DNA from: an uncultured bacterium
GTDB lineage: Bacteria > Fidelibacterota > Marinisomatia > SCGC-AAA003-L08 > JACNLC01
Assembly (NCBI GenBank): GCA_964527215.1
Contig: CAZGNZ010000001.1
Coordinates: forward strand, 129,276-193,275
DNA: 64,000 nt
Direction: 5' to 3'
The position numbers and the translations under genes are program-made. Shown one piece after another: positions 1 through 64,000 of the stretch (positions are counted from its first letter, which is position 1; the number at the start of each line of letters is the position of its first letter). Under the pieces are notes generated by a model. The model was given only the letters and a program-made list of their open reading frames with translations, had not been told where the DNA came from and did no database searches.

Positions 1-244
1 ATATGAGATTCATCAGGAGGAGGTGAATCTGGATGAAAAAATACGCTTCATCCTTGACAGAATTCAATCCGGAAGAAAAGCACTTTTTTCTGAAATCATG
101 TCTGAAATGCAGTCCAAACTGCATGTGATTGTTACGTTCATGGCCATTCTTGAATTGATGCGTAAGAAGCTCATCCAGGTGATTCAGGATGCAACATTCA
201 GTGAAATTGAGATTGTAAAAGGGAGTGAGGCAAAGGCGGAATAG
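1..244 (+). CDS. scpA: Segregation and condensation protein A (ScpA), C-terminal fragment; the 5' end lies outside the window
   Basis: The reading frame is open from the window edge (…YEIHQEEVNLDEKIRFILDRIQSG…FMAILELMRKKLIQV…). This resembles the ScpA C-terminal winged-helix region, and scpB lies directly downstream. Confidence 0.7.
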   Translation, partial: YEIHQEEVNLDEKIRFILDRIQSGRKALFSEIMSEMQSKLHVIVTFMAILELMRKKLIQVIQDATFSEIEIVKGSEAKAE

Positions 245-368
245 GAACAGCGCTGCATGGTGCCGGCACCTCCGAATTCGACCGCCGGATACGCCGGTTC
301 GGAATGAGAACCGATTTCACCCTCTTGCGACAGAAATCCAACATCCAACCAATAACTCGGCTTGAAAA

Positions 369-920
369 ATGAAAGATATTATTGAAGCATTATTGTTTGC
401 CAGTCCGGAACCGCTGACGCAGGCAAAGGTGTCTGCCGTTTTTCCTGATGAATCGGTGGACTTGCGGCAGATTGTAGAAAGCATCAATTCGGAATATGAG
501 ACCATGAATAAAGCACTGTTTGTGGCAGAGGTTGGCGGCGGGTATCAGATTCTGACCAAACCTGAGTACCAGATATATGTGAAAAGACTGTTCAGTAAAT
601 CCCGCAAACTGCTGCTGACGCGACCTGCGCTTGAAGCCCTTGCGGTGGTGGCATACCGTCAGCCCGTCAGCAAACTGGAAATTGAGAGTATTCGGGGTGT
701 GAACTGCGACAGCGTGATCCGCAGCCTTCTGGAGCGGGAAATGATTACTATCAAAGGACGCGACAGCGGACTGGGGCGGGCACTTTTATACGGGACAACC
801 AGACAGTTCCTTGAGGCTTTTGGGTTGAATTCTGTATCGGATCTTCCCAAACTGAAGGAACTCAGCGAACTGGTGGATGATGAAATTCAGCCAACGGAGC
901 AGAAACATGAGATTGAATAA
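369..920 (+). CDS. scpB: Segregation and condensation protein B (ScpB)
   Basis: The N-terminus MKDIIEALLFASPEPLT and the motifs …GGGYQILTKPEY…LTRPALEALAVVAYRQPVSKLEIESIRGV are the typical ScpB tandem winged-helix signature. Confidence 0.9.
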   Translation: MKDIIEALLFASPEPLTQAKVSAVFPDESVDLRQIVESINSEYETMNKALFVAEVGGGYQILTKPEYQIYVKRLFSKSRKLLLTRPALEALAVVAYRQPVSKLEIESIRGVNCDSVIRSLLEREMITIKGRDSGLGRALLYGTTRQFLEAFGLNSVSDLPKLKELSELVDDEIQPTEQKHEIE

Positions 921-1611
921 ATATCTGGCCAGAGCAGGAATTGCTTCCCGGCGAAAAAGCGATGAGCTGATCCAGGCTGGGAAAATAAAAATAAACGGAG
1001 CGGTCTGTTTTGATTTTTCCCGTCGAATCGGAGAAGATGATGTGGTTACTTATCAGGGGCGTACGCTGCAGGTGCGGCTGGAACGGGCTGTGTATCTGCT
1101 GCACAAACCTGCCGGGTATATTTCGACATCTGATGATCCCCAGAAACGAAAAACCGTACTGGATTTAATTGACTCCGCAGAAAGACTGTTCACCGTGGGA
1201 CGCCTGGATCGCGATACCACTGGTGCACTGGTGGTAACAAACGACGGGGATCTGGCCTACAAACTGACTCATCCCCGGTTTCAGATCGCAAAAAAATATC
1301 TGGTTTTGACTACACAGGATATCCCTGCCGGTCAGATTCACCAGCTGCGCTCCGGAATTCGTCTTGAGGACGGCAGTCTTGCCCGCGGGGAACTGAAGCG
1401 TGTCCACCGTGAAGGGAAAAATATCACCTGGGAAATTGTACTGCGGGAAGGTAAAAACCGCGAAGTAAAGCGAATTTTCCATGCATTGGGCAGTGAGGTG
1501 CAAAAACTACATCGTACAGAGTTCGCCGGTCTGTCCGCGGACAATCTCAAACCCGGGCGATACCGACGTTTAAGTGCCTCTGAAATCAGAAAACTTATAG
1601 CATTGAAATAA
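907..1611 (+). CDS. Pseudouridine synthase, RsuA/RluB family (S4 domain plus catalytic domain)
   Basis: MRLNKYLARAGIASRRKSDELIQAGKIKINGA is an S4 domain, and …VGRLDRDTTGALVVTNDG… is the catalytic Asp motif. I chose the ATG at 907 rather than the track start at 877; it overlaps the scpB stop. Confidence 0.85.
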   Translation: MRLNKYLARAGIASRRKSDELIQAGKIKINGAVCFDFSRRIGEDDVVTYQGRTLQVRLERAVYLLHKPAGYISTSDDPQKRKTVLDLIDSAERLFTVGRLDRDTTGALVVTNDGDLAYKLTHPRFQIAKKYLVLTTQDIPAGQIHQLRSGIRLEDGSLARGELKRVHREGKNITWEIVLREGKNREVKRIFHALGSEVQKLHRTEFAGLSADNLKPGRYRRLSASEIRKLIALK

Positions 1612-1665
1612 ATTTGTGTTTTCATGTAATATACTTGGCTTGATTTGTAGGGATTTTTTGAGAAT

Positions 1666-2316
1666 ATGATCATTGCCATTGACGGTCCGGCAGCATCCGG
1701 CAAAAGTACCACTGCAAAGCAGGTGGCGCAGAAACTTGGATTTCTTCATCTTGACACGGGTGCGATGTACCGGGCGGTGACGCTTCACTTTATACGATGC
1801 GGAGTGGATATTCAGTCAGAACAGGCTGTATCGGATAAACTTTCCGGTATTGACATTGAACTCACATCGAATGGCAGAGTCCTGCTGAATGGTGAAGATG
1901 TGTCCCTGGAAATCCGGAGTGATGCGGTCAGTCGGCAGGTAAGTCCTGTAAGTGCTGTCGGAATTGTCCGCGACGATCTTGTTGCCAGGCAGCGTCATTT
2001 GGCAGAACGCAATGATGTGGTAATGGAAGGCCGGGATATAGGCACCCGGGTATTTCCAGATGCCGATTTTAAATTTTTTATTACTGCGGATGTCCGGGAG
2101 CGCGGACACCGCCGTTTCATTGAACAGAAAGAGCGGGGCGGGAACGAACAGCTGGAAGATGTTATCAAGAAACTGGCAGAACGTGACCGGTATGATTCCA
2201 GCCGAAAGCATTCCCCGCTGAAAAAGGCACCTGATGCCGTAGAAATCGATACAACACAGCTGACAATTGCTGAACAGGTTTCGAAGATTATCGATTTCGT
2301 AAACACTAAACAATAG
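1666..2316 (+). CDS. cmk: Cytidylate kinase
   Basis: MIIAIDGPAASGKSTTAK is a P-loop, followed by …LDTGAMYRAVT…. The cmk-rpsA gene order is conserved in many bacteria. Confidence 0.9.
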   Translation: MIIAIDGPAASGKSTTAKQVAQKLGFLHLDTGAMYRAVTLHFIRCGVDIQSEQAVSDKLSGIDIELTSNGRVLLNGEDVSLEIRSDAVSRQVSPVSAVGIVRDDLVARQRHLAERNDVVMEGRDIGTRVFPDADFKFFITADVRERGHRRFIEQKERGGNEQLEDVIKKLAERDRYDSSRKHSPLKKAPDAVEIDTTQLTIAEQVSKIIDFVNTKQ

Positions 2317-2341
2317 AAACCGCAGGAGAATATTCCAACGT

Positions 2342-4453
2342 ATGAACATGGATGCAAACACTAACCAGGCTGATCTTCCGGAAGAAAAACCGGATTCGAT
2401 CGCCGCAACCCCGGATCCTGAGCCGGGAAATGAAACTGCAAACACCTCATCCAAGGACACGGCCACCGATGCAGCTGAAAAGAATTCTGAATTGGATTCC
2501 GAAAATGTTGTAAAGGTTGAAGTCGTTGAAAATGATGAGGATGATGATGAATTAGATGAGGCTGCAGAAGTTTCTCAGGAAGTTGTAACGCCGGAACCTG
2601 AACCAAAACCGGAACTGCCTGCAGTGAATTATCTGGATCCCGGTATTCTCAGTCCAAAGACCATTGAACTGGATGAACTGGAAAAATATTCAGAAGAGGA
2701 AGATCTTGCAGATATTGATGAGAAAATCCAGGATCTGTATGAAAATTCCTTTTCCGACATTCAGGAAGGAGAAGTGGTTACCGGCAGTATCGTGAATATC
2801 TCCGATCGGGACGTTTTCATAGACATCGGATTCAAATCTGAAGGAATCGTTCCAAGGCATGAGTTTAGTGATACACCCGAAATTGGTGATGAAGTGGAAG
2901 TATTTATTTCCAGCTTTGAAAATTCAGCCGGCCAGTTTGTACTGTCCAAAGAGAAAGCAGATTTTGCAAAACGCTGGAACGAACTTCGAAACTGCTTTGA
3001 AAGCGATGAAGTGGTTCAGGGTAAAATTGTCCGCCGCATCAAGGGCGGTATGGTGGTTAATCTGGAAGGTGTATTTGCCTTCCTGCCCGGTTCCCAAATC
3101 GATGTTCGACCGGTTACAGACTTCAATGAACATGTGGGTGCGGAATACGATTTCAAGATTGTCAAGTTTAATGAACTCCGTAAAAATATTGTATTGTCCA
3201 GAAAAGTGCTGCTGGAATCTGATCTGAGAGAGAAGAGACAGGAAATCATTTCTCAGCTTGAAGTAGGCATGGTGCTGGAAGGTACTGTCAAAAATATTAC
3301 GGACTTCGGTGCATTTATTGATCTGGGCGGCATTGACGGGCTGCTTCATCTCACAGATATTACATGGGGACGCATCAATCATCCGTCCGAAATGCTTAAA
3401 ATAGATGAAAATGTCACCGTTAAGGTAATCGACTTTGATATTGAAAAAGCGCATGTTTCGCTTGGTATGAAACAGCTTGTACCGGAACCATGGGAAGATG
3501 CCGAAAACAAGTATCCGGTGGAATCAGAAGTAACCGGAAGTGTTGTCAATATGATGAAGTACGGGGTGTTTGTAGAACTTGAAAAAGGCATTGAAGGTCT
3601 TATTCATGTTTCGGAAATGTCCTGGACCCGTCACATCAAGCATCCCAGTGAATTGTTCAAACTGGGCGATGTCATTAAGGCCAAAGTGCTGAGTGTGGAT
3701 CCCAAGGAGAAAAAAATATCTCTGGGTATCAAGCAGCTCTCAGCCAATCCCTGGGATGAAATTGAAACCAAGTATCCCATCGATTCAATTCACACCGGTG
3801 TGGTCCGGAATCTGACCCAGTTCGGCGCATTCGTGGAACTGGAAGAAGGCATTGACGGATTGGTTCATGTGTCTGATATGTCATGGACGAAAAATATCCG
3901 TCATCCCAAGGATGTTCTGAAACGCGGTCAGGAAGTTCAGGTGAAAATCCTGGATGTTTCCAGCGAAAATCGCCGTTTGTCCCTGGGTATCAAACAGGTT
4001 GAGTCGGATCCCTGGCCGAATCTGAAATCAATATACACTGCCGGCACGGTGGTGAAGGGTGAAGTGATCAGAGCACTGGATAAAGGCATTATTTTCCAGT
4101 TGGATCATGATTTAGAAGGTATCGTTCCTTTGAAACGGGTTCCCAAGCATGACCGAAAGATGATCAAGACCCGCTTCAAACCCGGTTCAGAGCACGAAGT
4201 AGTGGTTCAGGAAGTTGATCAGGAATATAAAAAGGTCATTCTGATGGTTGAATGGGAAGGCAGCACCGATATGGATGGTGAAGTCGTCCGTGAGAAGAAG
4301 AAAAAAGCCATTCGCAATGAGCCGACCTCCGATAAGCTTGAAATCCCCCAGGATATCATTGACTCGATTGCTCAGTCGGAACGGGAAGAGGAAGCATCCT
4401 CCACCGCTTCTGAATCCGAGCCAAAGTCTGAACCTGAAAAGGACGCTGAATAA
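2342..4453 (+). CDS. rpsA: 30S ribosomal protein S1 with a long acidic N-terminal extension
   Basis: It contains repeated S1 domains (…GEVVTGSIVNISDRDVFIDIGFKSEGIVP…, …GTVKNITDFGAFIDLGGIDGLLHLTDITW…, …GVVRNLTQFGAFVELEEGIDGLVHVSDMSW…). The first ~130 aa are D/E/P-rich and low-complexity. Confidence 0.9.
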   Translation: MNMDANTNQADLPEEKPDSIAATPDPEPGNETANTSSKDTATDAAEKNSELDSENVVKVEVVENDEDDDELDEAAEVSQEVVTPEPEPKPELPAVNYLDPGILSPKTIELDELEKYSEEEDLADIDEKIQDLYENSFSDIQEGEVVTGSIVNISDRDVFIDIGFKSEGIVPRHEFSDTPEIGDEVEVFISSFENSAGQFVLSKEKADFAKRWNELRNCFESDEVVQGKIVRRIKGGMVVNLEGVFAFLPGSQIDVRPVTDFNEHVGAEYDFKIVKFNELRKNIVLSRKVLLESDLREKRQEIISQLEVGMVLEGTVKNITDFGAFIDLGGIDGLLHLTDITWGRINHPSEMLKIDENVTVKVIDFDIEKAHVSLGMKQLVPEPWEDAENKYPVESEVTGSVVNMMKYGVFVELEKGIEGLIHVSEMSWTRHIKHPSELFKLGDVIKAKVLSVDPKEKKISLGIKQLSANPWDEIETKYPIDSIHTGVVRNLTQFGAFVELEEGIDGLVHVSDMSWTKNIRHPKDVLKRGQEVQVKILDVSSENRRLSLGIKQVESDPWPNLKSIYTAGTVVKGEVIRALDKGIIFQLDHDLEGIVPLKRVPKHDRKMIKTRFKPGSEHEVVVQEVDQEYKKVILMVEWEGSTDMDGEVVREKKKKAIRNEPTSDKLEIPQDIIDSIAQSEREEEASSTASESEPKSEPEKDAE

Positions 4454-4474
4454 ACCGCTGATCTGCAGCATTTT

Positions 4475-4510
4475 GGGGCGTGGAACATCAACTTCCAGGC
4501 CCCTTTTTAT
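4475..4510 (+). terminator. Rho-independent terminator after rpsA
   Basis: The stem GGGGCGTGGAA (loop CATCAAC) TTCCAGGCCCC has one mismatch and is followed by TTTTTATTT, 20 nt after the rpsA stop. Confidence 0.6.
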
Positions 4511-4533
4511 TTCATCCGTCAGCTGGCTGTCTG

Positions 4534-4590
4534 CACGCCAGAGGCGCATAAACACGCCAGAGGCGCATCAACACGCCAGAGGTGCATAAA
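4534..4590. repeat. Three perfect-to-near-perfect tandem copies of a 19-nt unit, CACGCCAGAGGCGCAT(A/C)AA
   Basis: The copies sit at 4534-4552, 4553-4571 and 4572-4590. They are bracketed by the inverted arms TCCGTCA (4515-4521) and TGACGGA (4601-4607). The region is intergenic between rpsA and tsaD. Confidence 0.85.
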
Positions 4591-4792
4591 TCAGCTGGTA
4601 TGACGGACAGATGTGCCCGGCTAAGTTCCCTGTGACTTGACACGGAATCCGGGATCCAGGGCTTGCCTGGGGTGTATCCCATTTGATTCCGACCTTTATC
4701 AAACCTGCCGGAACTGATCGCGGCAGTTGATCATATCAGTTCACTCAGCCGTTAGGCTTCTCTGTAAAACAATAAAACCAATAAACCCTGCT

Positions 4793-5794
4793 ATGCTGAT
4801 ACTGGGACTTGAAACTTCTTGTGATGAGACTTCGGCAGCCGTGCTGGAAAACGGTTTGCTGCGTTCGATGGTGGTGCGAACCCAGGAAATTCACAAACTG
4901 TACGGAGGTGTTGTGCCGGAGGAAGCATCCCGGCAGCATGTTCTGCAGATTACGGAAATTACGGAAAAAGCGCTTCGGCGTGCGGATGTATCCGGAAATG
5001 ATCTTGACGCCATCGCGGTTACCTATGGTGCCGGCCTGATGGGCGCGCTGCTGGTCGGACTGAATTTTGCCAAAGGTCTGTCACTGGGATGGAAAATTCC
5101 CTTTCTGGGCGTCAATCACATGGAAGGACACCTCAGTGCAAATTTCATTGACAATCCGGATTTTGGCTATCCGTTTCTCTGTCTGCTGGTTTCCGGGGGG
5201 CATACTCAAATATGGAAAGTTCTGAATTTTGGTGAATATGAGCTGATGGGTCAGACTCGTGATGATGCTGCCGGTGAAGCGTTTGATAAAGGAGCCCGCA
5301 TACTCGGGCTGGGGTATCCGGGCGGTCCGGAGATTGAAAAAAAATCTGTTGGCGGCGACTGCCGACTGTTTCGTTTTACCAAACCGGTGGTCCGGGGCGC
5401 GGAGCTTGATTTTTCCTTTTCCGGATTAAAAACCGCCCTTCTGTACAAGGTCCGTGAAATGGATCGGGAACAAATCCGTGTAAACCTGCACCATATCTGC
5501 GCGGGATATCAGGAAATTATTATCGATACGCTTCTGGACCGTGTCCGGAAAGCTGCCGGACAGTCCGGAATACGCAGAATCGCAGTGGCAGGCGGTGTGG
5601 CAGCAAACAGTCGGTTTCGCGAGAAAGCGGGAAACCTGGCAGAGCAGCATCAGCTGGACATCCATTTTCCGGCACTGAAATACTGTACAGACAATGCTGC
5701 AATGATTGCCATGGCCGGTTATGAGCGGCTTCGAAGCGGGGAAATTTCCACACTTGATCTCATTGCAGTTCCAAATCTTTCATTGGCAGGGTAA
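4793..5794 (+). CDS. tsaD: tRNA N6-adenosine threonylcarbamoyltransferase (TsaD/Kae1/Gcp)
   Basis: MLILGLETSCDETSAAV…GVNHMEGHL…LLVSGGHTQ… are canonical TsaD motifs. I chose the ATG at 4793 over the track's TTG at 4727. Confidence 0.9.
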   Translation: MLILGLETSCDETSAAVLENGLLRSMVVRTQEIHKLYGGVVPEEASRQHVLQITEITEKALRRADVSGNDLDAIAVTYGAGLMGALLVGLNFAKGLSLGWKIPFLGVNHMEGHLSANFIDNPDFGYPFLCLLVSGGHTQIWKVLNFGEYELMGQTRDDAAGEAFDKGARILGLGYPGGPEIEKKSVGGDCRLFRFTKPVVRGAELDFSFSGLKTALLYKVREMDREQIRVNLHHICAGYQEIIIDTLLDRVRKAAGQSGIRRIAVAGGVAANSRFREKAGNLAEQHQLDIHFPALKYCTDNAAMIAMAGYERLRSGEISTLDLIAVPNLSLAG

Positions 5795-5796
5795 AT

Positions 5797-7857
5797 ATGA
5801 TTTCATTTTCAGTACAGGGCAGCCTTTCTGTTTTTATTCTGCTTACAATTTTGTCCGTATACCTTATCTACCGCTATCATTTTGCTGTGAAAGCAAAACC
5901 GTTGGTTTTGCGAATATTTATGATCACAATCCGTTTTCTTGTAATGCTGACATCCTTGCTGCTCGTTCTAAATCTGATGATACACTGGTGGGGAAAACAC
6001 CCGGAAAACCCGGCTGTTGCCATGTATATCGACCAGTCCCTCAGCATGAACTCCATGGTACCCGATACGGATGATTTTTCAGAAAAAATCGAAGCACTGA
6101 AAAACCGAATTTCAGAATTCACTGATATCCTTGATATAAAAGGGTTTGACCAAACTGTATCCACAGTTGATGACGGCAGTGGTTTGTTCTTTGATGGTGA
6201 ACAGACGCGGTTTCAGCCTGTCATGGATGATATCAGGGAAAATCATTATCATCACAGTTTCATTGTTTCTGACGGTATCATTTCTGCCGGACCGGAAATA
6301 AAAGCACTGAAGTGGCCCGGACAGCAGACAATCCATACCATTGGTGTGGGTCAGCAGCGCAGCGATGCTGATTTCTGGATAAATGACGTTGTCCATCCCA
6401 ATTCCATTGTTGAGGGAGATTCTGTTGACCTGGTGATCAGTGCCGGATTTATGACAGAGGATGAGTATCGTTCAGAATTACAGGTGAAATCCGGCGGCAG
6501 AGTGGTGTACAGCCAGCCGTTGGATTTTAGTACCGGCAATGGATATCGTGAATTAGAGGTTCGGATTCCAAGTGACAAGCTGGATGAGCATCTGTCCGTT
6601 GAACTGGTATCAGCCGTCGAAGATGCGCGTCCGGAAAATGATGAGTATCATTTCCAGATTGATCTGCTGTCGCGAAAAGAGAATGTCCTTTTTATCACTG
6701 GCCTCCTCTCTGATAATACTCATTTTATTAAATCGGTTTTATCAAAACTTCCGCGAATTGACCTTTCCGTGCATTACAGGGTCAATACCCAGCAGTGGAA
6801 TGAACATCCGTCTGTCGGACTGGCAAAAAATCCCCGTCTGATTGTACTGGATAATTTCCCGGGTACCCCGGCAGACCGCACGTTTTTGACTGAAATAACC
6901 GATTACTGTGAAATAAACCAGATTCCGCTGCAGTATTTTGAAGGTCCTGCAGGGTCCGGTATTACTGCGGGATTGTTTGGGGCCGAGTTTGGATACCAGC
7001 TGGCAAGCCGGCCAAAAAAAACACTTATTAATATCGAGAGAAGTCTGCAGACATCAGGATTTGTCAGTTTTCGGGACCTGGAATTGATCCCACCTCAGAA
7101 AACGAACCACAAATGGGTGGTTCCGCGGTCCGATGTTCTGCTTGGATTTTCCGATGATTCCCCGGTTCTGGTCAGAAACACACGCCGGTTCCCGCTGACT
7201 GCGCTGTTCATGCCGGAACTGGCCCGGACCCATTTGAAAATCCAGCCATCGCCCCAGGCTCTGCTCCTTGAAAACCTGATTCACAACCTTTTGCTTTCCG
7301 ATTTTGTAAATGACGGCGGTCTGGTAAGATTATCAACAGACAGGACCAACTATTATCCGGGAGACGTGATTCAGGTAACGGCGGAAGTAAACAGAGCGGT
7401 TCAATCCCGGCCGACCCACATGCGTCTACTGGTGCTGGATGAATCAGGTCAGCAGATCGACAGTGTTGCGATGGAACCTGTGATAGGCACCCGGCAGTTT
7501 GCAACACATCTGCCTGCCGACGGAACCGGTCAGTGGAAGCTGAAATCAGAAATTCACTGGGACAGCGGTGAAACAGAACAGTCAGAAATCAAGACCGTCA
7601 CCATGCAGACCGTTCATCTGGAAGAAAAAATACTGACACCGGATTTTGACGGTCTGGCGCAGATTTCCCAAATGACTGGAGGGATGTACCGTCATATTGA
7701 GCAATTGGATTCTCTGCTGGACAATATTAAACTTACAGCTGTGCAGAATCCGTTTGATAATCGCTTCAGCGGACTGGATGTTCTGCCGTATCTGTGGATT
7801 TTAATTTTGCTGCTGACCATTGAGTGGATTATCAGAAAACGGGCCGGCCTGCTCTAG
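5797..7857 (+). CDS. Large membrane protein of unknown function (N-terminal double-TM segment, vWA-like DxSxS motif, C-terminal TM anchor)
   Basis: Two N-terminal hydrophobic helices are followed by VAMYIDQSLSMN (MIDAS-like DxSxS). There is a C-terminal helix, VLPYLWILILLLTIEWII. No confident family assignment is possible by eye. Confidence 0.45.
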   Translation: MISFSVQGSLSVFILLTILSVYLIYRYHFAVKAKPLVLRIFMITIRFLVMLTSLLLVLNLMIHWWGKHPENPAVAMYIDQSLSMNSMVPDTDDFSEKIEALKNRISEFTDILDIKGFDQTVSTVDDGSGLFFDGEQTRFQPVMDDIRENHYHHSFIVSDGIISAGPEIKALKWPGQQTIHTIGVGQQRSDADFWINDVVHPNSIVEGDSVDLVISAGFMTEDEYRSELQVKSGGRVVYSQPLDFSTGNGYRELEVRIPSDKLDEHLSVELVSAVEDARPENDEYHFQIDLLSRKENVLFITGLLSDNTHFIKSVLSKLPRIDLSVHYRVNTQQWNEHPSVGLAKNPRLIVLDNFPGTPADRTFLTEITDYCEINQIPLQYFEGPAGSGITAGLFGAEFGYQLASRPKKTLINIERSLQTSGFVSFRDLELIPPQKTNHKWVVPRSDVLLGFSDDSPVLVRNTRRFPLTALFMPELARTHLKIQPSPQALLLENLIHNLLLSDFVNDGGLVRLSTDRTNYYPGDVIQVTAEVNRAVQSRPTHMRLLVLDESGQQIDSVAMEPVIGTRQFATHLPADGTGQWKLKSEIHWDSGETEQSEIKTVTMQTVHLEEKILTPDFDGLAQISQMTGGMYRHIEQLDSLLDNIKLTAVQNPFDNRFSGLDVLPYLWILILLLTIEWIIRKRAGLL

Positions 7858-7941
7858 CACAATATAGGGTTGGGAAAACAAAATAATAGTTTGCAATATA
7901 GCACAAGTTAAATCAATCTGTAATAAAAGAGGATTTTTTCA

Positions 7942-9000
7942 ATGAGTAGAAAAATAATTGTCACCGGAGGTTCAGGATTCATCGGCAGTAATTTTATCCT
8001 CCAGCAAATCCGGTCGACAGAAAATAATATTATTAATCTGGATAAACTGACATATGCCGGAAATCCTGAAACCCTGGCGCACCTTGAGAACCACGAGCGC
8101 TATGAATTCGTTCTGGGGGATATTACGGACAAAAATCTGATCCGCGAGACATTCCGTCGGTTCCAGCCGGATGCAGTGGTGCATTTTGCCGCTGAATCGC
8201 ATGTGGACCGTTCCATCGATGCTGCAGATGACTTCATTCAAACGAATATTGTCGGTACATTCACACTCCTGCAGGAATCATTGGGCTATTACCGTGAACT
8301 TGAAGAAGGACGTAAGAACGATTTTCGCTTTGTACATGTATCAACGGATGAGGTGTTCGGCTCCCTCGGACCTGATGGATATTTTACCGAAGTCACAGCA
8401 TATGATCCCCGTTCTCCCTATTCCGCCTCCAAGGCTGCATCGGATCATCTGGTGCGGGCATGGTATCACACATACGGGCTGCCTGTCCTGCTGACAAACT
8501 GCTCAAATAATTATGGTCCGTACCAGTTTCCCGAAAAGCTGATCCCCTTGATGATCATCAAGTGTCTGGATGAGCAGCCGTTGCCGGTGTATGGAAAGGG
8601 TGACAATGTCCGGGACTGGATTTATGTGGATGATCACTGCAGTGCAGTATATACAGTTCTGAAGACCGGAAAAACGGGCGAAACATATGTGATTGGCGGG
8701 AAAAGCGAGAAAAAAAATATTGAAGTTGTCACCACCATTTGCGATATCCTTGATGAGATAAAACCGCGGACCGGCGGCGGAACCTATCGGGATCTGATCA
8801 CCTATGTGGAAGATCGGCCGGGGCATGATCAGCGGTATGCTATTGATCCCGCAAAAATTTCGCAGGAACTGGAATGGACGCCCGCAGAGAATTTCACAGA
8901 CGGTATTCGTTTGACAGTGCAGTGGTATCTGGAACATCAGAAATGGTGGAAAAATATCCAGGAAAATAAGTATCAGCAGCAAAGATTGGGAGTTATCTGA
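7942..9000 (+). CDS. rfbB: dTDP-glucose 4,6-dehydratase
   Basis: [14 protein letters not shown] is a Rossmann motif, and …STDEVFG…[15 protein letters not shown]… is the SDR YxxxK catalytic motif. The protein is typical RmlB throughout. Confidence 0.95.
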
Positions 9001-9002
9001 TT

Positions 9003-9869
9003 ATGAAAGGGATAATTTTAGCAGGCGGCGCGGGAACCCGGCTTCATCCTCTGTCCAGGATTGTCAGCAAGCAGCTGATGCCGGTGTATGATAAACCGAT
9101 GATTTACTATCCGCTGTCCACACTGATGCTGATGGGAATTCGGGATGTTCTGATAATCTCGACCCCGGAAGACACCCCTCGGTTTGAAGAATTACTGGGT
9201 GACGGTTCCGAGCTCGGAATGTCATTCAGTTACAAAATCCAGCCCGAACCCAAGGGAATAGCTCAGGCATTTCTTATTGGCGAAGAGTTTATCGGCGACG
9301 AGCCGGTAACTCTGATTCTGGGAGACAATCTTTTTTATGGTCACGGATATCTGGATTTTCTGAATCAGACAATGATCAATTTTTCGGGCGCGCTTGTTTT
9401 CGGTTATTGGGTCAAGGATCCGGAGAGATATGGCGTAGTGGATTTTGATGCGAATGGAAAAGTACTTAGTATTGAGGAAAAACCGTCTCATCCAAAAACC
9501 AGTTATGCCGTTCCCGGTCTGTATATTTATGATAATCAGGTGGTGTCCATTGCCAAATCCATCCAACCCTCTGCGAGAGGTGAATTGGAAATAACCGATG
9601 TAAATATGGAATACCTGAAGAAAGCACAGCTGCAGGTTAAGGTTTTGGGACGCGGAGTGGCATGGCTGGATACGGGAACCCATAAAAGTCTGCTTGAAGC
9701 AGGCTCGTTCATCGAGACCATCGAGGCCAGACAAGGACTTAAAGTAGGCTGCATAGAAGAAATTGCTATGAACCAGGGATTTATTTCAAAAGAGGAGTAC
9801 ATCGAACTGGTTGACACGTATCCGAAAAATGAATACCGGAATTATCTGGAAGGAATTTTGGATAGATGA
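9003..9869 (+). CDS. rfbA: Glucose-1-phosphate thymidylyltransferase
   Basis: [42 protein letters not shown] is a canonical RmlA N-terminus. Confidence 0.95.
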
Positions 9870-10420
9870 ATTTTGTCAAAACCGATATACCTGGTGTAAT
9901 GATTGTTGAATCAGAAGTCTTTGGCGACGATCGGGGATTTTTTGCAGAAACATTTCATTCAGGGAAATTTGCGGATCACGGAATCAATGCGGAGTTCAGG
10001 CAGGATAACCATGTTCGTTCCGCCTATGGTGTACTCCGGGGTTTGCATTTCCAGAATCCTCCGTTTGCCCAGGGAAAACTGCTGAAAGCAGTCGTCGGGG
10101 AAATATTTGATGTGGCAGTGGACATTCGTGACAATTCTCCAACGTTCGGCCGCTGGGTGGGAGTAACGTTGTCGGCAGAAAATAAACGCCAGCTGTACAT
10201 TCCGCCCGGTTTTGCGCACGGTTACTGTGTGACATCCGAGATTTCCGAAGTTATTTACAAATGCACTGAACTGTATCATCCTGAAAGTGAGGGTGGAATT
10301 CGCTGGAATGATCCGGAAATCGGCATAAAATGGCCGGTTGCAGATCCGCTGCTGTCCGACAAAGATCAAAAACAGCCCTATTTCCGTGAACTGGTTCAGG
10401 CTGATTCCAGGAATGCATAA
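9866..10420 (+). CDS. rfbC: dTDP-4-dehydrorhamnose 3,5-epimerase
   Basis: …[13 protein letters not shown]…RGLHFQ…[20 protein letters not shown]… is the RmlC cupin signature. The start overlaps the rfbA stop as ATGA. Confidence 0.95.
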
Positions 10421-10438
10421 CCATATTCGAGCAAAACA

Positions 10439-12064
10439 ATGTATCAGAACCTGAATTCAACAAAACAGTCGAAACGATCCTGGGTGACTGCAGTCATCGC
10501 ATTGTTCTGTATTCATCCCCTCCTGTTTTCGCAGCTGATTAAAAATCCACTTATCCCGGACATTCCTGTTGAGTTGGAGTCATCTGCACCGGCTTCCGGG
10601 CAGTTGGAATTTCCGGACCAGACGGCTGAAACCGTCATTTTGGAAAGCACCATCGATCCGGAGGAATATGTTATCGGTCCGGGAGATGTTTTTGCATTCA
10701 ACATGGTGTCTGCCGACGGGATTGTCAATCTGACCCTGGAAGTATCGCCGACCGGTGATCTGCTGGTACCCGTAATCGGTCTGATAGCGGTAGATAAACT
10801 TACGCTGGCATCTGCAATTCGCTTCATCCGCGAACAGTGCCTGGCCCGGTACGAGAATGCCTCTATCCATGTAACGCTGAAGGAACTGCGTCAGTTCAAA
10901 GTGCTGGTGGTGGGTCCGGTGACTTTGCCTGGATTCATAAAGGTTAATCCGATGACGCGCATTTCAGATATTGCAAATGAAGTCTGCGGAGAAAATGAAG
11001 AGCATGAGGTTTCACACCGGAATATCAAACTGAAAAGGGGCGGCAAATGCATTCCTGTTGATCTGATTCGATTCTATATGTTTGGAGATAAAGATTTTAA
11101 TCCGCGTGTCATGCAGGATGATATTATTGAATTTCGTCTAAAAAATGAAGAAGTGGGTATTTTCGGGGGTGTTGAAAAATTTGGAAATTACGAGTATGTC
11201 AGAGGAGAAACACTTGAAACCCTGATCCATCTGGCTGGCGGATTCACAAAAAACGCAGATTCCACCAATATTGAGATCACCCGTTTTGTGAATGACACGG
11301 ATAAAACCGTTATCCAGATAGAGGATTACGTTCATGACAAATCCACGGTTCTGGAACCTGAAGATCATATTATTATCCGCAGAAAACGAGATTACAAACG
11401 GAAAGACCTCGCAAATGTCTCCGGTGAGGTAAAATATCCAGGCACATACTCCATCGAAGCAGGCATTACCACGATAGGTGACCTGATTCAGCGGGCCGGC
11501 GGATTTTCAAAACGTGCCGATCAGGGGAAAATAAATGTAAATAATAAAGATATCACCAACGTTCTCGATATAGAACTGGCAAGGATAAATCTGATTCCTC
11601 ATGAAGACCGCAGTGATGCGGAAAAAGCCTATATCAAAGCACGTTCCAGAATTCCCAAGGGAAGGATATCATCCGCCTCAATTGAGTTTACACGGATTGT
11701 GATGAGCTTTCCGCTGCAGCGGGACGATACAGTGGACATACCGGCCCTTCAGGAGTATGTGGAAATCCTTGGAGCAGTGGTGCACCCGGGCAGGTATCCG
11801 CTGGACAGGAATCGGACATGGAGCAGTTATATTGATCAGGCCGGCGGAATGACAAAAACGGCCACACGGCAGAAGTATTTAATCAAACACAGTACCGGGC
11901 AGAGGATTCCGCTGTCGCCGGATATTATTATCGAAAACGGAGATGTGATATTTATCGCGGAGAAGCTTGAGTACAATAAGTGGGAACGATTTAAGGAATT
12001 CATGGCGATCGGCGGTCAGCTGGCGGCCATTATCGCCGTGATACAGAATGCATTGGCCAACTGA
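10439..12064 (+). CDS. Polysaccharide export protein (Wza-like, multiple SLBB/soluble-ligand-binding repeats)
   Basis: It has a signal-like N-terminus, then …YVIGPGDVFAFNM…PTGDLLVPVIG… (Poly_export-like), then repeated …V.I.G.V..PG.Y….. modules. Confidence 0.75.
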   Translation: MYQNLNSTKQSKRSWVTAVIALFCIHPLLFSQLIKNPLIPDIPVELESSAPASGQLEFPDQTAETVILESTIDPEEYVIGPGDVFAFNMVSADGIVNLTLEVSPTGDLLVPVIGLIAVDKLTLASAIRFIREQCLARYENASIHVTLKELRQFKVLVVGPVTLPGFIKVNPMTRISDIANEVCGENEEHEVSHRNIKLKRGGKCIPVDLIRFYMFGDKDFNPRVMQDDIIEFRLKNEEVGIFGGVEKFGNYEYVRGETLETLIHLAGGFTKNADSTNIEITRFVNDTDKTVIQIEDYVHDKSTVLEPEDHIIIRRKRDYKRKDLANVSGEVKYPGTYSIEAGITTIGDLIQRAGGFSKRADQGKINVNNKDITNVLDIELARINLIPHEDRSDAEKAYIKARSRIPKGRISSASIEFTRIVMSFPLQRDDTVDIPALQEYVEILGAVVHPGRYPLDRNRTWSSYIDQAGGMTKTATRQKYLIKHSTGQRIPLSPDIIIENGDVIFIAEKLEYNKWERFKEFMAIGGQLAAIIAVIQNALAN

Positions 12065-12304
12065 TTACCCTGCTGGAAACATCCATGAGATCCGTCACAG
12101 TGAAAAACCTGTTAAACGCTGCAGTGTTCAGTCAGGAAAGGGATTTTCAATGGACTCAAAAAATGGTCTCAACATATACACAGGTGAAATTTTACTCGTT
12201 TTTCTTCAAATGCCATGCAAAATTGATCATCGACAGAACCTCAGCACCGAGTCATCTGAATTATTCAGACTATCTGCAAACAGGACCGGTTTTTTAGTTT
12301 TGCA

Positions 12305-13618
12305 ATGAGTATCAGAGATTCCTGGAACATCCTAAATGGTTCTCTTGCAGCTTTCGGTCTGAAACTGCTGGGGGCCGGATTAACATTTATACTGCATATT
12401 TTGATCACCCGGAATCTGGGGGCGAGCTGGGCCGGCGTCTATTTTCTTTCACTTTCCATTGCCACCATCGCCACAATCATCAGTCGGGTCGGACTTGATA
12501 ATACTGTGGTGCGTCTCATGGCCGGATGTTCCGCTGCCGGTGACAATGCCGCTGTTCAGGGGGTATTTGCATCCAGTCTGCGCATTGTCCTTGCAGGCGG
12601 TGCCGTCAGTACGGTTGTGCTTTATCTGCTGGCACCAGTTATTTCTCATCATTTTTTTGAGAAACCTGAACTGGTGGTTCCCCTCCGTATCATGACTGTC
12701 CGAATTCTGCCGATCGCAGTTATCATGATTATCGGTGAATCCTTTCGGGGACTTAAACAGATTCGCCGATCTCAGATAACCCAGGTGATTTTGTTTCCAT
12801 TGTTCATGATAACGCTGCTGCTGGGGATTCCCGGGGATCTCAATGTTGAGCAGATCAGCTATCTGATGGTTTGCTGTGCGGTGGCGGCGATGCTCGCCGG
12901 ATTCGTGATCTGGAAGGTTTCCGCTCCTTCCCTGAAAAATATTCAGAGCCGGCATTGCGGAGAGAATCTCCTGACCGCCAGTTTGCCGCTTCTGACCATT
13001 GCCATACTGGATTTGGTTATTATGTGGAGTTCGACCATTTTCCTGGGGCTTTTTAATACAAACGCAGAAATCGGAATATACCAGGCAGCTTATCGAACGT
13101 CAACCATCACCAAATATACCCTGACGTCCATTGGAGTCATTGCTGCCCCCAGTTTTGCGGAACTGGTTCATCGCGGAGATCTGAACCGGCTGGCCGGGCT
13201 GACGCATAAGGTTACTGCCGTTATGGTCATTTCAACCCTGCCGGTGATCTGGGCTATTTTCCAGTTTGCAGATGAGATTTTGAGCCTTTTCGGAAATAAT
13301 TTTACCATTGGGACCACGGCACTGCTGATATTGACCTGCGGTCAGATTGTCAATGTATTGACAGGTCCCGTGAATCATCTGCTGGTAATGGGCGGATATG
13401 GCAGGGATTTGAGAAATGTCATTTTTTTCGCTGCAATTGCCATCATCCTGCTGAATGCCGTGTTAATTCCGGTTTACGGAATCAAGGGCGCTGCGCTGGC
13501 CAGTTCCGCGGCATTGGCAATTGAGAATTTGGGCGCTCTGATAATGGTTCGAATCAGACTGGGCTTCTGGACAACCCCGTTTTCGTTTCTGCACAGAGCC
13601 AGGCAGGCAGTAAGCTGA
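12305..13618 (+). CDS. Polysaccharide flippase, MOP/Wzx family
   Basis: A 437-aa protein that is hydrophobic throughout (about 12-14 TM segments), with a typical Wzx-like N-terminus (…LKLLGAGLTFILHILITRNLGASWAGVYFLSLSI…), set in a polysaccharide locus. Confidence 0.7.
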   Translation: MSIRDSWNILNGSLAAFGLKLLGAGLTFILHILITRNLGASWAGVYFLSLSIATIATIISRVGLDNTVVRLMAGCSAAGDNAAVQGVFASSLRIVLAGGAVSTVVLYLLAPVISHHFFEKPELVVPLRIMTVRILPIAVIMIIGESFRGLKQIRRSQITQVILFPLFMITLLLGIPGDLNVEQISYLMVCCAVAAMLAGFVIWKVSAPSLKNIQSRHCGENLLTASLPLLTIAILDLVIMWSSTIFLGLFNTNAEIGIYQAAYRTSTITKYTLTSIGVIAAPSFAELVHRGDLNRLAGLTHKVTAVMVISTLPVIWAIFQFADEILSLFGNNFTIGTTALLILTCGQIVNVLTGPVNHLLVMGGYGRDLRNVIFFAAIAIILLNAVLIPVYGIKGAALASSAALAIENLGALIMVRIRLGFWTTPFSFLHRARQAVS

Positions 13619-13744
13619 TTGTGAAATCGCGGCTCTGTACGGCTGTGGAAAAGATAAATTGACTTAGAATGACCACAGTATGTTTAATCAGAAAAAAGAC
13701 ATATTGTCGATAAATCAACATGTATCAAATTCGGGAATTACAAT

Positions 13745-14740
13745 ATGAATCCTCCTGAAAAAACAATGACCCTGCGCGAACTGATTCAATTGATCCGGCG
13801 TAAAATTCTGCTGATTGCCGCGATCACGGTAACAACCTCCAGCTTGGCATTTATCTACGGGCTGGTGAAAACGCCCTATTATCGGTCAACTGTTTCAATG
13901 TATCCTGTAAGTGATGAAGGGAACCTGAATGCATCTATGAACGGGCTGCAGGGAATAGCCAGTGCCTTCGGGTACAGCGTGGGCTCCGGCAGCTCAGCAT
14001 TTTACATACCGGATCTGGTGAACAGCCGGCGGCTGCTGCGAAGTGTTCTGGATCATCAGTGGCAGAATGAAAAATTCGACCGGCCGGTAGATCTGGTGAC
14101 GTATCTGGAAGTCGAAAAATCCATTGTGTATCGACTGAAGCTGCTCATCAGGGACGTGTTCACGGACATTCCTGATCAGACAGCAAAAATCTACGAGATT
14201 TCCCTGGAAGAGCTGAGTGAGTTGATTTCTGTAAAAGAAGAGGATTCCGGCCTGTTCACGATCTCGGTTTTGTCGGAAGAACCCCGGATGTCTGCAGATA
14301 TCGCCAATTACATTGCAGGATTTATCCAAACGTATATTGAGAAATACCTGAATGTGAAAGCCACCCGGAACCGTGAATTTATTGATGAAAGACTGCGCAG
14401 TGCCGAAGACGACCTCAGGCTTTCTGAGGAACAGCTGACAGAGTTTAGACAGCAAAACCCCATTGCATTGGATACACCCGAAAAACAGCTGGAAAGGGCC
14501 AGGCTGCTGCGCAATGTGCAGGTAAACCAGGAAGTGTATGTAACCCTGCGTCAGCAGTTCGAACTAGCAAAACTGGAAGAATTAAAAGAAAAACCCGCAG
14601 TCAACGTTCTTGATCCGGGTGAACCACCGGTAAAAAGTGCCAAACCCCGAAGACTGCTGATTCTGTTTACAACCTTTATGGTCACAGTGCTTCTGTCGGT
14701 TTCAGGGATTGCACTGAACGAATCTTATCTGAAAAACTGA
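13745..14740 (+). CDS. Chain-length determinant (Wzz/PCP family) protein
   Basis: It has an N-terminal TM (ILLIAAITVTTSSLAFIYGLV) and a long coiled-coil-like periplasmic region. It also has a proline-rich segment followed by a C-terminal TM (LLILFTTFMVTVLLSVSGIAL). Confidence 0.7.
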   Translation: MNPPEKTMTLRELIQLIRRKILLIAAITVTTSSLAFIYGLVKTPYYRSTVSMYPVSDEGNLNASMNGLQGIASAFGYSVGSGSSAFYIPDLVNSRRLLRSVLDHQWQNEKFDRPVDLVTYLEVEKSIVYRLKLLIRDVFTDIPDQTAKIYEISLEELSELISVKEEDSGLFTISVLSEEPRMSADIANYIAGFIQTYIEKYLNVKATRNREFIDERLRSAEDDLRLSEEQLTEFRQQNPIALDTPEKQLERARLLRNVQVNQEVYVTLRQQFELAKLEELKEKPAVNVLDPGEPPVKSAKPRRLLILFTTFMVTVLLSVSGIALNESYLKN

Positions 14741-14749
14741 TCTGTCCGT

Positions 14750-15991
14750 TTGTATTCGATTGCCTATATCTGTCTTTTTTCAGTTGTATTTTTCGCATCC
14801 CGGAAGTTGACGGGGCATTATCTGTCTCCGCCTGCCCTGATAACACTGCAATGGACCTTTTTTCTGGTTTTTGCCCTGGCCGCAGGATTCCGGTATATTG
14901 AAGACGGCATGGAACTTATCCTGCTGTTTACGGTGTTTTTTCTGCTTGGTTTTTATACCCTCAAATACCCCGACAAAGTACTGGATGTCCGTATATCCAT
15001 TCAGCAGTCCCGGTTTTTCAGCCTGCTTCTGCTGAGTCAGATTGTCTCACTTACCGGTGCATTTCTGTATCTGAAAACCATTATTGAAGCAGTAGGATCA
15101 ATTCAGACGATGTTCATCATCGGAGGGATTGTCCGCGAAAATATCCAGTTGGGGGAGATAGACATCCCGCTTATGATTCGAGTACTGAGCTATTTTGTAT
15201 TTCCCAATCTGATTCTGTCATTTCTTTACTTTTTTCTCTACAGACGAAAATATTTCATCTGGCTGACAGCGCTCAACATCTTAATCATCACTTTTGCAAT
15301 GATGGGACGTTTCTATCTGCTCCTCGGCATGTTATTTTCTTTCTGGTGCTGGTATTTTGGAATCAGTATGTTTCAAAACCGGAAACTTCGAAGCGTGGAT
15401 GTAAAAATCCTGAAAATTATACCTGTCGTTCTGCTGGCCGTATTTATCAGTTTTGCCGGTATTGAACGCATTCGAATCGGTGAACAGTATGAAATTCGGG
15501 ATTATGTCACACTGATCGACAAGATTCCCGTATATACATCCGGACAGATTTCTGCCCTGGGATATTTTAACACTCATTATCAAAACGAAGACCTGCTGTG
15601 GGGACAAATGATGTTCAGCGGAATATTTGATCTGTTGAAAATAGCAGATCGTCCGCCTGGTCTGTATCGGGATTTCATTATTGTTTCAGATCGCGGTGAT
15701 GAAGGAAATGTTTTTACAGGTTTCCGAGTGTTTATGGATGATTTCAGCTATCCGGGGTTTTTCCTGATATCATATCTTATCGGCTTATTCTGCTCAGTGT
15801 GCTACTATAAGATAACGCGGGAAAGACGGTTTTTCTTTTATCTGAACTCGTCCTATTTTTTTACATTTCTTGTCTGGTTGTTTGTTACCAGTATTACAAT
15901 ATACAACTCAATGATTTTTGGTCTGTTTTATCTGAATCTGTTTGTCTGGTTTCTGCGACCGGAAGCCGAATACAGTAATCATGCATCCTGA
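14750..15991 (+). CDS. Polytopic membrane protein, putative O-antigen/oligosaccharide repeat-unit polymerase (Wzy-like)
   Basis: A 413-aa aromatic-rich polytopic membrane protein with a larger loop region, located between wzz and the glycosyltransferases. It has a TTG start. The assignment rests on context and topology only. Confidence 0.45.
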   Translation: MYSIAYICLFSVVFFASRKLTGHYLSPPALITLQWTFFLVFALAAGFRYIEDGMELILLFTVFFLLGFYTLKYPDKVLDVRISIQQSRFFSLLLLSQIVSLTGAFLYLKTIIEAVGSIQTMFIIGGIVRENIQLGEIDIPLMIRVLSYFVFPNLILSFLYFFLYRRKYFIWLTALNILIITFAMMGRFYLLLGMLFSFWCWYFGISMFQNRKLRSVDVKILKIIPVVLLAVFISFAGIERIRIGEQYEIRDYVTLIDKIPVYTSGQISALGYFNTHYQNEDLLWGQMMFSGIFDLLKIADRPPGLYRDFIIVSDRGDEGNVFTGFRVFMDDFSYPGFFLISYLIGLFCSVCYYKITRERRFFFYLNSSYFFTFLVWLFVTSITIYNSMIFGLFYLNLFVWFLRPEAEYSNHAS

Positions 15992-17190
15992 TGTGGCACA
16001 AGGCTAAAAGTATCATCACTTTACTGGGCTCGGGAGTGTTTGCCACAATCGGGCTGGTACTTATTGCCTCCAACCGCTGGAGCATTCTCAGTGCTGAGGA
16101 TGTTGTCTTTATTCTGTTGTTTTTCCAATGGCAGGTATGGGGACTGACCATATGCAAGATGGGCACTGATCAAACAGTTTTCGCTCTTGTGACATCAAAG
16201 CCGGGATGCACTTTGGGTCTCGGGCGGTTTATGGCTTTGAGAAGTATTCCGCTTGTCCTGGGATTCACGTTGTTAATGGCAGTTGTGTTTAACGGATTGG
16301 TGGCAGCTATAGCCGGTCTGTCAATACTGTTGGATGTGGCTGCTTCCATCATGAGTTCAGAGTTGAATGCGCATCAGAAATTCAGAATCACGGCAACGGC
16401 CAATCTTCTGAACTATCCGTTGTTTTTTCTGCTGCTGCTGGTCTTCTCTTTTTGGATGTCTCTGGATCGCAATCTCACACTGCTGCTTTTTTTATCATCA
16501 AGCATCATTCGGTTTGTGTGGCTTGCCGGATTCCACAGAAAGACCCGCGGCAATGAGGTAATAGTGTCGCAGATCGTATTGGAAATGGGATTGCAGCAGG
16601 CAATGAATTATCTCCTCTTCCGGTTCGATTTGATTATCATCAGTGTCTCTCTTAAACTGGGGGAAATGGGGATGTCCGATCACATTGCAAATCAATATCT
16701 GTATCTGGCAAAATATCCGGAACTGATATCAAAAGCGGTGATGTATGCCGGATTTGTTCTGTTTCCGGTATTGTTTATCCAAAAGCCGATTCGACGGAAA
16801 ATTCAAAAGGTTCGTATCAACAGACAGTTACTGGTTCTTGCCGGGTACTGTCTCGCCGTTCTGGCAGGAAGCATGCTCTACATTTTTCTGTGGAATCAGC
16901 CAGAGGAACTGAACCGATCCTGGATAATTCCTTTTGCTGTCCATGGCCTGTTTGTAATGCCGGTGAATCTGCTGACATACTCCATGCTGAGACAGGGACA
17001 CATACGGCGTATCAACCGGAATCTTGTTATCAGTCTGACGTTGGCAGCTTTGCTGACTGTCGGCATGTTTTTTACACGATCCACCACCCTGCTGCTCTGG
17101 CTGGTACCTGTTCAATTGGGAATATTCACTCTGCAGGGATTGTTTTGCAGCTGGGGAAGCCCAAAATCCATTTATCGAAATGTAAATTGA
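15991..17190 (+). CDS. Polytopic membrane protein, second flippase-like (MOP-like) protein
   Basis: A 399-aa protein with about 10-12 TM segments. Its start overlaps the upstream stop as TGATG. The function is inferred from context only. Confidence 0.4.
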   Translation: MWHKAKSIITLLGSGVFATIGLVLIASNRWSILSAEDVVFILLFFQWQVWGLTICKMGTDQTVFALVTSKPGCTLGLGRFMALRSIPLVLGFTLLMAVVFNGLVAAIAGLSILLDVAASIMSSELNAHQKFRITATANLLNYPLFFLLLLVFSFWMSLDRNLTLLLFLSSSIIRFVWLAGFHRKTRGNEVIVSQIVLEMGLQQAMNYLLFRFDLIIISVSLKLGEMGMSDHIANQYLYLAKYPELISKAVMYAGFVLFPVLFIQKPIRRKIQKVRINRQLLVLAGYCLAVLAGSMLYIFLWNQPEELNRSWIIPFAVHGLFVMPVNLLTYSMLRQGHIRRINRNLVISLTLAALLTVGMFFTRSTTLLLWLVPVQLGIFTLQGLFCSWGSPKSIYRNVN

Positions 17191-17203
17191 GCAGGGATAC
17201 TAT

Positions 17204-18304
17204 ATGCCGGTCCTGAAGAAAATTCTATTTCTGCCCAAATATGCTCCTGCCGGCGCAAGTTCCAGGTATCGGACTTTTCAGTTTTTGGATCTTTTCCGTC
17301 AACAGGGAATCCATGCAGATGCTGTACCCTTTTTCAGTGACAGTTATGTAAAACATCTCTATTTTCATGAGCCCCTGAAGAAGATACTGAAGCTTCCGTG
17401 GTACTATCTGAGACGCATCGATAATGTTTTGAGAGCGGGAAAATATGATCTGGTTTTTATCGAAAAGGAACTGATACCCTATTTCCCAGGAATTCTTGAA
17501 CAGTATCTGTACAGGAGAAATATCCCTTACATACTTGATTATGACGATGCAGTATTTCATCATTATGATCAGAGCAGGGGATTGGGACGATTGTTTGCCG
17601 GGAAAATTCCGCGTATTCTCAGTAAAGCGAACGGTGTGATTGCTGGCAGTCCGTATCTGGCAGAGTATGCACAGCGATTTTCCGATAATGTCATTGAGAT
17701 ACCTACCGTAATCGATCTGCAGAAGTACCAATCACCAAAATCGGAATTTGGACAAACACCTGTGTTCGGCTGGCTGGGTTCTCCTTCCACCACTCATTAC
17801 ATCAACGGTTTAATTCCGCAAATATCAGAATTTCTTACCCGGTCCGGCAGCTGCATTCATCTAATAGGGTATGATTCATCTGCCTGGAAATGGGGACAGC
17901 AGGCCGCGATTCGAATTATTCCGTGGTCAGCAGAGGGTGAAATATCTGAAATAATGAAGTTGGATGTTGGATTGATGCCGCTGGATGATACACTCTGGTC
18001 AAAAGGAAAATGCGGATTTAAGCTGATTCAGTATATGGCATGCGGTTTACCGGTTATTGCTTCCGATATAGGTGTGAATCGTAAATTAATCGAACCTGGC
18101 CGGAACGGATTTCTGGTGAATACACGGAACGACTGGATTGAAGCGATGCAATACACCATGGAGCATAAAGGAAGATTGGCTGAAATGGGGCAGGAGGGTC
18201 GGAAAAAGGTCGAAGAGAAGTATAATCGCGATGCCGTATTTCCTGTGATGCTGGCGTTTTTGAAAAACTGTCTGAACAGGAAAGGACAGGTACGACACTT
18301 TTGA
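17204..18304 (+). CDS. Glycosyltransferase, GT4 (family 1-like)
   Basis: The C-terminal half carries the GT-B signature …LMPL…KGKCGFKLIQYMACGLPVIASDIGVNRKLIEPGRNGFL… (E-x7-E-like region). Confidence 0.8.
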   Translation: MPVLKKILFLPKYAPAGASSRYRTFQFLDLFRQQGIHADAVPFFSDSYVKHLYFHEPLKKILKLPWYYLRRIDNVLRAGKYDLVFIEKELIPYFPGILEQYLYRRNIPYILDYDDAVFHHYDQSRGLGRLFAGKIPRILSKANGVIAGSPYLAEYAQRFSDNVIEIPTVIDLQKYQSPKSEFGQTPVFGWLGSPSTTHYINGLIPQISEFLTRSGSCIHLIGYDSSAWKWGQQAAIRIIPWSAEGEISEIMKLDVGLMPLDDTLWSKGKCGFKLIQYMACGLPVIASDIGVNRKLIEPGRNGFLVNTRNDWIEAMQYTMEHKGRLAEMGQEGRKKVEEKYNRDAVFPVMLAFLKNCLNRKGQVRHF

Positions 18305-18318
18305 AATTAAAAACCAAA

Positions 18319-19449
18319 ATGAAAATCCTATTTGTTTCCAATACGTCCTGGTATCTTTTTAATTTTCGAAAACAACTGCTGAGCGAACTGGTTGAAATGG
18401 GAGTCGAGGTTCACGCTCTGGCTCCTTATGACCGGTATAGTGAAGGACTCAGGAAAATAGGTGTTTCTTATCATCATATCTCACTGTCGCGATCTGGAAT
18501 CAATCCGTTACTGGATGTTGTTTTTGCACTTCGTCTGCTTCGATTTTATTTTTCGCTGCGGCCGAATATTGTTCATCATTTCACCATAAAACCAGTCATT
18601 TTCGGCAGTATTACAGCTAATCTTTTTAAAAATATCAAAGTCGTGAATGCGATCCCGGGACTGGGGTATTCATTTAATCAAAAAGGCTTTATTCATAAGA
18701 TTGTGAAGCTGCTGTACAGAGTGGCAAACCGACCGGAAAGTCAGTATATATTCCAGAATCCTGATGATCAGGCATTGTTTCTGTCCAATCGATTCTGCTG
18801 CCCTGAGCAGTGTCACCTTATTCTCAGTTCCGGTGTTGATACGGAATGGTTCAAACCGGCCAATTCTTCCAGTCGAATGGTTCGGTTCGGACTGATGGGA
18901 CGAATGCTGAAAAGCAAGGGAGTTGAGTTGTATGTGGATGCAGCGAAGGCAGTGCATGATGCCGTTCCCAACACAATTTTCCAGATTTTGGGTGATCCCG
19001 ATGACGGACATCCGGACAGTGTATCCCGTGACTGGCTGGAATCGCTGTCCATAAATTATGATTATATTATCTGGGAACCTCATTTGGATGATGTGCGGCC
19101 CTTCTTTGGAAATATTGATATATTCGTACTGCCGACCTATTACCCGGAAGGCGTTCCCAGGTCTCTGACAGAAGCAGCAGCCTCCGGTCTGCCTCTGATT
19201 GCAACGGATACGCCGGGATGCAGAGAGATAATTTCTGACGGCTGCAATGGATACATGGTGCCGGTCAAAAATCTTGAACTGCTAACGGATCGTATGATGA
19301 AACTGGCTAGAGATACTGGGCTCAGGGCTGAAATGGGACAAGCCAGCCGAATGACCGCAAAGGAGAAATTCAGAGTTCAGGAAATCAATCGAATGACCCG
19401 GAATGTGTATCAGCTGCTCGGCTGCCGGGTCGACAGCCCTTCGGATTAG
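18319..19449 (+). CDS. Glycosyltransferase, GT4 (family 1-like)
   Basis: MKILFVSNTSWYLFNFR…VLPTYYPEGVPRSLTEAAASGLPLIATDTPGCREIISDGCNGYMV. I chose the ATG at 18319 over the track's TTG at 18301. Confidence 0.8.
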   Translation: MKILFVSNTSWYLFNFRKQLLSELVEMGVEVHALAPYDRYSEGLRKIGVSYHHISLSRSGINPLLDVVFALRLLRFYFSLRPNIVHHFTIKPVIFGSITANLFKNIKVVNAIPGLGYSFNQKGFIHKIVKLLYRVANRPESQYIFQNPDDQALFLSNRFCCPEQCHLILSSGVDTEWFKPANSSSRMVRFGLMGRMLKSKGVELYVDAAKAVHDAVPNTIFQILGDPDDGHPDSVSRDWLESLSINYDYIIWEPHLDDVRPFFGNIDIFVLPTYYPEGVPRSLTEAAASGLPLIATDTPGCREIISDGCNGYMVPVKNLELLTDRMMKLARDTGLRAEMGQASRMTAKEKFRVQEINRMTRNVYQLLGCRVDSPSD

Positions 19450-19549
19450 GAAATTATTGATCTTCCGACTGCATGCTTTTGTTTCGCGCACAAAAAACAT
19501 TGTTACACTTTTAAGGCAGAGTATTTTTTAACTGCCGCCAGGCAGCCGG

Positions 19550-22500
19550 CCGTCTTCTGCCAACTGACCACTTTCCAGGTCCATTCAGCCGCGCCCTATT
19601 GGGAAGTCCAACTCAACGACTCAACCAGTCGATCACACCCCGCCAGCGAAACCCCGTTCTACTAAAATACTATTTCACCAAGTCCCCACGTCCACCCATC
19701 CCAAACCCCCACCCACCTCCGGGGAATACGCCATATGGCAGAGGCATTCAGGATGCAGCTATCCCCGTCCAACAGCAGACTTCTGCCGGAGAAAAAATGT
19801 ATTCGAGTACTCTCCTGTACTATTACTATGCGTTCTGAACGATAATTCGGACGGCAAACGTTGGTAAATGGGTAATAGCATCTTGGGAATTGGTCATCAC
19901 GGACTGCAATCCCGACTGACGGTTGACCACTTTCCAGGTCCACTCAGCTGCGCCCTATTGGGAAGTCCAACTCAACGACTCAACAGTCGATCACACCCCG
20001 CCAGCGAAACCCCATTCGACCATTATACCATTCTACGATTACACCAATATCCACCTCGACACCATCCGGTTAGGGCAGCCTTACTCAACGACTCAACCCT
20101 TACATCATTTTACCAAGTCCCCACATCCACCCATCCCAAACCCCCACCCACCTCCGGGGAATACGCCATATGGCAAGGATTCAGGATATAGCTATCCCCG
20201 TCCAACAGCAGACTTCTGCCGGAGAAAAAAATGTATTCGAGCACTCTTCTGTATTATTACTATGCATTCTGAACGATAATTCGGACGGAAATCGACCTGG
20301 AGTTGGAACAGGAAATCCGAAATTTGAAATTGGAAAGTCACAATCAAGGGCATACGACTGACAACTGACGACTTACCATTCCTGCAAAACAGTATAATGC
20401 CAGAAAGCCTAAATCAGCCACTTCACCATCTCACTACTCAACGACACCCAGCTGGGAAACCCGACTCGACTACTCAACCTGTTTCTATCCGTTGCACCCC
20501 TTCAGGGTTCTTCCGTAATTCTATCCGGTTCCCGGGGCGATGCCCCGGGCTGGCGTATTTCAGCCCCTTCAGGGCTGTGGATCTGGATTAACCAAATGGT
20601 CTGTGGAACCACAGATTGAAGATTTTTCTCGAGATTCCCCATCCCAAACCCCCACCCACCTCCGGGGAATACGCCATATGGCAAGAGTTCTGGATATAGC
20701 AATCCCAAGTCCAACAGCAGACTTCTGCCGGAGAAAAAAATGTATTTGAGCACTCTCCTGTATTATTACTATGCATTCTGAACGATAGTTCGGACGGAAA
20801 TCGTTGGTAAATGGGTAAAAGTATATTGGTCATTGGTCATCATGGACTGCAATCCCGACTGCCAACTGACGACTTTTCAAGTCCACTCAGACGCGCCCTA
20901 TTGGGTAGCCCAACTCAACAGCTCAAACAGTCGGTCGCACCCTGCCAGTGAAACCCCATTCGACCATAATACCATTACACGATTACACCAATATCCACCT
21001 CAACCACACCCAGCCAGAAAGACTTTCTCAACGACATAGCGACTCAAACAATCAACTAATGCACCATTATACTACTTCACCAAGTCCCCACGTTCACCCA
21101 TCCCAAACCCCCACCCACCTCCGGGGATTATGCCATTTGGCAGGGGCATTCAGGATGCAGCTATCCCCGTCCAACAGCAGACTTCTGCCGGAGAAAAAAT
21201 GTATTCGAGTACTCTCCTGTACTATTACTATGCGTTCTGAACGATAATTCGGACGGCAAACGTTGGTAAATGGGTAATAGCATCTTGGGAATTGGTCATC
21301 ACGGACTGCAATCCCGACTGACGGTTGACCACTTTCCAGGTCCACTCAGCTGCGCCCTATTGGGAAGTCCAACTCAACGACTCAACAGTCGATCACACCC
21401 CGCCAGCGAAACCCCATTCGACCATTATACCATTCTACGATTACACCAATATCCACCTCGACCACACCCAGCCAGAAAGACTTTCTCAACAACATAGCGA
21501 CTCAAACAATCAACTGATGCACCATTATACTATTTCACCAAGTCCCCACGTCCACCCATCCCAAACCCCCACCCACCTCCGGGGAATACGCCATATGGCA
21601 AGGATTCAGGATATAGCTATCCCCGTCCAACAGCAGACTTCTGCCGGAGAAAAAAAAGTATTCGAGTACTCTCCTGTACTATTACTATGCGTTCTGAACG
21701 ATAATTCGGACGGAAATCGACCTGGAGTTGGAACAGGAAATCCGAAATTTGAAATTGGAAAGTCACAATCAAGGGCATACGACTGACAACTGACGACTTA
21801 CCATTCCTGCAAAACAGTATAATGCCAGAAAGCCTAAATCAGCCACTTCACCATCTCACTACTCAACGACACCCAGCTGGGAAACCCGACTCGACTACTC
21901 AACCTGTTTCTATCCGTTGCACCCCTTCAGGGTTCTTCCGTAATTCTATCCGGTTCCCGGGGCGATGCCCCGGGCTGGCGTATTTCAGCCCCTTCAGGGC
22001 TGTGGATCTGGATTAACCAAATGGTCTGTGGAACCACAGATTGAAGATTTTTCTCGAGATTCCCCATCCCAAACCCCCACCCACCTCCGGGGAATACGCC
22101 ATATGGCAAGGATTCAGGATATAGCTATCCCCGTCCAACAGCAGACTTCTGCCGGAGAAAAAAATGTATTCGAGCACTCTTCTGTATTATTACTATGCAT
22201 TCTGAACGATAATTCGGACGAATATCGTTGGTAAATGGGTAATAGAATCTTGGTAATTGGTCATCACGGACTGCAATCCCGACTGACGACTGACCACTTT
22301 CCAGGTCCACTCACATGCGCCCTATTGGGAAGTCCAACTCAACAGCTCAACCAGTCGATCACACCCTGCCAGCGAAACCCCGTTCGACCATAATACCATT
22401 ACACGATTACACCAATATCCACCTCAACCACACCCAGCCAGAAAGACTTTCTCAACGACATAGCGACTCAAACAATCAACTAATGCACCATTATACTACT

Positions 22501-22765
22501 TCACCAAGTCCCCACGTTCACCCATCCCAAACCCCCACCCACCTCCGGGGATTATGCCATTTGGCAGGGGCATTCAGGATGCAGCTATCCCCGTCCAACA
22601 GCAGACTTCTGCCGGAGAAAAAAATGTATTTGAGCACTCTCCTGTATTATTACTATGCATTCTGAACGATAATTCGGACGGAAATCGTTGGTAAATGGGG
22701 AAAAGTATATTGGTCATTGGTTATCACGGACTGCAATCCCGACTGACGACTGACCACTGACCTAA
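19550..22765. repeat. Non-coding higher-order tandem repeat array of about 3.2 kb: seven units of about 435-507 bp with a super-period of about 1425 bp
   Basis: The conserved core (…CACCAAGTCCCCACGTCCACCCATCCCAAACCCCCACCCACCTCCGGGGAATACGCCATATGGCA…CCAACAGCAGACTTCTGCCGGAGAAAAAA…TTCTGAACGATAATTCGGACGG…GGACTGCAATCCCGACTGAC) recurs. Its C-tract anchors are at 19695, 20130, 20637, 21097, 21555, 22062 and 22521. Blocks 19861-20058 and 21263-21460, and 20285-20690 and 21715-22110, are essentially identical pairs. ORFs inside are low-complexity, and their frames are not conserved between copies. Confidence 0.9.
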
Positions 22766-22814
22766 TTCCTACCGAGCAACTGTATCGCTGTATTAAATTT
22801 ATCGACTATTTTTT

Positions 22815-24389
22815 ATGCAGATTTATCAAATCCTCATCATCCCGTTTTTGTTGACGATGATCCTGATGCCCGTGGGAGTTCGCTTCTTTCACTATTTGGA
22901 TATGCTGGATCATCCCGATACACGTAAAGTCCACGACCGGCCGGTTGCAAGCAGCGGCGGTATAATATTTTATATATCTTTTCTATTGTCTCTGCTCTAT
23001 TTCGTGGAGGTGGATACCGTCATCAAATCCTATCTGATGGGTGTTTCATTTCTCGTTGTTATCGGACTGGCAGATGATATCCGTCCATTATCACCTAACT
23101 ATAAATTTCTGGCCCAAATCGTGGCTGCATTCATTTTTTTGGCACTGACCAGACTCCATACAACGATTCCATATCTTGAACAATATCATACAATATCATT
23201 TCTGATCTGCCTGATATTTATTGTTGGCATCACCAATTCCATTAATCTTATAGATGGCCTGGACGGCCTTGCATCAGGAATTGCAATTATTGCTGCGGCC
23301 ACCCTGTCCCTGTTTTTCATCCAGTCCAGCTACTTCCCGGTGTTTCTGATTCTGATCGCGGTTGTATTCGGATTCCTGAGGGCAAATACATTCCCGGCCC
23401 TTATTTTCATGGGCGACAGCGGCAGTTACTTCCTGGGATATACCCTGGCCGTATTCAGCCTCGTTGGTGTCTCAGGTGAACTTGTTCCAGTCTGGCTGCC
23501 GTTTGTGATCCTGTTTATCCCCATTTTTGACACCTCATCTGTGTTCATTAAACGATTAGTAGAACATCGCCATATCTTCCTGCCTGATAAAAACCATATC
23601 CACCATCGAATTCAAGCAGCCGGCATATCTCATAAAAATACTGTGTTCCTGCTGTATTCATTTAAAATGGTCTTTGCCGTCAGTGCAATCCTACTTAGTA
23701 TTGGAAGTAATCGTTATCTATATATAACTATTGCACTTCTATTTTTGCTAACCTTTCAGCATATTCTGCTGATTCTTCGGGAAGATCTTAAAATCATCCA
23801 GCGACTGCATAATTCATTCTATCTGAATATTTTTTCCCGTTTCCCGATTTTACAAAGAGCATATGTATATTATTTTCTCCTGCTGCTCATAATCCTGTCG
23901 CTGATCTGTGTTTTTTCTGCCCGAATGATGGCACCGGTAGATATTGGACTGATATTCATCGCAATTGTAACGGCCTTTCTTTTTATTCTGGATAACAACG
24001 CCGGTCGCAGCACGAATGTGAGTATCGGCATGATCGTCCTTTCCGGCTTCATTCTGGTATTTTCTGATTTCTCAAAAATAATGATAGGACCTTGGCCGCT
24101 GAGTGATATCGTCTGGCTGCTCATGCTGACCGGAATACTGTTTTCATCCATGGGCATGTTTAAAACACGGCATTTTTTTGATTCTCCCACTGAATATCTC
24201 CTTACCATCGTGCTGCTGATATATTCCCTCAATCCCGATTCGATGGAGATCGCAGCCATCATGATAAGGCTGATTATCCTCTTTCTGGCCTATAAAATTC
24301 TGCTGCAGGATGAATATGTCAGGAGGAACAATGTGATATACGTGATAAATATTCTTACTCTGTGTCTAATGGTGCTGAACTATGTATAA
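22815..24389 (+). CDS. Undecaprenyl-phosphate sugar-1-phosphate transferase (WecA/MraY, GT4 polyprenyl-phosphate family) with an extra C-terminal membrane domain
   Basis: …HPDTRKVHDRPVASSGGI…NSINLIDGLDGLASG…IFMGDSGSYFLGY…HHIHHR… are canonical WecA/MraY-family motifs. Residues ~340-524 add further TM helices not needed for the core fold. Confidence 0.85.
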   Translation: MQIYQILIIPFLLTMILMPVGVRFFHYLDMLDHPDTRKVHDRPVASSGGIIFYISFLLSLLYFVEVDTVIKSYLMGVSFLVVIGLADDIRPLSPNYKFLAQIVAAFIFLALTRLHTTIPYLEQYHTISFLICLIFIVGITNSINLIDGLDGLASGIAIIAAATLSLFFIQSSYFPVFLILIAVVFGFLRANTFPALIFMGDSGSYFLGYTLAVFSLVGVSGELVPVWLPFVILFIPIFDTSSVFIKRLVEHRHIFLPDKNHIHHRIQAAGISHKNTVFLLYSFKMVFAVSAILLSIGSNRYLYITIALLFLLTFQHILLILREDLKIIQRLHNSFYLNIFSRFPILQRAYVYYFLLLLIILSLICVFSARMMAPVDIGLIFIAIVTAFLFILDNNAGRSTNVSIGMIVLSGFILVFSDFSKIMIGPWPLSDIVWLLMLTGILFSSMGMFKTRHFFDSPTEYLLTIVLLIYSLNPDSMEIAAIMIRLIILFLAYKILLQDEYVRRNNVIYVINILTLCLMVLNYV

Positions 24390-25932
24390 ACTTTTTCCAA
24401 AATCAATCACCCCGATCATCGGCCTTGCGGCATTTTTGCTTCAGCTTTGCATTGCGCAGGGATTGGCCACGGATTTGACTGATTCGGAACTTTCCCGGAT
24501 GACGGCTCAGTCAATCAAAGCTGGACATATTGATCCAGGCATGTTTCTGTTTCCGGTGCGGGAGGCTGCACCGCGTCCTCGAATACTGAATCTTATGAAA
24601 AATTATTCGACGTTGATTCGTGTGGAACCGGTCTTGGGAATCAGATACAGCACTGTTGGATTCGAACTCTTTCCCGATTATACACCTGGCAGCGTGCTCT
24701 GGGTAACACCGGGGGTGCGATTGGAAACCTCGATGCCTGTGATCAGTCCCATGAGCGGTTGGTGGGTTACTGCATGGGCGCGCTTCAACAAGCATTCTGC
24801 GTTTGGGTTTGATGGAGAATCTCCCCCCGAAGGTCTGCAGATTGCGCCGTTCAATCCGGATATCTCATATGGTTTTTATACGGAAGCCCAGGAACCGGAC
24901 AATGGAGTTGATTTCGACGAGGGAGAGGGCGGTATCGCGTTGATGAGTGCGAATTTTGACCTGACATTGGGGAAATTCCGCAGTGGTTTCGGACCCTCGC
25001 CACGCAGCAATCTTGCCTTTTCCAGCAAAGGACCGGGCATGACCCAGATTCGACTTCATTCTGTATTTCATGATAGAATCCATTTTACCTGGCACGCAGC
25101 AGAACTGCAGTCGGAAGTGATTGATACAGCAGCCACAGAAAGCAGCTATATCAGTGATACCGGATTTAGACGGGATGTGTACAAAAAACGCTATTTGTGC
25201 AATCACCGTTTTGATTTCCTTTTCACTGAAAATTTTCGGCTCGGTCTGTATGAACAGGTAATCTTTGGCGGACGGGCGTTTCCCTTGGATTACGCCATTC
25301 CTGTCGTTCCTCTGTGGTCTGTCCAGCATGCACTTGGTGATCTCGACAACATGCAGATGGGTCTGGATCTGGAATGGCTTGTCAGTGACACCAGAATATA
25401 CGGCTCGCTGATGATGGATGAATGGGCGCCCTATGATACATTTGATTCTTCCGAAAATCACAACTGGTTCAGCGGTCAGGTGGGAGTGATGAAGGTCTTT
25501 CAGCTGTTCAGTCGATTAATTATGCTTCATGGAGAATACAGCTGGGCTGATCCACGGGCATATATTCATCGATATGAAGTTAATCAGCCTTATCACCACA
25601 GATACCCGGTCGGCTTGTGGACCGGAGGGAATGCAGATGATGTGTTCTTATCCCTGCAGACCTGGTTTGATCGAAACGGCTGTCTGCAGCTGTCCTGCTC
25701 CCGCAGCCGATTGGGCAAACAGGATGTACTGGAAGTTTATGGGCCGGAGATTCCTGGGTTTTTGGATGGTGAGATTCAGAAAAGAGAAACGATTCAGCTA
25801 AAGTATACGGTTCCGGTGATGTCGGTGCTGTTTATGGAACTGCAGCTGAATGACGTTTCCACACATAGAATATATAAGGACGATCATTTCACTGATGTAT
25901 CACTGTCGATGATGGTGAATCTGGCCTACTGA
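24382..25932 (+). CDS. Secreted protein, possible outer-membrane beta-barrel (Wzi-like capsule-assembly candidate)
   Basis: It has a signal peptide (MYKLFPKSITPIIGLAAFLLQLCIAQG) and an aromatic/Gly-rich alternating sequence. It overlaps the wecA-like stop by 8 nt. The family call is tentative. Confidence 0.35.
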   Translation: MYKLFPKSITPIIGLAAFLLQLCIAQGLATDLTDSELSRMTAQSIKAGHIDPGMFLFPVREAAPRPRILNLMKNYSTLIRVEPVLGIRYSTVGFELFPDYTPGSVLWVTPGVRLETSMPVISPMSGWWVTAWARFNKHSAFGFDGESPPEGLQIAPFNPDISYGFYTEAQEPDNGVDFDEGEGGIALMSANFDLTLGKFRSGFGPSPRSNLAFSSKGPGMTQIRLHSVFHDRIHFTWHAAELQSEVIDTAATESSYISDTGFRRDVYKKRYLCNHRFDFLFTENFRLGLYEQVIFGGRAFPLDYAIPVVPLWSVQHALGDLDNMQMGLDLEWLVSDTRIYGSLMMDEWAPYDTFDSSENHNWFSGQVGVMKVFQLFSRLIMLHGEYSWADPRAYIHRYEVNQPYHHRYPVGLWTGGNADDVFLSLQTWFDRNGCLQLSCSRSRLGKQDVLEVYGPEIPGFLDGEIQKRETIQLKYTVPVMSVLFMELQLNDVSTHRIYKDDHFTDVSLSMMVNLAY

Positions 25933-25965
25933 TGAGGGCGGGAAATGCAGCAGAAGATCAGCGGG

Positions 25966-26105
25966 ATTGAATCCGCCATTTGGCGTGGCGGTGATATATA
26001 TCATGAACCGATCGATTACTGATACCTCACCCGTCAGCTGACGGGCGATGAAATTCATTGAAAATTCATTATCGTAACAGAGTTCTCATGAAATATTCGA
26101 GGTAG
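25966..26105 (+). repeat. REP-like hairpin element, copy 1
   Basis: AATCCGCCATTTGGCGTGGCGG (hairpin) …CCGATCGATTACTGATACC.CACCCGTCAGCTGACGGG (16-nt perfect palindrome) CG.(G)GAAATTCAT, followed by a …TCTCATGAAA… module. Homologous copies lie at 45284-45530 (inverted) and 54827-55091. Confidence 0.8.
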
Positions 26106-26438
26106 TATCACCCGCTGCATGGATACATCGGACCTAAATTGAAGTTGACGACGTGTACTTCCGCGTTGAACATCATTATATTGAACTCTCCATATTCGAT
26201 GACAAAAAACCATATTTACCCAACTTAATACCGAATCAAAATCCGCCGCGCTGATCTATTTTTCGGCCCCGAGAATGTGATCCCACTGTAACCATTTTTA
26301 AAATCCACGCAGTATCCGCAGACGGGTATTTTGGTTTGTTCGTTCTGCATTCGGTGTGCCGTCTCCTTTTCATCATAATCACTTGGGGAAGGTTTTTTAA
26401 TCCCGTTAAATTCTATGACTGTTTAAGGAAGGAAAACG

Positions 26439-27710
26439 ATGCTCTCAATAAAGTACATCCGTGAAAATCTTGAGTTTGTTTCGCAGGCGTGCCGTGCGAA
26501 AAAGATGGAAGTTGATCTGGACAATCTGATAAAACTGGATTCTGACCGCCGCAATACCATTGTAGAAGTTGAGGAGTTGAAGGCGCGGCGCAATAAAGCC
26601 ACTGCATCCATATCTGAGAAAAAACGTGCGGGTGAGGATGCCGGTGAAGCCATCATGGCCATGCGGGAGATTTCATCAAGGATAAAGGAAATGGATGATG
26701 CCCTGCGTCAGACTGAGGAGAATTTGAACGAAGCATTGTTGTGGGTACCCAATATTTTCCACGAATCGGTTCCTATTGGAGCAGATGAATCTGCAAACCG
26801 ATTTGAACATGACTGGGGGAAAAAACCGACATTTGATTTTGAACCACAGTTCCATTTGGATTTGGCTGAAAAGCTGCAGCTTCTGGATTTCCGCCGCAGT
26901 GCAAAAATGTCTGGTGCCGGATTCCCCTTGTACACCGGTGCCGGTGCCCGCCTTGAGAGAGCCCTGATCAACTTCATGCTGAATTTCCATCAGGATAATC
27001 ACGACTATCTGGAACTTTTTCCACCCTTCCTTACCACTCGAGATGCAACCCGAACCACTGGACAGCTGCCTAAATTCGCCGAAGACATGTATCATTCTCC
27101 GGTTGATGATCTGTTCTGTATATCAACCGCAGAAGTACCGGTAACCAATATGCATCGTGATGAAATTATTCCTGAAAGCGACATGCCAAGAAAATACATG
27201 GCCTACAGCGCCTGTTTCAGAAGGGAAGCAGGTTCCCATGGAAAAGACACCCGCGGCCTGTTGCGAGTGCACCAGTTTAACAAAGTGGAACTGGTGAAGT
27301 TTGTTACTCCTGAAACATCATTTGAAGAGCTGGAGGGACTGAGACAGGATGCTGAAGAAATTCTGAAAGCGCTGGGTCTGCATTACCGGGTAATTTCCCT
27401 GTGCACCGGCGATCTGTCTTTTTCAGCTGCCAAATGCTATGATCTTGAAGTCTGGGCACCCGGAACCGGCAAGTTTTTGGAGGTTTCCAGCTGCAGTAAC
27501 TTCCTTGATTTCCAGGCCCGGCGCGGGAATATACGCTACCGACGAAAATCCGATAACAAGGTGGACTTTGTTCATACCCTGAATGGATCCGGAGTGGCCA
27601 CTCCCCGGCTGATGGTTGCGCTGCTTGAAACGTATCAACAGGCCGATGGCAGTGTGATACTGCCTGAACCGCTGCAGCCGTATATGGGTATAGATATACT
27701 TAAGCCATGA
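26439..27710 (+). CDS. serS: Seryl-tRNA synthetase
   Basis: MLSIKYIRENLEFV… begins the coiled-coil arm, followed by class II motifs (…FRREAGSHGKDTRGLLRVHQFNKVE…GSGVATPRLMVALLE…). Confidence 0.95.
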   Translation: MLSIKYIRENLEFVSQACRAKKMEVDLDNLIKLDSDRRNTIVEVEELKARRNKATASISEKKRAGEDAGEAIMAMREISSRIKEMDDALRQTEENLNEALLWVPNIFHESVPIGADESANRFEHDWGKKPTFDFEPQFHLDLAEKLQLLDFRRSAKMSGAGFPLYTGAGARLERALINFMLNFHQDNHDYLELFPPFLTTRDATRTTGQLPKFAEDMYHSPVDDLFCISTAEVPVTNMHRDEIIPESDMPRKYMAYSACFRREAGSHGKDTRGLLRVHQFNKVELVKFVTPETSFEELEGLRQDAEEILKALGLHYRVISLCTGDLSFSAAKCYDLEVWAPGTGKFLEVSSCSNFLDFQARRGNIRYRRKSDNKVDFVHTLNGSGVATPRLMVALLETYQQADGSVILPEPLQPYMGIDILKP

Positions 27711-28462
27711 TGCGGATCATCAAAACCGTTTGGGGTATCCTGAATCTGATTGCAGCAACGATCATCGGCGCAATACTGGTACTGATTGTTGGCTCATTTG
27801 ATCGAAAAAAGTCGATCACCGGAATCATTCCCCGTCTGTGGGCCAGATGGATACTGGGCAGTGTCGGTATTCGGTACAGAGTACATGGTCTGGAAAACCT
27901 AAAGCCTGGGAATAAATACATTTTCTGTGGAAATCATGAAAGTGCTATGGACATTCCTGTTGCTTTTGCGGCACTTCCGTACAATATTGTATTTCTGGCC
28001 AAAAAAGAATTGTTCCGGATTCCCTTATTCGGCTGGGGGATGCGGGCGGCAGGAATGGTACGCGTGAACCGGCAGAACCGAAAAAAGGCCAAAGAGTCAG
28101 TTAATTCTGCATTGAAGTATATTCATAGCAGGAACATCAATATCATCGTATATCCTGAAGGCACTCGTTCTTTTGACGGCAACCTACTGCCTTTCAAACG
28201 CGGCAGTTTCCTGCTTGCAATCCAATCCTGCCTGCCGCTTGTGCCTGTCACCATCATCGGTTCCAGAATCGTTGTCCCCAAAAAATCCATTCTGATCAAC
28301 CGCGGCAGTATCGATTTGTATATTGATAAGCCCATCGAAACAGTTGATCTGACAATTGAAGACCGATACGACCTTCAGGAAAAAACCCGGAGTATCATTC
28401 AAAATCGGAAAGACATTGCTGCCAACGGAATTCCGGTTTCCCATGAAAAGAATGGTTCGTGA
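27707..28462 (+). CDS. plsC: 1-acyl-sn-glycerol-3-phosphate acyltransferase
   Basis: It has an N-terminal TM, the HX4D motif (CGNHESAMD), and …VYPEGTRS…. Confidence 0.85.
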   Translation: MMRIIKTVWGILNLIAATIIGAILVLIVGSFDRKKSITGIIPRLWARWILGSVGIRYRVHGLENLKPGNKYIFCGNHESAMDIPVAFAALPYNIVFLAKKELFRIPLFGWGMRAAGMVRVNRQNRKKAKESVNSALKYIHSRNINIIVYPEGTRSFDGNLLPFKRGSFLLAIQSCLPLVPVTIIGSRIVVPKKSILINRGSIDLYIDKPIETVDLTIEDRYDLQEKTRSIIQNRKDIAANGIPVSHEKNGS

Positions 28463-28807
28463 CCTGAAATCCATATTTATAACCATTGCGGACCTGTCCC
28501 CGCTATCTGTCACATGACCGGTGACTGATTCACACTTCCCACCGCCGACAGCAACAATTCTCTCAGGGAATTAATTCGTGTATATCCTCAAGCAGTTTGG
28601 AATCCACTTTGTTTCGAAAGTCCACTCTCGATGCTCCTGCTGCCGATTTTTCCCGGAAAAACACATTTAACAAAATCAGTCAGCTTGTATCTGCCTGACC
28701 GTTGTTCTGTCCGGTTCGATCAGAAGGGTAAGTTCAAATTGAAAGTCCGACGGTAACGGTTTGCATGTTATCCATTTAATGTGCCGTGACTCATAGTATA
28801 AACAGGT

Positions 28808-29896
28808 ATGGCACATCAAAAAATCCAATCAGGGAAAGCGGTTCGTATTTCAGAAGCTCAGCTGCAGGAATTGTGGCGTTATAGCAGAGGATGTGTGTAC
28901 AAAATGGATCAGGGCTGGGTAAGAGTAATTGATCCAGGGCGGATTAATCCATATTCCGGACCGGACTTCCGCTGTGCGTTGATGGAATTTTCAAAAGACG
29001 GCATTCGGCGCGGCGATGTGGAAATTCATCTGAGAGAATCTGACTGGACCGCTCATGGTCATCATAGAAATCCCGATTACGGAAACGTTATTCTCCATGT
29101 TGTTCGGACGAGGGTTCCCGAATATGTCAATCGGCCGGATATTCCGGTTATTGTTTTGACTGATTTGAGCCGAAGGCAAAGACTCCCCTGCGAGGGTTTA
29201 AGTACGGAACTGGGCCAGGCAGGTATTATGGAAATTCTTGAAAATCTTGCCCGAATCCGGTGGACTGCTGCAATGAAAGTCATGTCGTCTGCAAATGCTG
29301 CAGAAAAGGTTTTCCGTCTGGTTCGAATTGCGGATTTTTACCGATCGGATGAAGACAGAATCCAGTTTCACCGGGAGTTGATGCATCTTGTCAGCCGCTC
29401 TGTCGGTGTGAATGATATCCTGAATTATTGGCAAATCAGGTTACCTCAATTCAAATCTGCAGCGAATTCTCAATTCTGGAGAGATCGTTTGGGTATCAGG
29501 ATGTCTTTGATTTCCGTCCTTTCTTACTGGCTGGTTCACGATCGGATCGGTGAAATAGCCGGAACCATGAGTGACTGGCGGCCGCTGCTGTTTCTTATTC
29601 GCGACAGGGGATTGCCTGTACCCGGGCAAGGTTTCCTGCAGGAAATCCGCGGCAATGTCGTCATACCGTATATCCAGCAATTTGAATCCCGGGACCTGTT
29701 TGATACCTGGGTCCGCCTGCCGGTTCGAACCTATGCCCGCACCCGATATTTTATGAAAACATGGGGAGTGAAAACCGCCGTCACATTTGGACTGCAGCAG
29801 GGAATTCTGCAGTTGGAAAATGATGTCTGTCTGAACCGGATTTGCGAACATTGCCCGTTAATGATTAACTCACCGAAAGATTGGATGAAGTATTAA
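28808..29896 (+). CDS. DUF2851-family protein
   Basis: …GPDFRCALMEF…GDVEIHLRESDWTAHGHHRNPDYGNVILHVV… matches my recollection of the conserved DUF2851 core, a family common in Bacteroidota-like lineages. Confidence 0.65.
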   Translation: MAHQKIQSGKAVRISEAQLQELWRYSRGCVYKMDQGWVRVIDPGRINPYSGPDFRCALMEFSKDGIRRGDVEIHLRESDWTAHGHHRNPDYGNVILHVVRTRVPEYVNRPDIPVIVLTDLSRRQRLPCEGLSTELGQAGIMEILENLARIRWTAAMKVMSSANAAEKVFRLVRIADFYRSDEDRIQFHRELMHLVSRSVGVNDILNYWQIRLPQFKSAANSQFWRDRLGIRMSLISVLSYWLVHDRIGEIAGTMSDWRPLLFLIRDRGLPVPGQGFLQEIRGNVVIPYIQQFESRDLFDTWVRLPVRTYARTRYFMKTWGVKTAVTFGLQQGILQLENDVCLNRICEHCPLMINSPKDWMKY

Positions 29897-29898
29897 AA

Positions 29899-31569
29899 AT
29901 GATTTACATTTACAGCTTGATTAACAAATGGAAAATATTAAAGATCGCATTGGTTTTCATCATTTGCGGTCTGCTGTGGACCCAGACAGATTCTCCAAAA
30001 CCTTCTGATAATGGGGGATATTCCGATCAGTCTGATGAAACGCAGAGTCTTCCGGTTGAACCGGTCGTCCCGGAAGATGTTCAGTTTCCGGAAGATGTGG
30101 ACCTGTTTGACATCCGAATGACGGAGGCAAAAATCCTGTGCACGGATGCCATCACTGCTGATCTCACCGGTGATACGCTGGAAGCGGCCTACCTGTTTGA
30201 ACAGCTGTTCGAATCGCTTTCTGAAATTCGTGAGCTGAGTATTTATGATGAGTTTCAGTATCTGGAATTCAATCGCATGCTGACAGCAGCCATTACATAT
30301 TACGAATCCAATGCGGAAACCATTGACAATGTAGAAACGGCATTATCGGTCTCGCTTCTGAGGGATCGACTGAATGAATACATATACAGTCAGACTCTTG
30401 AAGATTTGGAATATGTGGATGAAAGTGTGGAAATAATCCCGGGGCATATTCCAATTACATATAATCGCCGAGTGGCCAGTATTATCAAATTCTATCAAAC
30501 CAAGGGCCGTCGGAGTGTGCAGAAGTGGCTGGATCGAATGGATCGCTATAAGGCCATTATCCTGCCTATTCTTGAGGAAGAAAAGGTGCCGCCGGAGCTG
30601 TTCTTTTTATCCATGATTGAAAGCGGACTGAAACCGGATGCGTATTCCCACAAATACGCCGCGGGATTGTGGCAGTTTGTGAAATCTACCGGCAGGCTGT
30701 ATGATCTTCAATCAACGTGGTGGATTGATGAACGGAACGATTTCGAAAAATCCACCCGGGCGGCCGCCCGCCATCTCAAGGATTTGTACAATGAATTTAA
30801 TGACTGGTATCTTGCTTTTGCAGCGTATAACAGCGGTGAAGGTGCCGTCAACCGGTCCATACGCCGAAATGGAACGAGGGATTACTGGGATTTAAGTTCG
30901 CTTCCCAGAGAAACCCGAAATTATGTTCCCAATATTATGGCTGCCATTTTTATCGCGAATAATCCGCAGAAATACGGTTTTGAAATTGAATCGGAGCCGC
31001 GATTGGAATGGGATATTGTTCAATTGGACAAACCCGTCAAGCTGGAGGTGATTTCGAATTGCTCCGGTGTGGATATTCAAACGCTTCAAATGTATAATCC
31101 TGAAATTCGGCAGGGTGTAATTCCGCCGCTGGAAGAGAACGAGACCTATCCTTTTAGACTGCCTGTGGCGGCCAGCAGTAAATTCGATTCCCTGTTTGCA
31201 CTGATCCAGGTCGAAAAAAGCGAAGAGCTTGTGGTGGCCGATCATAAGGTCCGCCGAGGGGAAAGTCTCTGGGTCATTGCACAGAAGTATAAAGTCAAGA
31301 TTCAGGATATCGTATCACTGAATAAACTGCAGAATTCACGGTATATCCGTACAGGCCAGGTGCTGAAAATTCCCGTGAGTGGCTATGCGGACTATCGCAA
31401 GGAATCACTGGAAGCAAAAAAGATATATCATACAGTGAAATATGGTGATACGCTCAGCGGTATTGCCCGCAAGTATCGCACATCCGTTGCAAAAATCAAG
31501 AAATGGAATGGCCTGAGAGGCGATATGATACGCAAGGGACAAAAACTAATAATCTGGACCACAGGGTGA
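29899..31569 (+). CDS. Membrane-bound lytic murein transglycosylase (MltD-like: SLT domain plus two LysM domains)
   Basis: The SLT catalytic region is …FFLSMIESGLKPDAYSHKYAAGLWQF…AYNSGEGAV…. Two C-terminal LysM repeats follow (HKVRRGESLWVIAQKYKV…; YHTVKYGDTLSGIARKYRTSV…). The ATG at 29899 lies 3 nt after the upstream stop. Confidence 0.85.
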   Translation: MIYIYSLINKWKILKIALVFIICGLLWTQTDSPKPSDNGGYSDQSDETQSLPVEPVVPEDVQFPEDVDLFDIRMTEAKILCTDAITADLTGDTLEAAYLFEQLFESLSEIRELSIYDEFQYLEFNRMLTAAITYYESNAETIDNVETALSVSLLRDRLNEYIYSQTLEDLEYVDESVEIIPGHIPITYNRRVASIIKFYQTKGRRSVQKWLDRMDRYKAIILPILEEEKVPPELFFLSMIESGLKPDAYSHKYAAGLWQFVKSTGRLYDLQSTWWIDERNDFEKSTRAAARHLKDLYNEFNDWYLAFAAYNSGEGAVNRSIRRNGTRDYWDLSSLPRETRNYVPNIMAAIFIANNPQKYGFEIESEPRLEWDIVQLDKPVKLEVISNCSGVDIQTLQMYNPEIRQGVIPPLEENETYPFRLPVAASSKFDSLFALIQVEKSEELVVADHKVRRGESLWVIAQKYKVKIQDIVSLNKLQNSRYIRTGQVLKIPVSGYADYRKESLEAKKIYHTVKYGDTLSGIARKYRTSVAKIKKWNGLRGDMIRKGQKLIIWTTG

Positions 31570-32435
31570 GAAAAAAAACGAACCGAAAACATAATCCATT
31601 GTGGTGGATACTTGCAATCATTGCGGTTTTTATTATTGTAGGCATTTTCACACGGGATAACACACCTGGACAGAGACCGCTCATTGGACTGGTTGAGATA
31701 AACGAGACCATTCTATCATCCCGGGAAACAGTCAAGCATCTAAATTATTTCAACAACCGCAGCGATATTGACGCCATCCTGATTCGTCTGGATACGCCGG
31801 GAGGTGCCGTGGCCGCCAGTCAGGAGATATTTGAGAAGGTAAAGAAAATTGCTGCCGGTGATAAGCCCATTGTTGCATCGATGGGCAATTTAGCGGCATC
31901 AGGCGGATATTATGTGGCCATCGGAGCGAACAGAATACTGGCCAATCCCGGAACTGCAACAGGATCCATAGGAGTTATCATGGGATATCCTGTGGCCGAA
32001 GAACTGATGCAGCGGTTCGGGGTGGATTACAAAACTGTCAAAAGCGGCTCACTGAAAGATGCCGGCTCTTTTCATCGGGCACAGACTGAAGCAGACCGGA
32101 TATACTTCCAAAATTTGATTAACAACCTGCATGACCAGTTCGTGCAGGCTGTCGCCGGACAAAGAAATCTGCCGGTCAGCAGGGTCGCTGAATTGGCCAG
32201 CGGTGCGGCATATTCCGGGGTTCAGGCCTTGGAATATGGATTAATCGACAGCCTGGGGACCTTTGAAGATGCTGTATATCTTGCCGGAAAATTGGCGGGG
32301 TACGACAATCGTCCCACGCTGGTAAAACCGCCGGAAGACCCGAAAACATTTATTGAACTTGTCAAGGATCAGCTGGAATCAGTACTGTCTGTAAACTGGA
32401 AACAAACTGGTCCAAAATACCAGCTGGTATATTAA
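31566..32435 (+). CDS. sppA: Signal peptide peptidase SppA (36K type)
   Basis: …ILIRLDTPGGAVAASQEI…PIVASMGNLAASGGYYVA…GSIGV…. The GTG at 31566 overlaps the upstream TGA and immediately precedes the TM helix. The track ATG at 31503 is an alternative start. Confidence 0.8.
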   Translation: MRKKTNRKHNPLWWILAIIAVFIIVGIFTRDNTPGQRPLIGLVEINETILSSRETVKHLNYFNNRSDIDAILIRLDTPGGAVAASQEIFEKVKKIAAGDKPIVASMGNLAASGGYYVAIGANRILANPGTATGSIGVIMGYPVAEELMQRFGVDYKTVKSGSLKDAGSFHRAQTEADRIYFQNLINNLHDQFVQAVAGQRNLPVSRVAELASGAAYSGVQALEYGLIDSLGTFEDAVYLAGKLAGYDNRPTLVKPPEDPKTFIELVKDQLESVLSVNWKQTGPKYQLVY

Positions 32436-32443
32436 TTTAAGAT

Positions 32444-32740
32444 ATGACGAAAGCGGAAATAATTCAAGAAGTTGCGGCTGTCACCGGCCTGACGCAGGTG
32501 GAGACGGAAGCCGTACTGGATGAAATTTTGCATCAGATCACGGAAGCATTGAAGCGCGGCGAACGTGTTGATATGCGAGGCTTCGGCAGTTTTACAGTGC
32601 AGCATCGGAAAGCCCGGTCTGCCCGCAACCCGGCCACCCAGGATGTGGTTCAACTGCCGGAACGGCATTTGCCGGTGTTTAAAGTATCAAAAATACTGCA
32701 AGAAAAAGTGAATAAAGCAATCCTGAGAGGATTCAATTAG
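32444..32740 (+). CDS. HU/IHF-family nucleoid-associated DNA-binding protein
   Basis: MTKAEIIQEVAAVTGLTQVETEAVLDEIL…RGFGSFTVQHRKARSARNPATQDVVQLPERHLPVFK is the canonical HU/IHF fold signature. Confidence 0.85.
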   Translation: MTKAEIIQEVAAVTGLTQVETEAVLDEILHQITEALKRGERVDMRGFGSFTVQHRKARSARNPATQDVVQLPERHLPVFKVSKILQEKVNKAILRGFN

Positions 32741-32748
32741 GAGGTTCA

Positions 32749-32844
32749 ATGCCCTGCGGAAGAAAGCGTAAAAAGCGCAAGATGAACACCCATAAAAGGA
32801 AAAAACGTCTTCGCGCGAATCGGCATAAGAAGAAGAAGAGATAG
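32749..32844 (+). CDS. 31-aa Lys/Arg-rich micro-protein, bS22-like (AURKAIP1/COX24-type) ribosomal protein candidate; absent from the supplied ORF track
   Basis: atg ccc tgc gga aga aag… translates to MPCGRKRKKRKMNTHKRKKRLRANRHKKKKR*. A GGAGG Shine-Dalgarno lies 5 nt upstream (32741-32745). The K-R-K-x-H-K-R-K-K-R-L-R-x-N-R-H-K-K pattern is as I recall it for the small basic ribosomal protein of Bacteroidota and Actinobacteria. Confidence 0.55.
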   Translation: MPCGRKRKKRKMNTHKRKKRLRANRHKKKKR

Positions 32845-33100
32845 TATTCACTGATCAGGCTTTTCTGATCAGCTGAATATTACTCTCCAGCAATTGCCGA
32901 CCGGCATTGACTGGAAAATATATCTGGACGGCTGTTGCTGCAGTTCTGCGGCAATATCCGTCCGTTCTGATTTTCACAATAATTTTTACTCTCAGCAATA
33001 ACAGAACAACGGATTCTGTCTTCAATATTGTCAACGTATTCTGCAAGATTACATTCGGCCGGATTTCTGACTTTTGTGAAACTGGCCGAGAAAGTGATTG

Positions 33101-34462
33101 ATGTCCACCCATTCAAAAACAGTTCTTACTGTTACCCAGCTTAACAATCAGGTGAAATTCCGACTGGAAGATCAGTTCAGTCATATCTGGCTGGAAGGTG
33201 AAGTGTCAGCTCCCAGGTGCTACAGCTCAGGCCATACGTATTTAACGCTGAAAGACAGCCAGAGCGAAATATCATGCGTTCTGTTCGCCGGGAAAAGACA
33301 GAGTCTGGATTTTGAACCGGTACATGGACAGAAAGTGCTCGTATCAGGTTCCATTTCGCTGTATTTGCCCCGGGGACAGTACCAGTTTATTATTGACCAT
33401 ATGTATCCGACCGGAGTCGGAGAACTTTGGGTGGCCTATGAGCAATTGAAAAAAAAGCTGCAGGGTGAAGGACTGTTTGACCCTCAGGTGAAAAAAGTAC
33501 TTCCCCGCTTTCCCGGTAAAATAGGTGTGGCCACTTCCGCAAGCGGAGCAGTTGTCCGCGATATTATCAATGTCCTGGGCCGGAGAGCTCCCCAGGTGCA
33601 GATTCTGGTGAGACCAACCCTGGTTCAGGGCGCAGCCGCGGTTCCGGATTTGGTTGCCGCTCTGCAGGAATTGAATGGTGTGAGCGATATTGATGTTATC
33701 ATCATAGGAAGGGGTGGTGGATCTCTCGAGGACCTTTGGTGCTTCAATGATGAGTCAGTCGCTCGTGCGATCTATGCGTCCCGCATTCCGGTGGTTTCGG
33801 CTGTCGGGCATGAAACAGATTACACCATCTCCGATTTTGTGGCGGATCTGCGGGCACCCACACCCTCGGCAGCAGCAGAAGTCTGTGCGCCGGCCAGGTC
33901 TGATCTGTATCAGATGCTGGATGATCAATTCTGCAGACTTTCAGAAATCATGACATCCAGAATTCAGCAGCTGCATGAACGCGTTTCAGCAGCCGAGAAG
34001 CATCATGGATATTTCCACCCAATCAATCAGCTTGAAAAACACCAGGAAATGCTGCTGCAGTACAGCCGCAGACTCATGTCTGTCTGGCAGGAGAAATACC
34101 TTTCTGCACAAGTCCGTATTGACAAGTACAGCCGAATGCTGCAGGAGTATAACCCTCACTCAGATATTCGACAGTATCAGCAGCAGTTGAATTTCCTTGG
34201 TGAAAGTCTGAAGGAGACCGTCAATGGCAGGGTAAGGCAGGAATACACAGCCGTGGCTGGATTGCAGAAACTGCTTGTCAGCCTGCATCCGGAGGAGGTG
34301 CTGAAACGGGGATTTGCGATGGTGAAAGATCGGAACGGGCACCCGGTTTCAGATCCTGACATTCTTCGTAAAGATGATCCGATTTCAGTTAAATTTGCCG
34401 GTGGGGAAGTGGGTGCAATTGTAACCAAAACATTGGAAGAGACAAAGAATGAATCACAATGA
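33101..34462 (+). CDS. xseA: Exodeoxyribonuclease VII large subunit
   Basis: …LTVTQLNNQVKFRLEDQFSHIWLEGEVS…GHTYLTLKD… is the OB fold, followed by …IIIGRGGGSLEDLWCFNDE…VSAVGHETD…. Confidence 0.9.
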   Translation: MSTHSKTVLTVTQLNNQVKFRLEDQFSHIWLEGEVSAPRCYSSGHTYLTLKDSQSEISCVLFAGKRQSLDFEPVHGQKVLVSGSISLYLPRGQYQFIIDHMYPTGVGELWVAYEQLKKKLQGEGLFDPQVKKVLPRFPGKIGVATSASGAVVRDIINVLGRRAPQVQILVRPTLVQGAAAVPDLVAALQELNGVSDIDVIIIGRGGGSLEDLWCFNDESVARAIYASRIPVVSAVGHETDYTISDFVADLRAPTPSAAAEVCAPARSDLYQMLDDQFCRLSEIMTSRIQQLHERVSAAEKHHGYFHPINQLEKHQEMLLQYSRRLMSVWQEKYLSAQVRIDKYSRMLQEYNPHSDIRQYQQQLNFLGESLKETVNGRVRQEYTAVAGLQKLLVSLHPEEVLKRGFAMVKDRNGHPVSDPDILRKDDPISVKFAGGEVGAIVTKTLEETKNESQ

Positions 34463-34673
34463 AACCCGGTTTGAAGACAATTTTCAGCGAATCCAGGAAA
34501 TCCTGAACACCTTGGAATCCGGAAAAACCAGTCTGGAAGAATCCCTTGCGCTGTTTGAGGAGGGCATGAAACTTATTAAAACCAGCAAGGATCAACTTTC
34601 TGATGCAGAGGATCGTGTGAAGACGCTGGTCAGTGAGAACGGCGGGCTAACGGAAGTACCAGGATTGGAGTAA
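34449..34673 (+). CDS. xseB: Exodeoxyribonuclease VII small subunit
   Basis: …FEDNFQRIQEILNTLESGKTSLEESLALFEEGMKLIKTSKDQL… is typical XseB. The gene overlaps the xseA 3' end. Confidence 0.85.
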   Translation: MNHNETRFEDNFQRIQEILNTLESGKTSLEESLALFEEGMKLIKTSKDQLSDAEDRVKTLVSENGGLTEVPGLE

Positions 34674-34679
34674 CATACT

Positions 34680-35543
34680 GTGAATATAGGGTGTACGGGT
34701 AATTATACCAAGGATGAGTTCTTTAAAATTGTTGGGGAAATTTCCAGAGCGCTGGATAATTCGGATCATAGTTTTATTCTGTCGGAAGATGTCCGTCAGG
34801 TGGAGCTGCCGTCCGAGATTTCGCATATCCCCATGATGCATATCCGGAAAATTGCTGAAGAATGTCAGATTCTGCTGTCAATTGGCGGTGACGGAACACT
34901 TCTGTCAACTGTTCGGCAGGTGGGTCGTCATGATATTGCGGTACTGGGAATTCGAATAGGGCGTCTGGGATTCCTGGCCGAAGGCACCGGCGATAATTAT
35001 CAAAGTGCATTGAAGGATATTCTGGAAGGCAACTACAGCATCGTTGAACGCACGCTGCTTGAAGCTACCCTGGAACGCCCGAACCCGGAAACGTACTACG
35101 CTTTGAATGAAGTCGTCATAGAACATGGACGGGCCCGTATTTTAAAAACGCATGTACATGTTTCAGATGTATTTTTGAATACGTATGAAAGTGACGGTAT
35201 TATTTTTGCCACACCCACTGGATCAACAGCATATTCGCTGTCTGCCGGCGGACCGATAATTTCTCCTGATCTGGATGTGATTCTGGTGACACCGGTATGT
35301 CCCCACAGTCTTTCAGCCAGACCCATCGTTCTTCCTGCCGATGTGGAAATACGTGTATCTTTTGCGGAGGATCAGGCGGGAATGGATATGGCTGTTGACG
35401 GCCAGATCAGTGTGCCGCTGGATTATACTGAAACAATCCGGATTCGGAAAACCAACTACTCAGCACGCATGATTACTCTGCCGGAAACGAACTTTTTCCA
35501 TACACTTCGTACAAAACTGGGTTGGAGCGGCCGAGTTCGCTGA
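34680..35543 (+). CDS. nadK: NAD kinase
   Basis: …ILLSIGGDGTLLS… is the GGDG motif, followed by …NEVVI……DGIIFATPTGSTAYSLSAGGPI…. It has a GTG start. Confidence 0.9.
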   Translation: MNIGCTGNYTKDEFFKIVGEISRALDNSDHSFILSEDVRQVELPSEISHIPMMHIRKIAEECQILLSIGGDGTLLSTVRQVGRHDIAVLGIRIGRLGFLAEGTGDNYQSALKDILEGNYSIVERTLLEATLERPNPETYYALNEVVIEHGRARILKTHVHVSDVFLNTYESDGIIFATPTGSTAYSLSAGGPIISPDLDVILVTPVCPHSLSARPIVLPADVEIRVSFAEDQAGMDMAVDGQISVPLDYTETIRIRKTNYSARMITLPETNFFHTLRTKLGWSGRVR

Positions 35544-35619
35544 TCAGGAAACTGAAGACCGCTCCTTTATAAATCAGAAATGCACATGCCGTGAGTTCGT
35601 GAATATCAGTGTGTGACGA

Positions 35620-36786
35620 TTATTCCCGCCAGCCAGGCAGATCATCCGGATATTCAGCTTCGTCCGACTCGTGACAACCCTCGCAGGACGGCGGTTCACC
35701 AAAGTCTTCATCGATATGACAGTCTGAACAGTCCAGGTCTTCATGATCTTCGCTTAGAATAAGACCTGTAACCCCATGATCAAAGGATCCGGCCAGCCAG
35801 TGGATGTGACAGCTGGTACAGTTAACGGACGGTGAGGAAAAGTCCTTGACCGATCCATGGCAGCTTTCACAGGATACCCCGTCATGCCTTGGACTCAAAG
35901 GCCATCCGACTGAAACGGCGTGATCAAAAGCAGGCTTTTCTTCCATACTGTGGCAGAAGCCGCATTCCTGTTCAGAATTGCAGTTGGCGACGTGACATTT
36001 GCAGCAGCTGTTGCGGCACAACGCACAATCATCAACAGCCATGGTTTTCTCCGTGGGATTGATATGCTCCTCATGGCACTTCCGGCAGCCGTCCCCCTGA
36101 TGACAATCCACACACTGCAGACCGAACAGGTCAACATGATCTGTATGATGGAAAGTCACCACGGGCCCATCCTGGAGATGAGTGTGATAAATATATTTTT
36201 CTTCCGCGACGATTTTCGGATGATGAGTCATCCCCATAATATCCGATTTATCAACTGCAGCAGTTTTCCCGGAAGCATCGTCTGCAACTTCATGACAGAT
36301 ATTACACTCGGATTCATGGCTCCATTCACGGTGGCAGTTCAAACACTGCCGGTGGTAGGCGGCTTTCAGAGAAGGTTTCTGAATGCTGATGGAATCCCCT
36401 GTGGCATCATGGCATTCGCGGCACGGCGGTACCGGTTTATCCGGTTCCGAGAAGTGGTGGCATAACTCGCACCCACCGGACATATCCGACATTTCGGCAT
36501 GGAGTTTATGAGTAAAAAAGACGGGTTTGTACAGATTCGCAAGGTGATCCATGATAACTATTTCAGGTCCTTCGGTAATCTGATGCCGACCTTCAAAATG
36601 TCCCTCGTGGCGTGGACAATCAAGTAGGCAGGGATCTTCCTTCGTAGGCTGGTCACATACATGACATGTGGCACAATAGCGGTTCAGTGACTGTTTGTGG
36701 AAATCATCGTCGGTTCCGGCAGACCAAAGAAAACTGAGTACCGGAAGAAGCAGAGCTGCAGAGATTTTAATATTTGATTTACGCAT
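35620..36786 (-). CDS. Periplasmic multihaem cytochrome c, 13 CxxCH motifs (Hmc/Nhc-type partner of the FeS/NrfD module)
   Basis: It has a signal peptide (MRKSNIKISAALLLPVLSFLWSA). Hand-counted motifs are CATCH, CELCH, CRECH, CLNCH, CNICH, CVDCH, CRKCH, CCKCH, CGFCH, CESCH, CTSCH, CSDCH and CEGCH. The start overlaps the NrfD-like stop by 8 nt. Confidence 0.9.
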   Translation of the reverse strand: MRKSNIKISAALLLPVLSFLWSAGTDDDFHKQSLNRYCATCHVCDQPTKEDPCLLDCPRHEGHFEGRHQITEGPEIVIMDHLANLYKPVFFTHKLHAEMSDMSGGCELCHHFSEPDKPVPPCRECHDATGDSISIQKPSLKAAYHRQCLNCHREWSHESECNICHEVADDASGKTAAVDKSDIMGMTHHPKIVAEEKYIYHTHLQDGPVVTFHHTDHVDLFGLQCVDCHQGDGCRKCHEEHINPTEKTMAVDDCALCRNSCCKCHVANCNSEQECGFCHSMEEKPAFDHAVSVGWPLSPRHDGVSCESCHGSVKDFSSPSVNCTSCHIHWLAGSFDHGVTGLILSEDHEDLDCSDCHIDEDFGEPPSCEGCHESDEAEYPDDLPGWRE

Positions 36787-37993
36787 GTTTTTTGTGCTCC
36801 AATTCTTCTATCACTGGGAAATGAATGACAAAAAACCGGTATACCAGAATCAGCAGTGAAATGAATCCAACAGTGACCAGTATCTCGGTGATTGCAGGAA
36901 TATACCTGGACTCGGCATATGGGGGCTGATACCCGACGATGAATACATTGACCCGATTAAGGACCACACCAACTACGACTGCCGCAGCGCCGCTGAACAG
37001 CCAGATGATTTGTTTCCGAAATCTGCGGCTTGACAAAACCACAATGGGATATATCACGCCAATGAGCATCTCTGCATTGAAGAACCAGGACTCCACAGTT
37101 CCCTCAAGAACATAGTGAAAAGTCCCGCGGTTCACCATATCCAGAGTTTTGGCAAACAGATAAATCCACAGCAGCAGTGGCAGGTAACGGGCATACTGAC
37201 TTAAAATTGATATTTCCGGTTTCAATTTGAAAGACCATGATGCCAGCAGGGATTCAAAAATCACCATCGCGATTCCCACGGCAAAGGCGGACAGGAGAAA
37301 AAGGAGCGACAGAATGGGTGTGTGCCAGAGAGGGTGCAGTTTCGAAGGCACAATCACCATCAGCGTACCCAGCGAGCTTTGATGCATACAGGACAGCACC
37401 ACCCCCAAAATGATAAATATAAACATAGCCTTGCCGAATGTGTTGTCCAGGAATTTGAGCAGTCCTTCCGTGGCGTTATTCAGGCTCTTCATGATACCCG
37501 GAAGATTCACCCGTGATCGAAAGCGTTCAGTCAGAATGGGAATAAACTCAATATAAAGTACTGTCAGGTAACTGACAACACAGATGCCGACTTCAAACAA
37601 GGCTGAGTTGCCCTGCCACATTGAAGGAAGCAGAACATGCCATATCCAGTAGTAGCGACCGAGATCAATCACCACTCCCAAAGCCACAAAGGTATATCCC
37701 AGCATGGCAGTGAGCAGTGCCGGCCGGGTAAGTACCGCGTAGCGCTCGCGATGCATGATGTGGGCAATGAAGCTGGAGGTAAATCCACCGGCTGCAAGGG
37801 CCACACCGCAGGCCACATCAATCCCAATCCAGATACCCCACGGATACTGACCGTCAAGGTTCGTGGCAGCTTCAAGACTGAAAACAAAACGGTAGAATGC
37901 ACTGGCAAGCCCAAGGGCGGCCAGCGCAGTGAGAATCCAGACTCCAGGCGTAAAATAGGGGATACGTTTGACGGGGAGGACGGCAGTGGACAT
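36779..37993 (-). CDS. NrfD/PsrC-family integral membrane quinone-interacting subunit
   Basis: A 404-aa polytopic protein. …NLDGQYPWGIWIGIDVACGVALAAGGFTSSF… is the typical NrfD/HmcC/DsrP/ActC-type N-terminal signature. The ATG overlaps the FeS-subunit stop. Confidence 0.85.
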   Translation of the reverse strand: MSTAVLPVKRIPYFTPGVWILTALAALGLASAFYRFVFSLEAATNLDGQYPWGIWIGIDVACGVALAAGGFTSSFIAHIMHRERYAVLTRPALLTAMLGYTFVALGVVIDLGRYYWIWHVLLPSMWQGNSALFEVGICVVSYLTVLYIEFIPILTERFRSRVNLPGIMKSLNNATEGLLKFLDNTFGKAMFIFIILGVVLSCMHQSSLGTLMVIVPSKLHPLWHTPILSLLFLLSAFAVGIAMVIFESLLASWSFKLKPEISILSQYARYLPLLLWIYLFAKTLDMVNRGTFHYVLEGTVESWFFNAEMLIGVIYPIVVLSSRRFRKQIIWLFSGAAAVVVGVVLNRVNVFIVGYQPPYAESRYIPAITEILVTVGFISLLILVYRFFVIHFPVIEELEHKKHA

Positions 37994-38901
37994 TATTCTT
38001 CCTCCTTATTGTATAGTTTCATTGCCAGGCCCAGCAAACCGGCCAGAAGAATCGGTCCACTGAATCCTTTGAAAATACCATGCTGAATGGATTCAGTCAG
38101 GTGCGCGGGGCAGTCACTGGACAGTACCGGGAGGTCAACCTCCTCAAAGGGCACATTTGAGATGTACATCCAGCTGGTGCCGCCGACTTCATGTTCACCG
38201 TAAACATGATCCACATAGCGGTCCGGGTGTGTTCGAATACGTTCATGAGCGAGTTCAAGCAGCTCGCTCCTTTTTCCGAAAACCATCACTTCACGCGGGC
38301 AGATCGAAACGCAGGCCGGGAGTTCACCGGTTTCAATGCTCTGTTCAAAGCAAAGTCCGCATTTCATGACCTTGGGTGTCAGGGCATTGCTGTATTCATA
38401 CTGGGGAATTTGGAAGGGGCAGGCAACCATGCAGTAACGACAGCCGATACACTTGCTGGCGTCATATGTAACCGGCCCCTTCGGATTTTTTTCCAGAGCG
38501 CCTACAATACAGGCAGAAACACAAGCAGGATGCTCACAGTGCATGCACTGTACTTTTACATCCAGCGGGAAGCCGTCGATACCTTTTCCGGGATATCGGT
38601 TAACCACGGTGTACTGGTGGTCTGACGGCCGCCGAAATTCTTCCATAACAGAGGGATCGTCATACGAAGCAATGTCATCATGCGGCAGTCCATTGTTTTC
38701 TGCACATGCATATTCACATTTCCGACATCCGATACAAAGAGTCAGGTCAGACAGAACTCCTATCCTATCCGGATCAAGCATGGCATCATGCGTGGCCTTC
38801 TGGGCAGAAGTAATGTGCGTATTGGTGTGGGAAGGGACGGTGCTCGCTGCTGCAGTCCCGGATAAAAGTCCCACTGCCTTAAAGAATGATTTTCGATCCA
38901 T
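37993..38901 (-). CDS. Tat-exported 4Fe-4S ferredoxin-type subunit (NrfC/PsrB/HybA/HmcB-like) with a C-terminal TM anchor
   Basis: It has a Tat-like leader (MDRKSFFKAVGLLSGTAAAS, an RK variant). Cys clusters are CIGCRKCEYAC, CMHCEHPACVSAC, CIGCRYCMVACP and CGLC…CVSICP. The C-terminal helix is GPILLAGLLGLAMKL. Confidence 0.85.
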   Translation of the reverse strand: MDRKSFFKAVGLLSGTAAASTVPSHTNTHITSAQKATHDAMLDPDRIGVLSDLTLCIGCRKCEYACAENNGLPHDDIASYDDPSVMEEFRRPSDHQYTVVNRYPGKGIDGFPLDVKVQCMHCEHPACVSACIVGALEKNPKGPVTYDASKCIGCRYCMVACPFQIPQYEYSNALTPKVMKCGLCFEQSIETGELPACVSICPREVMVFGKRSELLELAHERIRTHPDRYVDHVYGEHEVGGTSWMYISNVPFEEVDLPVLSSDCPAHLTESIQHGIFKGFSGPILLAGLLGLAMKLYNKEEE

Positions 38902-38915
38902 GGTTGAATATTCCT

Positions 38916-40895
38916 TTACTTCCGGTTGTTTTCAGAAATATGTGACAGCTCTTTCATTTTCTTTAATTCGTTTTTTAAATCTCTTTCCATTTCTGCTTTG
39001 GCCTCTTCAACATAATCCGGATGCTCATGTGCATACATGTCTTCAGGCATCTTTCCGGTAAGCCATGACGGATTCATGGGATACACTTCCGGATTGAAAA
39101 CAGTCGAATAGAAATGCCAGATGGCAATAGCCAGTGTGGCAAGCCAGGCTTCCCAGTAGTGGACCACCAATGCCACATCCAGGACACCTTTCGGGAAAAA
39201 CTGAATAAAATAATTGTCAAACCACAGCAGCAGGCCGCTGACGATCATCACAACAGTACCCCAGACCAGCGCCCAGTATTCTGCTTTTTCAACGTAGCCG
39301 AATCTTTTAAACCGCGGAGATGTTTTTGACAGACCCAGATAAAATGCAATTCTGTGACCGAATTGAGTAAAATCAAGCAGTCTGGGCCACATATCCACAA
39401 GGAACTGGCGGCCGCGTCGGGTAAACAGAAAGATCGTGTGCCACAATACCGTTATAATAAACAGAACGGCAGCATAGCGATGGGCCAGACCGCGCATCTC
39501 AAATCCGCCTTCCCAACCGAAGAAGGTTTTTGCCATCCAGGACTCGCTGAAACGCAGTGAAAAACCGGTAATGACCAGTGCAATAAACGAAACCATTAAA
39601 AAAGTGTGCTGCCATACTTCATGCAGCTTCATTCGGCGAATTTGGGGTTTTTTGATGACAAGGCGAAGCTGGCGATACAGGTCCAGAATCCAGTGTATCA
39701 CCATAAAACCGATAATAATGACTATGGCAACGATATATATTTTTTCAACGATATCCGCCACGGTAGTCTGCAGACCTGTACCCGAAACACTGTGAATGGC
39801 AGTGCTGGCCAGTTTGGCCGAGATTCCGGGGTGACATTCACCACAGGTCGCTCTCAGATTGTTGGGGTGAACGGTTGAGCTGGGATCCGTGCTTGGCAGG
39901 ATTCGGTGGACGCCATGGCAGGATGCGCAGTTGGCTACATGCGTGTCGCCCGCCTTACTCTTTAATCCGTGATAAGAGTCAACAAAAGTATTCAGCCGTC
40001 CTGTCGGCAATCCGTATTTTTCATTAAGCCGGGTGGATTCATGGCAGGGAGAGCAGGTTGCTTCGGCAAGCCTTGCCGCGGATACGGGAGATCGGGGATC
40101 TGAGGGTGAAATAATGCCGTGTTCCCCGTGACAGTCCGTACAGACCGGGGCATCCGTTTCTCCTCTGTCAACCAGCTTACCGTGTATGCCGTCCATGAAA
40201 TCATTTTCGATTCCTCTATGACATTTTCCACAGGTCTGAGGAATATTGAAGTGATTTATTGCGGATTCAGGATGACCGGGTGAATAGATATGGTGCGAGC
40301 TGCCGCCTGAACTGTGACAGTCATCACAGGTTGCCGCGACATAAATCCCGCCTGTTGTGGCTTTTCCATGAACACTGTTGGAATACATTTCAACCGGATG
40401 CGACAAAAGCAGATCATACTGATTGATGAGGTCCAGGTTTTCGTGGCATCTTCCGCAGGTGGCGGGAAGATTGGTAGGATGCACCAGAGAATGCTTTATA
40501 TCCGGAGGCAGTACCTCGTGGGTGCCGTGGCAGTCAGCGCAGGAGGGGATATCTCCGCACTCCCCGACAATTTCACGTCCGTGAGCCTGATACTCTTCGG
40601 ACTGGTCATCATGGCAGGTTCGGCAGCCCTCACAGCCGACATCCAGATAGGCCTCTTCATGAGGGTAATACTCCTTATCCTGGTGACAGTCCTGACACTC
40701 AAGATCTTCATGGATGGAATGCGAAAGATCGTCTTGAATAACTGTCCCGTGAATTCCCGTTTCGTGACAGTCGCTGCATGAATCCGAATCAATTTCTTCA
40801 GCCTCTTCGCCAGCTGCCGGAAAAGCGAAACAGCCTAAAATGAGAGAAAAAAAGATCAGTAAACGGTGTGTATCGATTTGTTTGAGCAAGTGCAT
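38916..40895 (-). CDS. Fusion protein: 11-haem cytochrome c (periplasmic) plus C-terminal membrane b-type cytochrome domain (CbcL-like)
   Basis: It has a signal peptide and 11 CxxCH motifs (CSDCH…CGECH). These are followed by 4-5 TM helices with conserved His (…EVWQHTFLMVSFIALVITGFSLRF…AHRYAAVLFIITVLWHTIFLF…VHYWEAWLATLAIAIWHFY…). That region resembles the FdnI/HydC (Ni/Fe-hydrogenase b-type cytochrome) family. Confidence 0.85.
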   Translation of the reverse strand: MHLLKQIDTHRLLIFFSLILGCFAFPAAGEEAEEIDSDSCSDCHETGIHGTVIQDDLSHSIHEDLECQDCHQDKEYYPHEEAYLDVGCEGCRTCHDDQSEEYQAHGREIVGECGDIPSCADCHGTHEVLPPDIKHSLVHPTNLPATCGRCHENLDLINQYDLLLSHPVEMYSNSVHGKATTGGIYVAATCDDCHSSGGSSHHIYSPGHPESAINHFNIPQTCGKCHRGIENDFMDGIHGKLVDRGETDAPVCTDCHGEHGIISPSDPRSPVSAARLAEATCSPCHESTRLNEKYGLPTGRLNTFVDSYHGLKSKAGDTHVANCASCHGVHRILPSTDPSSTVHPNNLRATCGECHPGISAKLASTAIHSVSGTGLQTTVADIVEKIYIVAIVIIIGFMVIHWILDLYRQLRLVIKKPQIRRMKLHEVWQHTFLMVSFIALVITGFSLRFSESWMAKTFFGWEGGFEMRGLAHRYAAVLFIITVLWHTIFLFTRRGRQFLVDMWPRLLDFTQFGHRIAFYLGLSKTSPRFKRFGYVEKAEYWALVWGTVVMIVSGLLLWFDNYFIQFFPKGVLDVALVVHYWEAWLATLAIAIWHFYSTVFNPEVYPMNPSWLTGKMPEDMYAHEHPDYVEEAKAEMERDLKNELKKMKELSHISENNRK

Positions 40896-40920
40896 GGTTT
40901 TTCCTTCATGATTGTTGATT

Positions 40921-41385
40921 TCATGATGTGTCCGTACCAGTCGTGTATCTCAGGTACCGCTTTAAATTCCTATATGGTTCAAGATTTCGATATACCTCAC
41001 ATTCTCTGCAGCTGGATTTCGATAAACTGTCTGCAGCAAGCCAACAGGGCCCGGTGATTGATGTGACTGCACTGCACTGTGCATTGCCTCCAGAATTGCA
41101 TCCCCGAATATTCCAGCAGGGAATCAGTGCCAGGAGCGCTTTTATGCCGGCAATATTCAATCCCTGCTTTTCGATCAGGAAGCGAATATGGGTCAGGCGC
41201 TTAATATCGTTCACCGAATACAAACGATGTTTTGTCCTGGTCCGCTGTGTCAGTATCAGCCCGTTATTTTCATAAAGCCGAAGCGTGTGAACAGAAACCC
41301 CGATTATTTCCGCTGCTATTCCAATGGTAAAAACCGGATGGTCTTCTTCCAGCAGTTTATTTTCTTTGCGAGGTTTCAAATCCAT
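40921..41385 (-). CDS. MerR-family transcription regulator with a C-terminal Cys-rich two-CW-like domain (paralog 1)
   Basis: The HTH is …FTIGIAAEIIGVSVHTLRLYENNGLILTQRTRTKHRLYS…. The tail is …LALIPCWNIRGCNSGGNAQCSAVTSITGPCWLAADSLSKSSCRECEVYR…. I chose the ATG at 41385; the track's TTG at 41391 is possible. Confidence 0.8.
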   Translation of the reverse strand: MDLKPRKENKLLEEDHPVFTIGIAAEIIGVSVHTLRLYENNGLILTQRTRTKHRLYSVNDIKRLTHIRFLIEKQGLNIAGIKALLALIPCWNIRGCNSGGNAQCSAVTSITGPCWLAADSLSKSSCRECEVYRNLEPYRNLKRYLRYTTGTDTS

Positions 41386-41404
41386 CAACAATAAACTATA
41401 AAGT

Positions 41405-41426
41405 ATCTATATTTTAGGATATAGAT
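41405..41426 (-). promoter_or_regulatory. Perfect inverted repeat ATCTATAT-N6-ATATAGAT in the AT-rich region just upstream of the MerR/cytochrome operon (candidate operator)
   Basis: The palindrome is seen directly in the sequence, 20-41 nt upstream of the MerR start. MerR-family operators are typically dyads inside the promoter spacer. No -35/-10 assignment was possible by eye. Confidence 0.3.
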
Positions 41427-41545
41427 ATATTAAGATCATAATGTACAAATATAAAAGAAAATATGTCCTCTTTAATGAACATTGTTCAAAAAAAACCTGG
41501 CAGTCCTGATTGATTGTTCATGCCGAATAAAAACCGCTGAAAATG

Positions 41546-41570
41546 AAAAAGGGAGAGGTCGTCCTCTCCC
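41546..41570 (-). terminator. Rho-independent terminator downstream of the 1022-aa cytochrome gene
   Basis: On the minus strand it reads GGGAGAGG-ACGA-CCTCTCCC followed by TTTTTCATTTT. Confidence 0.65.
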
Positions 41571-41814
41571 TGTTGTTAACTTTTTTATCTGCATACCGGT
41601 TTCAACACTCCGATGTTGGTTCTTCAGAAAAACGTTTCCAGTCAGGAATCTTCTTCTGAAAATCAAACATCAGTGATCAGTCCCCAGTTGGGGAATTGGA
41701 AATGCAGCGTGAGTGCTCGTCCTTTCAGCGTCGGATTCGGAAATTCGATTCAAAGAGTTTTCCGGAAAACCGATCGGGTTGAACCAATTCTCACTCGCTG
41801 AAATGGTCCAACTG

Positions 41815-44800
41815 CTACTTCAGCAGCATAACCTTTCTGGATTCTGTGACGGTTTCCGTGATCAAACGTATGATGTAGACACCGCTTGCCTGACCGGAAG
41901 CATCCCAGTTCATGGAATGATATCCAGCCGGCATATTTCCACTGAACAGAGAGGTGATTTCCCTTCCCATGGCATCGTAAACGATAATTTCCAGTCTGCT
42001 GTCCTCAGGCAAGGAGAAATCAACAGTAGTGACAGGGTTGAAGGGATTGGGATATGCAGCGCTGAGTGCAAACTCATCCGGGATGGAATTCACCACCGCA
42101 AACACACCGTTGCCGCTCCAGTCGGCAGTCAGCATGGTTTCAACCTGAACAAGACCGGTATAATACAATAGGATATCTTCAGTCTCACTGCCGTTGGTGT
42201 TTACACCGACCAGGCGGGTATCTGAATGATCAACCAGCCAGCCGTCGGGCAGGTTTGAAGATGTGATTACGAGGTCACCCTGGAAACTGATTTCAAAACC
42301 GGCAATTTCCCCGTCAGACGTGATTTTCATCTCTCCGCCGCCAACCTGCAGCTGAGCTTCTGAAACAGGATTTAGACGCAAAACGTCATTACCAAGGATG
42401 TGGGCGACCACAGCCACAACATCCAGAATATCAATGGCTCCGTCTCCGTTCCAGTCACCTGCATAATCAATATAACTGGTGTGTTCCAAGTGACCCAGAA
42501 TTACACTGACAATCTGAACAATATCAAGAATGTCAATATTGAAATCGCCGTTCACATCACCGGCATCACCCACCATCACTGATTCCAGAGGTGAATTTTC
42601 GGACTCATTCTCATGAACATCCGTAGCCGTGATTGAATACATGTACTCACCGCCTGACGACAGGCCAACATCCTGAAAACTGCTGGTGGCGCTGTAGCCG
42701 ATCAACTCACCGTTTCGGTAGACTGTGAAATACTGAAAATCCGCATCCTGCGGCTCATCCCAGCTGATTTCAACAGACTGATTTCCATAGACTGCCAGGA
42801 ATCCGGACGGAACGGTTGGTGCAAGATTGTCGACAGAGTATCCTTCTGCAACGGTGGATTCGTATATCATCCCTGCCTGGGAAATCGAATACACCTGGAA
42901 TGAAGTCAGAGCATTGTCAACAGATGTGGAATCAAACAATGTGGGCACTACCAATGAGTACCGGTCGCTGCCGTCCGCAGGATGATCCCCGACAAGAGTC
43001 CATGTATCATCATAGGCATCATACCGTTTAATCGTATAGAACTCCACCGGGTCAGGCGCGATGCCGTCATTAACAAATGCATCCCAAATCACTTTGACCT
43101 GGCCTCCCTGGTCATTGGGAATATCATCAATTGAGACGATATCGCCATCGAGAGCACCGTTCTGCATGGCGGTTATGGATGCATTCAGCAATGCAACGGT
43201 AAAGGCCGGGTTGTGAATGCCGTAGCTGTGATCATAATACACCATGTCATAGTTGAAAGCGGCCTTCAATTCGGTCAGCGACCATGTTTCATCCACATCG
43301 TCATGGGGATCATAATGAGTTGTGTCGTCGGAATGGGGCAGCATGGCTCCTAATATGTCAAGGAGTCCGTGAACCTCGTGCTGCAGCCCTTCAGGTGTGC
43401 CGTCGCCGTCAAGATCCGCATTGCCGTCAACATAAAACATTTTTTCATCAAATGAATCACCCACATCACCGTGACAGTCAGTGCAGATGGCTACATTGTC
43501 AACGCCCTCTTCCGTAACAACCGAGAATGAATGCCCGCCGACCAGCAGCGAATGTCCTTCATCATCGGTCATCGGCGAACCCATATGACATGACGTGCAT
43601 GAATTCTCAATGCCGGCCAGATGAGGTGAGGTGGGCAGATCAAGTCCAAAAGTGATCGCATTGGTTGCCGCCAGCATATCTGCCTGCGGAACATAATGCG
43701 GACCGTAATGTGAATGCGGCTCATCGGAGTAGGAGTCTGCGTCACGGCGGCCTTGATGACAGTTCATGCAAAGCTTTCCGGATCCGCCCTGGGTGACCAT
43801 TTCTCCGTTGTTCAGCTCAACATCCGCCAGAGTACGTATCTGATACATGTTTTCAGCACTGTGCGGTTCATGACAGGTGGCACAGGTGATCGGCATATAA
43901 CTGGGATCGAAATCGGGATCATCGGTTTCAACGCCGTCAACATACTGTATAAATCCGGTTCCGGTATGACATCTGACACAGCTTTCCCTGCCGGGTCCGG
44001 TCGGGTATGATGTGGGTGCTGCATGACCGGAAATATCCCACTGCTCCGGATATACATGATAATGACCGTCATCGTGGCAGTAGGCACAATTTGCGGATTC
44101 CAGGTTGGATACCATGCGGTTATCGGACGTTTGACCCATATGAGCACTGCCCGGTCCATGACAGCTTTCACACTGAATCCGACCCAGCTGCATTGCATCA
44201 GGGTAAAAATCATAAAGCAGATCAAACACACCCGGGAAGAGATGACCGTCCTCTGAGCCGTAATTGTCAACCAGATCAGCCGAGTCAGGAAATACAAATT
44301 CCCAGTCATCAAATCCATCGTTATCCGCATAAATATCGTGACCGGTTGTATGGCAGTCCAGACAGTAGCTGGCATAGTGGTCACTCAGTGTTCCATTCAT
44401 TCCTTCCTCAAAGATGGAGTAGTGACCAGTCATTTCCCATTCCGAATGCTGATCTGAGTGACACATACCGCACAAACCGTCATCTATTCCAATATAGTGG
44501 GCTGCATTAACAGTGACCTCGGCCATAACACCATTATCAGAAAATTCAATAATATATGTACCCTCCAGATCCGGCATGAAAGAAATTACCTGAGTATATT
44601 CATCAGGATTTTCTGAAGGACCCGGTACCGAGGCAGAACCGGCAGGTGCAGACAAAACTGTCCAGACAGGGGCTGTCAGAACAGCATCGGATGTACCCTG
44701 AAGGAACATGGTGGTTTCAACACCGACATTCAATAATCCCGTATATCGATACTCATATATGTCCAACGTATCCAGACCGGCTTCGCGGGGCGAAACACCA

Positions 44801-44883
44801 TATGGTTCCACAGTTACTGTCTGTGACAGCAGGACAGTGAACATGCATATTATTACAATTGGTAGCAGTGGTGCATTTTTCAT
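41815..44883 (-). CDS. Cell-surface multihaem cytochrome c: 9 CxxCH motifs, beta-sandwich/FN3-like region, dockerin-like repeats and a T9SS C-terminal sorting domain
   Basis: It has a signal peptide (MKNAPLLPIVIICMFTVLLSQ) and an AGGAGG Shine-Dalgarno. Motifs are CGMCH, CLDCH, CESCH, CAYCH, CVRCH, CATCH, CMNCH, CTSCH and CTDCH. The dockerin-like pair is DVNGDFNIDILDIVQIV…/DWNGDGAIDILDVVAVV… (nt ~42391-42570). The C-terminal tail (nt ~41818-42084) is …SAAYPNPFNPVTTVDFSLPEDSRLEIIVYDAMGREITSLFSGNMPAGYHSMNWDASGQASGVYIIRLITETVTESRKVMLLK. Confidence 0.9.
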   Translation of the reverse strand: MKNAPLLPIVIICMFTVLLSQTVTVEPYGVSPREAGLDTLDIYEYRYTGLLNVGVETTMFLQGTSDAVLTAPVWTVLSAPAGSASVPGPSENPDEYTQVISFMPDLEGTYIIEFSDNGVMAEVTVNAAHYIGIDDGLCGMCHSDQHSEWEMTGHYSIFEEGMNGTLSDHYASYCLDCHTTGHDIYADNDGFDDWEFVFPDSADLVDNYGSEDGHLFPGVFDLLYDFYPDAMQLGRIQCESCHGPGSAHMGQTSDNRMVSNLESANCAYCHDDGHYHVYPEQWDISGHAAPTSYPTGPGRESCVRCHTGTGFIQYVDGVETDDPDFDPSYMPITCATCHEPHSAENMYQIRTLADVELNNGEMVTQGGSGKLCMNCHQGRRDADSYSDEPHSHYGPHYVPQADMLAATNAITFGLDLPTSPHLAGIENSCTSCHMGSPMTDDEGHSLLVGGHSFSVVTEEGVDNVAICTDCHGDVGDSFDEKMFYVDGNADLDGDGTPEGLQHEVHGLLDILGAMLPHSDDTTHYDPHDDVDETWSLTELKAAFNYDMVYYDHSYGIHNPAFTVALLNASITAMQNGALDGDIVSIDDIPNDQGGQVKVIWDAFVNDGIAPDPVEFYTIKRYDAYDDTWTLVGDHPADGSDRYSLVVPTLFDSTSVDNALTSFQVYSISQAGMIYESTVAEGYSVDNLAPTVPSGFLAVYGNQSVEISWDEPQDADFQYFTVYRNGELIGYSATSSFQDVGLSSGGEYMYSITATDVHENESENSPLESVMVGDAGDVNGDFNIDILDIVQIVSVILGHLEHTSYIDYAGDWNGDGAIDILDVVAVVAHILGNDVLRLNPVSEAQLQVGGGEMKITSDGEIAGFEISFQGDLVITSSNLPDGWLVDHSDTRLVGVNTNGSETEDILLYYTGLVQVETMLTADWSGNGVFAVVNSIPDEFALSAAYPNPFNPVTTVDFSLPEDSRLEIIVYDAMGREITSLFSGNMPAGYHSMNWDASGQASGVYIIRLITETVTESRKVMLLK

Positions 44884-45283
44884 GAAGTAACCTCCTGTTG
44901 TTGGTCGGAATTAGGATTAATTCCTTTAAGATAGGATGAGTGAATTTAGCAGATGAGTTATTGTGATAACAAGACCTAAATGTATTAAATATAATATAAT
45001 GTTTATCAATAAATGCAATTAATATAAATAATAGATAATAATTATAATAAATATTGAAATACACCCAATGCAAATATTTCAGTGTAGGATATTTATGGGA
45101 TTGCTTAATTCAAGGATATAATTTGAAAATTTAAACCGAATTTTTCATGAGAATATCTGTGCGTAAACTGTTTCATAATTTCCGGTTTATGATAGTTCTG
45201 GTTGATTCTGCACAGACAGTCAGCAGACTGATTTTAAATTAGCTCGATATTTGTTCTCATTGTACTGTCCGGTACAATGTCGA

Positions 45284-45530
45284 TGAATTTCCCCGCCCGT
45301 CAGCTGACGGGTGGGGTATCAGTAAACGATCGGGTCATTATATGTCTCGCCGCCACGCCAAATGACGGATTTTCAATAACCGGCGGGGAATCCACCATGT
45401 CACACTTGTCAGTCAGGAGACGGATTAAAAATCCGCCAACCGGCGGATTCATATCTCTTTGCAGGCCTTTCATAATCAATCGTCTCCGCCATTTCATTTC
45501 GAAACCTCATGAAACATCCGGACTAAAAAG
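45284..45530 (-). repeat. REP-like hairpin element cluster, copy 2 (core module inverted relative to copies 1 and 3)
   Basis: On the + strand it reads ATGAATTTCCCCGCCCGTCAGCTGACGGGTGGGGTATCAGTAAACGATCGG…CGCCGCCACGCCAAATGACGGATT, the reverse complement of the copy-1/3 consensus. Extra hairpins follow (CCGGCGGGGAATCC…, AATCCGCCAACCGGCGGATT). Confidence 0.8.
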
Positions 45531-45534
45531 ACCA

Positions 45535-45566
45535 GACCGGATTGAACCGGTCTGGAAATTGGAATC
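45535..45566 (-). terminator. Rho-independent terminator after the 833-aa cytochrome gene
   Basis: On the minus strand it reads CCAGACCGG-TTCAAT-CCGGTCTGG followed by TCTTTTTAG, 28 nt downstream of the stop at 45594. Confidence 0.65.
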
Positions 45567-45593
45567 TGAAGTTCAGCTGGAATACGTTTTGGG

Positions 45594-48095
45594 TCAGAAA
45601 AAGGTGCCCACGATAATCAGTGTCAGAAGCAGGAAACCAACGATCAGGAAAATCGCACCAATAATCAGCAGAAGCTTTTTTAATACGGGATGGGTGGGGT
45701 TTATCAGGGCTTCCTGATATTCAGAATCACTGAGGAGGTTTTTTTCTCTGGGCCGCTCTTTGGCGAATCTTTCCTCTGTTACCCGGCCTGTGAATATGAC
45801 TTCATCCATGGGGAATGCGCCCGGGCGCAGATGGGTGTTGAAAAAATGCACCGTAAAAATGAATGCAGTTGCAAGCAGAGCTTCTTCCGAATGGATAATA
45901 TGCGCGGCATTGATCAGCCAGCCGGGAAATGCCCGTGCAAACTGTTCCGGAAACCAGAGTGTCAGACCGCTGATTCCAATAACAATCATGCCCCAGAAAA
46001 CTGCAAAGTAATCGAATTTTTCCCAGTATGTCCAGCGGCCGAACTCCGGTTCTTTTTTCCGCAATCCGATGAAATAAGCCAGATGATTGAAGAAATCAGA
46101 AAAATCCTGGAGATTTGGTACTAAACTGTCAGGTCCCCAGAACAGTCCTTTTTGTTTTCTCACTGTCGCTTTATAGATCAGCATGAATACATGGATGAAC
46201 ATAACGACAAACAGAATTACTGCAGCCACCCGGTGAGCCAATGCGGCAGCATGAAATCCGACAATATTGTGAACAAACCAGTTTGCCATCTCTGAATGAC
46301 TGTATTTTAGAGGCAGACCGGTTCCTGCCAGCACCAGAAACCCACCGGCCATGAAAAAGTGAAGAATTCGGTCGAACAGGTTGAATCTCTTTACGCGACG
46401 GCTGGTTTTTGGAGGAGGATGGATGGGGCCGTGTCTTAACCTGTGGATCATGAGTCGAATAAGCCAGAGCAGTGTATGGCCGCCAAATACAACAAACACG
46501 CCGCCAAGGAGCCAGATCATAAACAGATGTATGCCGTGAAGGACAGGGTTTTCCTTCTCAGTCATTGGAGTGTAATGTTCCAGATACTGAACAAAATTCT
46601 CACTGACATTTTCATGGCACTGGCTGCAGGTTTCAATAATGCGTTCTTTTCCTATACTGGAGGCCGGGTGATCGGAAGGCAGAATTGAATGATTGTCGTG
46701 ACAGGAGACACAGGTGGCAAATTCTTCACCCTGATATCCCAGCTGATACATTTGACCGTGATAAGATGTGTTGTATCCTTCCACGACATGTGCGTTCAGC
46801 TGAAATTTCATGGTTAGACTGCGGTCCGCATGGCAGCGGCTGCAAAGGTCAATGGTGGATTGTCCGATGAATTTCTCATCCGATTTCTGGATTCTGCGTT
46901 CATCGTGACACTCGATACAGCCCGGAGCTTCAAAATGACCCTTTTGTCTGGCGATATAATGAGAGGACTGCTCGTATTCTTTCTGCACGTCCGGATGACA
47001 GTCCGCGCAGGATTTTTCCAGAGCCTGGTCCTGGGAATGCTCCGGTGCCATGTAGTGATATGTATGGCAGTCTCCGCAGTTGGAGGCTTCCCCGTTTGCT
47101 ATTTTCTCCAGTTCGGTTCTGTGAATAATACCATGGGCATCATTTTCACCAATGATAAGATCCTGCCCGTGGCAGCGAATACAGACACGGTCCAGTTCGA
47201 TATCAAACACCGTGGTTCGAGTGGTACCCACCATTTCGGTCTCATGACCGGTGTGACATACAACACACGTTGTCATTCGGGGATCCTCAAGGCGGTCCGG
47301 CTGGTGGATGGATGCTTCATAGCCGGAATGACACTTCGTACAGACCATATCCAGTCTTGCAACAGACACTCGACTGTCCGGATCACGCGGGGAGAGTACT
47401 TTGTGGCTGGCGTGACAGTCAGAGCATATAGGCGCTTCAAGATTGCCCTGAGTCAGCTGTTCATAATGCCCGCTGTTGAAGTAGTTTTCAACGTTTTCCC
47501 GGTGACAGATTCGGCAGGATTCCGCGAGGTGAATTTTCCATCCAAATTCGGTATACTGCTGCTTTTCATGCTTATTGTGCGGTGAATGGCAGGAGACGCA
47601 GGTGACATCACCGGTCTGGGTGTCTTCATGCCAGTGTGCTGACTGCAGGAACTCATCCAGGATATCCTGATGACAGGTTCCGCAGACCTGCCGCGGCTGA
47701 CCTTGCCAACTGACTTTATGAGCTCCGTGGCAGTCAGAACAAGTCGGCAAAGCGGTATATCCTTTTGCCCGCAGCGGAGCGAAAAATCCGTCTATGAACT
47801 CTTCCTGGGCATCTTCATGACAGATACCGCAGTCAGGTATGATCAGACGTTCTTCATGAGGGAAATCATCTATGCCGTCTAAATCTTCATGACAGTCAAT
47901 GCAATCAAAGTCCTCATGCGGGGTTCCTGATAAATGATCCGATGTCACATGCAGAGACACTTCCACACCATGTTTCACTTGTGAGAGTTTCTCATCGTCA
48001 TGACAGGCTTCACAGGTTTCATTGTCCTGCATTAGAACTGGGGTCGTTAAAATTCCGACAAGACCGGCAAACAGCAGAATTCTATTCCGAAGCAT
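45594..48095 (-). CDS. Fusion protein: 17-haem cytochrome c plus C-terminal membrane b-type cytochrome domain (second CbcL-like paralog)
   Basis: It has a signal peptide and 17 CxxCH motifs by hand count (CEACH … CSQCH). TM helices with conserved His follow (…GIHLFMIWLLGGVFVVFGGHTLLWLI…RILHFFMAGGFLVLAGTGLPLKY…AHRVAAVILFVVMFIHVFMLIY…HIIHSEEALLATAFIFTVHFFNTHL…). Confidence 0.85.
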   Translation of the reverse strand: MLRNRILLFAGLVGILTTPVLMQDNETCEACHDDEKLSQVKHGVEVSLHVTSDHLSGTPHEDFDCIDCHEDLDGIDDFPHEERLIIPDCGICHEDAQEEFIDGFFAPLRAKGYTALPTCSDCHGAHKVSWQGQPRQVCGTCHQDILDEFLQSAHWHEDTQTGDVTCVSCHSPHNKHEKQQYTEFGWKIHLAESCRICHRENVENYFNSGHYEQLTQGNLEAPICSDCHASHKVLSPRDPDSRVSVARLDMVCTKCHSGYEASIHQPDRLEDPRMTTCVVCHTGHETEMVGTTRTTVFDIELDRVCIRCHGQDLIIGENDAHGIIHRTELEKIANGEASNCGDCHTYHYMAPEHSQDQALEKSCADCHPDVQKEYEQSSHYIARQKGHFEAPGCIECHDERRIQKSDEKFIGQSTIDLCSRCHADRSLTMKFQLNAHVVEGYNTSYHGQMYQLGYQGEEFATCVSCHDNHSILPSDHPASSIGKERIIETCSQCHENVSENFVQYLEHYTPMTEKENPVLHGIHLFMIWLLGGVFVVFGGHTLLWLIRLMIHRLRHGPIHPPPKTSRRVKRFNLFDRILHFFMAGGFLVLAGTGLPLKYSHSEMANWFVHNIVGFHAAALAHRVAAVILFVVMFIHVFMLIYKATVRKQKGLFWGPDSLVPNLQDFSDFFNHLAYFIGLRKKEPEFGRWTYWEKFDYFAVFWGMIVIGISGLTLWFPEQFARAFPGWLINAAHIIHSEEALLATAFIFTVHFFNTHLRPGAFPMDEVIFTGRVTEERFAKERPREKNLLSDSEYQEALINPTHPVLKKLLLIIGAIFLIVGFLLLTLIIVGTFF

Positions 48096-48261
48096 ATTTT
48101 ACCTTTCGATAGATTCCGGTAATTGTATATTTGGATATTACTATATGTAAGAGGATAAGAGTTCCGGAACCGGATATAAAACTACAGAGATTTTATTATC
48201 CGATTAAACAGAAAAGTATGGCTGGGAGAAAACCTTGTATGGGTGAGTTGTGTCGGTTAAA

Positions 48262-48310
48262 AAGTAAAAATGCCATACCTGTTCAGGAAAACAGGTATGG
48301 CATTTTTTTC
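48262..48310. terminator. Strong bidirectional-looking hairpin terminator between the c554-like gene and the 833-aa gene
   Basis: The perfect 14-bp stem ATGCCATACCTGTT (48270-48283) / AACAGGTATGGCAT (48290-48303) is flanked by an A-run and a T-run. On the minus strand it follows the stop at 48328. Confidence 0.8.
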
Positions 48311-48327
48311 TGGAGTGTAAACCGAAG

Positions 48328-48912
48328 TTATTTCTTTTTATCCTCCGGTGTGGGATGAGCGACTTCTTTGATACGCTCAGCAAAAACGAACTTTTTATAG
48401 GTCGGGCTTTTTTCATTGTGACAGGATATGCAAAGAGCTTCATTTGGTTCAATGAGACCCACAGAAGCGCCGTCAGTAGTGCCGACCGTAATGGCCTTCA
48501 TCACTTTTTTAGATTTATATTCACTGCCCGGACCGTGACAGCCTTCGCAGCCGACGCCTTTCAAACCGGTCATCCGCTTGACATCCTTGGTGGGCTTGCC
48601 TTTGTCCGTTGTCTGGGCCCAGAACTTTTCATCCTTCACCTCGAACCCGCCTGATCCAAAACCAGTCGCATGACAGGAGAGACATTCAGGTGCCTGCCAG
48701 GCCGGTACATTCAGTTTCATCTCTTCTGCAATCTTCTTTGACTGTTCGGATTTCAGGGTTTCCATTGCACCAATATGCAGACCTTTTTCCCAGGCACCAA
48801 ACTGGTGTTTATGGCACATTTTGCATTTGGCTGAACCAACATATTCAAACTTTGCATCCTGTGCCCACATGAATGGTACACAGAGCAAAAAAAGTATCCA
48901 AAATCGTTTCAT
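48328..48912 (-). CDS. Tetrahaem cytochrome c, cytochrome c554-like
   Basis: MKRFWILFLLCVPFMWAQ is a signal peptide, followed by …VGSAKCKMCHK…W…H. Motifs are CKMCH, CLSCH, CEGCH and CISCH. I trimmed the start from the track (49026) to the ATG at 48912, which gives a proper signal peptide. Confidence 0.85.
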   Translation of the reverse strand: MKRFWILFLLCVPFMWAQDAKFEYVGSAKCKMCHKHQFGAWEKGLHIGAMETLKSEQSKKIAEEMKLNVPAWQAPECLSCHATGFGSGGFEVKDEKFWAQTTDKGKPTKDVKRMTGLKGVGCEGCHGPGSEYKSKKVMKAITVGTTDGASVGLIEPNEALCISCHNEKSPTYKKFVFAERIKEVAHPTPEDKKK

Positions 48913-48938
48913 AACTAACTTCCTCACTTTTTCATCCG

Positions 48939-49370
48939 TTAGAAAATGGGATTTTCCGCCCCATGGCACTGATGGCAGCCCATGGCAACTGGTCCATCGC
49001 TGTTTAGACTGTGGCACTGCCAGCATGTTTCCGCCTGGTCCTCGGAACCGTTGGGATCCATCCCTGCGCCGTGAAAATCATCAGTTCCGGATCTCAGATG
49101 ATCGATGGTACCCGGGTGGCCGCTGGCACCTCCGGCATGACACATGGTACATGAAACACCGGAATGTCCGCCATCCAGAAAAGTACCGTGACAGGTCTTG
49201 CATGACTCGAGTCCTTCCCAACCACGGGTCGCAAGCATCTGGCCGTGAAAATCAACACTGTTTTGATTCATCCAGGTGTCGCTGTGGGTATCTGGCTGAA
49301 CAGATTCAGTACAGGACCAGAAGCTCAGAGCGGTGACGATCAAAATGGTTAACGCGGTATATCTTTTCAT
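48939..49370 (-). CDS. Small tetrahaem cytochrome c lipoprotein
   Basis: MKRYTALTILIVTALSFWSC is a lipobox-type signal. Motifs are CKTCH, CTMCH, CWQCH and CHQCH. A GGAGG Shine-Dalgarno sits 6 nt upstream. The start was trimmed from the track (49466), and it lies directly after the upstream stop. Confidence 0.85.
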   Translation of the reverse strand: MKRYTALTILIVTALSFWSCTESVQPDTHSDTWMNQNSVDFHGQMLATRGWEGLESCKTCHGTFLDGGHSGVSCTMCHAGGASGHPGTIDHLRSGTDDFHGAGMDPNGSEDQAETCWQCHSLNSDGPVAMGCHQCHGAENPIF

Positions 49371-49371
49371 A

Positions 49372-50199
49372 TTAACCTCCATGACAGCGTTGGCAGTAGT
49401 GCGGCTGATGACAGGACTGACATACTTCGGGTGTGGATTCTGCGGCATCTGCATGCATTCCCGCATTGCCGTTGATTATGCCCCAGGTTGTCAGATTGTG
49501 ATCGGCTGGCATAATCATCCGCTGTATGTGACAGGACTGACAGTCATTTTCAATTTGATGGCAGGTCATGCATTCAACTGCATCCAGCCGGGCTTCCAAT
49601 CCGTGAGCCACAATATAGGCCGGTGGATGAGTACTTTTTTCAAAACCCGAATGGTGATGACAGTCATCGCAGAATTTTTCCGTATGGCACATGCTGCAGC
49701 TGGCGGCCTGCGGGTGATTGACGGACAGACCGTGGTCCTCATCCCAGGTGATGTCATGGCTGGCAGGTTCATGTGACTGATGGCATTGTGAACAGGCTGC
49801 CCTTGGCCATGGCTGGCGCAGCGCTTCACCGTCATCTGAGGTGATTCCGCTGTGGCAGGTTTCACAATTTGGTGTGGATGGCCGGTGTGCGGCATGGGAA
49901 AAGTCCACGCCGGATGTGGATCCCATCAGGGGATATGTGTCGGCCTCATCCACATTGGAATGGCATAGTTCACATTCATCTTCCACATCGTGACATTCGG
50001 AGCAGAAATCCATATCCGGCAGATATCCCGGTGTGAGAGATTCAGAGTCTGAAACACCGCTGTGACAGTAGTCGCAGGATAGTTCGACATCCGTAATATG
50101 AAGATCATGCGGAAATATGATGTGATCCGGATCCATTGAGAATCCGTAAGCCGCTAACAAGCTGACTGTCAGCAATGCTTTACAGAGTATACGAAACAT
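49372..50199 (-). CDS. Periplasmic 11-haem cytochrome c (c3/c7-type packing)
   Basis: MFRILCKALLTVSLLAAYG is a signal peptide. There are 11 CxxCH motifs in 275 aa (CDYCH, CSECH, CELCH, CETCH, CSQCH, CSMCH, CDDCH, CMTCH, CQSCH, CQSCH, CQRCH). A GGAGG Shine-Dalgarno precedes the gene, which overlaps the barrel-gene 3' end by 20 nt. Confidence 0.85.
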   Translation of the reverse strand: MFRILCKALLTVSLLAAYGFSMDPDHIIFPHDLHITDVELSCDYCHSGVSDSESLTPGYLPDMDFCSECHDVEDECELCHSNVDEADTYPLMGSTSGVDFSHAAHRPSTPNCETCHSGITSDDGEALRQPWPRAACSQCHQSHEPASHDITWDEDHGLSVNHPQAASCSMCHTEKFCDDCHHHSGFEKSTHPPAYIVAHGLEARLDAVECMTCHQIENDCQSCHIQRMIMPADHNLTTWGIINGNAGMHADAAESTPEVCQSCHQPHYCQRCHGG

Positions 50200-51358
50200 T
50201 GATACCTCCTCGACCGTCTTCATCATAATATGGGTTTTCAATATACATTCCATATACCTGGAAACTGAGATGGGCACAGGGTCTCCAGTTCAGTCTCAGC
50301 TGGGCACCAATGGTGTCCCGGGCTTCTATCAGATCGTCATAATCATAAGAATTCAGCGAGATACCCGCATTGGCACTGATGGTTTGGGTGATGTGTCGAT
50401 TTAATCCGGCAAACCAGCCAAGATTCTGATAATCACCGGATTGGCTGCTGATCAGACCAAACTGCAGACAGCGCCACTGAATGCTGCTGCTGAAACCCAT
50501 ATTGGTATCATCAGACATGCGGTATATCAGGCGATTGTACAGGGCAAACTCTGCAATCCTGCTTTGTACTCCAGCAGACAGCGTGGGGGCGACCAGAAGG
50601 TCTTCATCCAGTCCCGGGAATACATTTTCCGTGAAAATCTGACGCTGTTTTAAACTCAAAATCAATTCATGCTGATTGAACTGCCGGCTGAGTCTGAAAC
50701 GCATTGAATGGATATTTTCATCAGTCACATTGAATGAAAATTTGGCCCGGTAGCTGAAGGAAAGCAAATTCCGGCCGTTCAGTGAACCGCCGATAATCAG
50801 TGGGTCATCCAGTTCATCGTTGTCATACAGATAACTGATTACATTCAATCCAAATCCCATTCCACCGTCAGTTCCGGCTGTCCAGTCGGCTGCCATAAAC
50901 ATGGTTGGATCTTCTTCGGTCTCTGCAAACTGCGGGATCGATCCACCGCTCACTCCCAGCTTGCCGAATTTTCCCAGACACATGCTGTAACGGGCGCCGT
51001 CATACTTGGTGTTCGCAAATGAATTCCAGTAGTTGAGCCGCCCCAGATTCAATGTGCCGAATTTGCTGTACAGGGAAACATCAGCACTGTGAATCTGAAA
51101 TTCGTCGGTAAAGCGGTAATTCGGGGAGCCGTAGGACAAATCGGTTTTAAAGGAAACAAGACTGCCGTAGGACTGCTGATAGGATAGAAAGGTCCGGTAG
51201 TGAACAGTGTCATCCAGTGCATCTGAGCGGTACAGGTCGCCGGAGGTGTCGTTGAACATGTTCAGCCGGGGGGTGATCATGCTTTGGGTGATCGTGAGAT
51301 TCGGACCTCCGGCAAATCCAATCCCCGCAATGATGAGCAATACAAAAATTCTTTTCAT
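50180..51358 (-). CDS. Outer-membrane beta-barrel (porin-like) protein
   Basis: It has a signal peptide (MKRIFVLLIIAGIGFAGG). Alternating-polarity strands rich in Y/G/S/N run throughout (…YGSLVSFKTDLSYGSPNYRFTDEFQIHSADVSLYSKFGTLNLGRLNYW…). There are no Cys or haem motifs. The start was trimmed from the track. Confidence 0.7.
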   Translation of the reverse strand: MKRIFVLLIIAGIGFAGGPNLTITQSMITPRLNMFNDTSGDLYRSDALDDTVHYRTFLSYQQSYGSLVSFKTDLSYGSPNYRFTDEFQIHSADVSLYSKFGTLNLGRLNYWNSFANTKYDGARYSMCLGKFGKLGVSGGSIPQFAETEEDPTMFMAADWTAGTDGGMGFGLNVISYLYDNDELDDPLIIGGSLNGRNLLSFSYRAKFSFNVTDENIHSMRFRLSRQFNQHELILSLKQRQIFTENVFPGLDEDLLVAPTLSAGVQSRIAEFALYNRLIYRMSDDTNMGFSSSIQWRCLQFGLISSQSGDYQNLGWFAGLNRHITQTISANAGISLNSYDYDDLIEARDTIGAQLRLNWRPCAHLSFQVYGMYIENPYYDEDGRGGINVSYTL

Positions 51359-51443
51359 AATCTCATTCATCAAAAAGGTTGAAAGGGAGCAAACCCACAT
51401 TCATGGCATTTGCTCCCTGAAAAAGTTCGCTTTGGCGAAAGGC

Positions 51444-52394
51444 TTATTCGTAGGTGTAGTCGAACGAACCAGGCCAATTGTGGGATGTCAGATCATCAAA
51501 AATCATTGAATTGACACCAAATTTCAGGCTGGTGGCATCGTAACCGAGAACGGTCAGATAAGCGGTGATCATGGAAGATGTCTGTCCTGTCCAGCAGTAG
51601 GTGACTATGGTTTCATCGGGATTCAGATATTCCATTCCACCGGCGGCCAGGGTCAAGTCTTCTTTTATGCGGTGTGAACCTTCGATATGTCCGTAAAGAT
51701 CGACATCGGAAGCTCCCCAGTAGTTATTGATAAAATAAGCACCGGGATCATCCAGAACATCGCTGTACAAAATACCTTTGAATCCACCGGCCAGCATGGC
51801 TTCCACCCGCTCCTCAAGCAGGGCAGCACCATCAGCTGTGGAAGATTCCCAGTCAGGATAACCATATTCCATATCACTGGCGATATTGATGGATCCGGGA
51901 TATACCCAGGTATCATAACCGGATGCGCCATAACCCGTTTTACTGGACCAATTATCAAAATCAGAATGCCAGCTGCTCATTCCAAATTTCAGGACCTGAG
52001 CGCTGTAGCCCATGAGGCGCAGTGCCACAACAGCATGTCCGGCGGATTGCCCGGTATAGCAGACCACCAGAATATCTTCGCTGCCGGCGGGTTCGGCATC
52101 GTCAAGAATGGTGGCCAGTGAGCCATTGTGGGCTCCCGGGATATGACCGGTAGCAAAGACTTCAGCACTGCGGATATCAATGATGTAATAATCTTCAGGC
52201 AGACGGGCCAGATTCACCGCATCAGCAGCGACAATCCAGTCGGCCAGAATATCATCCATATCCATGTTATTGGCTTCCAGATAGGTCATCAGCGTGTTGA
52301 AATCACCTTTGTCGTCATCATCATCATCGGAACATCCGCTGAAGATGAACAGGCTCAGCACCAGTAACGGCAGGATATATTTCAAGCTTTTCAT
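51444..52394 (-). CDS. Periplasmic/outer-leaflet lipoprotein with two rhodanese (sulfurtransferase) domains
   Basis: It has a lipobox (LSLFIFSGC) and a poly-Asp linker. There are two GlpE-type active-site loops: …ILVVCYTGQSAGHAV… and …IVTYCWTGQTSSMITA…. Confidence 0.8.
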   Translation of the reverse strand: MKSLKYILPLLVLSLFIFSGCSDDDDDDKGDFNTLMTYLEANNMDMDDILADWIVAADAVNLARLPEDYYIIDIRSAEVFATGHIPGAHNGSLATILDDAEPAGSEDILVVCYTGQSAGHAVVALRLMGYSAQVLKFGMSSWHSDFDNWSSKTGYGASGYDTWVYPGSINIASDMEYGYPDWESSTADGAALLEERVEAMLAGGFKGILYSDVLDDPGAYFINNYWGASDVDLYGHIEGSHRIKEDLTLAAGGMEYLNPDETIVTYCWTGQTSSMITAYLTVLGYDATSLKFGVNSMIFDDLTSHNWPGSFDYTYE

Positions 52395-52435
52395 TCTATT
52401 GTTCTCCTATTGTTTTAAAGTACTTAAATCAGGGA

Positions 52436-54046
52436 TCAGTTTACATGACAGGCCGATGTGCCGCACTCACCGCCGGCGGTGGGCATCACCGTCATGTTTG
52501 CTTCAATTTCATTCGGGTAATTGTTTTCAATGTAATCCATTGTGAGATAGATATCTTTATTTGCGGGATCACTATAGGTGTCCCCGGTATGATAATGACA
52601 GTTGGCGGCACAGGTTGTACCGTCGTAAAGAGGGGTATCACTTTCCGCCCAGGCATCATCCACCAGTGTCTGAGCAGTCCACTTGCGAACGTTGTGAGGG
52701 CTGGTGTATTCCCAGGTTTCAAACTGATTAAAATGGTTTTCCGGAAGTTCAGTCAGTCCGACTCCCCAGGCATCATAGGTATCTCGGGCAACAGGAATAT
52801 GCCTGACAAGGACCCAGCGGCTGTCGGCGTGTGCCAGCAGTGAGGGTGAGTAGTCTCCGGTGGGGTCATCGTGAGCCGGATTGTAGCCAATGCGAAATTC
52901 AGGATATTCAAGATAATCCCCGGCACCGGAATTGACATCGTCCTGACCGGCTACCGGACCGTAGCCGTCTTTCCAGATACCGGTTGTATGACAGTTATTA
53001 CAGTTATAATAAGGTTGTGAATGACAAACATAGCATGAAATATCATCGGCAAAATTATCACCGGGCCAATGTGCCTGGTGGTATAGGTTGCTGTCCGCCA
53101 GCGAAGGGCTGTGACATGCTGCATCGGTACACGTAGGCAGATCGTTGACAGTATACCGTGAGATGGGAGGATTGGCAAGTTCCGTTCCATCCCCGTGCAA
53201 ATCTTCATTGTGACAGGCCGTACAGGTATATCCTTTTCCCAGATGGACATCTTTCAGATTGCCAGTGATGCCGTCGTCGTCACCTTCATCGCCGAAATAA
53301 TCGACACCGATCCGGCTGCCGTGACAGGCGGTGCAGTTGTTTCGGAGCTCAGGTTCTCTTTTAAACTCATGATCTGCGAGAAAACCGCCGTGGACCGATT
53401 CCGGTCGACTGACATGACACTGACCGCAGGTGGTGTGACAGCTACCGCATTCACCTTCAAATTCTGCTTCCACCTCAGGATGATTGGAGAGATCCGGTTC
53501 ACCAAATGCACGCATTCCCACTTTGAATCTTTCACCCCAGAGTTTGGTGTGCATACTGTGTTCGTTCCGCTCAACAATATCCGTATGGCACAGACCGCAG
53601 GTTTCTTCAGGTGCGGCAGAAGGATCGCGTATCATTTCGGTATGTGCCAGTTCCATTGCGGCATGCCGGTCTTCCGAAGAAGTGGAAGCCGCCGTCACAA
53701 ACTGGGTTCCGCCGTGACAGCCGGCACAGCCAAGAACGGCATGGGTGGGATCAACATCATCAAATCCGGATTCGGAACTTTTCAAATCAATGAAAACTTT
53801 TTCCCAGGGTGCCAACGGCACCACAGCTCCGCCTCAGCCACCGCCACCGGCAGTTCCGCCACCCTCGTCAGGTGCAAGTTGCTGAAGTACTGCCTCATTG
53901 ATATGGCAGCTTTCGCAGGAAAAATCAAGGGTGTCGACATCAGTCTGTCCGACAGGATCGATTTTTTCACACGCTGAATATATTAAAAGCACCGGCGCAA
54001 TCCACAGCAGGATCAAAAACCCGGGCATCAACGAGGATCGATTCAT
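52436..54046 (-). CDS. Lipoprotein multihaem cytochrome c (9 CxxCH, 1 CX3CH and 2 CX4CH motifs) interrupted by one in-frame TGA at 53834-53836
   Basis: The 70-aa ORF (lipobox LLIYSAC, CESCH) and the 462-aa ORF (no signal peptide, 8 CxxCH) share one frame. They read …GGGTAGGGG-TGA-GGAVVPLAPWEK…. The ATG overlaps the MerR stop as ATGA. The gene is intact only if the UGA is recoded or read through; otherwise it is a pseudogene. Confidence 0.6.
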
Positions 54047-54489
54047 TTTCTGACCTCTTTGTTAGTGAATTCAAAGATTTGCTTAAGATGACCAACTTCA
54101 ATTGCAAGCCTATATACTTCGCACTTGTGACAGTCTGCATTCTGACATGTCTCACCGGTTACCTCCTGTGCCCAGCAAACCGTGTCGTTGGACATATAGG
54201 CAGGGCATTCAAGACGCTCCTCTTCTCCGCATGGCTTGATATTCCAGCACGGGATGAGTGCCAGCAAACGTCTGATACCGGCAATATTCAATTTGTTTTC
54301 CGTGATCTGACGCCGAATACATGCGATCCATTCCAAATCTATCTCGGAATACAATCGCCGCCCGGTTTCAGTACGATGGGGGATGAGCAGACCTTCCCGT
54401 TCATACAATCGCAAAGTTTCCGGAGAAATATCGAATTTTCTGGAAACCACACCGATTGTGTACAATGGTTCACTGGGATCCATCTTCAT
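54043..54489 (-). CDS. MerR-family transcription regulator with a C-terminal Cys-rich two-CW-like domain (paralog 2)
   Basis: The HTH is …YTIGVVSRKFDISPETLRLYEREGLLIPHRTETGRRLYS…. The tail is …LALIPCWNIKPCGEEERLECPAYMSNDTVCWAQEVTGETCQNADCHKCEVYR…. An AGGTGG Shine-Dalgarno lies upstream. Confidence 0.8.
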   Translation of the reverse strand: MKMDPSEPLYTIGVVSRKFDISPETLRLYEREGLLIPHRTETGRRLYSEIDLEWIACIRRQITENKLNIAGIRRLLALIPCWNIKPCGEEERLECPAYMSNDTVCWAQEVTGETCQNADCHKCEVYRLAIEVGHLKQIFEFTNKEVRK

Positions 54490-54826
54490 AATTTGTCCAC
54501 CTGATATTTAGATAAGCTGTATTAGAAACTCTATAACTTATCAAAAATACAGTTTAAAAAACAACGATAAAACGGTATAAATATTAATAGATAGCGAGAT
54601 CGCAATATCCCCCGTTTGTCGTCCGGGAAATATTACGATTTGTTGTGGTGAAATCCCGAGAGATTTTTAAACGGTAAGGTAAATCTGTTCAATAGAATTT
54701 GTAAACTTCAGCAGAGTCATTTTTCAAAAGGAGGGGATTCAGTCACAGCTTTCCAAAATCATTTTAATCCGGTACAAGACCGACAACATACCCACGATCA
54801 TTGATGAATTTCAGCACTAAATTGTG

Positions 54827-55091
54827 TTGAATCCGCCAGTGGGCGGACGAGTGTAACTGGGTGCATTCCCCGCCGCTTGTTGGAAATCCGCCATTTGGCG
54901 TGGCGGCGAAATAATAAATGATTATATCACTAATGATACCCCGTCCGCTCAGCGGCGGGGAAATTCATTTTTTGCTTTTCCGCATCAATACATTTTCATC
55001 ATCTCATTACGAAGTCTCATGAAATTTCCGGGTTAACGACCCGATCAATTACTGATACATCACCCGTCAGCTGACGGGCGGGGAAATTCAT
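54827..55091 (+). repeat. REP-like hairpin element cluster, copy 3
   Basis: GAATCCGCCAGTGGGCGG…GAAATCCGCCATTTGGCGTGGCGG…GATACCCCGTCCGCTCAGCGGCGGGGAAATTCAT…CCGATCAATTACTGATACATCACCCGTCAGCTGACGGGCGGGGAAATTCAT. It is in the same orientation as copy 1. Confidence 0.8.
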
Positions 55092-55346
55092 AATCGATGG
55101 GATGGGTTTGTCTGATTCATTGGAAGGTTCAATCGAGATGAAATTGGTCTGTTGTGCAGGTTCTTTTGGTCCTTTTCTTCGAAGAAAAGGACCTCCAAAT
55201 TCATGGATTCAGGTAAGGCAGAGGTACAGTGAGTCTCCGATTAACACATTTTTGATCAATAATGAACAGGTTTTCAATAAAACGTATTGGACGGATGTGG
55301 GATTCAGCAGACAGGCAAAAAACGGTGCTGGTCATAAAAATGACCC

Positions 55347-58300
55347 TCAGCGCAGGTCGAACAGGGATTCGCTGAAATTCAGGTGGAAGGTAACATACAG
55401 ACGGTTCAGCTGCTGGTCCAGACTGGAGAAATCAGGATCTTCATATTTGAGGAAAGTATATCCCAGTCCCAGCTGCATATCCTGGCGCAGGAGGTAGTTC
55501 AGCTCAAGTGCCGTTCCTAATTTCTGCTCATCTGTTGCATCCATCCATATGGTTCTCAAATCAAGAGCAGTGCTCCAGCGGGGAGTTATATCGAGTTCCG
55601 GACGCACATAAAAATAGGCAGTACCGTTCCAGTCACTGAACAGGTCACCGGACTCGTCCAGTATTCGGCGGTATGCCAGCCGGCTGCTGAAGGACCAGCG
55701 CTGAACGGGCTGGCAGTGCATGTTCAAGGCTGTGATCAGTCTGTCGGACCGGATTTCCGGATCCACATGCGTGTTCCTGTCAGTGATATACTCCAACTTG
55801 CCAACCATATTCCAGATATCCGACATCTCGGGACGGTATGCAAGTCCTGCCTGAATCCTGCCGCGTATGATGTATTCATCAATTTCTTTTCGGTAGTCGG
55901 TGCGGGTATGCTCGGTTTTTGCCAGAAGGCTCAGTCCTGCCATCATCCGGAAAGAACCCGCCACTCCGTAAATTCGCTTCAATGTTGTTTCATTCCGTCT
56001 GTTTTCGAATTTACCGGTCAGTTTATAGGGGGCTTCCGGGAAATACTCAAACGACATGGATACAGCATCATGCTCCGGTACCGGAGTCTGGAAATCATCA
56101 AATGTGGCTGTATTCTCGTATGCCAGATTGAAGGTCAGATCATCTCTGACGGACCATTTATTCCGCAACCCGATTGACGCCCGGGAACGGTTTTCACCCA
56201 GTGCACCGCCAATCTCATATTTGCCGTCAATCTGCATGTTCTCGCTGACCTTGGATTCCAGGCCAAATATGGTTTCACTGGCTTTGTCAGAGTGGTCTAC
56301 CAGACGGTGTTTGAAGAATATCCTGACTTTTTCGCTGACAGTGTATCCCAGACCCAGCAACAGACTGTTGGGTTTGGCTTTATCATCAGTATTCAGGTTC
56401 GAATATGTTTCCAGGCTGCCGTCCAGAGCATCTGAAAAGCGGTACGCCAGCTCTGAAGTCAACACAGATGATATCCGCTCATCGGTTGTACCGTCCGATT
56501 CCATGCGGGTGATGCGGGCATTTTCCAGGCCCAGACTGAGGTGGGTTCGCTCATTCAGCTGGTTATTGATATCGGCGGAAATGACCTCACGGGTTTCTTC
56601 ATCGGCAGTGTGTGCACCATACAGCTCATAATAATAGTCTGTGCTCACTTGTCCGATGACACTGCTGCGGTACTTTGCCGAGAAACCATATTTGGTTGAT
56701 CCTTTTTCGCTTCCGGCGCTGGTTTGAGAATTGTTAACAAAGCTGCTGTCCACATTCCGGTAATATCCGTCCAGTTTCATCGCGGCCGTCGGCTGCCAGG
56801 TGAATTCGGTTTTCCAGGCAGTGCCGTCAAGCTCTTGAGCCATTTCGTCCAGGGAACGGGAGACGGCAGCTTCTGCTTTTACCGCAAGCCTGTCGCTCAT
56901 GGGGATTCTGGCATCCAGCCCGGAAAGCACGAAATTACGAACATCCTGCTCTTCCGTGATGAATGATCCGCCAATATGGTATTTATCCAGGAACAGATTC
57001 TCATATCGAATGCCGCCGACATAGTTTTCTGAAGCATTCTCATCAACTTCGTAGTTCACAACAATGTATATCGGGTTACCGTTTCCGTCTACTGCCGGTA
57101 CAGGCTGTTTGAACATCAGTGTGCCGTTTTCGTAATCGATATCATAATCCGTGTATCTCAGTGCCCGTTTGGATTCCAATACACGTTCAGAATGATATTT
57201 GTCCCGGGTTTCAATGGAAACATGTTCGGAGAAGCGAATCAGTTCGCGGCTGCTGAGATTGTAGTACCCCGAAATACCCTCGCCCATGATTCGGTCAAGA
57301 ACCAGACTGTGGTCGGATTTGGAGATAAACCCGGTCAGACGGCTGTTATCCCAGTTCAGATCAGTCGTCAAACCAGTGAATGTACGGTTGTAGGCGGTGA
57401 ATTCTGTGGATCCCATATCGGCGGTAAAGTCACCCAGCAGCAGATGGCTGCCGTCCTTTTCGATCCTGGCGTAAAGTTTTGACTGTGCCTGTGCATCATA
57501 CTCCAGAGTACCTGCGTCACCGTAAATGGGATACTGGCTGTCCAGTTCAAAATCATCCATAAACTGATCTTCACGGTTACGGTCTGAATCGAAAGACGCA
57601 CTGATATGGATGTCATCACTCACCGTCCCTGCAGCATACAATGCTGTCCGGCCCTTCATTTTCGCATCGCCGCTCTCAAAGACAGTTCCCTGCTTATCCA
57701 TGGGATCCATGTCTGCCAGCATGTTAATGTCATTTTCACCGTTGGTTTGGGACAGTGAACCGTTTGCCATCCCCACCAGAATAAACGGTTCTGCCGGCAC
57801 CTCGTATTTGACGGGGTACTGGTGATAGTGGCCGTTCAGGGAAATTTCCAGGATTCCGGTGCCGGGATGATCAGCAGCCTGGATGGTCAGAGAAAGGAAT
57901 CCGTTTTCTATCTTCACCTGATGCCCTGTGGAGATGCTGTCTGCATCGGCTTCTGCCAGCCAGCCGTTTGTCAGTGAGACAGTGGCAATCTTGATGTGAT
58001 CAATGCGGTATCCCCAGTCATCCTGAATTTCAAAACGTACCTCCTGACTGGCAAATCCATCTGCCGGGAGCACGATTTCACTGATTTCCGAATGGAGCTG
58101 ACTGGGTGCACCCAGCACGTGAATTGTGCGGGTAGTGGTCATGGTCATTCCGGTTTTCATTTTGGACTGCAGCTTCAGCTCAATGGGGCCCGACGGGACT
58201 TCCACATTGATAAAGTCATACAGGCCGTCACCCCGGACTTCAGCCGAATCAACGAAAGTATCATTGATCAGAAGAGTGGCCGGAGTTCCCGGTTTACCGG

Positions 58301-58439
58301 CAATCGTTACCGCGATCCGATGCAGTTTTGTCACCGAACCCTCCAGAGGATATACCACCATCACCTGGGCGTTGATCCATGCCGTCAGCAGGAAAGCGCC
58401 GGTGAAAAGCAGGTTAATATGTCTGAAGAGTTTCCGCAA
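55347..58439 (-). CDS. Very large (1030 aa) outer-membrane beta-barrel protein with N-terminal Ig-like domains
   Basis: It has a signal peptide (MRKLFRHINLLFTGAFLLTAWINAQ) and N-terminal beta-sandwich-like segments. About 750 aa of alternating barrel-type strands follow (…YRSSVIGQVSTDYYYELYG…, …LGLGYTVSEKVRIFFKHRL…, …TALELNYLLRQDMQLGLGYTFLKY…). The TTG start lies 2 nt after the upstream stop. Confidence 0.7.
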   Translation of the reverse strand: MRKLFRHINLLFTGAFLLTAWINAQVMVVYPLEGSVTKLHRIAVTIAGKPGTPATLLINDTFVDSAEVRGDGLYDFINVEVPSGPIELKLQSKMKTGMTMTTTRTIHVLGAPSQLHSEISEIVLPADGFASQEVRFEIQDDWGYRIDHIKIATVSLTNGWLAEADADSISTGHQVKIENGFLSLTIQAADHPGTGILEISLNGHYHQYPVKYEVPAEPFILVGMANGSLSQTNGENDINMLADMDPMDKQGTVFESGDAKMKGRTALYAAGTVSDDIHISASFDSDRNREDQFMDDFELDSQYPIYGDAGTLEYDAQAQSKLYARIEKDGSHLLLGDFTADMGSTEFTAYNRTFTGLTTDLNWDNSRLTGFISKSDHSLVLDRIMGEGISGYYNLSSRELIRFSEHVSIETRDKYHSERVLESKRALRYTDYDIDYENGTLMFKQPVPAVDGNGNPIYIVVNYEVDENASENYVGGIRYENLFLDKYHIGGSFITEEQDVRNFVLSGLDARIPMSDRLAVKAEAAVSRSLDEMAQELDGTAWKTEFTWQPTAAMKLDGYYRNVDSSFVNNSQTSAGSEKGSTKYGFSAKYRSSVIGQVSTDYYYELYGAHTADEETREVISADINNQLNERTHLSLGLENARITRMESDGTTDERISSVLTSELAYRFSDALDGSLETYSNLNTDDKAKPNSLLLGLGYTVSEKVRIFFKHRLVDHSDKASETIFGLESKVSENMQIDGKYEIGGALGENRSRASIGLRNKWSVRDDLTFNLAYENTATFDDFQTPVPEHDAVSMSFEYFPEAPYKLTGKFENRRNETTLKRIYGVAGSFRMMAGLSLLAKTEHTRTDYRKEIDEYIIRGRIQAGLAYRPEMSDIWNMVGKLEYITDRNTHVDPEIRSDRLITALNMHCQPVQRWSFSSRLAYRRILDESGDLFSDWNGTAYFYVRPELDITPRWSTALDLRTIWMDATDEQKLGTALELNYLLRQDMQLGLGYTFLKYEDPDFSSLDQQLNRLYVTFHLNFSESLFDLR

Positions 58440-58441
58440 AA

Positions 58442-61400
58442 CTATCGTACTTCCAGCTCAATTAATTCAGGATACTGAATATTCAGTTTTTTCTGTCCCT
58501 GCCGGAATTCCAGATTCAGCCGGATGGACTGTTTATCTGTCTTCGAATCCAAATCTGTCAGGTGAATTTCCTGCACAAGATTCACAACCGGACCCGACAG
58601 TGGCGCTGACAGTTGGATCACATCACCGGCTTGACGGGTAAATGCCATTGATTTGGGAATCGTAATGGTGCCCAGAAGCTGATCGGCATCTGGCAGGGAG
58701 TCGGAATGGAGAACCAGCCGGACTGTGAATCGACCGTTGGAATCCGGCATGATGACAACCGGAGCAGTGTGACCGGCTGCACCTGTATGTGAATCCATTT
58801 CCGTATGAATGACTGCCGGGATCAAATTATCTATGACAGATGATTTCTGGGTATTCACGGGCGTTATCAGCAGGGTCATCAGGTTTGGCTGAGTCAGCCG
58901 TGATCCGGCATTGTGTATATCCACGCGGGAATGAATGCGTTCGGATTCAATGTTATATTCCCTGATCAGGAAATCGCTGACGGTCAGTGACCATCCGGCT
59001 ACCCGGTTAAAATCATCCTCGGCAGTTTGCATGCCGAGAATGGTCAGGTTGAGTTCCGGCTGCCAATTCAGCAGTCTGCCGATCTGGTTCAGTTTGATCA
59101 GCATCTGTGGCTGAATAGGCTTTCCGTCAATAAAATCTTCCCGGCTGACCGGGGTTTCCAGATATACACGATCCAACGGCGTGTGGACCCAGCGGTTCAT
59201 GCGTCCGATTTCGTCCCGTGTACCATCAGAATACTGTGCCTGCACCCGGCATTCCAGTCTGGTTACGGATCCTGTTTCTGCTGCATGCTGCACAAGGAAT
59301 GCACCCGTAATATCACCGGATATATTTTTACCGTTGACCGGAAGAGATAACGTAATCAGTCCGCCGTTCATCTCAGTTTTAAGAGGCTGATGATTGTAAA
59401 GGCTTTTCCCTTCAGCCCAGATAAATCCTTTGGGAGTCGGAATTTCAAATTCCAGTTTCCGAATACTCTGACTGCCGCTGATATGCAGCGGAATCCGGAA
59501 TTCCAGCGACGGCAGTTCAGCAGACAGTTCTTCGGAACTAAACTGCAGTTCAATACGCCGATTCAGACGGCGGCCTTCCGCTGTGGCATTATCGGCGATT
59601 GGCTGGTCCGGTCCTTTGCCGCGGGATGTGATGCGCTCACCATCGATTTTCGATTCGGATATCAGGAATTTCTGAATATTTTCCGCCCTTGCCCGGCTCA
59701 GTTCATAATTATTCTTATAAGCAGATCCGGACTGCACTGGAACCGAATCCGTATGCCCGGTTATTTCAAGCGTGATGTCGCTGTACAAATTCATCAGCCG
59801 GGCGATATTCCACAATTCGTTCATATCCACACTGCTCAGCCGGGCGGAGTTCGACTTGAAATGGAACCTTGCATTGATGTTCAGCGGGAGATTTTCTCTC
59901 AGGGTGAGAATCTCCGGTGTCTGCAATTCAGCATGCAGAATGGTTTCAGCCGATTCCTGACAGCCGGTTCCGGCTGCCTTCCCGGTTTTTATTTCTTCCG
60001 TTCGACTGCCGGGCAGAAGCGGACGGATTTCTGCCGGATAAATGCGATTTGCGCGAATACTCAGATCCAGTCGGTTTCCGCTGGTGAAAAACCCGCCGTA
60101 ACTCAGCACCGTCAGGCGGTCGGGAGCAATGCCATGCCGGTCCGTGAGCACCATTTTTACCTGTTCGCCAAACCGGTTTGTTCGAGTCAGCGCGGGAGAG
60201 TCCGGATTGGCGGAGTAAGTCAGGATATCCAGGTTTATGTGTTTTTGCCATTTCAGAAATTCTGCAGTTTCGTCAAGGGTTTCCAGAATTTCCGGACTGA
60301 AACGGTCTGAAAGCAGATTCAGACCTTCTGATTCAGTCAGCGATGAGATAACCAGGCCGCGCGCAGCAACGGCATATGATGCTTCAACCGGCTCGGATGT
60401 GTGAACGGTCCCTTCAGAATTCGTGTATTCAACATGCCCGCTGATTCGTCCGATATGAGGCAGAGGACCTTCCGCCGCGGGCGCAATCCGGAAGCGAAGT
60501 GTTTCATTAAAATGGTGCTGCATTCCGCCCAGCTGCCAGGTGATGAGATTATGGGCTGTCCGGCTTGCCGTGATCGGCTGACCCCTGAATTCAGCAGATT
60601 GACCGATATACCGGAAACCTTGCGGAATCGCGACTGACGCTGTTACCATCGAAAGCGGTGCTGAATGATGATACTCGAAATTCATTGTGACTGTGAGCTG
60701 ATCATTTTCAGCCTGATCGACCTGGGAGGCAACAAAGCGCAGCTCAATACGCCGATTCATGGCTCGGCCAGATTTTGTATGGTTCGATGCAACCGGCTGC
60801 GCAGCCCCTTTACCGAATGCGGCGATACGCTCCGGTGCAATGGAATAATTCTGAAGCAGATAGTTGCGGATGTTCTGTGCCCGGGCAGCAGAGAGTTCTT
60901 GGTTGTTTTTGTATGATTCCCTGATTGTTACCGGGACATTGTCTGTATGACCAATAATCTGCAGACTGATATTGTCCTGCAGGATCATAAAGCGGGCAAG
61001 CTTGGCTGCCTGAGCCAGATCATCGGGATGCAATACCGCACTTCCTGATTCGAAGTGATAATGGGTGCTCAGTTCAAAAGGCTCAAATTCGTTTAATTCA
61101 TAAATAACCGGACTGACTTTCAGCGAATAGCTGATCTCCGGTACCTGGCAGACATCCACATCCAAACTGCCGTGCTGCGGGGTTTCCAGTGCAAAATTGG
61201 CTTTGACCATTCCGCCGGGAATCATATCCACCTTCCGCATCCAGGGATTGTTCAGCTGAGCGTTGGATATGATGCGGCCCTCTGCATCTTCCGGCAGTGT
61301 GGCACGGTTGATCCGGACTGCATGGGCACCGGGAGCAACGTTTGGAATCGAGTACTTACCGTATTCATCCGATACAACGCGGATACCGTTTTCCATTACC

Positions 61401-64000
61401 AGTTCAACATACGGCAGTACCGGTTCAGCTGAGTTGTGCAGGCCGTCTTCATTATAATCATAGAAGACTTTTCCAAAAATGAATCCCCTGCTGGAGAAGC
61501 TGTCCGGTTTTACAAGTACTTCTGCTGTGACGGGTGCGGAGTAGATGATTGTTCCGCCGGTCTCTGTCCCTGCGACAGCCTCATTGATCCGGGTGCCGAC
61601 GGGTGCGTTCAGACCAATAACAGTGCGGTACTGCAGTTTGACTGAGCTGCCTGCCGGCAGTTCATCTGCCAGTTCCCAGCGCAGGAAAATCTGATCGGAT
61701 TGATCTGCAGTTTGTACTGGATCAGGAACCGGTTCACCATTCAGGTATGATGTTCCGGTTTTGTATTTAAATCCTTCGGGGAGCAAATCTTCAACAAACA
61801 GCTGCGTCAGATCCGTGGTTTCACTTTCATTTTGAACAGTGACTGTATAATTCACATAATCACCGGTGACAGCGGAACGGCGGCTTGCCTTTTTCTCTGC
61901 AGACAGGAAGGGAAGGGTCAGTATGGTGCCGGCATTGGTGGCGGGGTGATCACTGGTATATACCGAATCCTGGCCAGTTACCGCCATGGCAACATTTTCG
62001 ATGTCATAAATTCCGCCGGTAAATATATCGGATTCGATTCGGGTCCGGAAGGATACCGTATCCATTTCAGATTCAGCAAAATAGGGGGCAAAGAACCGGA
62101 GGGTGTTGGTAACGTCATCAAAAGAGTCAAACTGGATACCCTCGGAGAGGATAAGTGATTCAGGCAGGTATTCCAGGCCGTCCGGCAGCATGTCAATGAG
62201 CCAGGTGGTATCAGCTATCGGAAATGAATCTGTCCCGAATACGATGCGGTAGGACAATGTATCGCCCACATTTGCAGTGGTTTCCTGTACGGTTTTATAG
62301 GCGGTGAGTGACACACGGTTCAGTGCAATATTGGCATTGATGATGTAATTCCCGTCAACCAGTTCATTGAGCACCAGATCACCATTGCTGTAGGACGACA
62401 CTCCGTTGTAGATCAACTGGAGCTGATAATTTCCGGGATTCAGTTCCGTGAATGCATAGAATCCGGTGGCATCCGTCCAGGTTGTGTCATTCTCCATATC
62501 CTCCAGGAATGCACTGCGTCCCATGCCGTCATCCGGAACCGGGGTCAGAATCACGGGGATACCGGCTTCCTCTATCACTTCGCCGGTGACCTCGTCAATT
62601 ACCCAGCCGGAAATGGAAACCCAATTGGGAATAATAACATTGTCAGCCAGATCATCCTCGGAAATTTCCAGGATCTGACCCAATGTGATCGGGTTTCCGG
62701 ATTGGTCGAATACGGTAATATTAATGGTATAGGAATCCGGAAAATACACAGGTACAAGATAATCACCGGTGACACCGGTCGTATCTGATCCCAATGTTTC
62801 GCCGTTGGAATCCAGGATGGTTACGATAGCGCCCACGATAGGATTGCCCTGATAGTCAAGGACATCCCCGGCAATGGCACTGGGATAGAAAATCACCTGT
62901 GTCGTGTCATAAGCGAAATCTGTATCCGTGTAGTACGTGACAGCGTCCGCATTGGAAACGATGGTGGCATTCAGCACCACTTCCGACACCAGCTGTGAGT
63001 ACGCGGTGCCCTGCTGGGTCATAACGGTGACCAGATTGGGATCTATGGTTCCCCGGTCTGCAGTAAATGTTACGGGAACACTTCGCGGTACCGGATTGCC
63101 AAGGAAGGTTTTCACCGGTGCGATGAGTGTGCTGAAGTTCACGCCGTTACCGAGAATAGCGTTGGGAGATGCAAACAACTCCAGAGTCAGCGGAAGAACA
63201 TTGGTTGTGGTTGCAATATCATATGCACTGATGTTTTCATCACATACCGCAAACGCCTCATTGCTGACCTGCATGCCGTCCGGCAGATTAGGATCGAGCT
63301 GAACATCCACGTTGAATGAGCGGAAGTCTCCTGCAGGCAGTTCCGGGATCACCCAACGAACTTCACGACTGAACGAATCGTAGGTGCCGCTGTTGTCTGC
63401 AGAAACAAAGAACAGCTCGGGAGCGAGTGTATCCGAAACCGTAACATTGGTGGCGGTATCGGATCCGTTGTTCATCACCAGAATATTGTAGGTCAGGGTA
63501 TCGGTTGGAAATGCCTCGATGGGTCCCATTTTCTCCAGTACGAGATTTGGAGCTGAGATCACCTCTACCACGGCACTGTTCAAAGATTCACCGGTTTCCT
63601 CCGCCTGGACTGATACGACATTTTCATGCAGACTCAGATTGGCAATGGGTATGACAAATCCCGCAGTCAGTTCAATATTCACTGTTTCATCCGCATTCAT
63701 CTGGGGAATGACCCACTGAACGATTCCGTCAGTATGCGTGCCGTTGTGGGAGGAATTCAGGTATTCCATCGTATTGGGAAGGGTATCCGTGACAGTTATA
63801 TTCGTGACTGGAATAATATTATGATTGGATATGGATAGATTGTACAGAACGTCATCATATACCAGATAACTGTTTTCTTCAGTGGATTTATCGACAGTCA
63901 GAGAGAGTTCATATAAAACCGGATTCACGTTTATCAGCCAGGTGCCTGAGTCCAGTTCGATATTCCTTATTTCTCCGTACTGATTCGGCTGCACACCGGT
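58442..64000 (-). CDS. Giant multidomain envelope protein (over 1850 aa; N-terminus outside the window): DUF11-type repeats, Big/Ig-like and CarboxypepD_reg/SdrD-B-like domains, two canonical and two degenerate OmpA-like peptidoglycan-binding modules
   Basis: DUF11-like repeats include …VTNITVTDTLPNTMEYL…, …ATNVTVSDTLAPELFFV… and …FVEDLLPEGFKYK…. Canonical OmpA_C modules lie at nt ~60731-61063 (…IIGHTDNVP…NNQELSAARAQNIRNYL…NRRIELRFV) and ~59543-59866 (…ITGHTDSVP…NNYELSRARAENIQKFL…NRRIELQF). The frame is open to the window edge. Confidence 0.8.
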   Translation of the reverse strand, partial: TGVQPNQYGEIRNIELDSGTWLINVNPVLYELSLTVDKSTEENSYLVYDDVLYNLSISNHNIIPVTNITVTDTLPNTMEYLNSSHNGTHTDGIVQWVIPQMNADETVNIELTAGFVIPIANLSLHENVVSVQAEETGESLNSAVVEVISAPNLVLEKMGPIEAFPTDTLTYNILVMNNGSDTATNVTVSDTLAPELFFVSADNSGTYDSFSREVRWVIPELPAGDFRSFNVDVQLDPNLPDGMQVSNEAFAVCDENISAYDIATTTNVLPLTLELFASPNAILGNGVNFSTLIAPVKTFLGNPVPRSVPVTFTADRGTIDPNLVTVMTQQGTAYSQLVSEVVLNATIVSNADAVTYYTDTDFAYDTTQVIFYPSAIAGDVLDYQGNPIVGAIVTILDSNGETLGSDTTGVTGDYLVPVYFPDSYTINITVFDQSGNPITLGQILEISEDDLADNVIIPNWVSISGWVIDEVTGEVIEEAGIPVILTPVPDDGMGRSAFLEDMENDTTWTDATGFYAFTELNPGNYQLQLIYNGVSSYSNGDLVLNELVDGNYIINANIALNRVSLTAYKTVQETTANVGDTLSYRIVFGTDSFPIADTTWLIDMLPDGLEYLPESLILSEGIQFDSFDDVTNTLRFFAPYFAESEMDTVSFRTRIESDIFTGGIYDIENVAMAVTGQDSVYTSDHPATNAGTILTLPFLSAEKKASRRSAVTGDYVNYTVTVQNESETTDLTQLFVEDLLPEGFKYKTGTSYLNGEPVPDPVQTADQSDQIFLRWELADELPAGSSVKLQYRTVIGLNAPVGTRINEAVAGTETGGTIIYSAPVTAEVLVKPDSFSSRGFIFGKVFYDYNEDGLHNSAEPVLPYVELVMENGIRVVSDEYGKYSIPNVAPGAHAVRINRATLPEDAEGRIISNAQLNNPWMRKVDMIPGGMVKANFALETPQHGSLDVDVCQVPEISYSLKVSPVIYELNEFEPFELSTHYHFESGSAVLHPDDLAQAAKLARFMILQDNISLQIIGHTDNVPVTIRESYKNNQELSAARAQNIRNYLLQNYSIAPERIAAFGKGAAQPVASNHTKSGRAMNRRIELRFVASQVDQAENDQLTVTMNFEYHHSAPLSMVTASVAIPQGFRYIGQSAEFRGQPITASRTAHNLITWQLGGMQHHFNETLRFRIAPAAEGPLPHIGRISGHVEYTNSEGTVHTSEPVEASYAVAARGLVISSLTESEGLNLLSDRFSPEILETLDETAEFLKWQKHINLDILTYSANPDSPALTRTNRFGEQVKMVLTDRHGIAPDRLTVLSYGGFFTSGNRLDLSIRANRIYPAEIRPLLPGSRTEEIKTGKAAGTGCQESAETILHAELQTPEILTLRENLPLNINARFHFKSNSARLSSVDMNELWNIARLMNLYSDITLEITGHTDSVPVQSGSAYKNNYELSRARAENIQKFLISESKIDGERITSRGKGPDQPIADNATAEGRRLNRRIELQFSSEELSAELPSLEFRIPLHISGSQSIRKLEFEIPTPKGFIWAEGKSLYNHQPLKTEMNGGLITLSLPVNGKNISGDITGAFLVQHAAETGSVTRLECRVQAQYSDGTRDEIGRMNRWVHTPLDRVYLETPVSREDFIDGKPIQPQMLIKLNQIGRLLNWQPELNLTILGMQTAEDDFNRVAGWSLTVSDFLIREYNIESERIHSRVDIHNAGSRLTQPNLMTLLITPVNTQKSSVIDNLIPAVIHTEMDSHTGAAGHTAPVVIMPDSNGRFTVRLVLHSDSLPDADQLLGTITIPKSMAFTRQAGDVIQLSAPLSGPVVNLVQEIHLTDLDSKTDKQSIRLNLEFRQGQKKLNIQYPELIELEVR

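Follow-up and report, generated by a model that had tools for sequence, protein, structure and literature searches.

To our knowledge, MccSep/ExtKL is the only multihaem selenoprotein that has been characterised. This multihaem cytochrome c of Geobacter sulfurreducens (GSU2937-2936; PDB entries 9wt8/9wt9; NCBIfam model NF040886) is a polysulfide reductase, and its activity towards polysulfide (and selenite) depends on selenocysteine (Sec) (Mihara et al., Sci Adv 2026, PMC13510729). The gene lies beside those of a rhodanese lipoprotein, ExtH, and a porin, ExtI, and the MccSep family has been defined by DIAMOND hits to the G. sulfurreducens protein (PMC13510729). Other selenoproteins that carry haem or CxxCH motifs are the octahaem cytochrome of the tetrathionate reductase family (TIGR04315), the UshA-like PCGU protein (NF041198) and the GSU2204 family (NF041027) (PMC13188914).

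Here, a stretch of 64,000 nucleotides of DNA from an uncultured bacterium (the window, to which all coordinates refer) was analysed. A first-pass annotation had pointed to an in-frame UGA within a lipoprotein multihaem cytochrome and had left three readings of it unranked, Sec insertion among them. Our comparison of this locus with its relatives strongly supports Sec insertion, and the window gene apparently represents a widespread, undescribed family of selenium-containing multihaem cytochromes.

A multihaem cytochrome reading frame continues through an in-frame UGA

The gene and its parts were assigned as follows.

52436..54046, minus strand: predicted selenoprotein gene for a lipoprotein multihaem cytochrome c, 536 codons, Sec at codon 71 (from the translation and from homologues reading through the site)
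53969..54046, minus strand: signal peptide with lipobox-type cysteine, ...LLIYSA-C26 (from reading of the sequence and the N-termini of 70 loci)
53903..53917, minus strand: haem-binding motif 1, C44-E-S-C-H48, upstream of the Sec codon (from the sequence)
53834..53836, minus strand: UGA, predicted to be read as Sec71 in the motif G-G-G-G-U-G-G (from the aligned codon across loci)
52445..53728, minus strand: eleven more haem-binding motifs, eight CxxCH plus CTDAACH, CAANCH and CGTSACH (10 of the 11 kept across the family)

The reading frame starts with an ATG at 54046, which has an AGAGG Shine-Dalgarno-like sequence just 5' of it. A small residue followed by Cys and then by D or E is common to the N-termini of all homologues (70 loci). 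The CESCH motif at residues 44-48 is followed by GGGTAGGGG, and all 71 Sec-type loci have both a lipoprotein signal and a CxxCH ahead of the UGA. Past the TGA (53836-53834), the same frame runs on as GGAVVPLAPWEK... to a TGA stop at 52438-52436. On re-reading, the positions given in the first-pass annotation for the ATG, the ...LLIYSAC signal, the CESCH motif and the in-frame TGA were all correct. Its length of 462 aa for the downstream part holds for an open reading frame counted from the GTG at 53824, whereas the true in-frame continuation comprises 465 codons. The eight further CxxCH motifs that it listed are indeed present as canonical motifs, but the three non-canonical ones had been missed. 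In total, the window protein has 12 haem-binding motifs, 11 of which are conserved in the family.

Judged by its sequence, there is a good probability that the product is a lipoprotein cytochrome c of ~57 kDa with 12 haem-binding motifs. The window protein did not match any curated family. All of its 25 cysteines are either the lipobox Cys or part of a haem motif, so that Sec71 would be the only free chalcogen nucleophile of the protein. Sec71 is probably located in a flexible Gly-rich loop that joins the one-haem N-terminal module to the main multihaem body. In a haem-free AlphaFold2 (AF2) model of the Cys-type orthologue P0017 (overall pLDDT 70.5), the loop that carries the Cys (residues 63-70) has a pLDDT below 50, with confident segments on both sides.

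The UGA codon is conserved, and cysteine replaces it in homologues

To assess the conservation of the UGA, the window gene was compared with 80 related loci, each from a distinct GTDB species, using a homologue query with X placed at the Sec position. This alignment of orthologues, which had been proposed as a check, showed TGA at the aligned codon in 71 of the 80 loci as well as in the window, Cys in three, and TAA or TAG in none. The surrounding residues in the related loci follow the pattern G-[G/E]-G-U-G-G. The Gly-rich linker had previously been called atypical for a catalytic Sec; this objection does not stand, as the pattern is the conserved signature of the family. The 71 TGA loci share only 35-55% protein identity across many phyla, and their downstream frames are intact and conserved. 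Cys instead of Sec is found in L045, L061, L072, P0116, P0129, P0134 and others, for example as PG-C-GGEVVPL in P0017 and as GEG-C-GGAVSPL in P0116. In full-length relatives, Cys occupies the Sec column in 16 of 47 sequences, and 31 of the 47 residues in this column (Cys, Trp, Arg, Leu, Ser, Gly) are one nucleotide away from UGA. Since the replacing residues are mostly single-nucleotide neighbours of UGA, the losses of Sec look like point mutations of the UGA codon.

Carriers belong to Neomarinimicrobiota, Lentisphaeria, Calditrichota, KSB1, Deferribacteres, Ignavibacteria, Krumholzibacteriia, Eisenbacteria and others. The family comprises 586 relatives among GTDB species representatives, corresponding to 144-331 clusters at 50% identity. 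Within the 64-kb window, no convincing case of a further gene with an in-frame TGA was found. One candidate for such a split gene, the pair 13745-14740 and 14750-15991, was rejected and consists of two ordinary EPS genes.

A covarying hairpin follows the UGA

The hairpin GGUGCC-GUU-GGCACC reported at 53822-53808, 11 nt past the UGA, was confirmed.

53808..53822, minus strand: putative SECIS element, 6-bp stem with GUU loop, 11 nt after the UGA (from sequence comparison; SelB binding predicted)

A perfect 6-bp hairpin starting 8-14 nt downstream is found for ~1.6% of all TGA triplets on the strand of the gene, and the local folding z-score at the window hairpin is -0.67. Taken alone, the window hairpin thus beats chance only weakly, and the decisive support is comparative. 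Of 69 loci, 57 have the hairpin in the same register, built from 21 distinct stem sequences, and 56 of these 57 have a GUU loop. Five of the six core pairs are paired in 84-88% of cells, and the loop-closing pair 20-24 in 76%. Double-sided changes were observed in five of the six core pairs, with 3-30 sequences per pair; pair 17-27, for instance, occurs as CG (29), UA (24), AU (4) and GU (2). The covariation score of 0.316 compares with 0.122 for shuffled alignments (none of 500 shuffles reached 0.316) and with at most 0.143 when the position of the hairpin was slid. In Cys-type loci a weakened hairpin remains; it is absent where the position holds neither Sec nor Cys. One sub-clade carries an 8-bp stem with a GGA loop, shifted by ~3 nt, and another carries the hairpin UUCCUGA-GGU-UCAGGAA. 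A longer lower SECIS stem, formed by columns 11-13 with 31-33, was considered and rejected because most sequences are unpaired there. A scan of the entire window against Rfam produced zero matches at the gathering thresholds, and relaxing the cutoff to E<=10 near the UGA yielded nothing but noise.

In E. coli fdhF, as Liu et al. 1998 and Zinoni et al. 1990 are said to have found, the signal is a minimal upper stem-loop that lies 11 nt past the UGA and has G/U in its apical loop. Like the fdhF element, the present hairpin lies inside the coding sequence at a distance of 11 nt from the UGA, has G then U in its loop and shows compensatory changes in its stem. It is shorter than the fdhF SECIS (6 bp and a 3-nt loop) and does not have the bulged U.

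Alternative readings of the UGA

Because the TGA is conserved, Cys occurs in homologues, the hairpin covaries and independent assemblies agree, the UGA at 53836-53834 is very likely a Sec codon with its own SECIS element, as read from sequence comparison. The UGA might instead be read through or recoded to a standard amino acid, with the hairpin as a mere stimulator; Trp, Cys or Gly would then be delivered by a near-cognate tRNA, or Cys by a tRNA-Sec-like tRNA-Cys. Cys, Trp and Gly do all occur at the Sec column in some relatives. Also, neither selA, selB and selD nor a tRNA-Sec was found in the 64-kb window, where ARAGORN detected no tRNA and hence no tRNA-Sec. On the other hand, strict UGA together with Cys homologues and a covarying hairpin with a G/U loop at the fdhF-like distance is the standard signature of SelB-dependent decoding, and plain readthrough leaves both the Sec/Cys pattern and the SECIS-type hairpin unexplained. 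Moreover, KSB1, a carrier phylum, has been reported to encode selA, selB and selD (PMC9012183). We consider readthrough to a standard amino acid very unlikely. The locus could also be regarded as two genes, a 70-aa one-haem lipoprotein that ends at the UGA and a separate cytochrome that starts from the GTG at 53824, 9 nt past the UGA, and gene callers split it in this way in every database. This GTG, however, is the conserved Val codon of G-G-x-V. As noted before, the part after the UGA lacks its own signal peptide in the present gene; this is true family-wide, with the callers beginning at the conserved Val GTG, and due to the absent signal peptide the downstream product could not receive haem in the periplasm. 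In 71 loci the two parts are always in frame and separated by TGA alone, where separate genes should show mixed stops and frames, and the full-length Cys-type homologues are single proteins. It is highly unlikely that two genes are present.

A fresh nonsense mutation or an assembly error had also been suggested, and both were rejected, as was an altered genetic code. TGA is one substitution away from the Gly codon GGA and lies inside a run of Gly codons, which would fit a recent GGA to TGA mutation that leaves a pseudogene. The same TGA at the same codon in 71 loci at 35-55% protein identity, followed by intact downstream frames, makes this exceedingly improbable. An assembly or sequencing error at 53834-53836, for which only the prior possibility speaks, has an equally small probability: two Logan assemblies, L081 (found in 14 samples) and L082, come independently from other runs and show 0 mismatches to the window over 9.4 kb and 4.4 kb surrounding the site, TGA included, and the orthologues share the TGA codon. 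Reading UGA as a sense codon, either Gly (code 25), which would suit its place within the Gly run, or Trp (code 4), conflicts with the use of TGA elsewhere in the window. TGA is the commonest ordinary stop codon there and ends 19 of 40 well-supported genes, including the cytochrome gene itself, and there is no other convincing in-frame TGA. The chance of an altered code is close to nil.

A tandem-rhodanese lipoprotein is the conserved partner

The genes surrounding the Sec-type cytochrome gene are listed below.

51444..52394, minus strand: tandem-rhodanese lipoprotein, conserved partner (Pfam Rhodanese, two stretches, E 2e-20)
54043..54489, minus strand: MerR-family regulator (Pfam MerR_1, E 5e-18)
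50180..51400, minus strand: conserved 406-aa protein with signal-like N-terminus (homologue in the same position in 23 loci)
45594..50277, minus strand: two multihaem cytochromes, 49372-50277 and 48328-49026, and a fusion of a multihaem cytochrome to cytochrome b, 45594-48095 (Pfam and NCBIfam)

A rhodanese gene lies directly downstream of the cytochrome gene in 73 of the 80 loci. Among Sec/Cys loci whose sequence extends far enough downstream to judge, 71 of 72 have it, compared to 0 of 4 loci without Sec or Cys (Fisher p 4e-6, phylogeny ignored). The four loci without Sec or Cys may stem from few independent lineages. Both domains of the tandem rhodanese carry an active-site Cys (CYTGQS and CWTGQT). 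Natural cytochrome::rhodanese fusions occur in P0164 and in P0189, the latter with Tyr at the Sec position. The Sec-type locus L078 has no rhodanese within 1.4 kb.

The TGA stop of the MerR gene overlaps the ATG of the cytochrome gene (ATGA), and a MerR-family gene is located upstream in 42 of the 80 loci. The 406-aa protein may be an outer-membrane component. It had no Pfam or NCBIfam match, a word-index search for homologues returned the protein itself alone, and its single-sequence AF2 model was unusable (pLDDT 31). The multihaem cytochromes and the cytochrome b fusion further downstream are likely to serve as electron supply; in 34 loci, the 301-aa cytochrome has a homologue in synteny.

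Proposed function

The function proposed here is derived from the neighbouring genes and from an enzyme that is analogous but not homologous. SelB acting on the hairpin at 53822-53808 would recode the UGA and thereby make 54046-52436 a single gene. The rhodanese lipoprotein could then bind, in persulfide form, sulfane sulfur that originates from polysulfide, S0 or thiosulfate and hand it to Sec71; alternatively, Sec71 itself might attack the substrate. Electrons from the haem chain would reduce the resulting Se-S adduct to sulfide, and the chain itself might be supplied from the quinone pool via the adjoining cytochrome-b-fused and Hmc/NrfD-type modules. Selenite might be an alternative substrate, and the oxidative (reverse) direction is also conceivable. 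By this analogy, a rhodanese-coupled, Sec-dependent sulfane-sulfur reductase is a tentative assignment, to which we give somewhat less than an even chance. A broader proposal is that the family forms a second class of multihaem cytochrome c selenoenzymes, of independent evolutionary origin, with the present gene as its first example. A single Sec on a flexible Gly-rich arm would swap sulfane sulfur with the dedicated tandem-rhodanese lipoprotein, and a wire of 11-12 haems would reduce or oxidise the adduct. This broader proposal is more doubtful, at about one chance in three. A bolder version of it, in which Sec71 itself would serve a haem as distal axial ligand (a His/Sec haem), is improbable. 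Relatives that lack both Sec and Cys showed no excess of His or Met at or near the Sec column (11 observed compared to 12.9 expected within ±3 residues).

Distribution and significance

Elsewhere, the locus is annotated as two open reading frames, one of 70/64 aa and the other of 462 aa. Across hundreds of genomes, pipelines break the gene into an open reading frame of 64-70 aa and a signal-less one of ~450 aa, and as a consequence the selenoprotein is invisible in current catalogues. There is no NCBIfam model for the family, and it is absent from those cytochrome and haem entries of the 2026 selenoproteome review that were searched. A search of the literature for Sec cytochromes in Marinimicrobia, Calditrichota and related groups retrieved nothing.

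Among the carriers are abundant Marinimicrobia from the Black Sea and from Saanich Inlet, such as the MAG NIOZ-UU73 (L015). The hosts are Marinimicrobia and related bacteria of low-oxygen waters. The sulfur metabolism of such Marinimicrobia has been described as 'unspecified' (PMC8359478). The cytochrome-rhodanese gene pair provides a candidate enzyme and a predicted selenium need for sulfur cycling in oxygen-minimum zones. If the proposed function is true, the pair would constitute a molybdenum-independent respiratory enzyme for polysulfide, S0 or thiosulfate, and it would explain the dissimilatory sulfur metabolism that has long been suspected for Marinimicrobia and uncultured allied phyla where waters are oxygen-deficient and sulfidic. 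The combination of selenium with multihaem chemistry, experimentally shown only in 2026 for Geobacter MccSep, apparently has at least two origins, each time with a rhodanese alongside.

Comparison with known systems

MccSep and the window protein are both periplasmic multihaem c-type cytochromes, and in both an in-frame UGA with a SECIS-like hairpin behind it divides the gene. Sec-type members predominate and some members are of the Cys type in both families. Both also have a rhodanese-like lipoprotein as a neighbour, which in the case of MccSep is ExtH, accompanied by the porin and further cytochromes, and the hosts of both are tied to sulfur cycling. However, at the level of sequence the window family is separate from the MccSep/ExtKL family, with no detectable similarity: the window protein (phmmer) and the family profile both missed 9wt8/9wt9 at E<=10, even though 9wt8 was in the library, and the window protein did not match NF040886. 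The window protein carries 12 haem motifs (11 conserved), compared to five conserved CxxCH in MccSep. Its Sec site is N-terminal (residue 71 of 536) within G-U-G-G, whereas that of MccSep lies in the D-G-U-P loop of a C-terminal Ig-like domain. MccSep has a strictly conserved haem-ligating Cys239, while in the window family every conserved Cys belongs to a haem-binding motif. Furthermore, the window protein is a lipoprotein and MccSep a soluble periplasmic protein, and the families occur in different phyla, with Marinimicrobia, Calditrichota, the FCB group and relatives on the one side and Desulfobacterota and Nitrospirota on the other.

The TIGR04315, NF041198 and NF041027 proteins resemble the window protein in that they are bacterial, contain haem or CxxCH motifs and carry Sec. 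None of the three models matched the window protein, P0017 or P0116 at E<=10. Weak matches to NF041198 in the window concern two neighbouring cytochromes only and not the selenocytochrome gene.

TsdA and SoxAX are sulfur enzymes with His/Cys-ligated haem, and Sud-Psr is the polysulfide system of Wolinella. These systems have no sequence relationship to the window protein, and the likeness to them is one of analogy. As in TsdA and SoxAX, a chalcogen nucleophile beside c-type haems might carry out S-S chemistry, and as in Sud-Psr, a dedicated rhodanese-type carrier might bring sulfane sulfur to a respiratory reductase.

Gene layout of the interrupted cytochrome

Translation of the minus strand reproduced the arrangement described in the first-pass annotation, namely an ATG, a lipoprotein signal, a CESCH motif and a Gly-rich linker, followed by a TGA and a continuing frame. 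The perfect hairpin that it had placed 11 nt after the UGA was confirmed in position and sequence.

Features of the cytochrome gene and its neighbours
Upstream of the cytochrome, minus strand: MerR-type regulator; ATGA overlap with the cytochrome start
54046, minus strand: cytochrome start ATG, with a Shine-Dalgarno-like AGAGG just 5'
N-terminus, minus strand: signal peptide ending in ...LLIYSAC, Cys26 being the lipobox Cys (translation)
Residues 44-48, minus strand: haem motif CESCH, upstream of the UGA (translation)
Directly before the UGA, minus strand: Gly-rich stretch GGGTAGGGG (translation)
53836-53834, minus strand: in-frame TGA, codon 71 (translation)
After the TGA up to the TGA stop 52438-52436, minus strand: continuing frame, GGAVVPLAPWEK... 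(translation)
53822-53808, minus strand: hairpin GGUGCC-GUU-GGCACC, exactly 11 nt 3' of the UGA
Within 52445-53131, minus strand: three non-canonical haem motifs in all, CTDAACH, CAANCH and CGTSACH
51444-52394, minus strand: tandem-rhodanese lipoprotein, next 3' of the cytochrome, active-site Cys in both domains
50180-51400, minus strand: conserved 406-aa protein after the rhodanese, signal-like N-terminus, no family
After the 406-aa protein, minus strand: two multihaem cytochromes (gene order)
45594-48095, minus strand: multihaem cytochrome::cytochrome b fusion, after the two cytochromes (gene order)

The in-frame continuation past the UGA comprises 465 codons; the 462 aa given previously correspond to the ORF from GTG 53824, which is the start that ORF finders choose. 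The eight downstream CxxCH motifs counted there are present, and three non-canonical motifs had been missed. The whole protein thus carries 12 haem-binding motifs (CESCH, 8 canonical CxxCH and 3 non-canonical). The non-canonical motifs include a CX4CH at residues 306-312, a CX3CH at residues 479-484, whose spacing is invariant across the family, and a C-terminal CX4CH at residues 528-534, which is present in some family members only. All 25 Cys of the protein belong to the lipobox or to haem motifs.

Conservation of the UGA among relatives

Homologues were searched with the fused protein carrying X in place of the stop. Nearly all of the best 120 covered 83-86% of the query and had their N-terminus at (M/V)xPLxPWEK; they begin right after the UGA site, so gene callers cut the family proteins exactly there. 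From 586 relatives we retrieved 80 loci, each from another GTDB species, and translated them in frame upstream. This ortholog alignment, proposed as a check in the first-pass annotation, revealed TGA at the aligned codon in 71 of the 80 loci, with a lipoprotein signal and a single CxxCH ahead of it. Cys occupied the position in three loci (L045, L061, L072) and neither Sec nor Cys in four (L013, L049, L055, L057), while two further loci were cut off. TAA or TAG was found at this codon in none of the 80. The surrounding family motif is G-[G/E]-G-*-G-G-x-V-x-x-L-E-x-W-E-K. Among the carrier groups are Neomarinimicrobiota, Lentisphaeria, Calditrichota, KSB1, Deferribacteres, Ignavibacteria, Krumholzibacteriia and Eisenbacteria; stratified or sulfidic waters such as the Black Sea and Saanich Inlet are the source of many carriers.

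Screening 1.84 billion cluster representatives gave 771 clusters with E<=1e-3, of which 331 reached <=1e-10 and 144 reached <=1e-30. Among 47 members from this search that were called full-length, Cys was the residue at the Sec column in 16, followed by Trp (6), Tyr (4), Arg, Leu and Ala (3 each) and rarer residues. In 31 of the 47 the residue is one nucleotide change from UGA, which fits repeated loss of a Sec codon.

A covarying hairpin downstream of the UGA

By itself, the window hairpin is not compelling: a perfect 6-bp hairpin lies 8-14 nt downstream of ~1.6% of all TGA triplets on the minus strand, and the local folding z of -0.67 is unremarkable. We therefore rest the case on comparison, using a gap-free alignment of the 48 nt from the UGA in 69 loci. 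The core pairs join columns 15-20 with 24-29; five of the six are formed in 84-88% of sequences and the loop-closing pair 20-24 in 76%. They change on both sides, as in pairs 17-27 (CG 29, UA 24, AU 4, GU 2), 18-26 (UA 39, GC 15, AU 4) and 16-28 (GC 46, CG 9, UG 3). The covariation score was 0.316, compared with 0.122 ± 0.012 after shuffling (0 of 500 reached 0.316) and at most 0.143 in slid registers. Because the stem sits inside codons, compensatory changes appear as amino-acid swaps, for example V-V-P-L-E-P to V-E-P-L-A-P or V-A-P-L-E-P. A lower stem extension (columns 11-13 with 31-33) found no support in the alignment.

The window register is kept in 57 loci with 21 distinct stem sequences, 56 of the loci having a GUU loop; in seven loci an 8-bp hairpin with a GGA loop lies ~3 nt out of this register. 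In Cys-type loci the hairpin is still there but weakened, and in types having neither Sec nor Cys it is absent. The minimal E. coli fdhF SECIS has an 11-nt spacing from the UGA and G/U in the apical loop, both of which the window hairpin shares. Judging by this alignment, the hairpin at 53822-53808 is very probably the SECIS element of the UGA.

A sub-clade (L047, L048, L050) keeps the UGA with a different peptide after it (U-G-D-A-G-L-I-P-E-V-Q-E-Y-E-K) and has its own 7-bp hairpin, UUCCUGA-GGU-UCAGGAA, with a GGU loop (~2986-3033 in L047 and L048, 2157-2204 in L050). From their sequences, peptide and SECIS have evidently co-evolved.

Probable selenocysteine codon and alternative explanations of the UGA

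Conserved UGA, covarying hairpin and Sec/Cys pairs are together the pattern that classically marks a bacterial selenoprotein gene in comparative analysis. The Sec-insertion reading of the first-pass annotation is thereby borne out, and the UGA at 53836-53834 is very probably a selenocysteine codon. No selA, selB, selD or tRNA-Sec lies within the 64-kb window; selA, selB and selD have been reported for the carrier phylum KSB1 (PMC9012183). The first-pass reading of a recent nonsense mutation or assembly error is contradicted. UGA conservation across loci indicates neither, and a pseudogene is refuted by TGA in 71 of 80 loci and by the covarying hairpin. An assembly error is refuted by two independent Logan assemblies, one occurring in 14 samples, which match the window sequence including the TGA with 0 mismatches.

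An alternative genetic code is refuted as well, since genes of the window end ordinarily in TGA more often than in any other stop (19 of 40, the cytochrome gene itself among them). Two separate genes split at the UGA would agree with the way gene callers treat the family, but several facts contradict this: the frame between both parts never varies, TGA alone is used, the downstream part has no signal peptide and Cys-type homologues are single chains. Readthrough placing a standard amino acid at the UGA is highly improbable.

Neighbouring genes and possible function

The cytochrome is translationally coupled to the MerR-type regulator via the ATGA overlap. A rhodanese gene follows directly downstream in 73 of the 80 loci. 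Where there was room to see, 71 of 72 Sec/Cys-type loci had it versus 0 of 4 without Sec or Cys (Fisher p 4e-6, uncorrected for phylogeny). Two fusions join the partners: P0164, which begins just past the Sec site and has two rhodanese domains at its end, and P0189, a cytochrome::rhodanese fusion with two such domains and Tyr at the Sec column. As judged from gene order and fusions, the rhodanese association is the strongest clue to function. The 406-aa protein has no Pfam or NCBIfam match and a word-index search returned itself alone; in 23 loci a syntenic homologue separates the rhodanese from the cytochrome that follows.

Separately, in some loci (L039, L040, L062) the downstream rhodanese ORF is much longer (~620-820 codons between stops). 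Several shortened homologues are labelled 'thiosulfate/3-mercaptopyruvate sulfurtransferase' by JGI, yet have no rhodanese Pfam match.

When the Cys-type orthologue P0017 was modelled with AF2 (pLDDT 70.5), its Cys loop 63-70 scored <50 with confident segments on either side, consistent with a flexible arm between a one-haem N-terminal module and the main body. Sec71, which would be the protein's sole free chalcogen nucleophile, might take or attack sulfane sulfur that the rhodanese brings from polysulfide, S0 or thiosulfate. The haem chain would then reduce the Se-S adduct to sulfide, drawing on quinone-pool electrons by way of the adjacent cytochrome b and Hmc/NrfD-type modules. A rhodanese-coupled, Sec-dependent sulfane-sulfur reductase is thus a tentative assignment, somewhat short of even odds, and substrate and direction (reduction or oxidation) could go either way. 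Sec71 as a haem ligand is unlikely and finds no support in the substitutions: 11 occurrences of His or Met were observed at or within ±3 positions of the Sec column versus 12.9 expected, with no enrichment. Carriers are uncultured bacteria abundant in oxygen-deficient waters, and how they metabolise sulfur is recognised as an open question (PMC8359478); NIOZ-UU73, a MAG highlighted in that study, has the cytochrome and rhodanese pair (L015).

Other features of the window

Between them, the stretches 35620-40895 and 45594-48095 (both minus) carry two multihaem cytochrome::cytochrome b (FdhC/b561-like) fusions, one of them listed above, together with an HmcA/HmcB/HmcC-like (HybA/NrfD-type) module; these are probably quinol-linked complexes feeding periplasmic cytochromes. 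A 1022-aa multihaem cytochrome (41815-44883, minus), preceded by a second MerR/HspR-like regulator (40921-41391), has a dockerin, an FlgD-Ig-like domain and a T9SS C-terminal sorting domain, which suggests export to the cell surface via type IX secretion.

Inside an exopolysaccharide gene cluster, 3.2 kb without a long ORF (19560-22760, plus) is strongly C-rich on the plus strand (GC skew -0.26) and consists of 7 copies of a ~435-509 nt unit with core CCCATCCCAAACCCCCACCCACCTCCGGGGAATACGCCATATGGCA..., in two alternating variants. The longer variant gave sub-threshold matches to the Rfam Acido-Lenti-1 RNA (20531-20576 and 21956-22001; 28 bits vs gathering 37). The stretch could be a small-RNA gene array or regulatory repeats. 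An ORF of at least 1850 aa (58442-63994, minus) has two OmpA-like peptidoglycan-binding domains and DUF11 repeats; its called GTG start is 7 nt from the window end, and the gene may run past it. The adjoining 1030-aa protein weakly matches DUF2490, an outer-membrane-type family.

Comparison with known haem selenoproteins

Sec-containing multihaem cytochromes were established in 2026 by MccSep/ExtKL of Geobacter, the only characterised example, which reduces polysulfide (and selenite), is essential for S0 respiration and occurs in Desulfobacterota and Nitrospirota (PMC13510729). MccSep has five haems, Sec325 in a D-G-U-P loop of a C-terminal Ig-like domain and an active-site haem ligated by Cys239 (PMC13510729). 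In contrast, the window protein is a lipoprotein with 12 haem-binding motifs (11 conserved in the family), Sec at residue 71 and no conserved Cys outside haem motifs. PDB entries 9wt8/9wt9 (MccSep), included in the database searched, matched neither protein nor family profile at E<=10, and neither did the NCBIfam models for ExtKL, OTR-type octahaem cytochrome, UshA-like selenoprotein and the GSU2204 family; Pfam found generic multihaem domains only. Absent similarity and different architecture rule out membership of the MccSep family.

The haem-related selenoproteins listed in a 2026 review of prokaryotic selenoproteomes are ExtKL, the GSU2204 family, UshA-like proteins and an OTR-type cytochrome only (PMC13188914), and no description of the window family came up in the searchable literature. 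It is apparently a widespread, mis-annotated and undescribed family of rhodanese-coupled multihaem cytochrome selenoproteins. By position alone, the 406-aa protein resembles ExtI, the porin in the ext cluster of Geobacter. Although the window protein is unrelated to it, MccSep, with the rhodanese-like lipoprotein ExtH and ExtI beside it, offers a functional parallel to the proposed mechanism.
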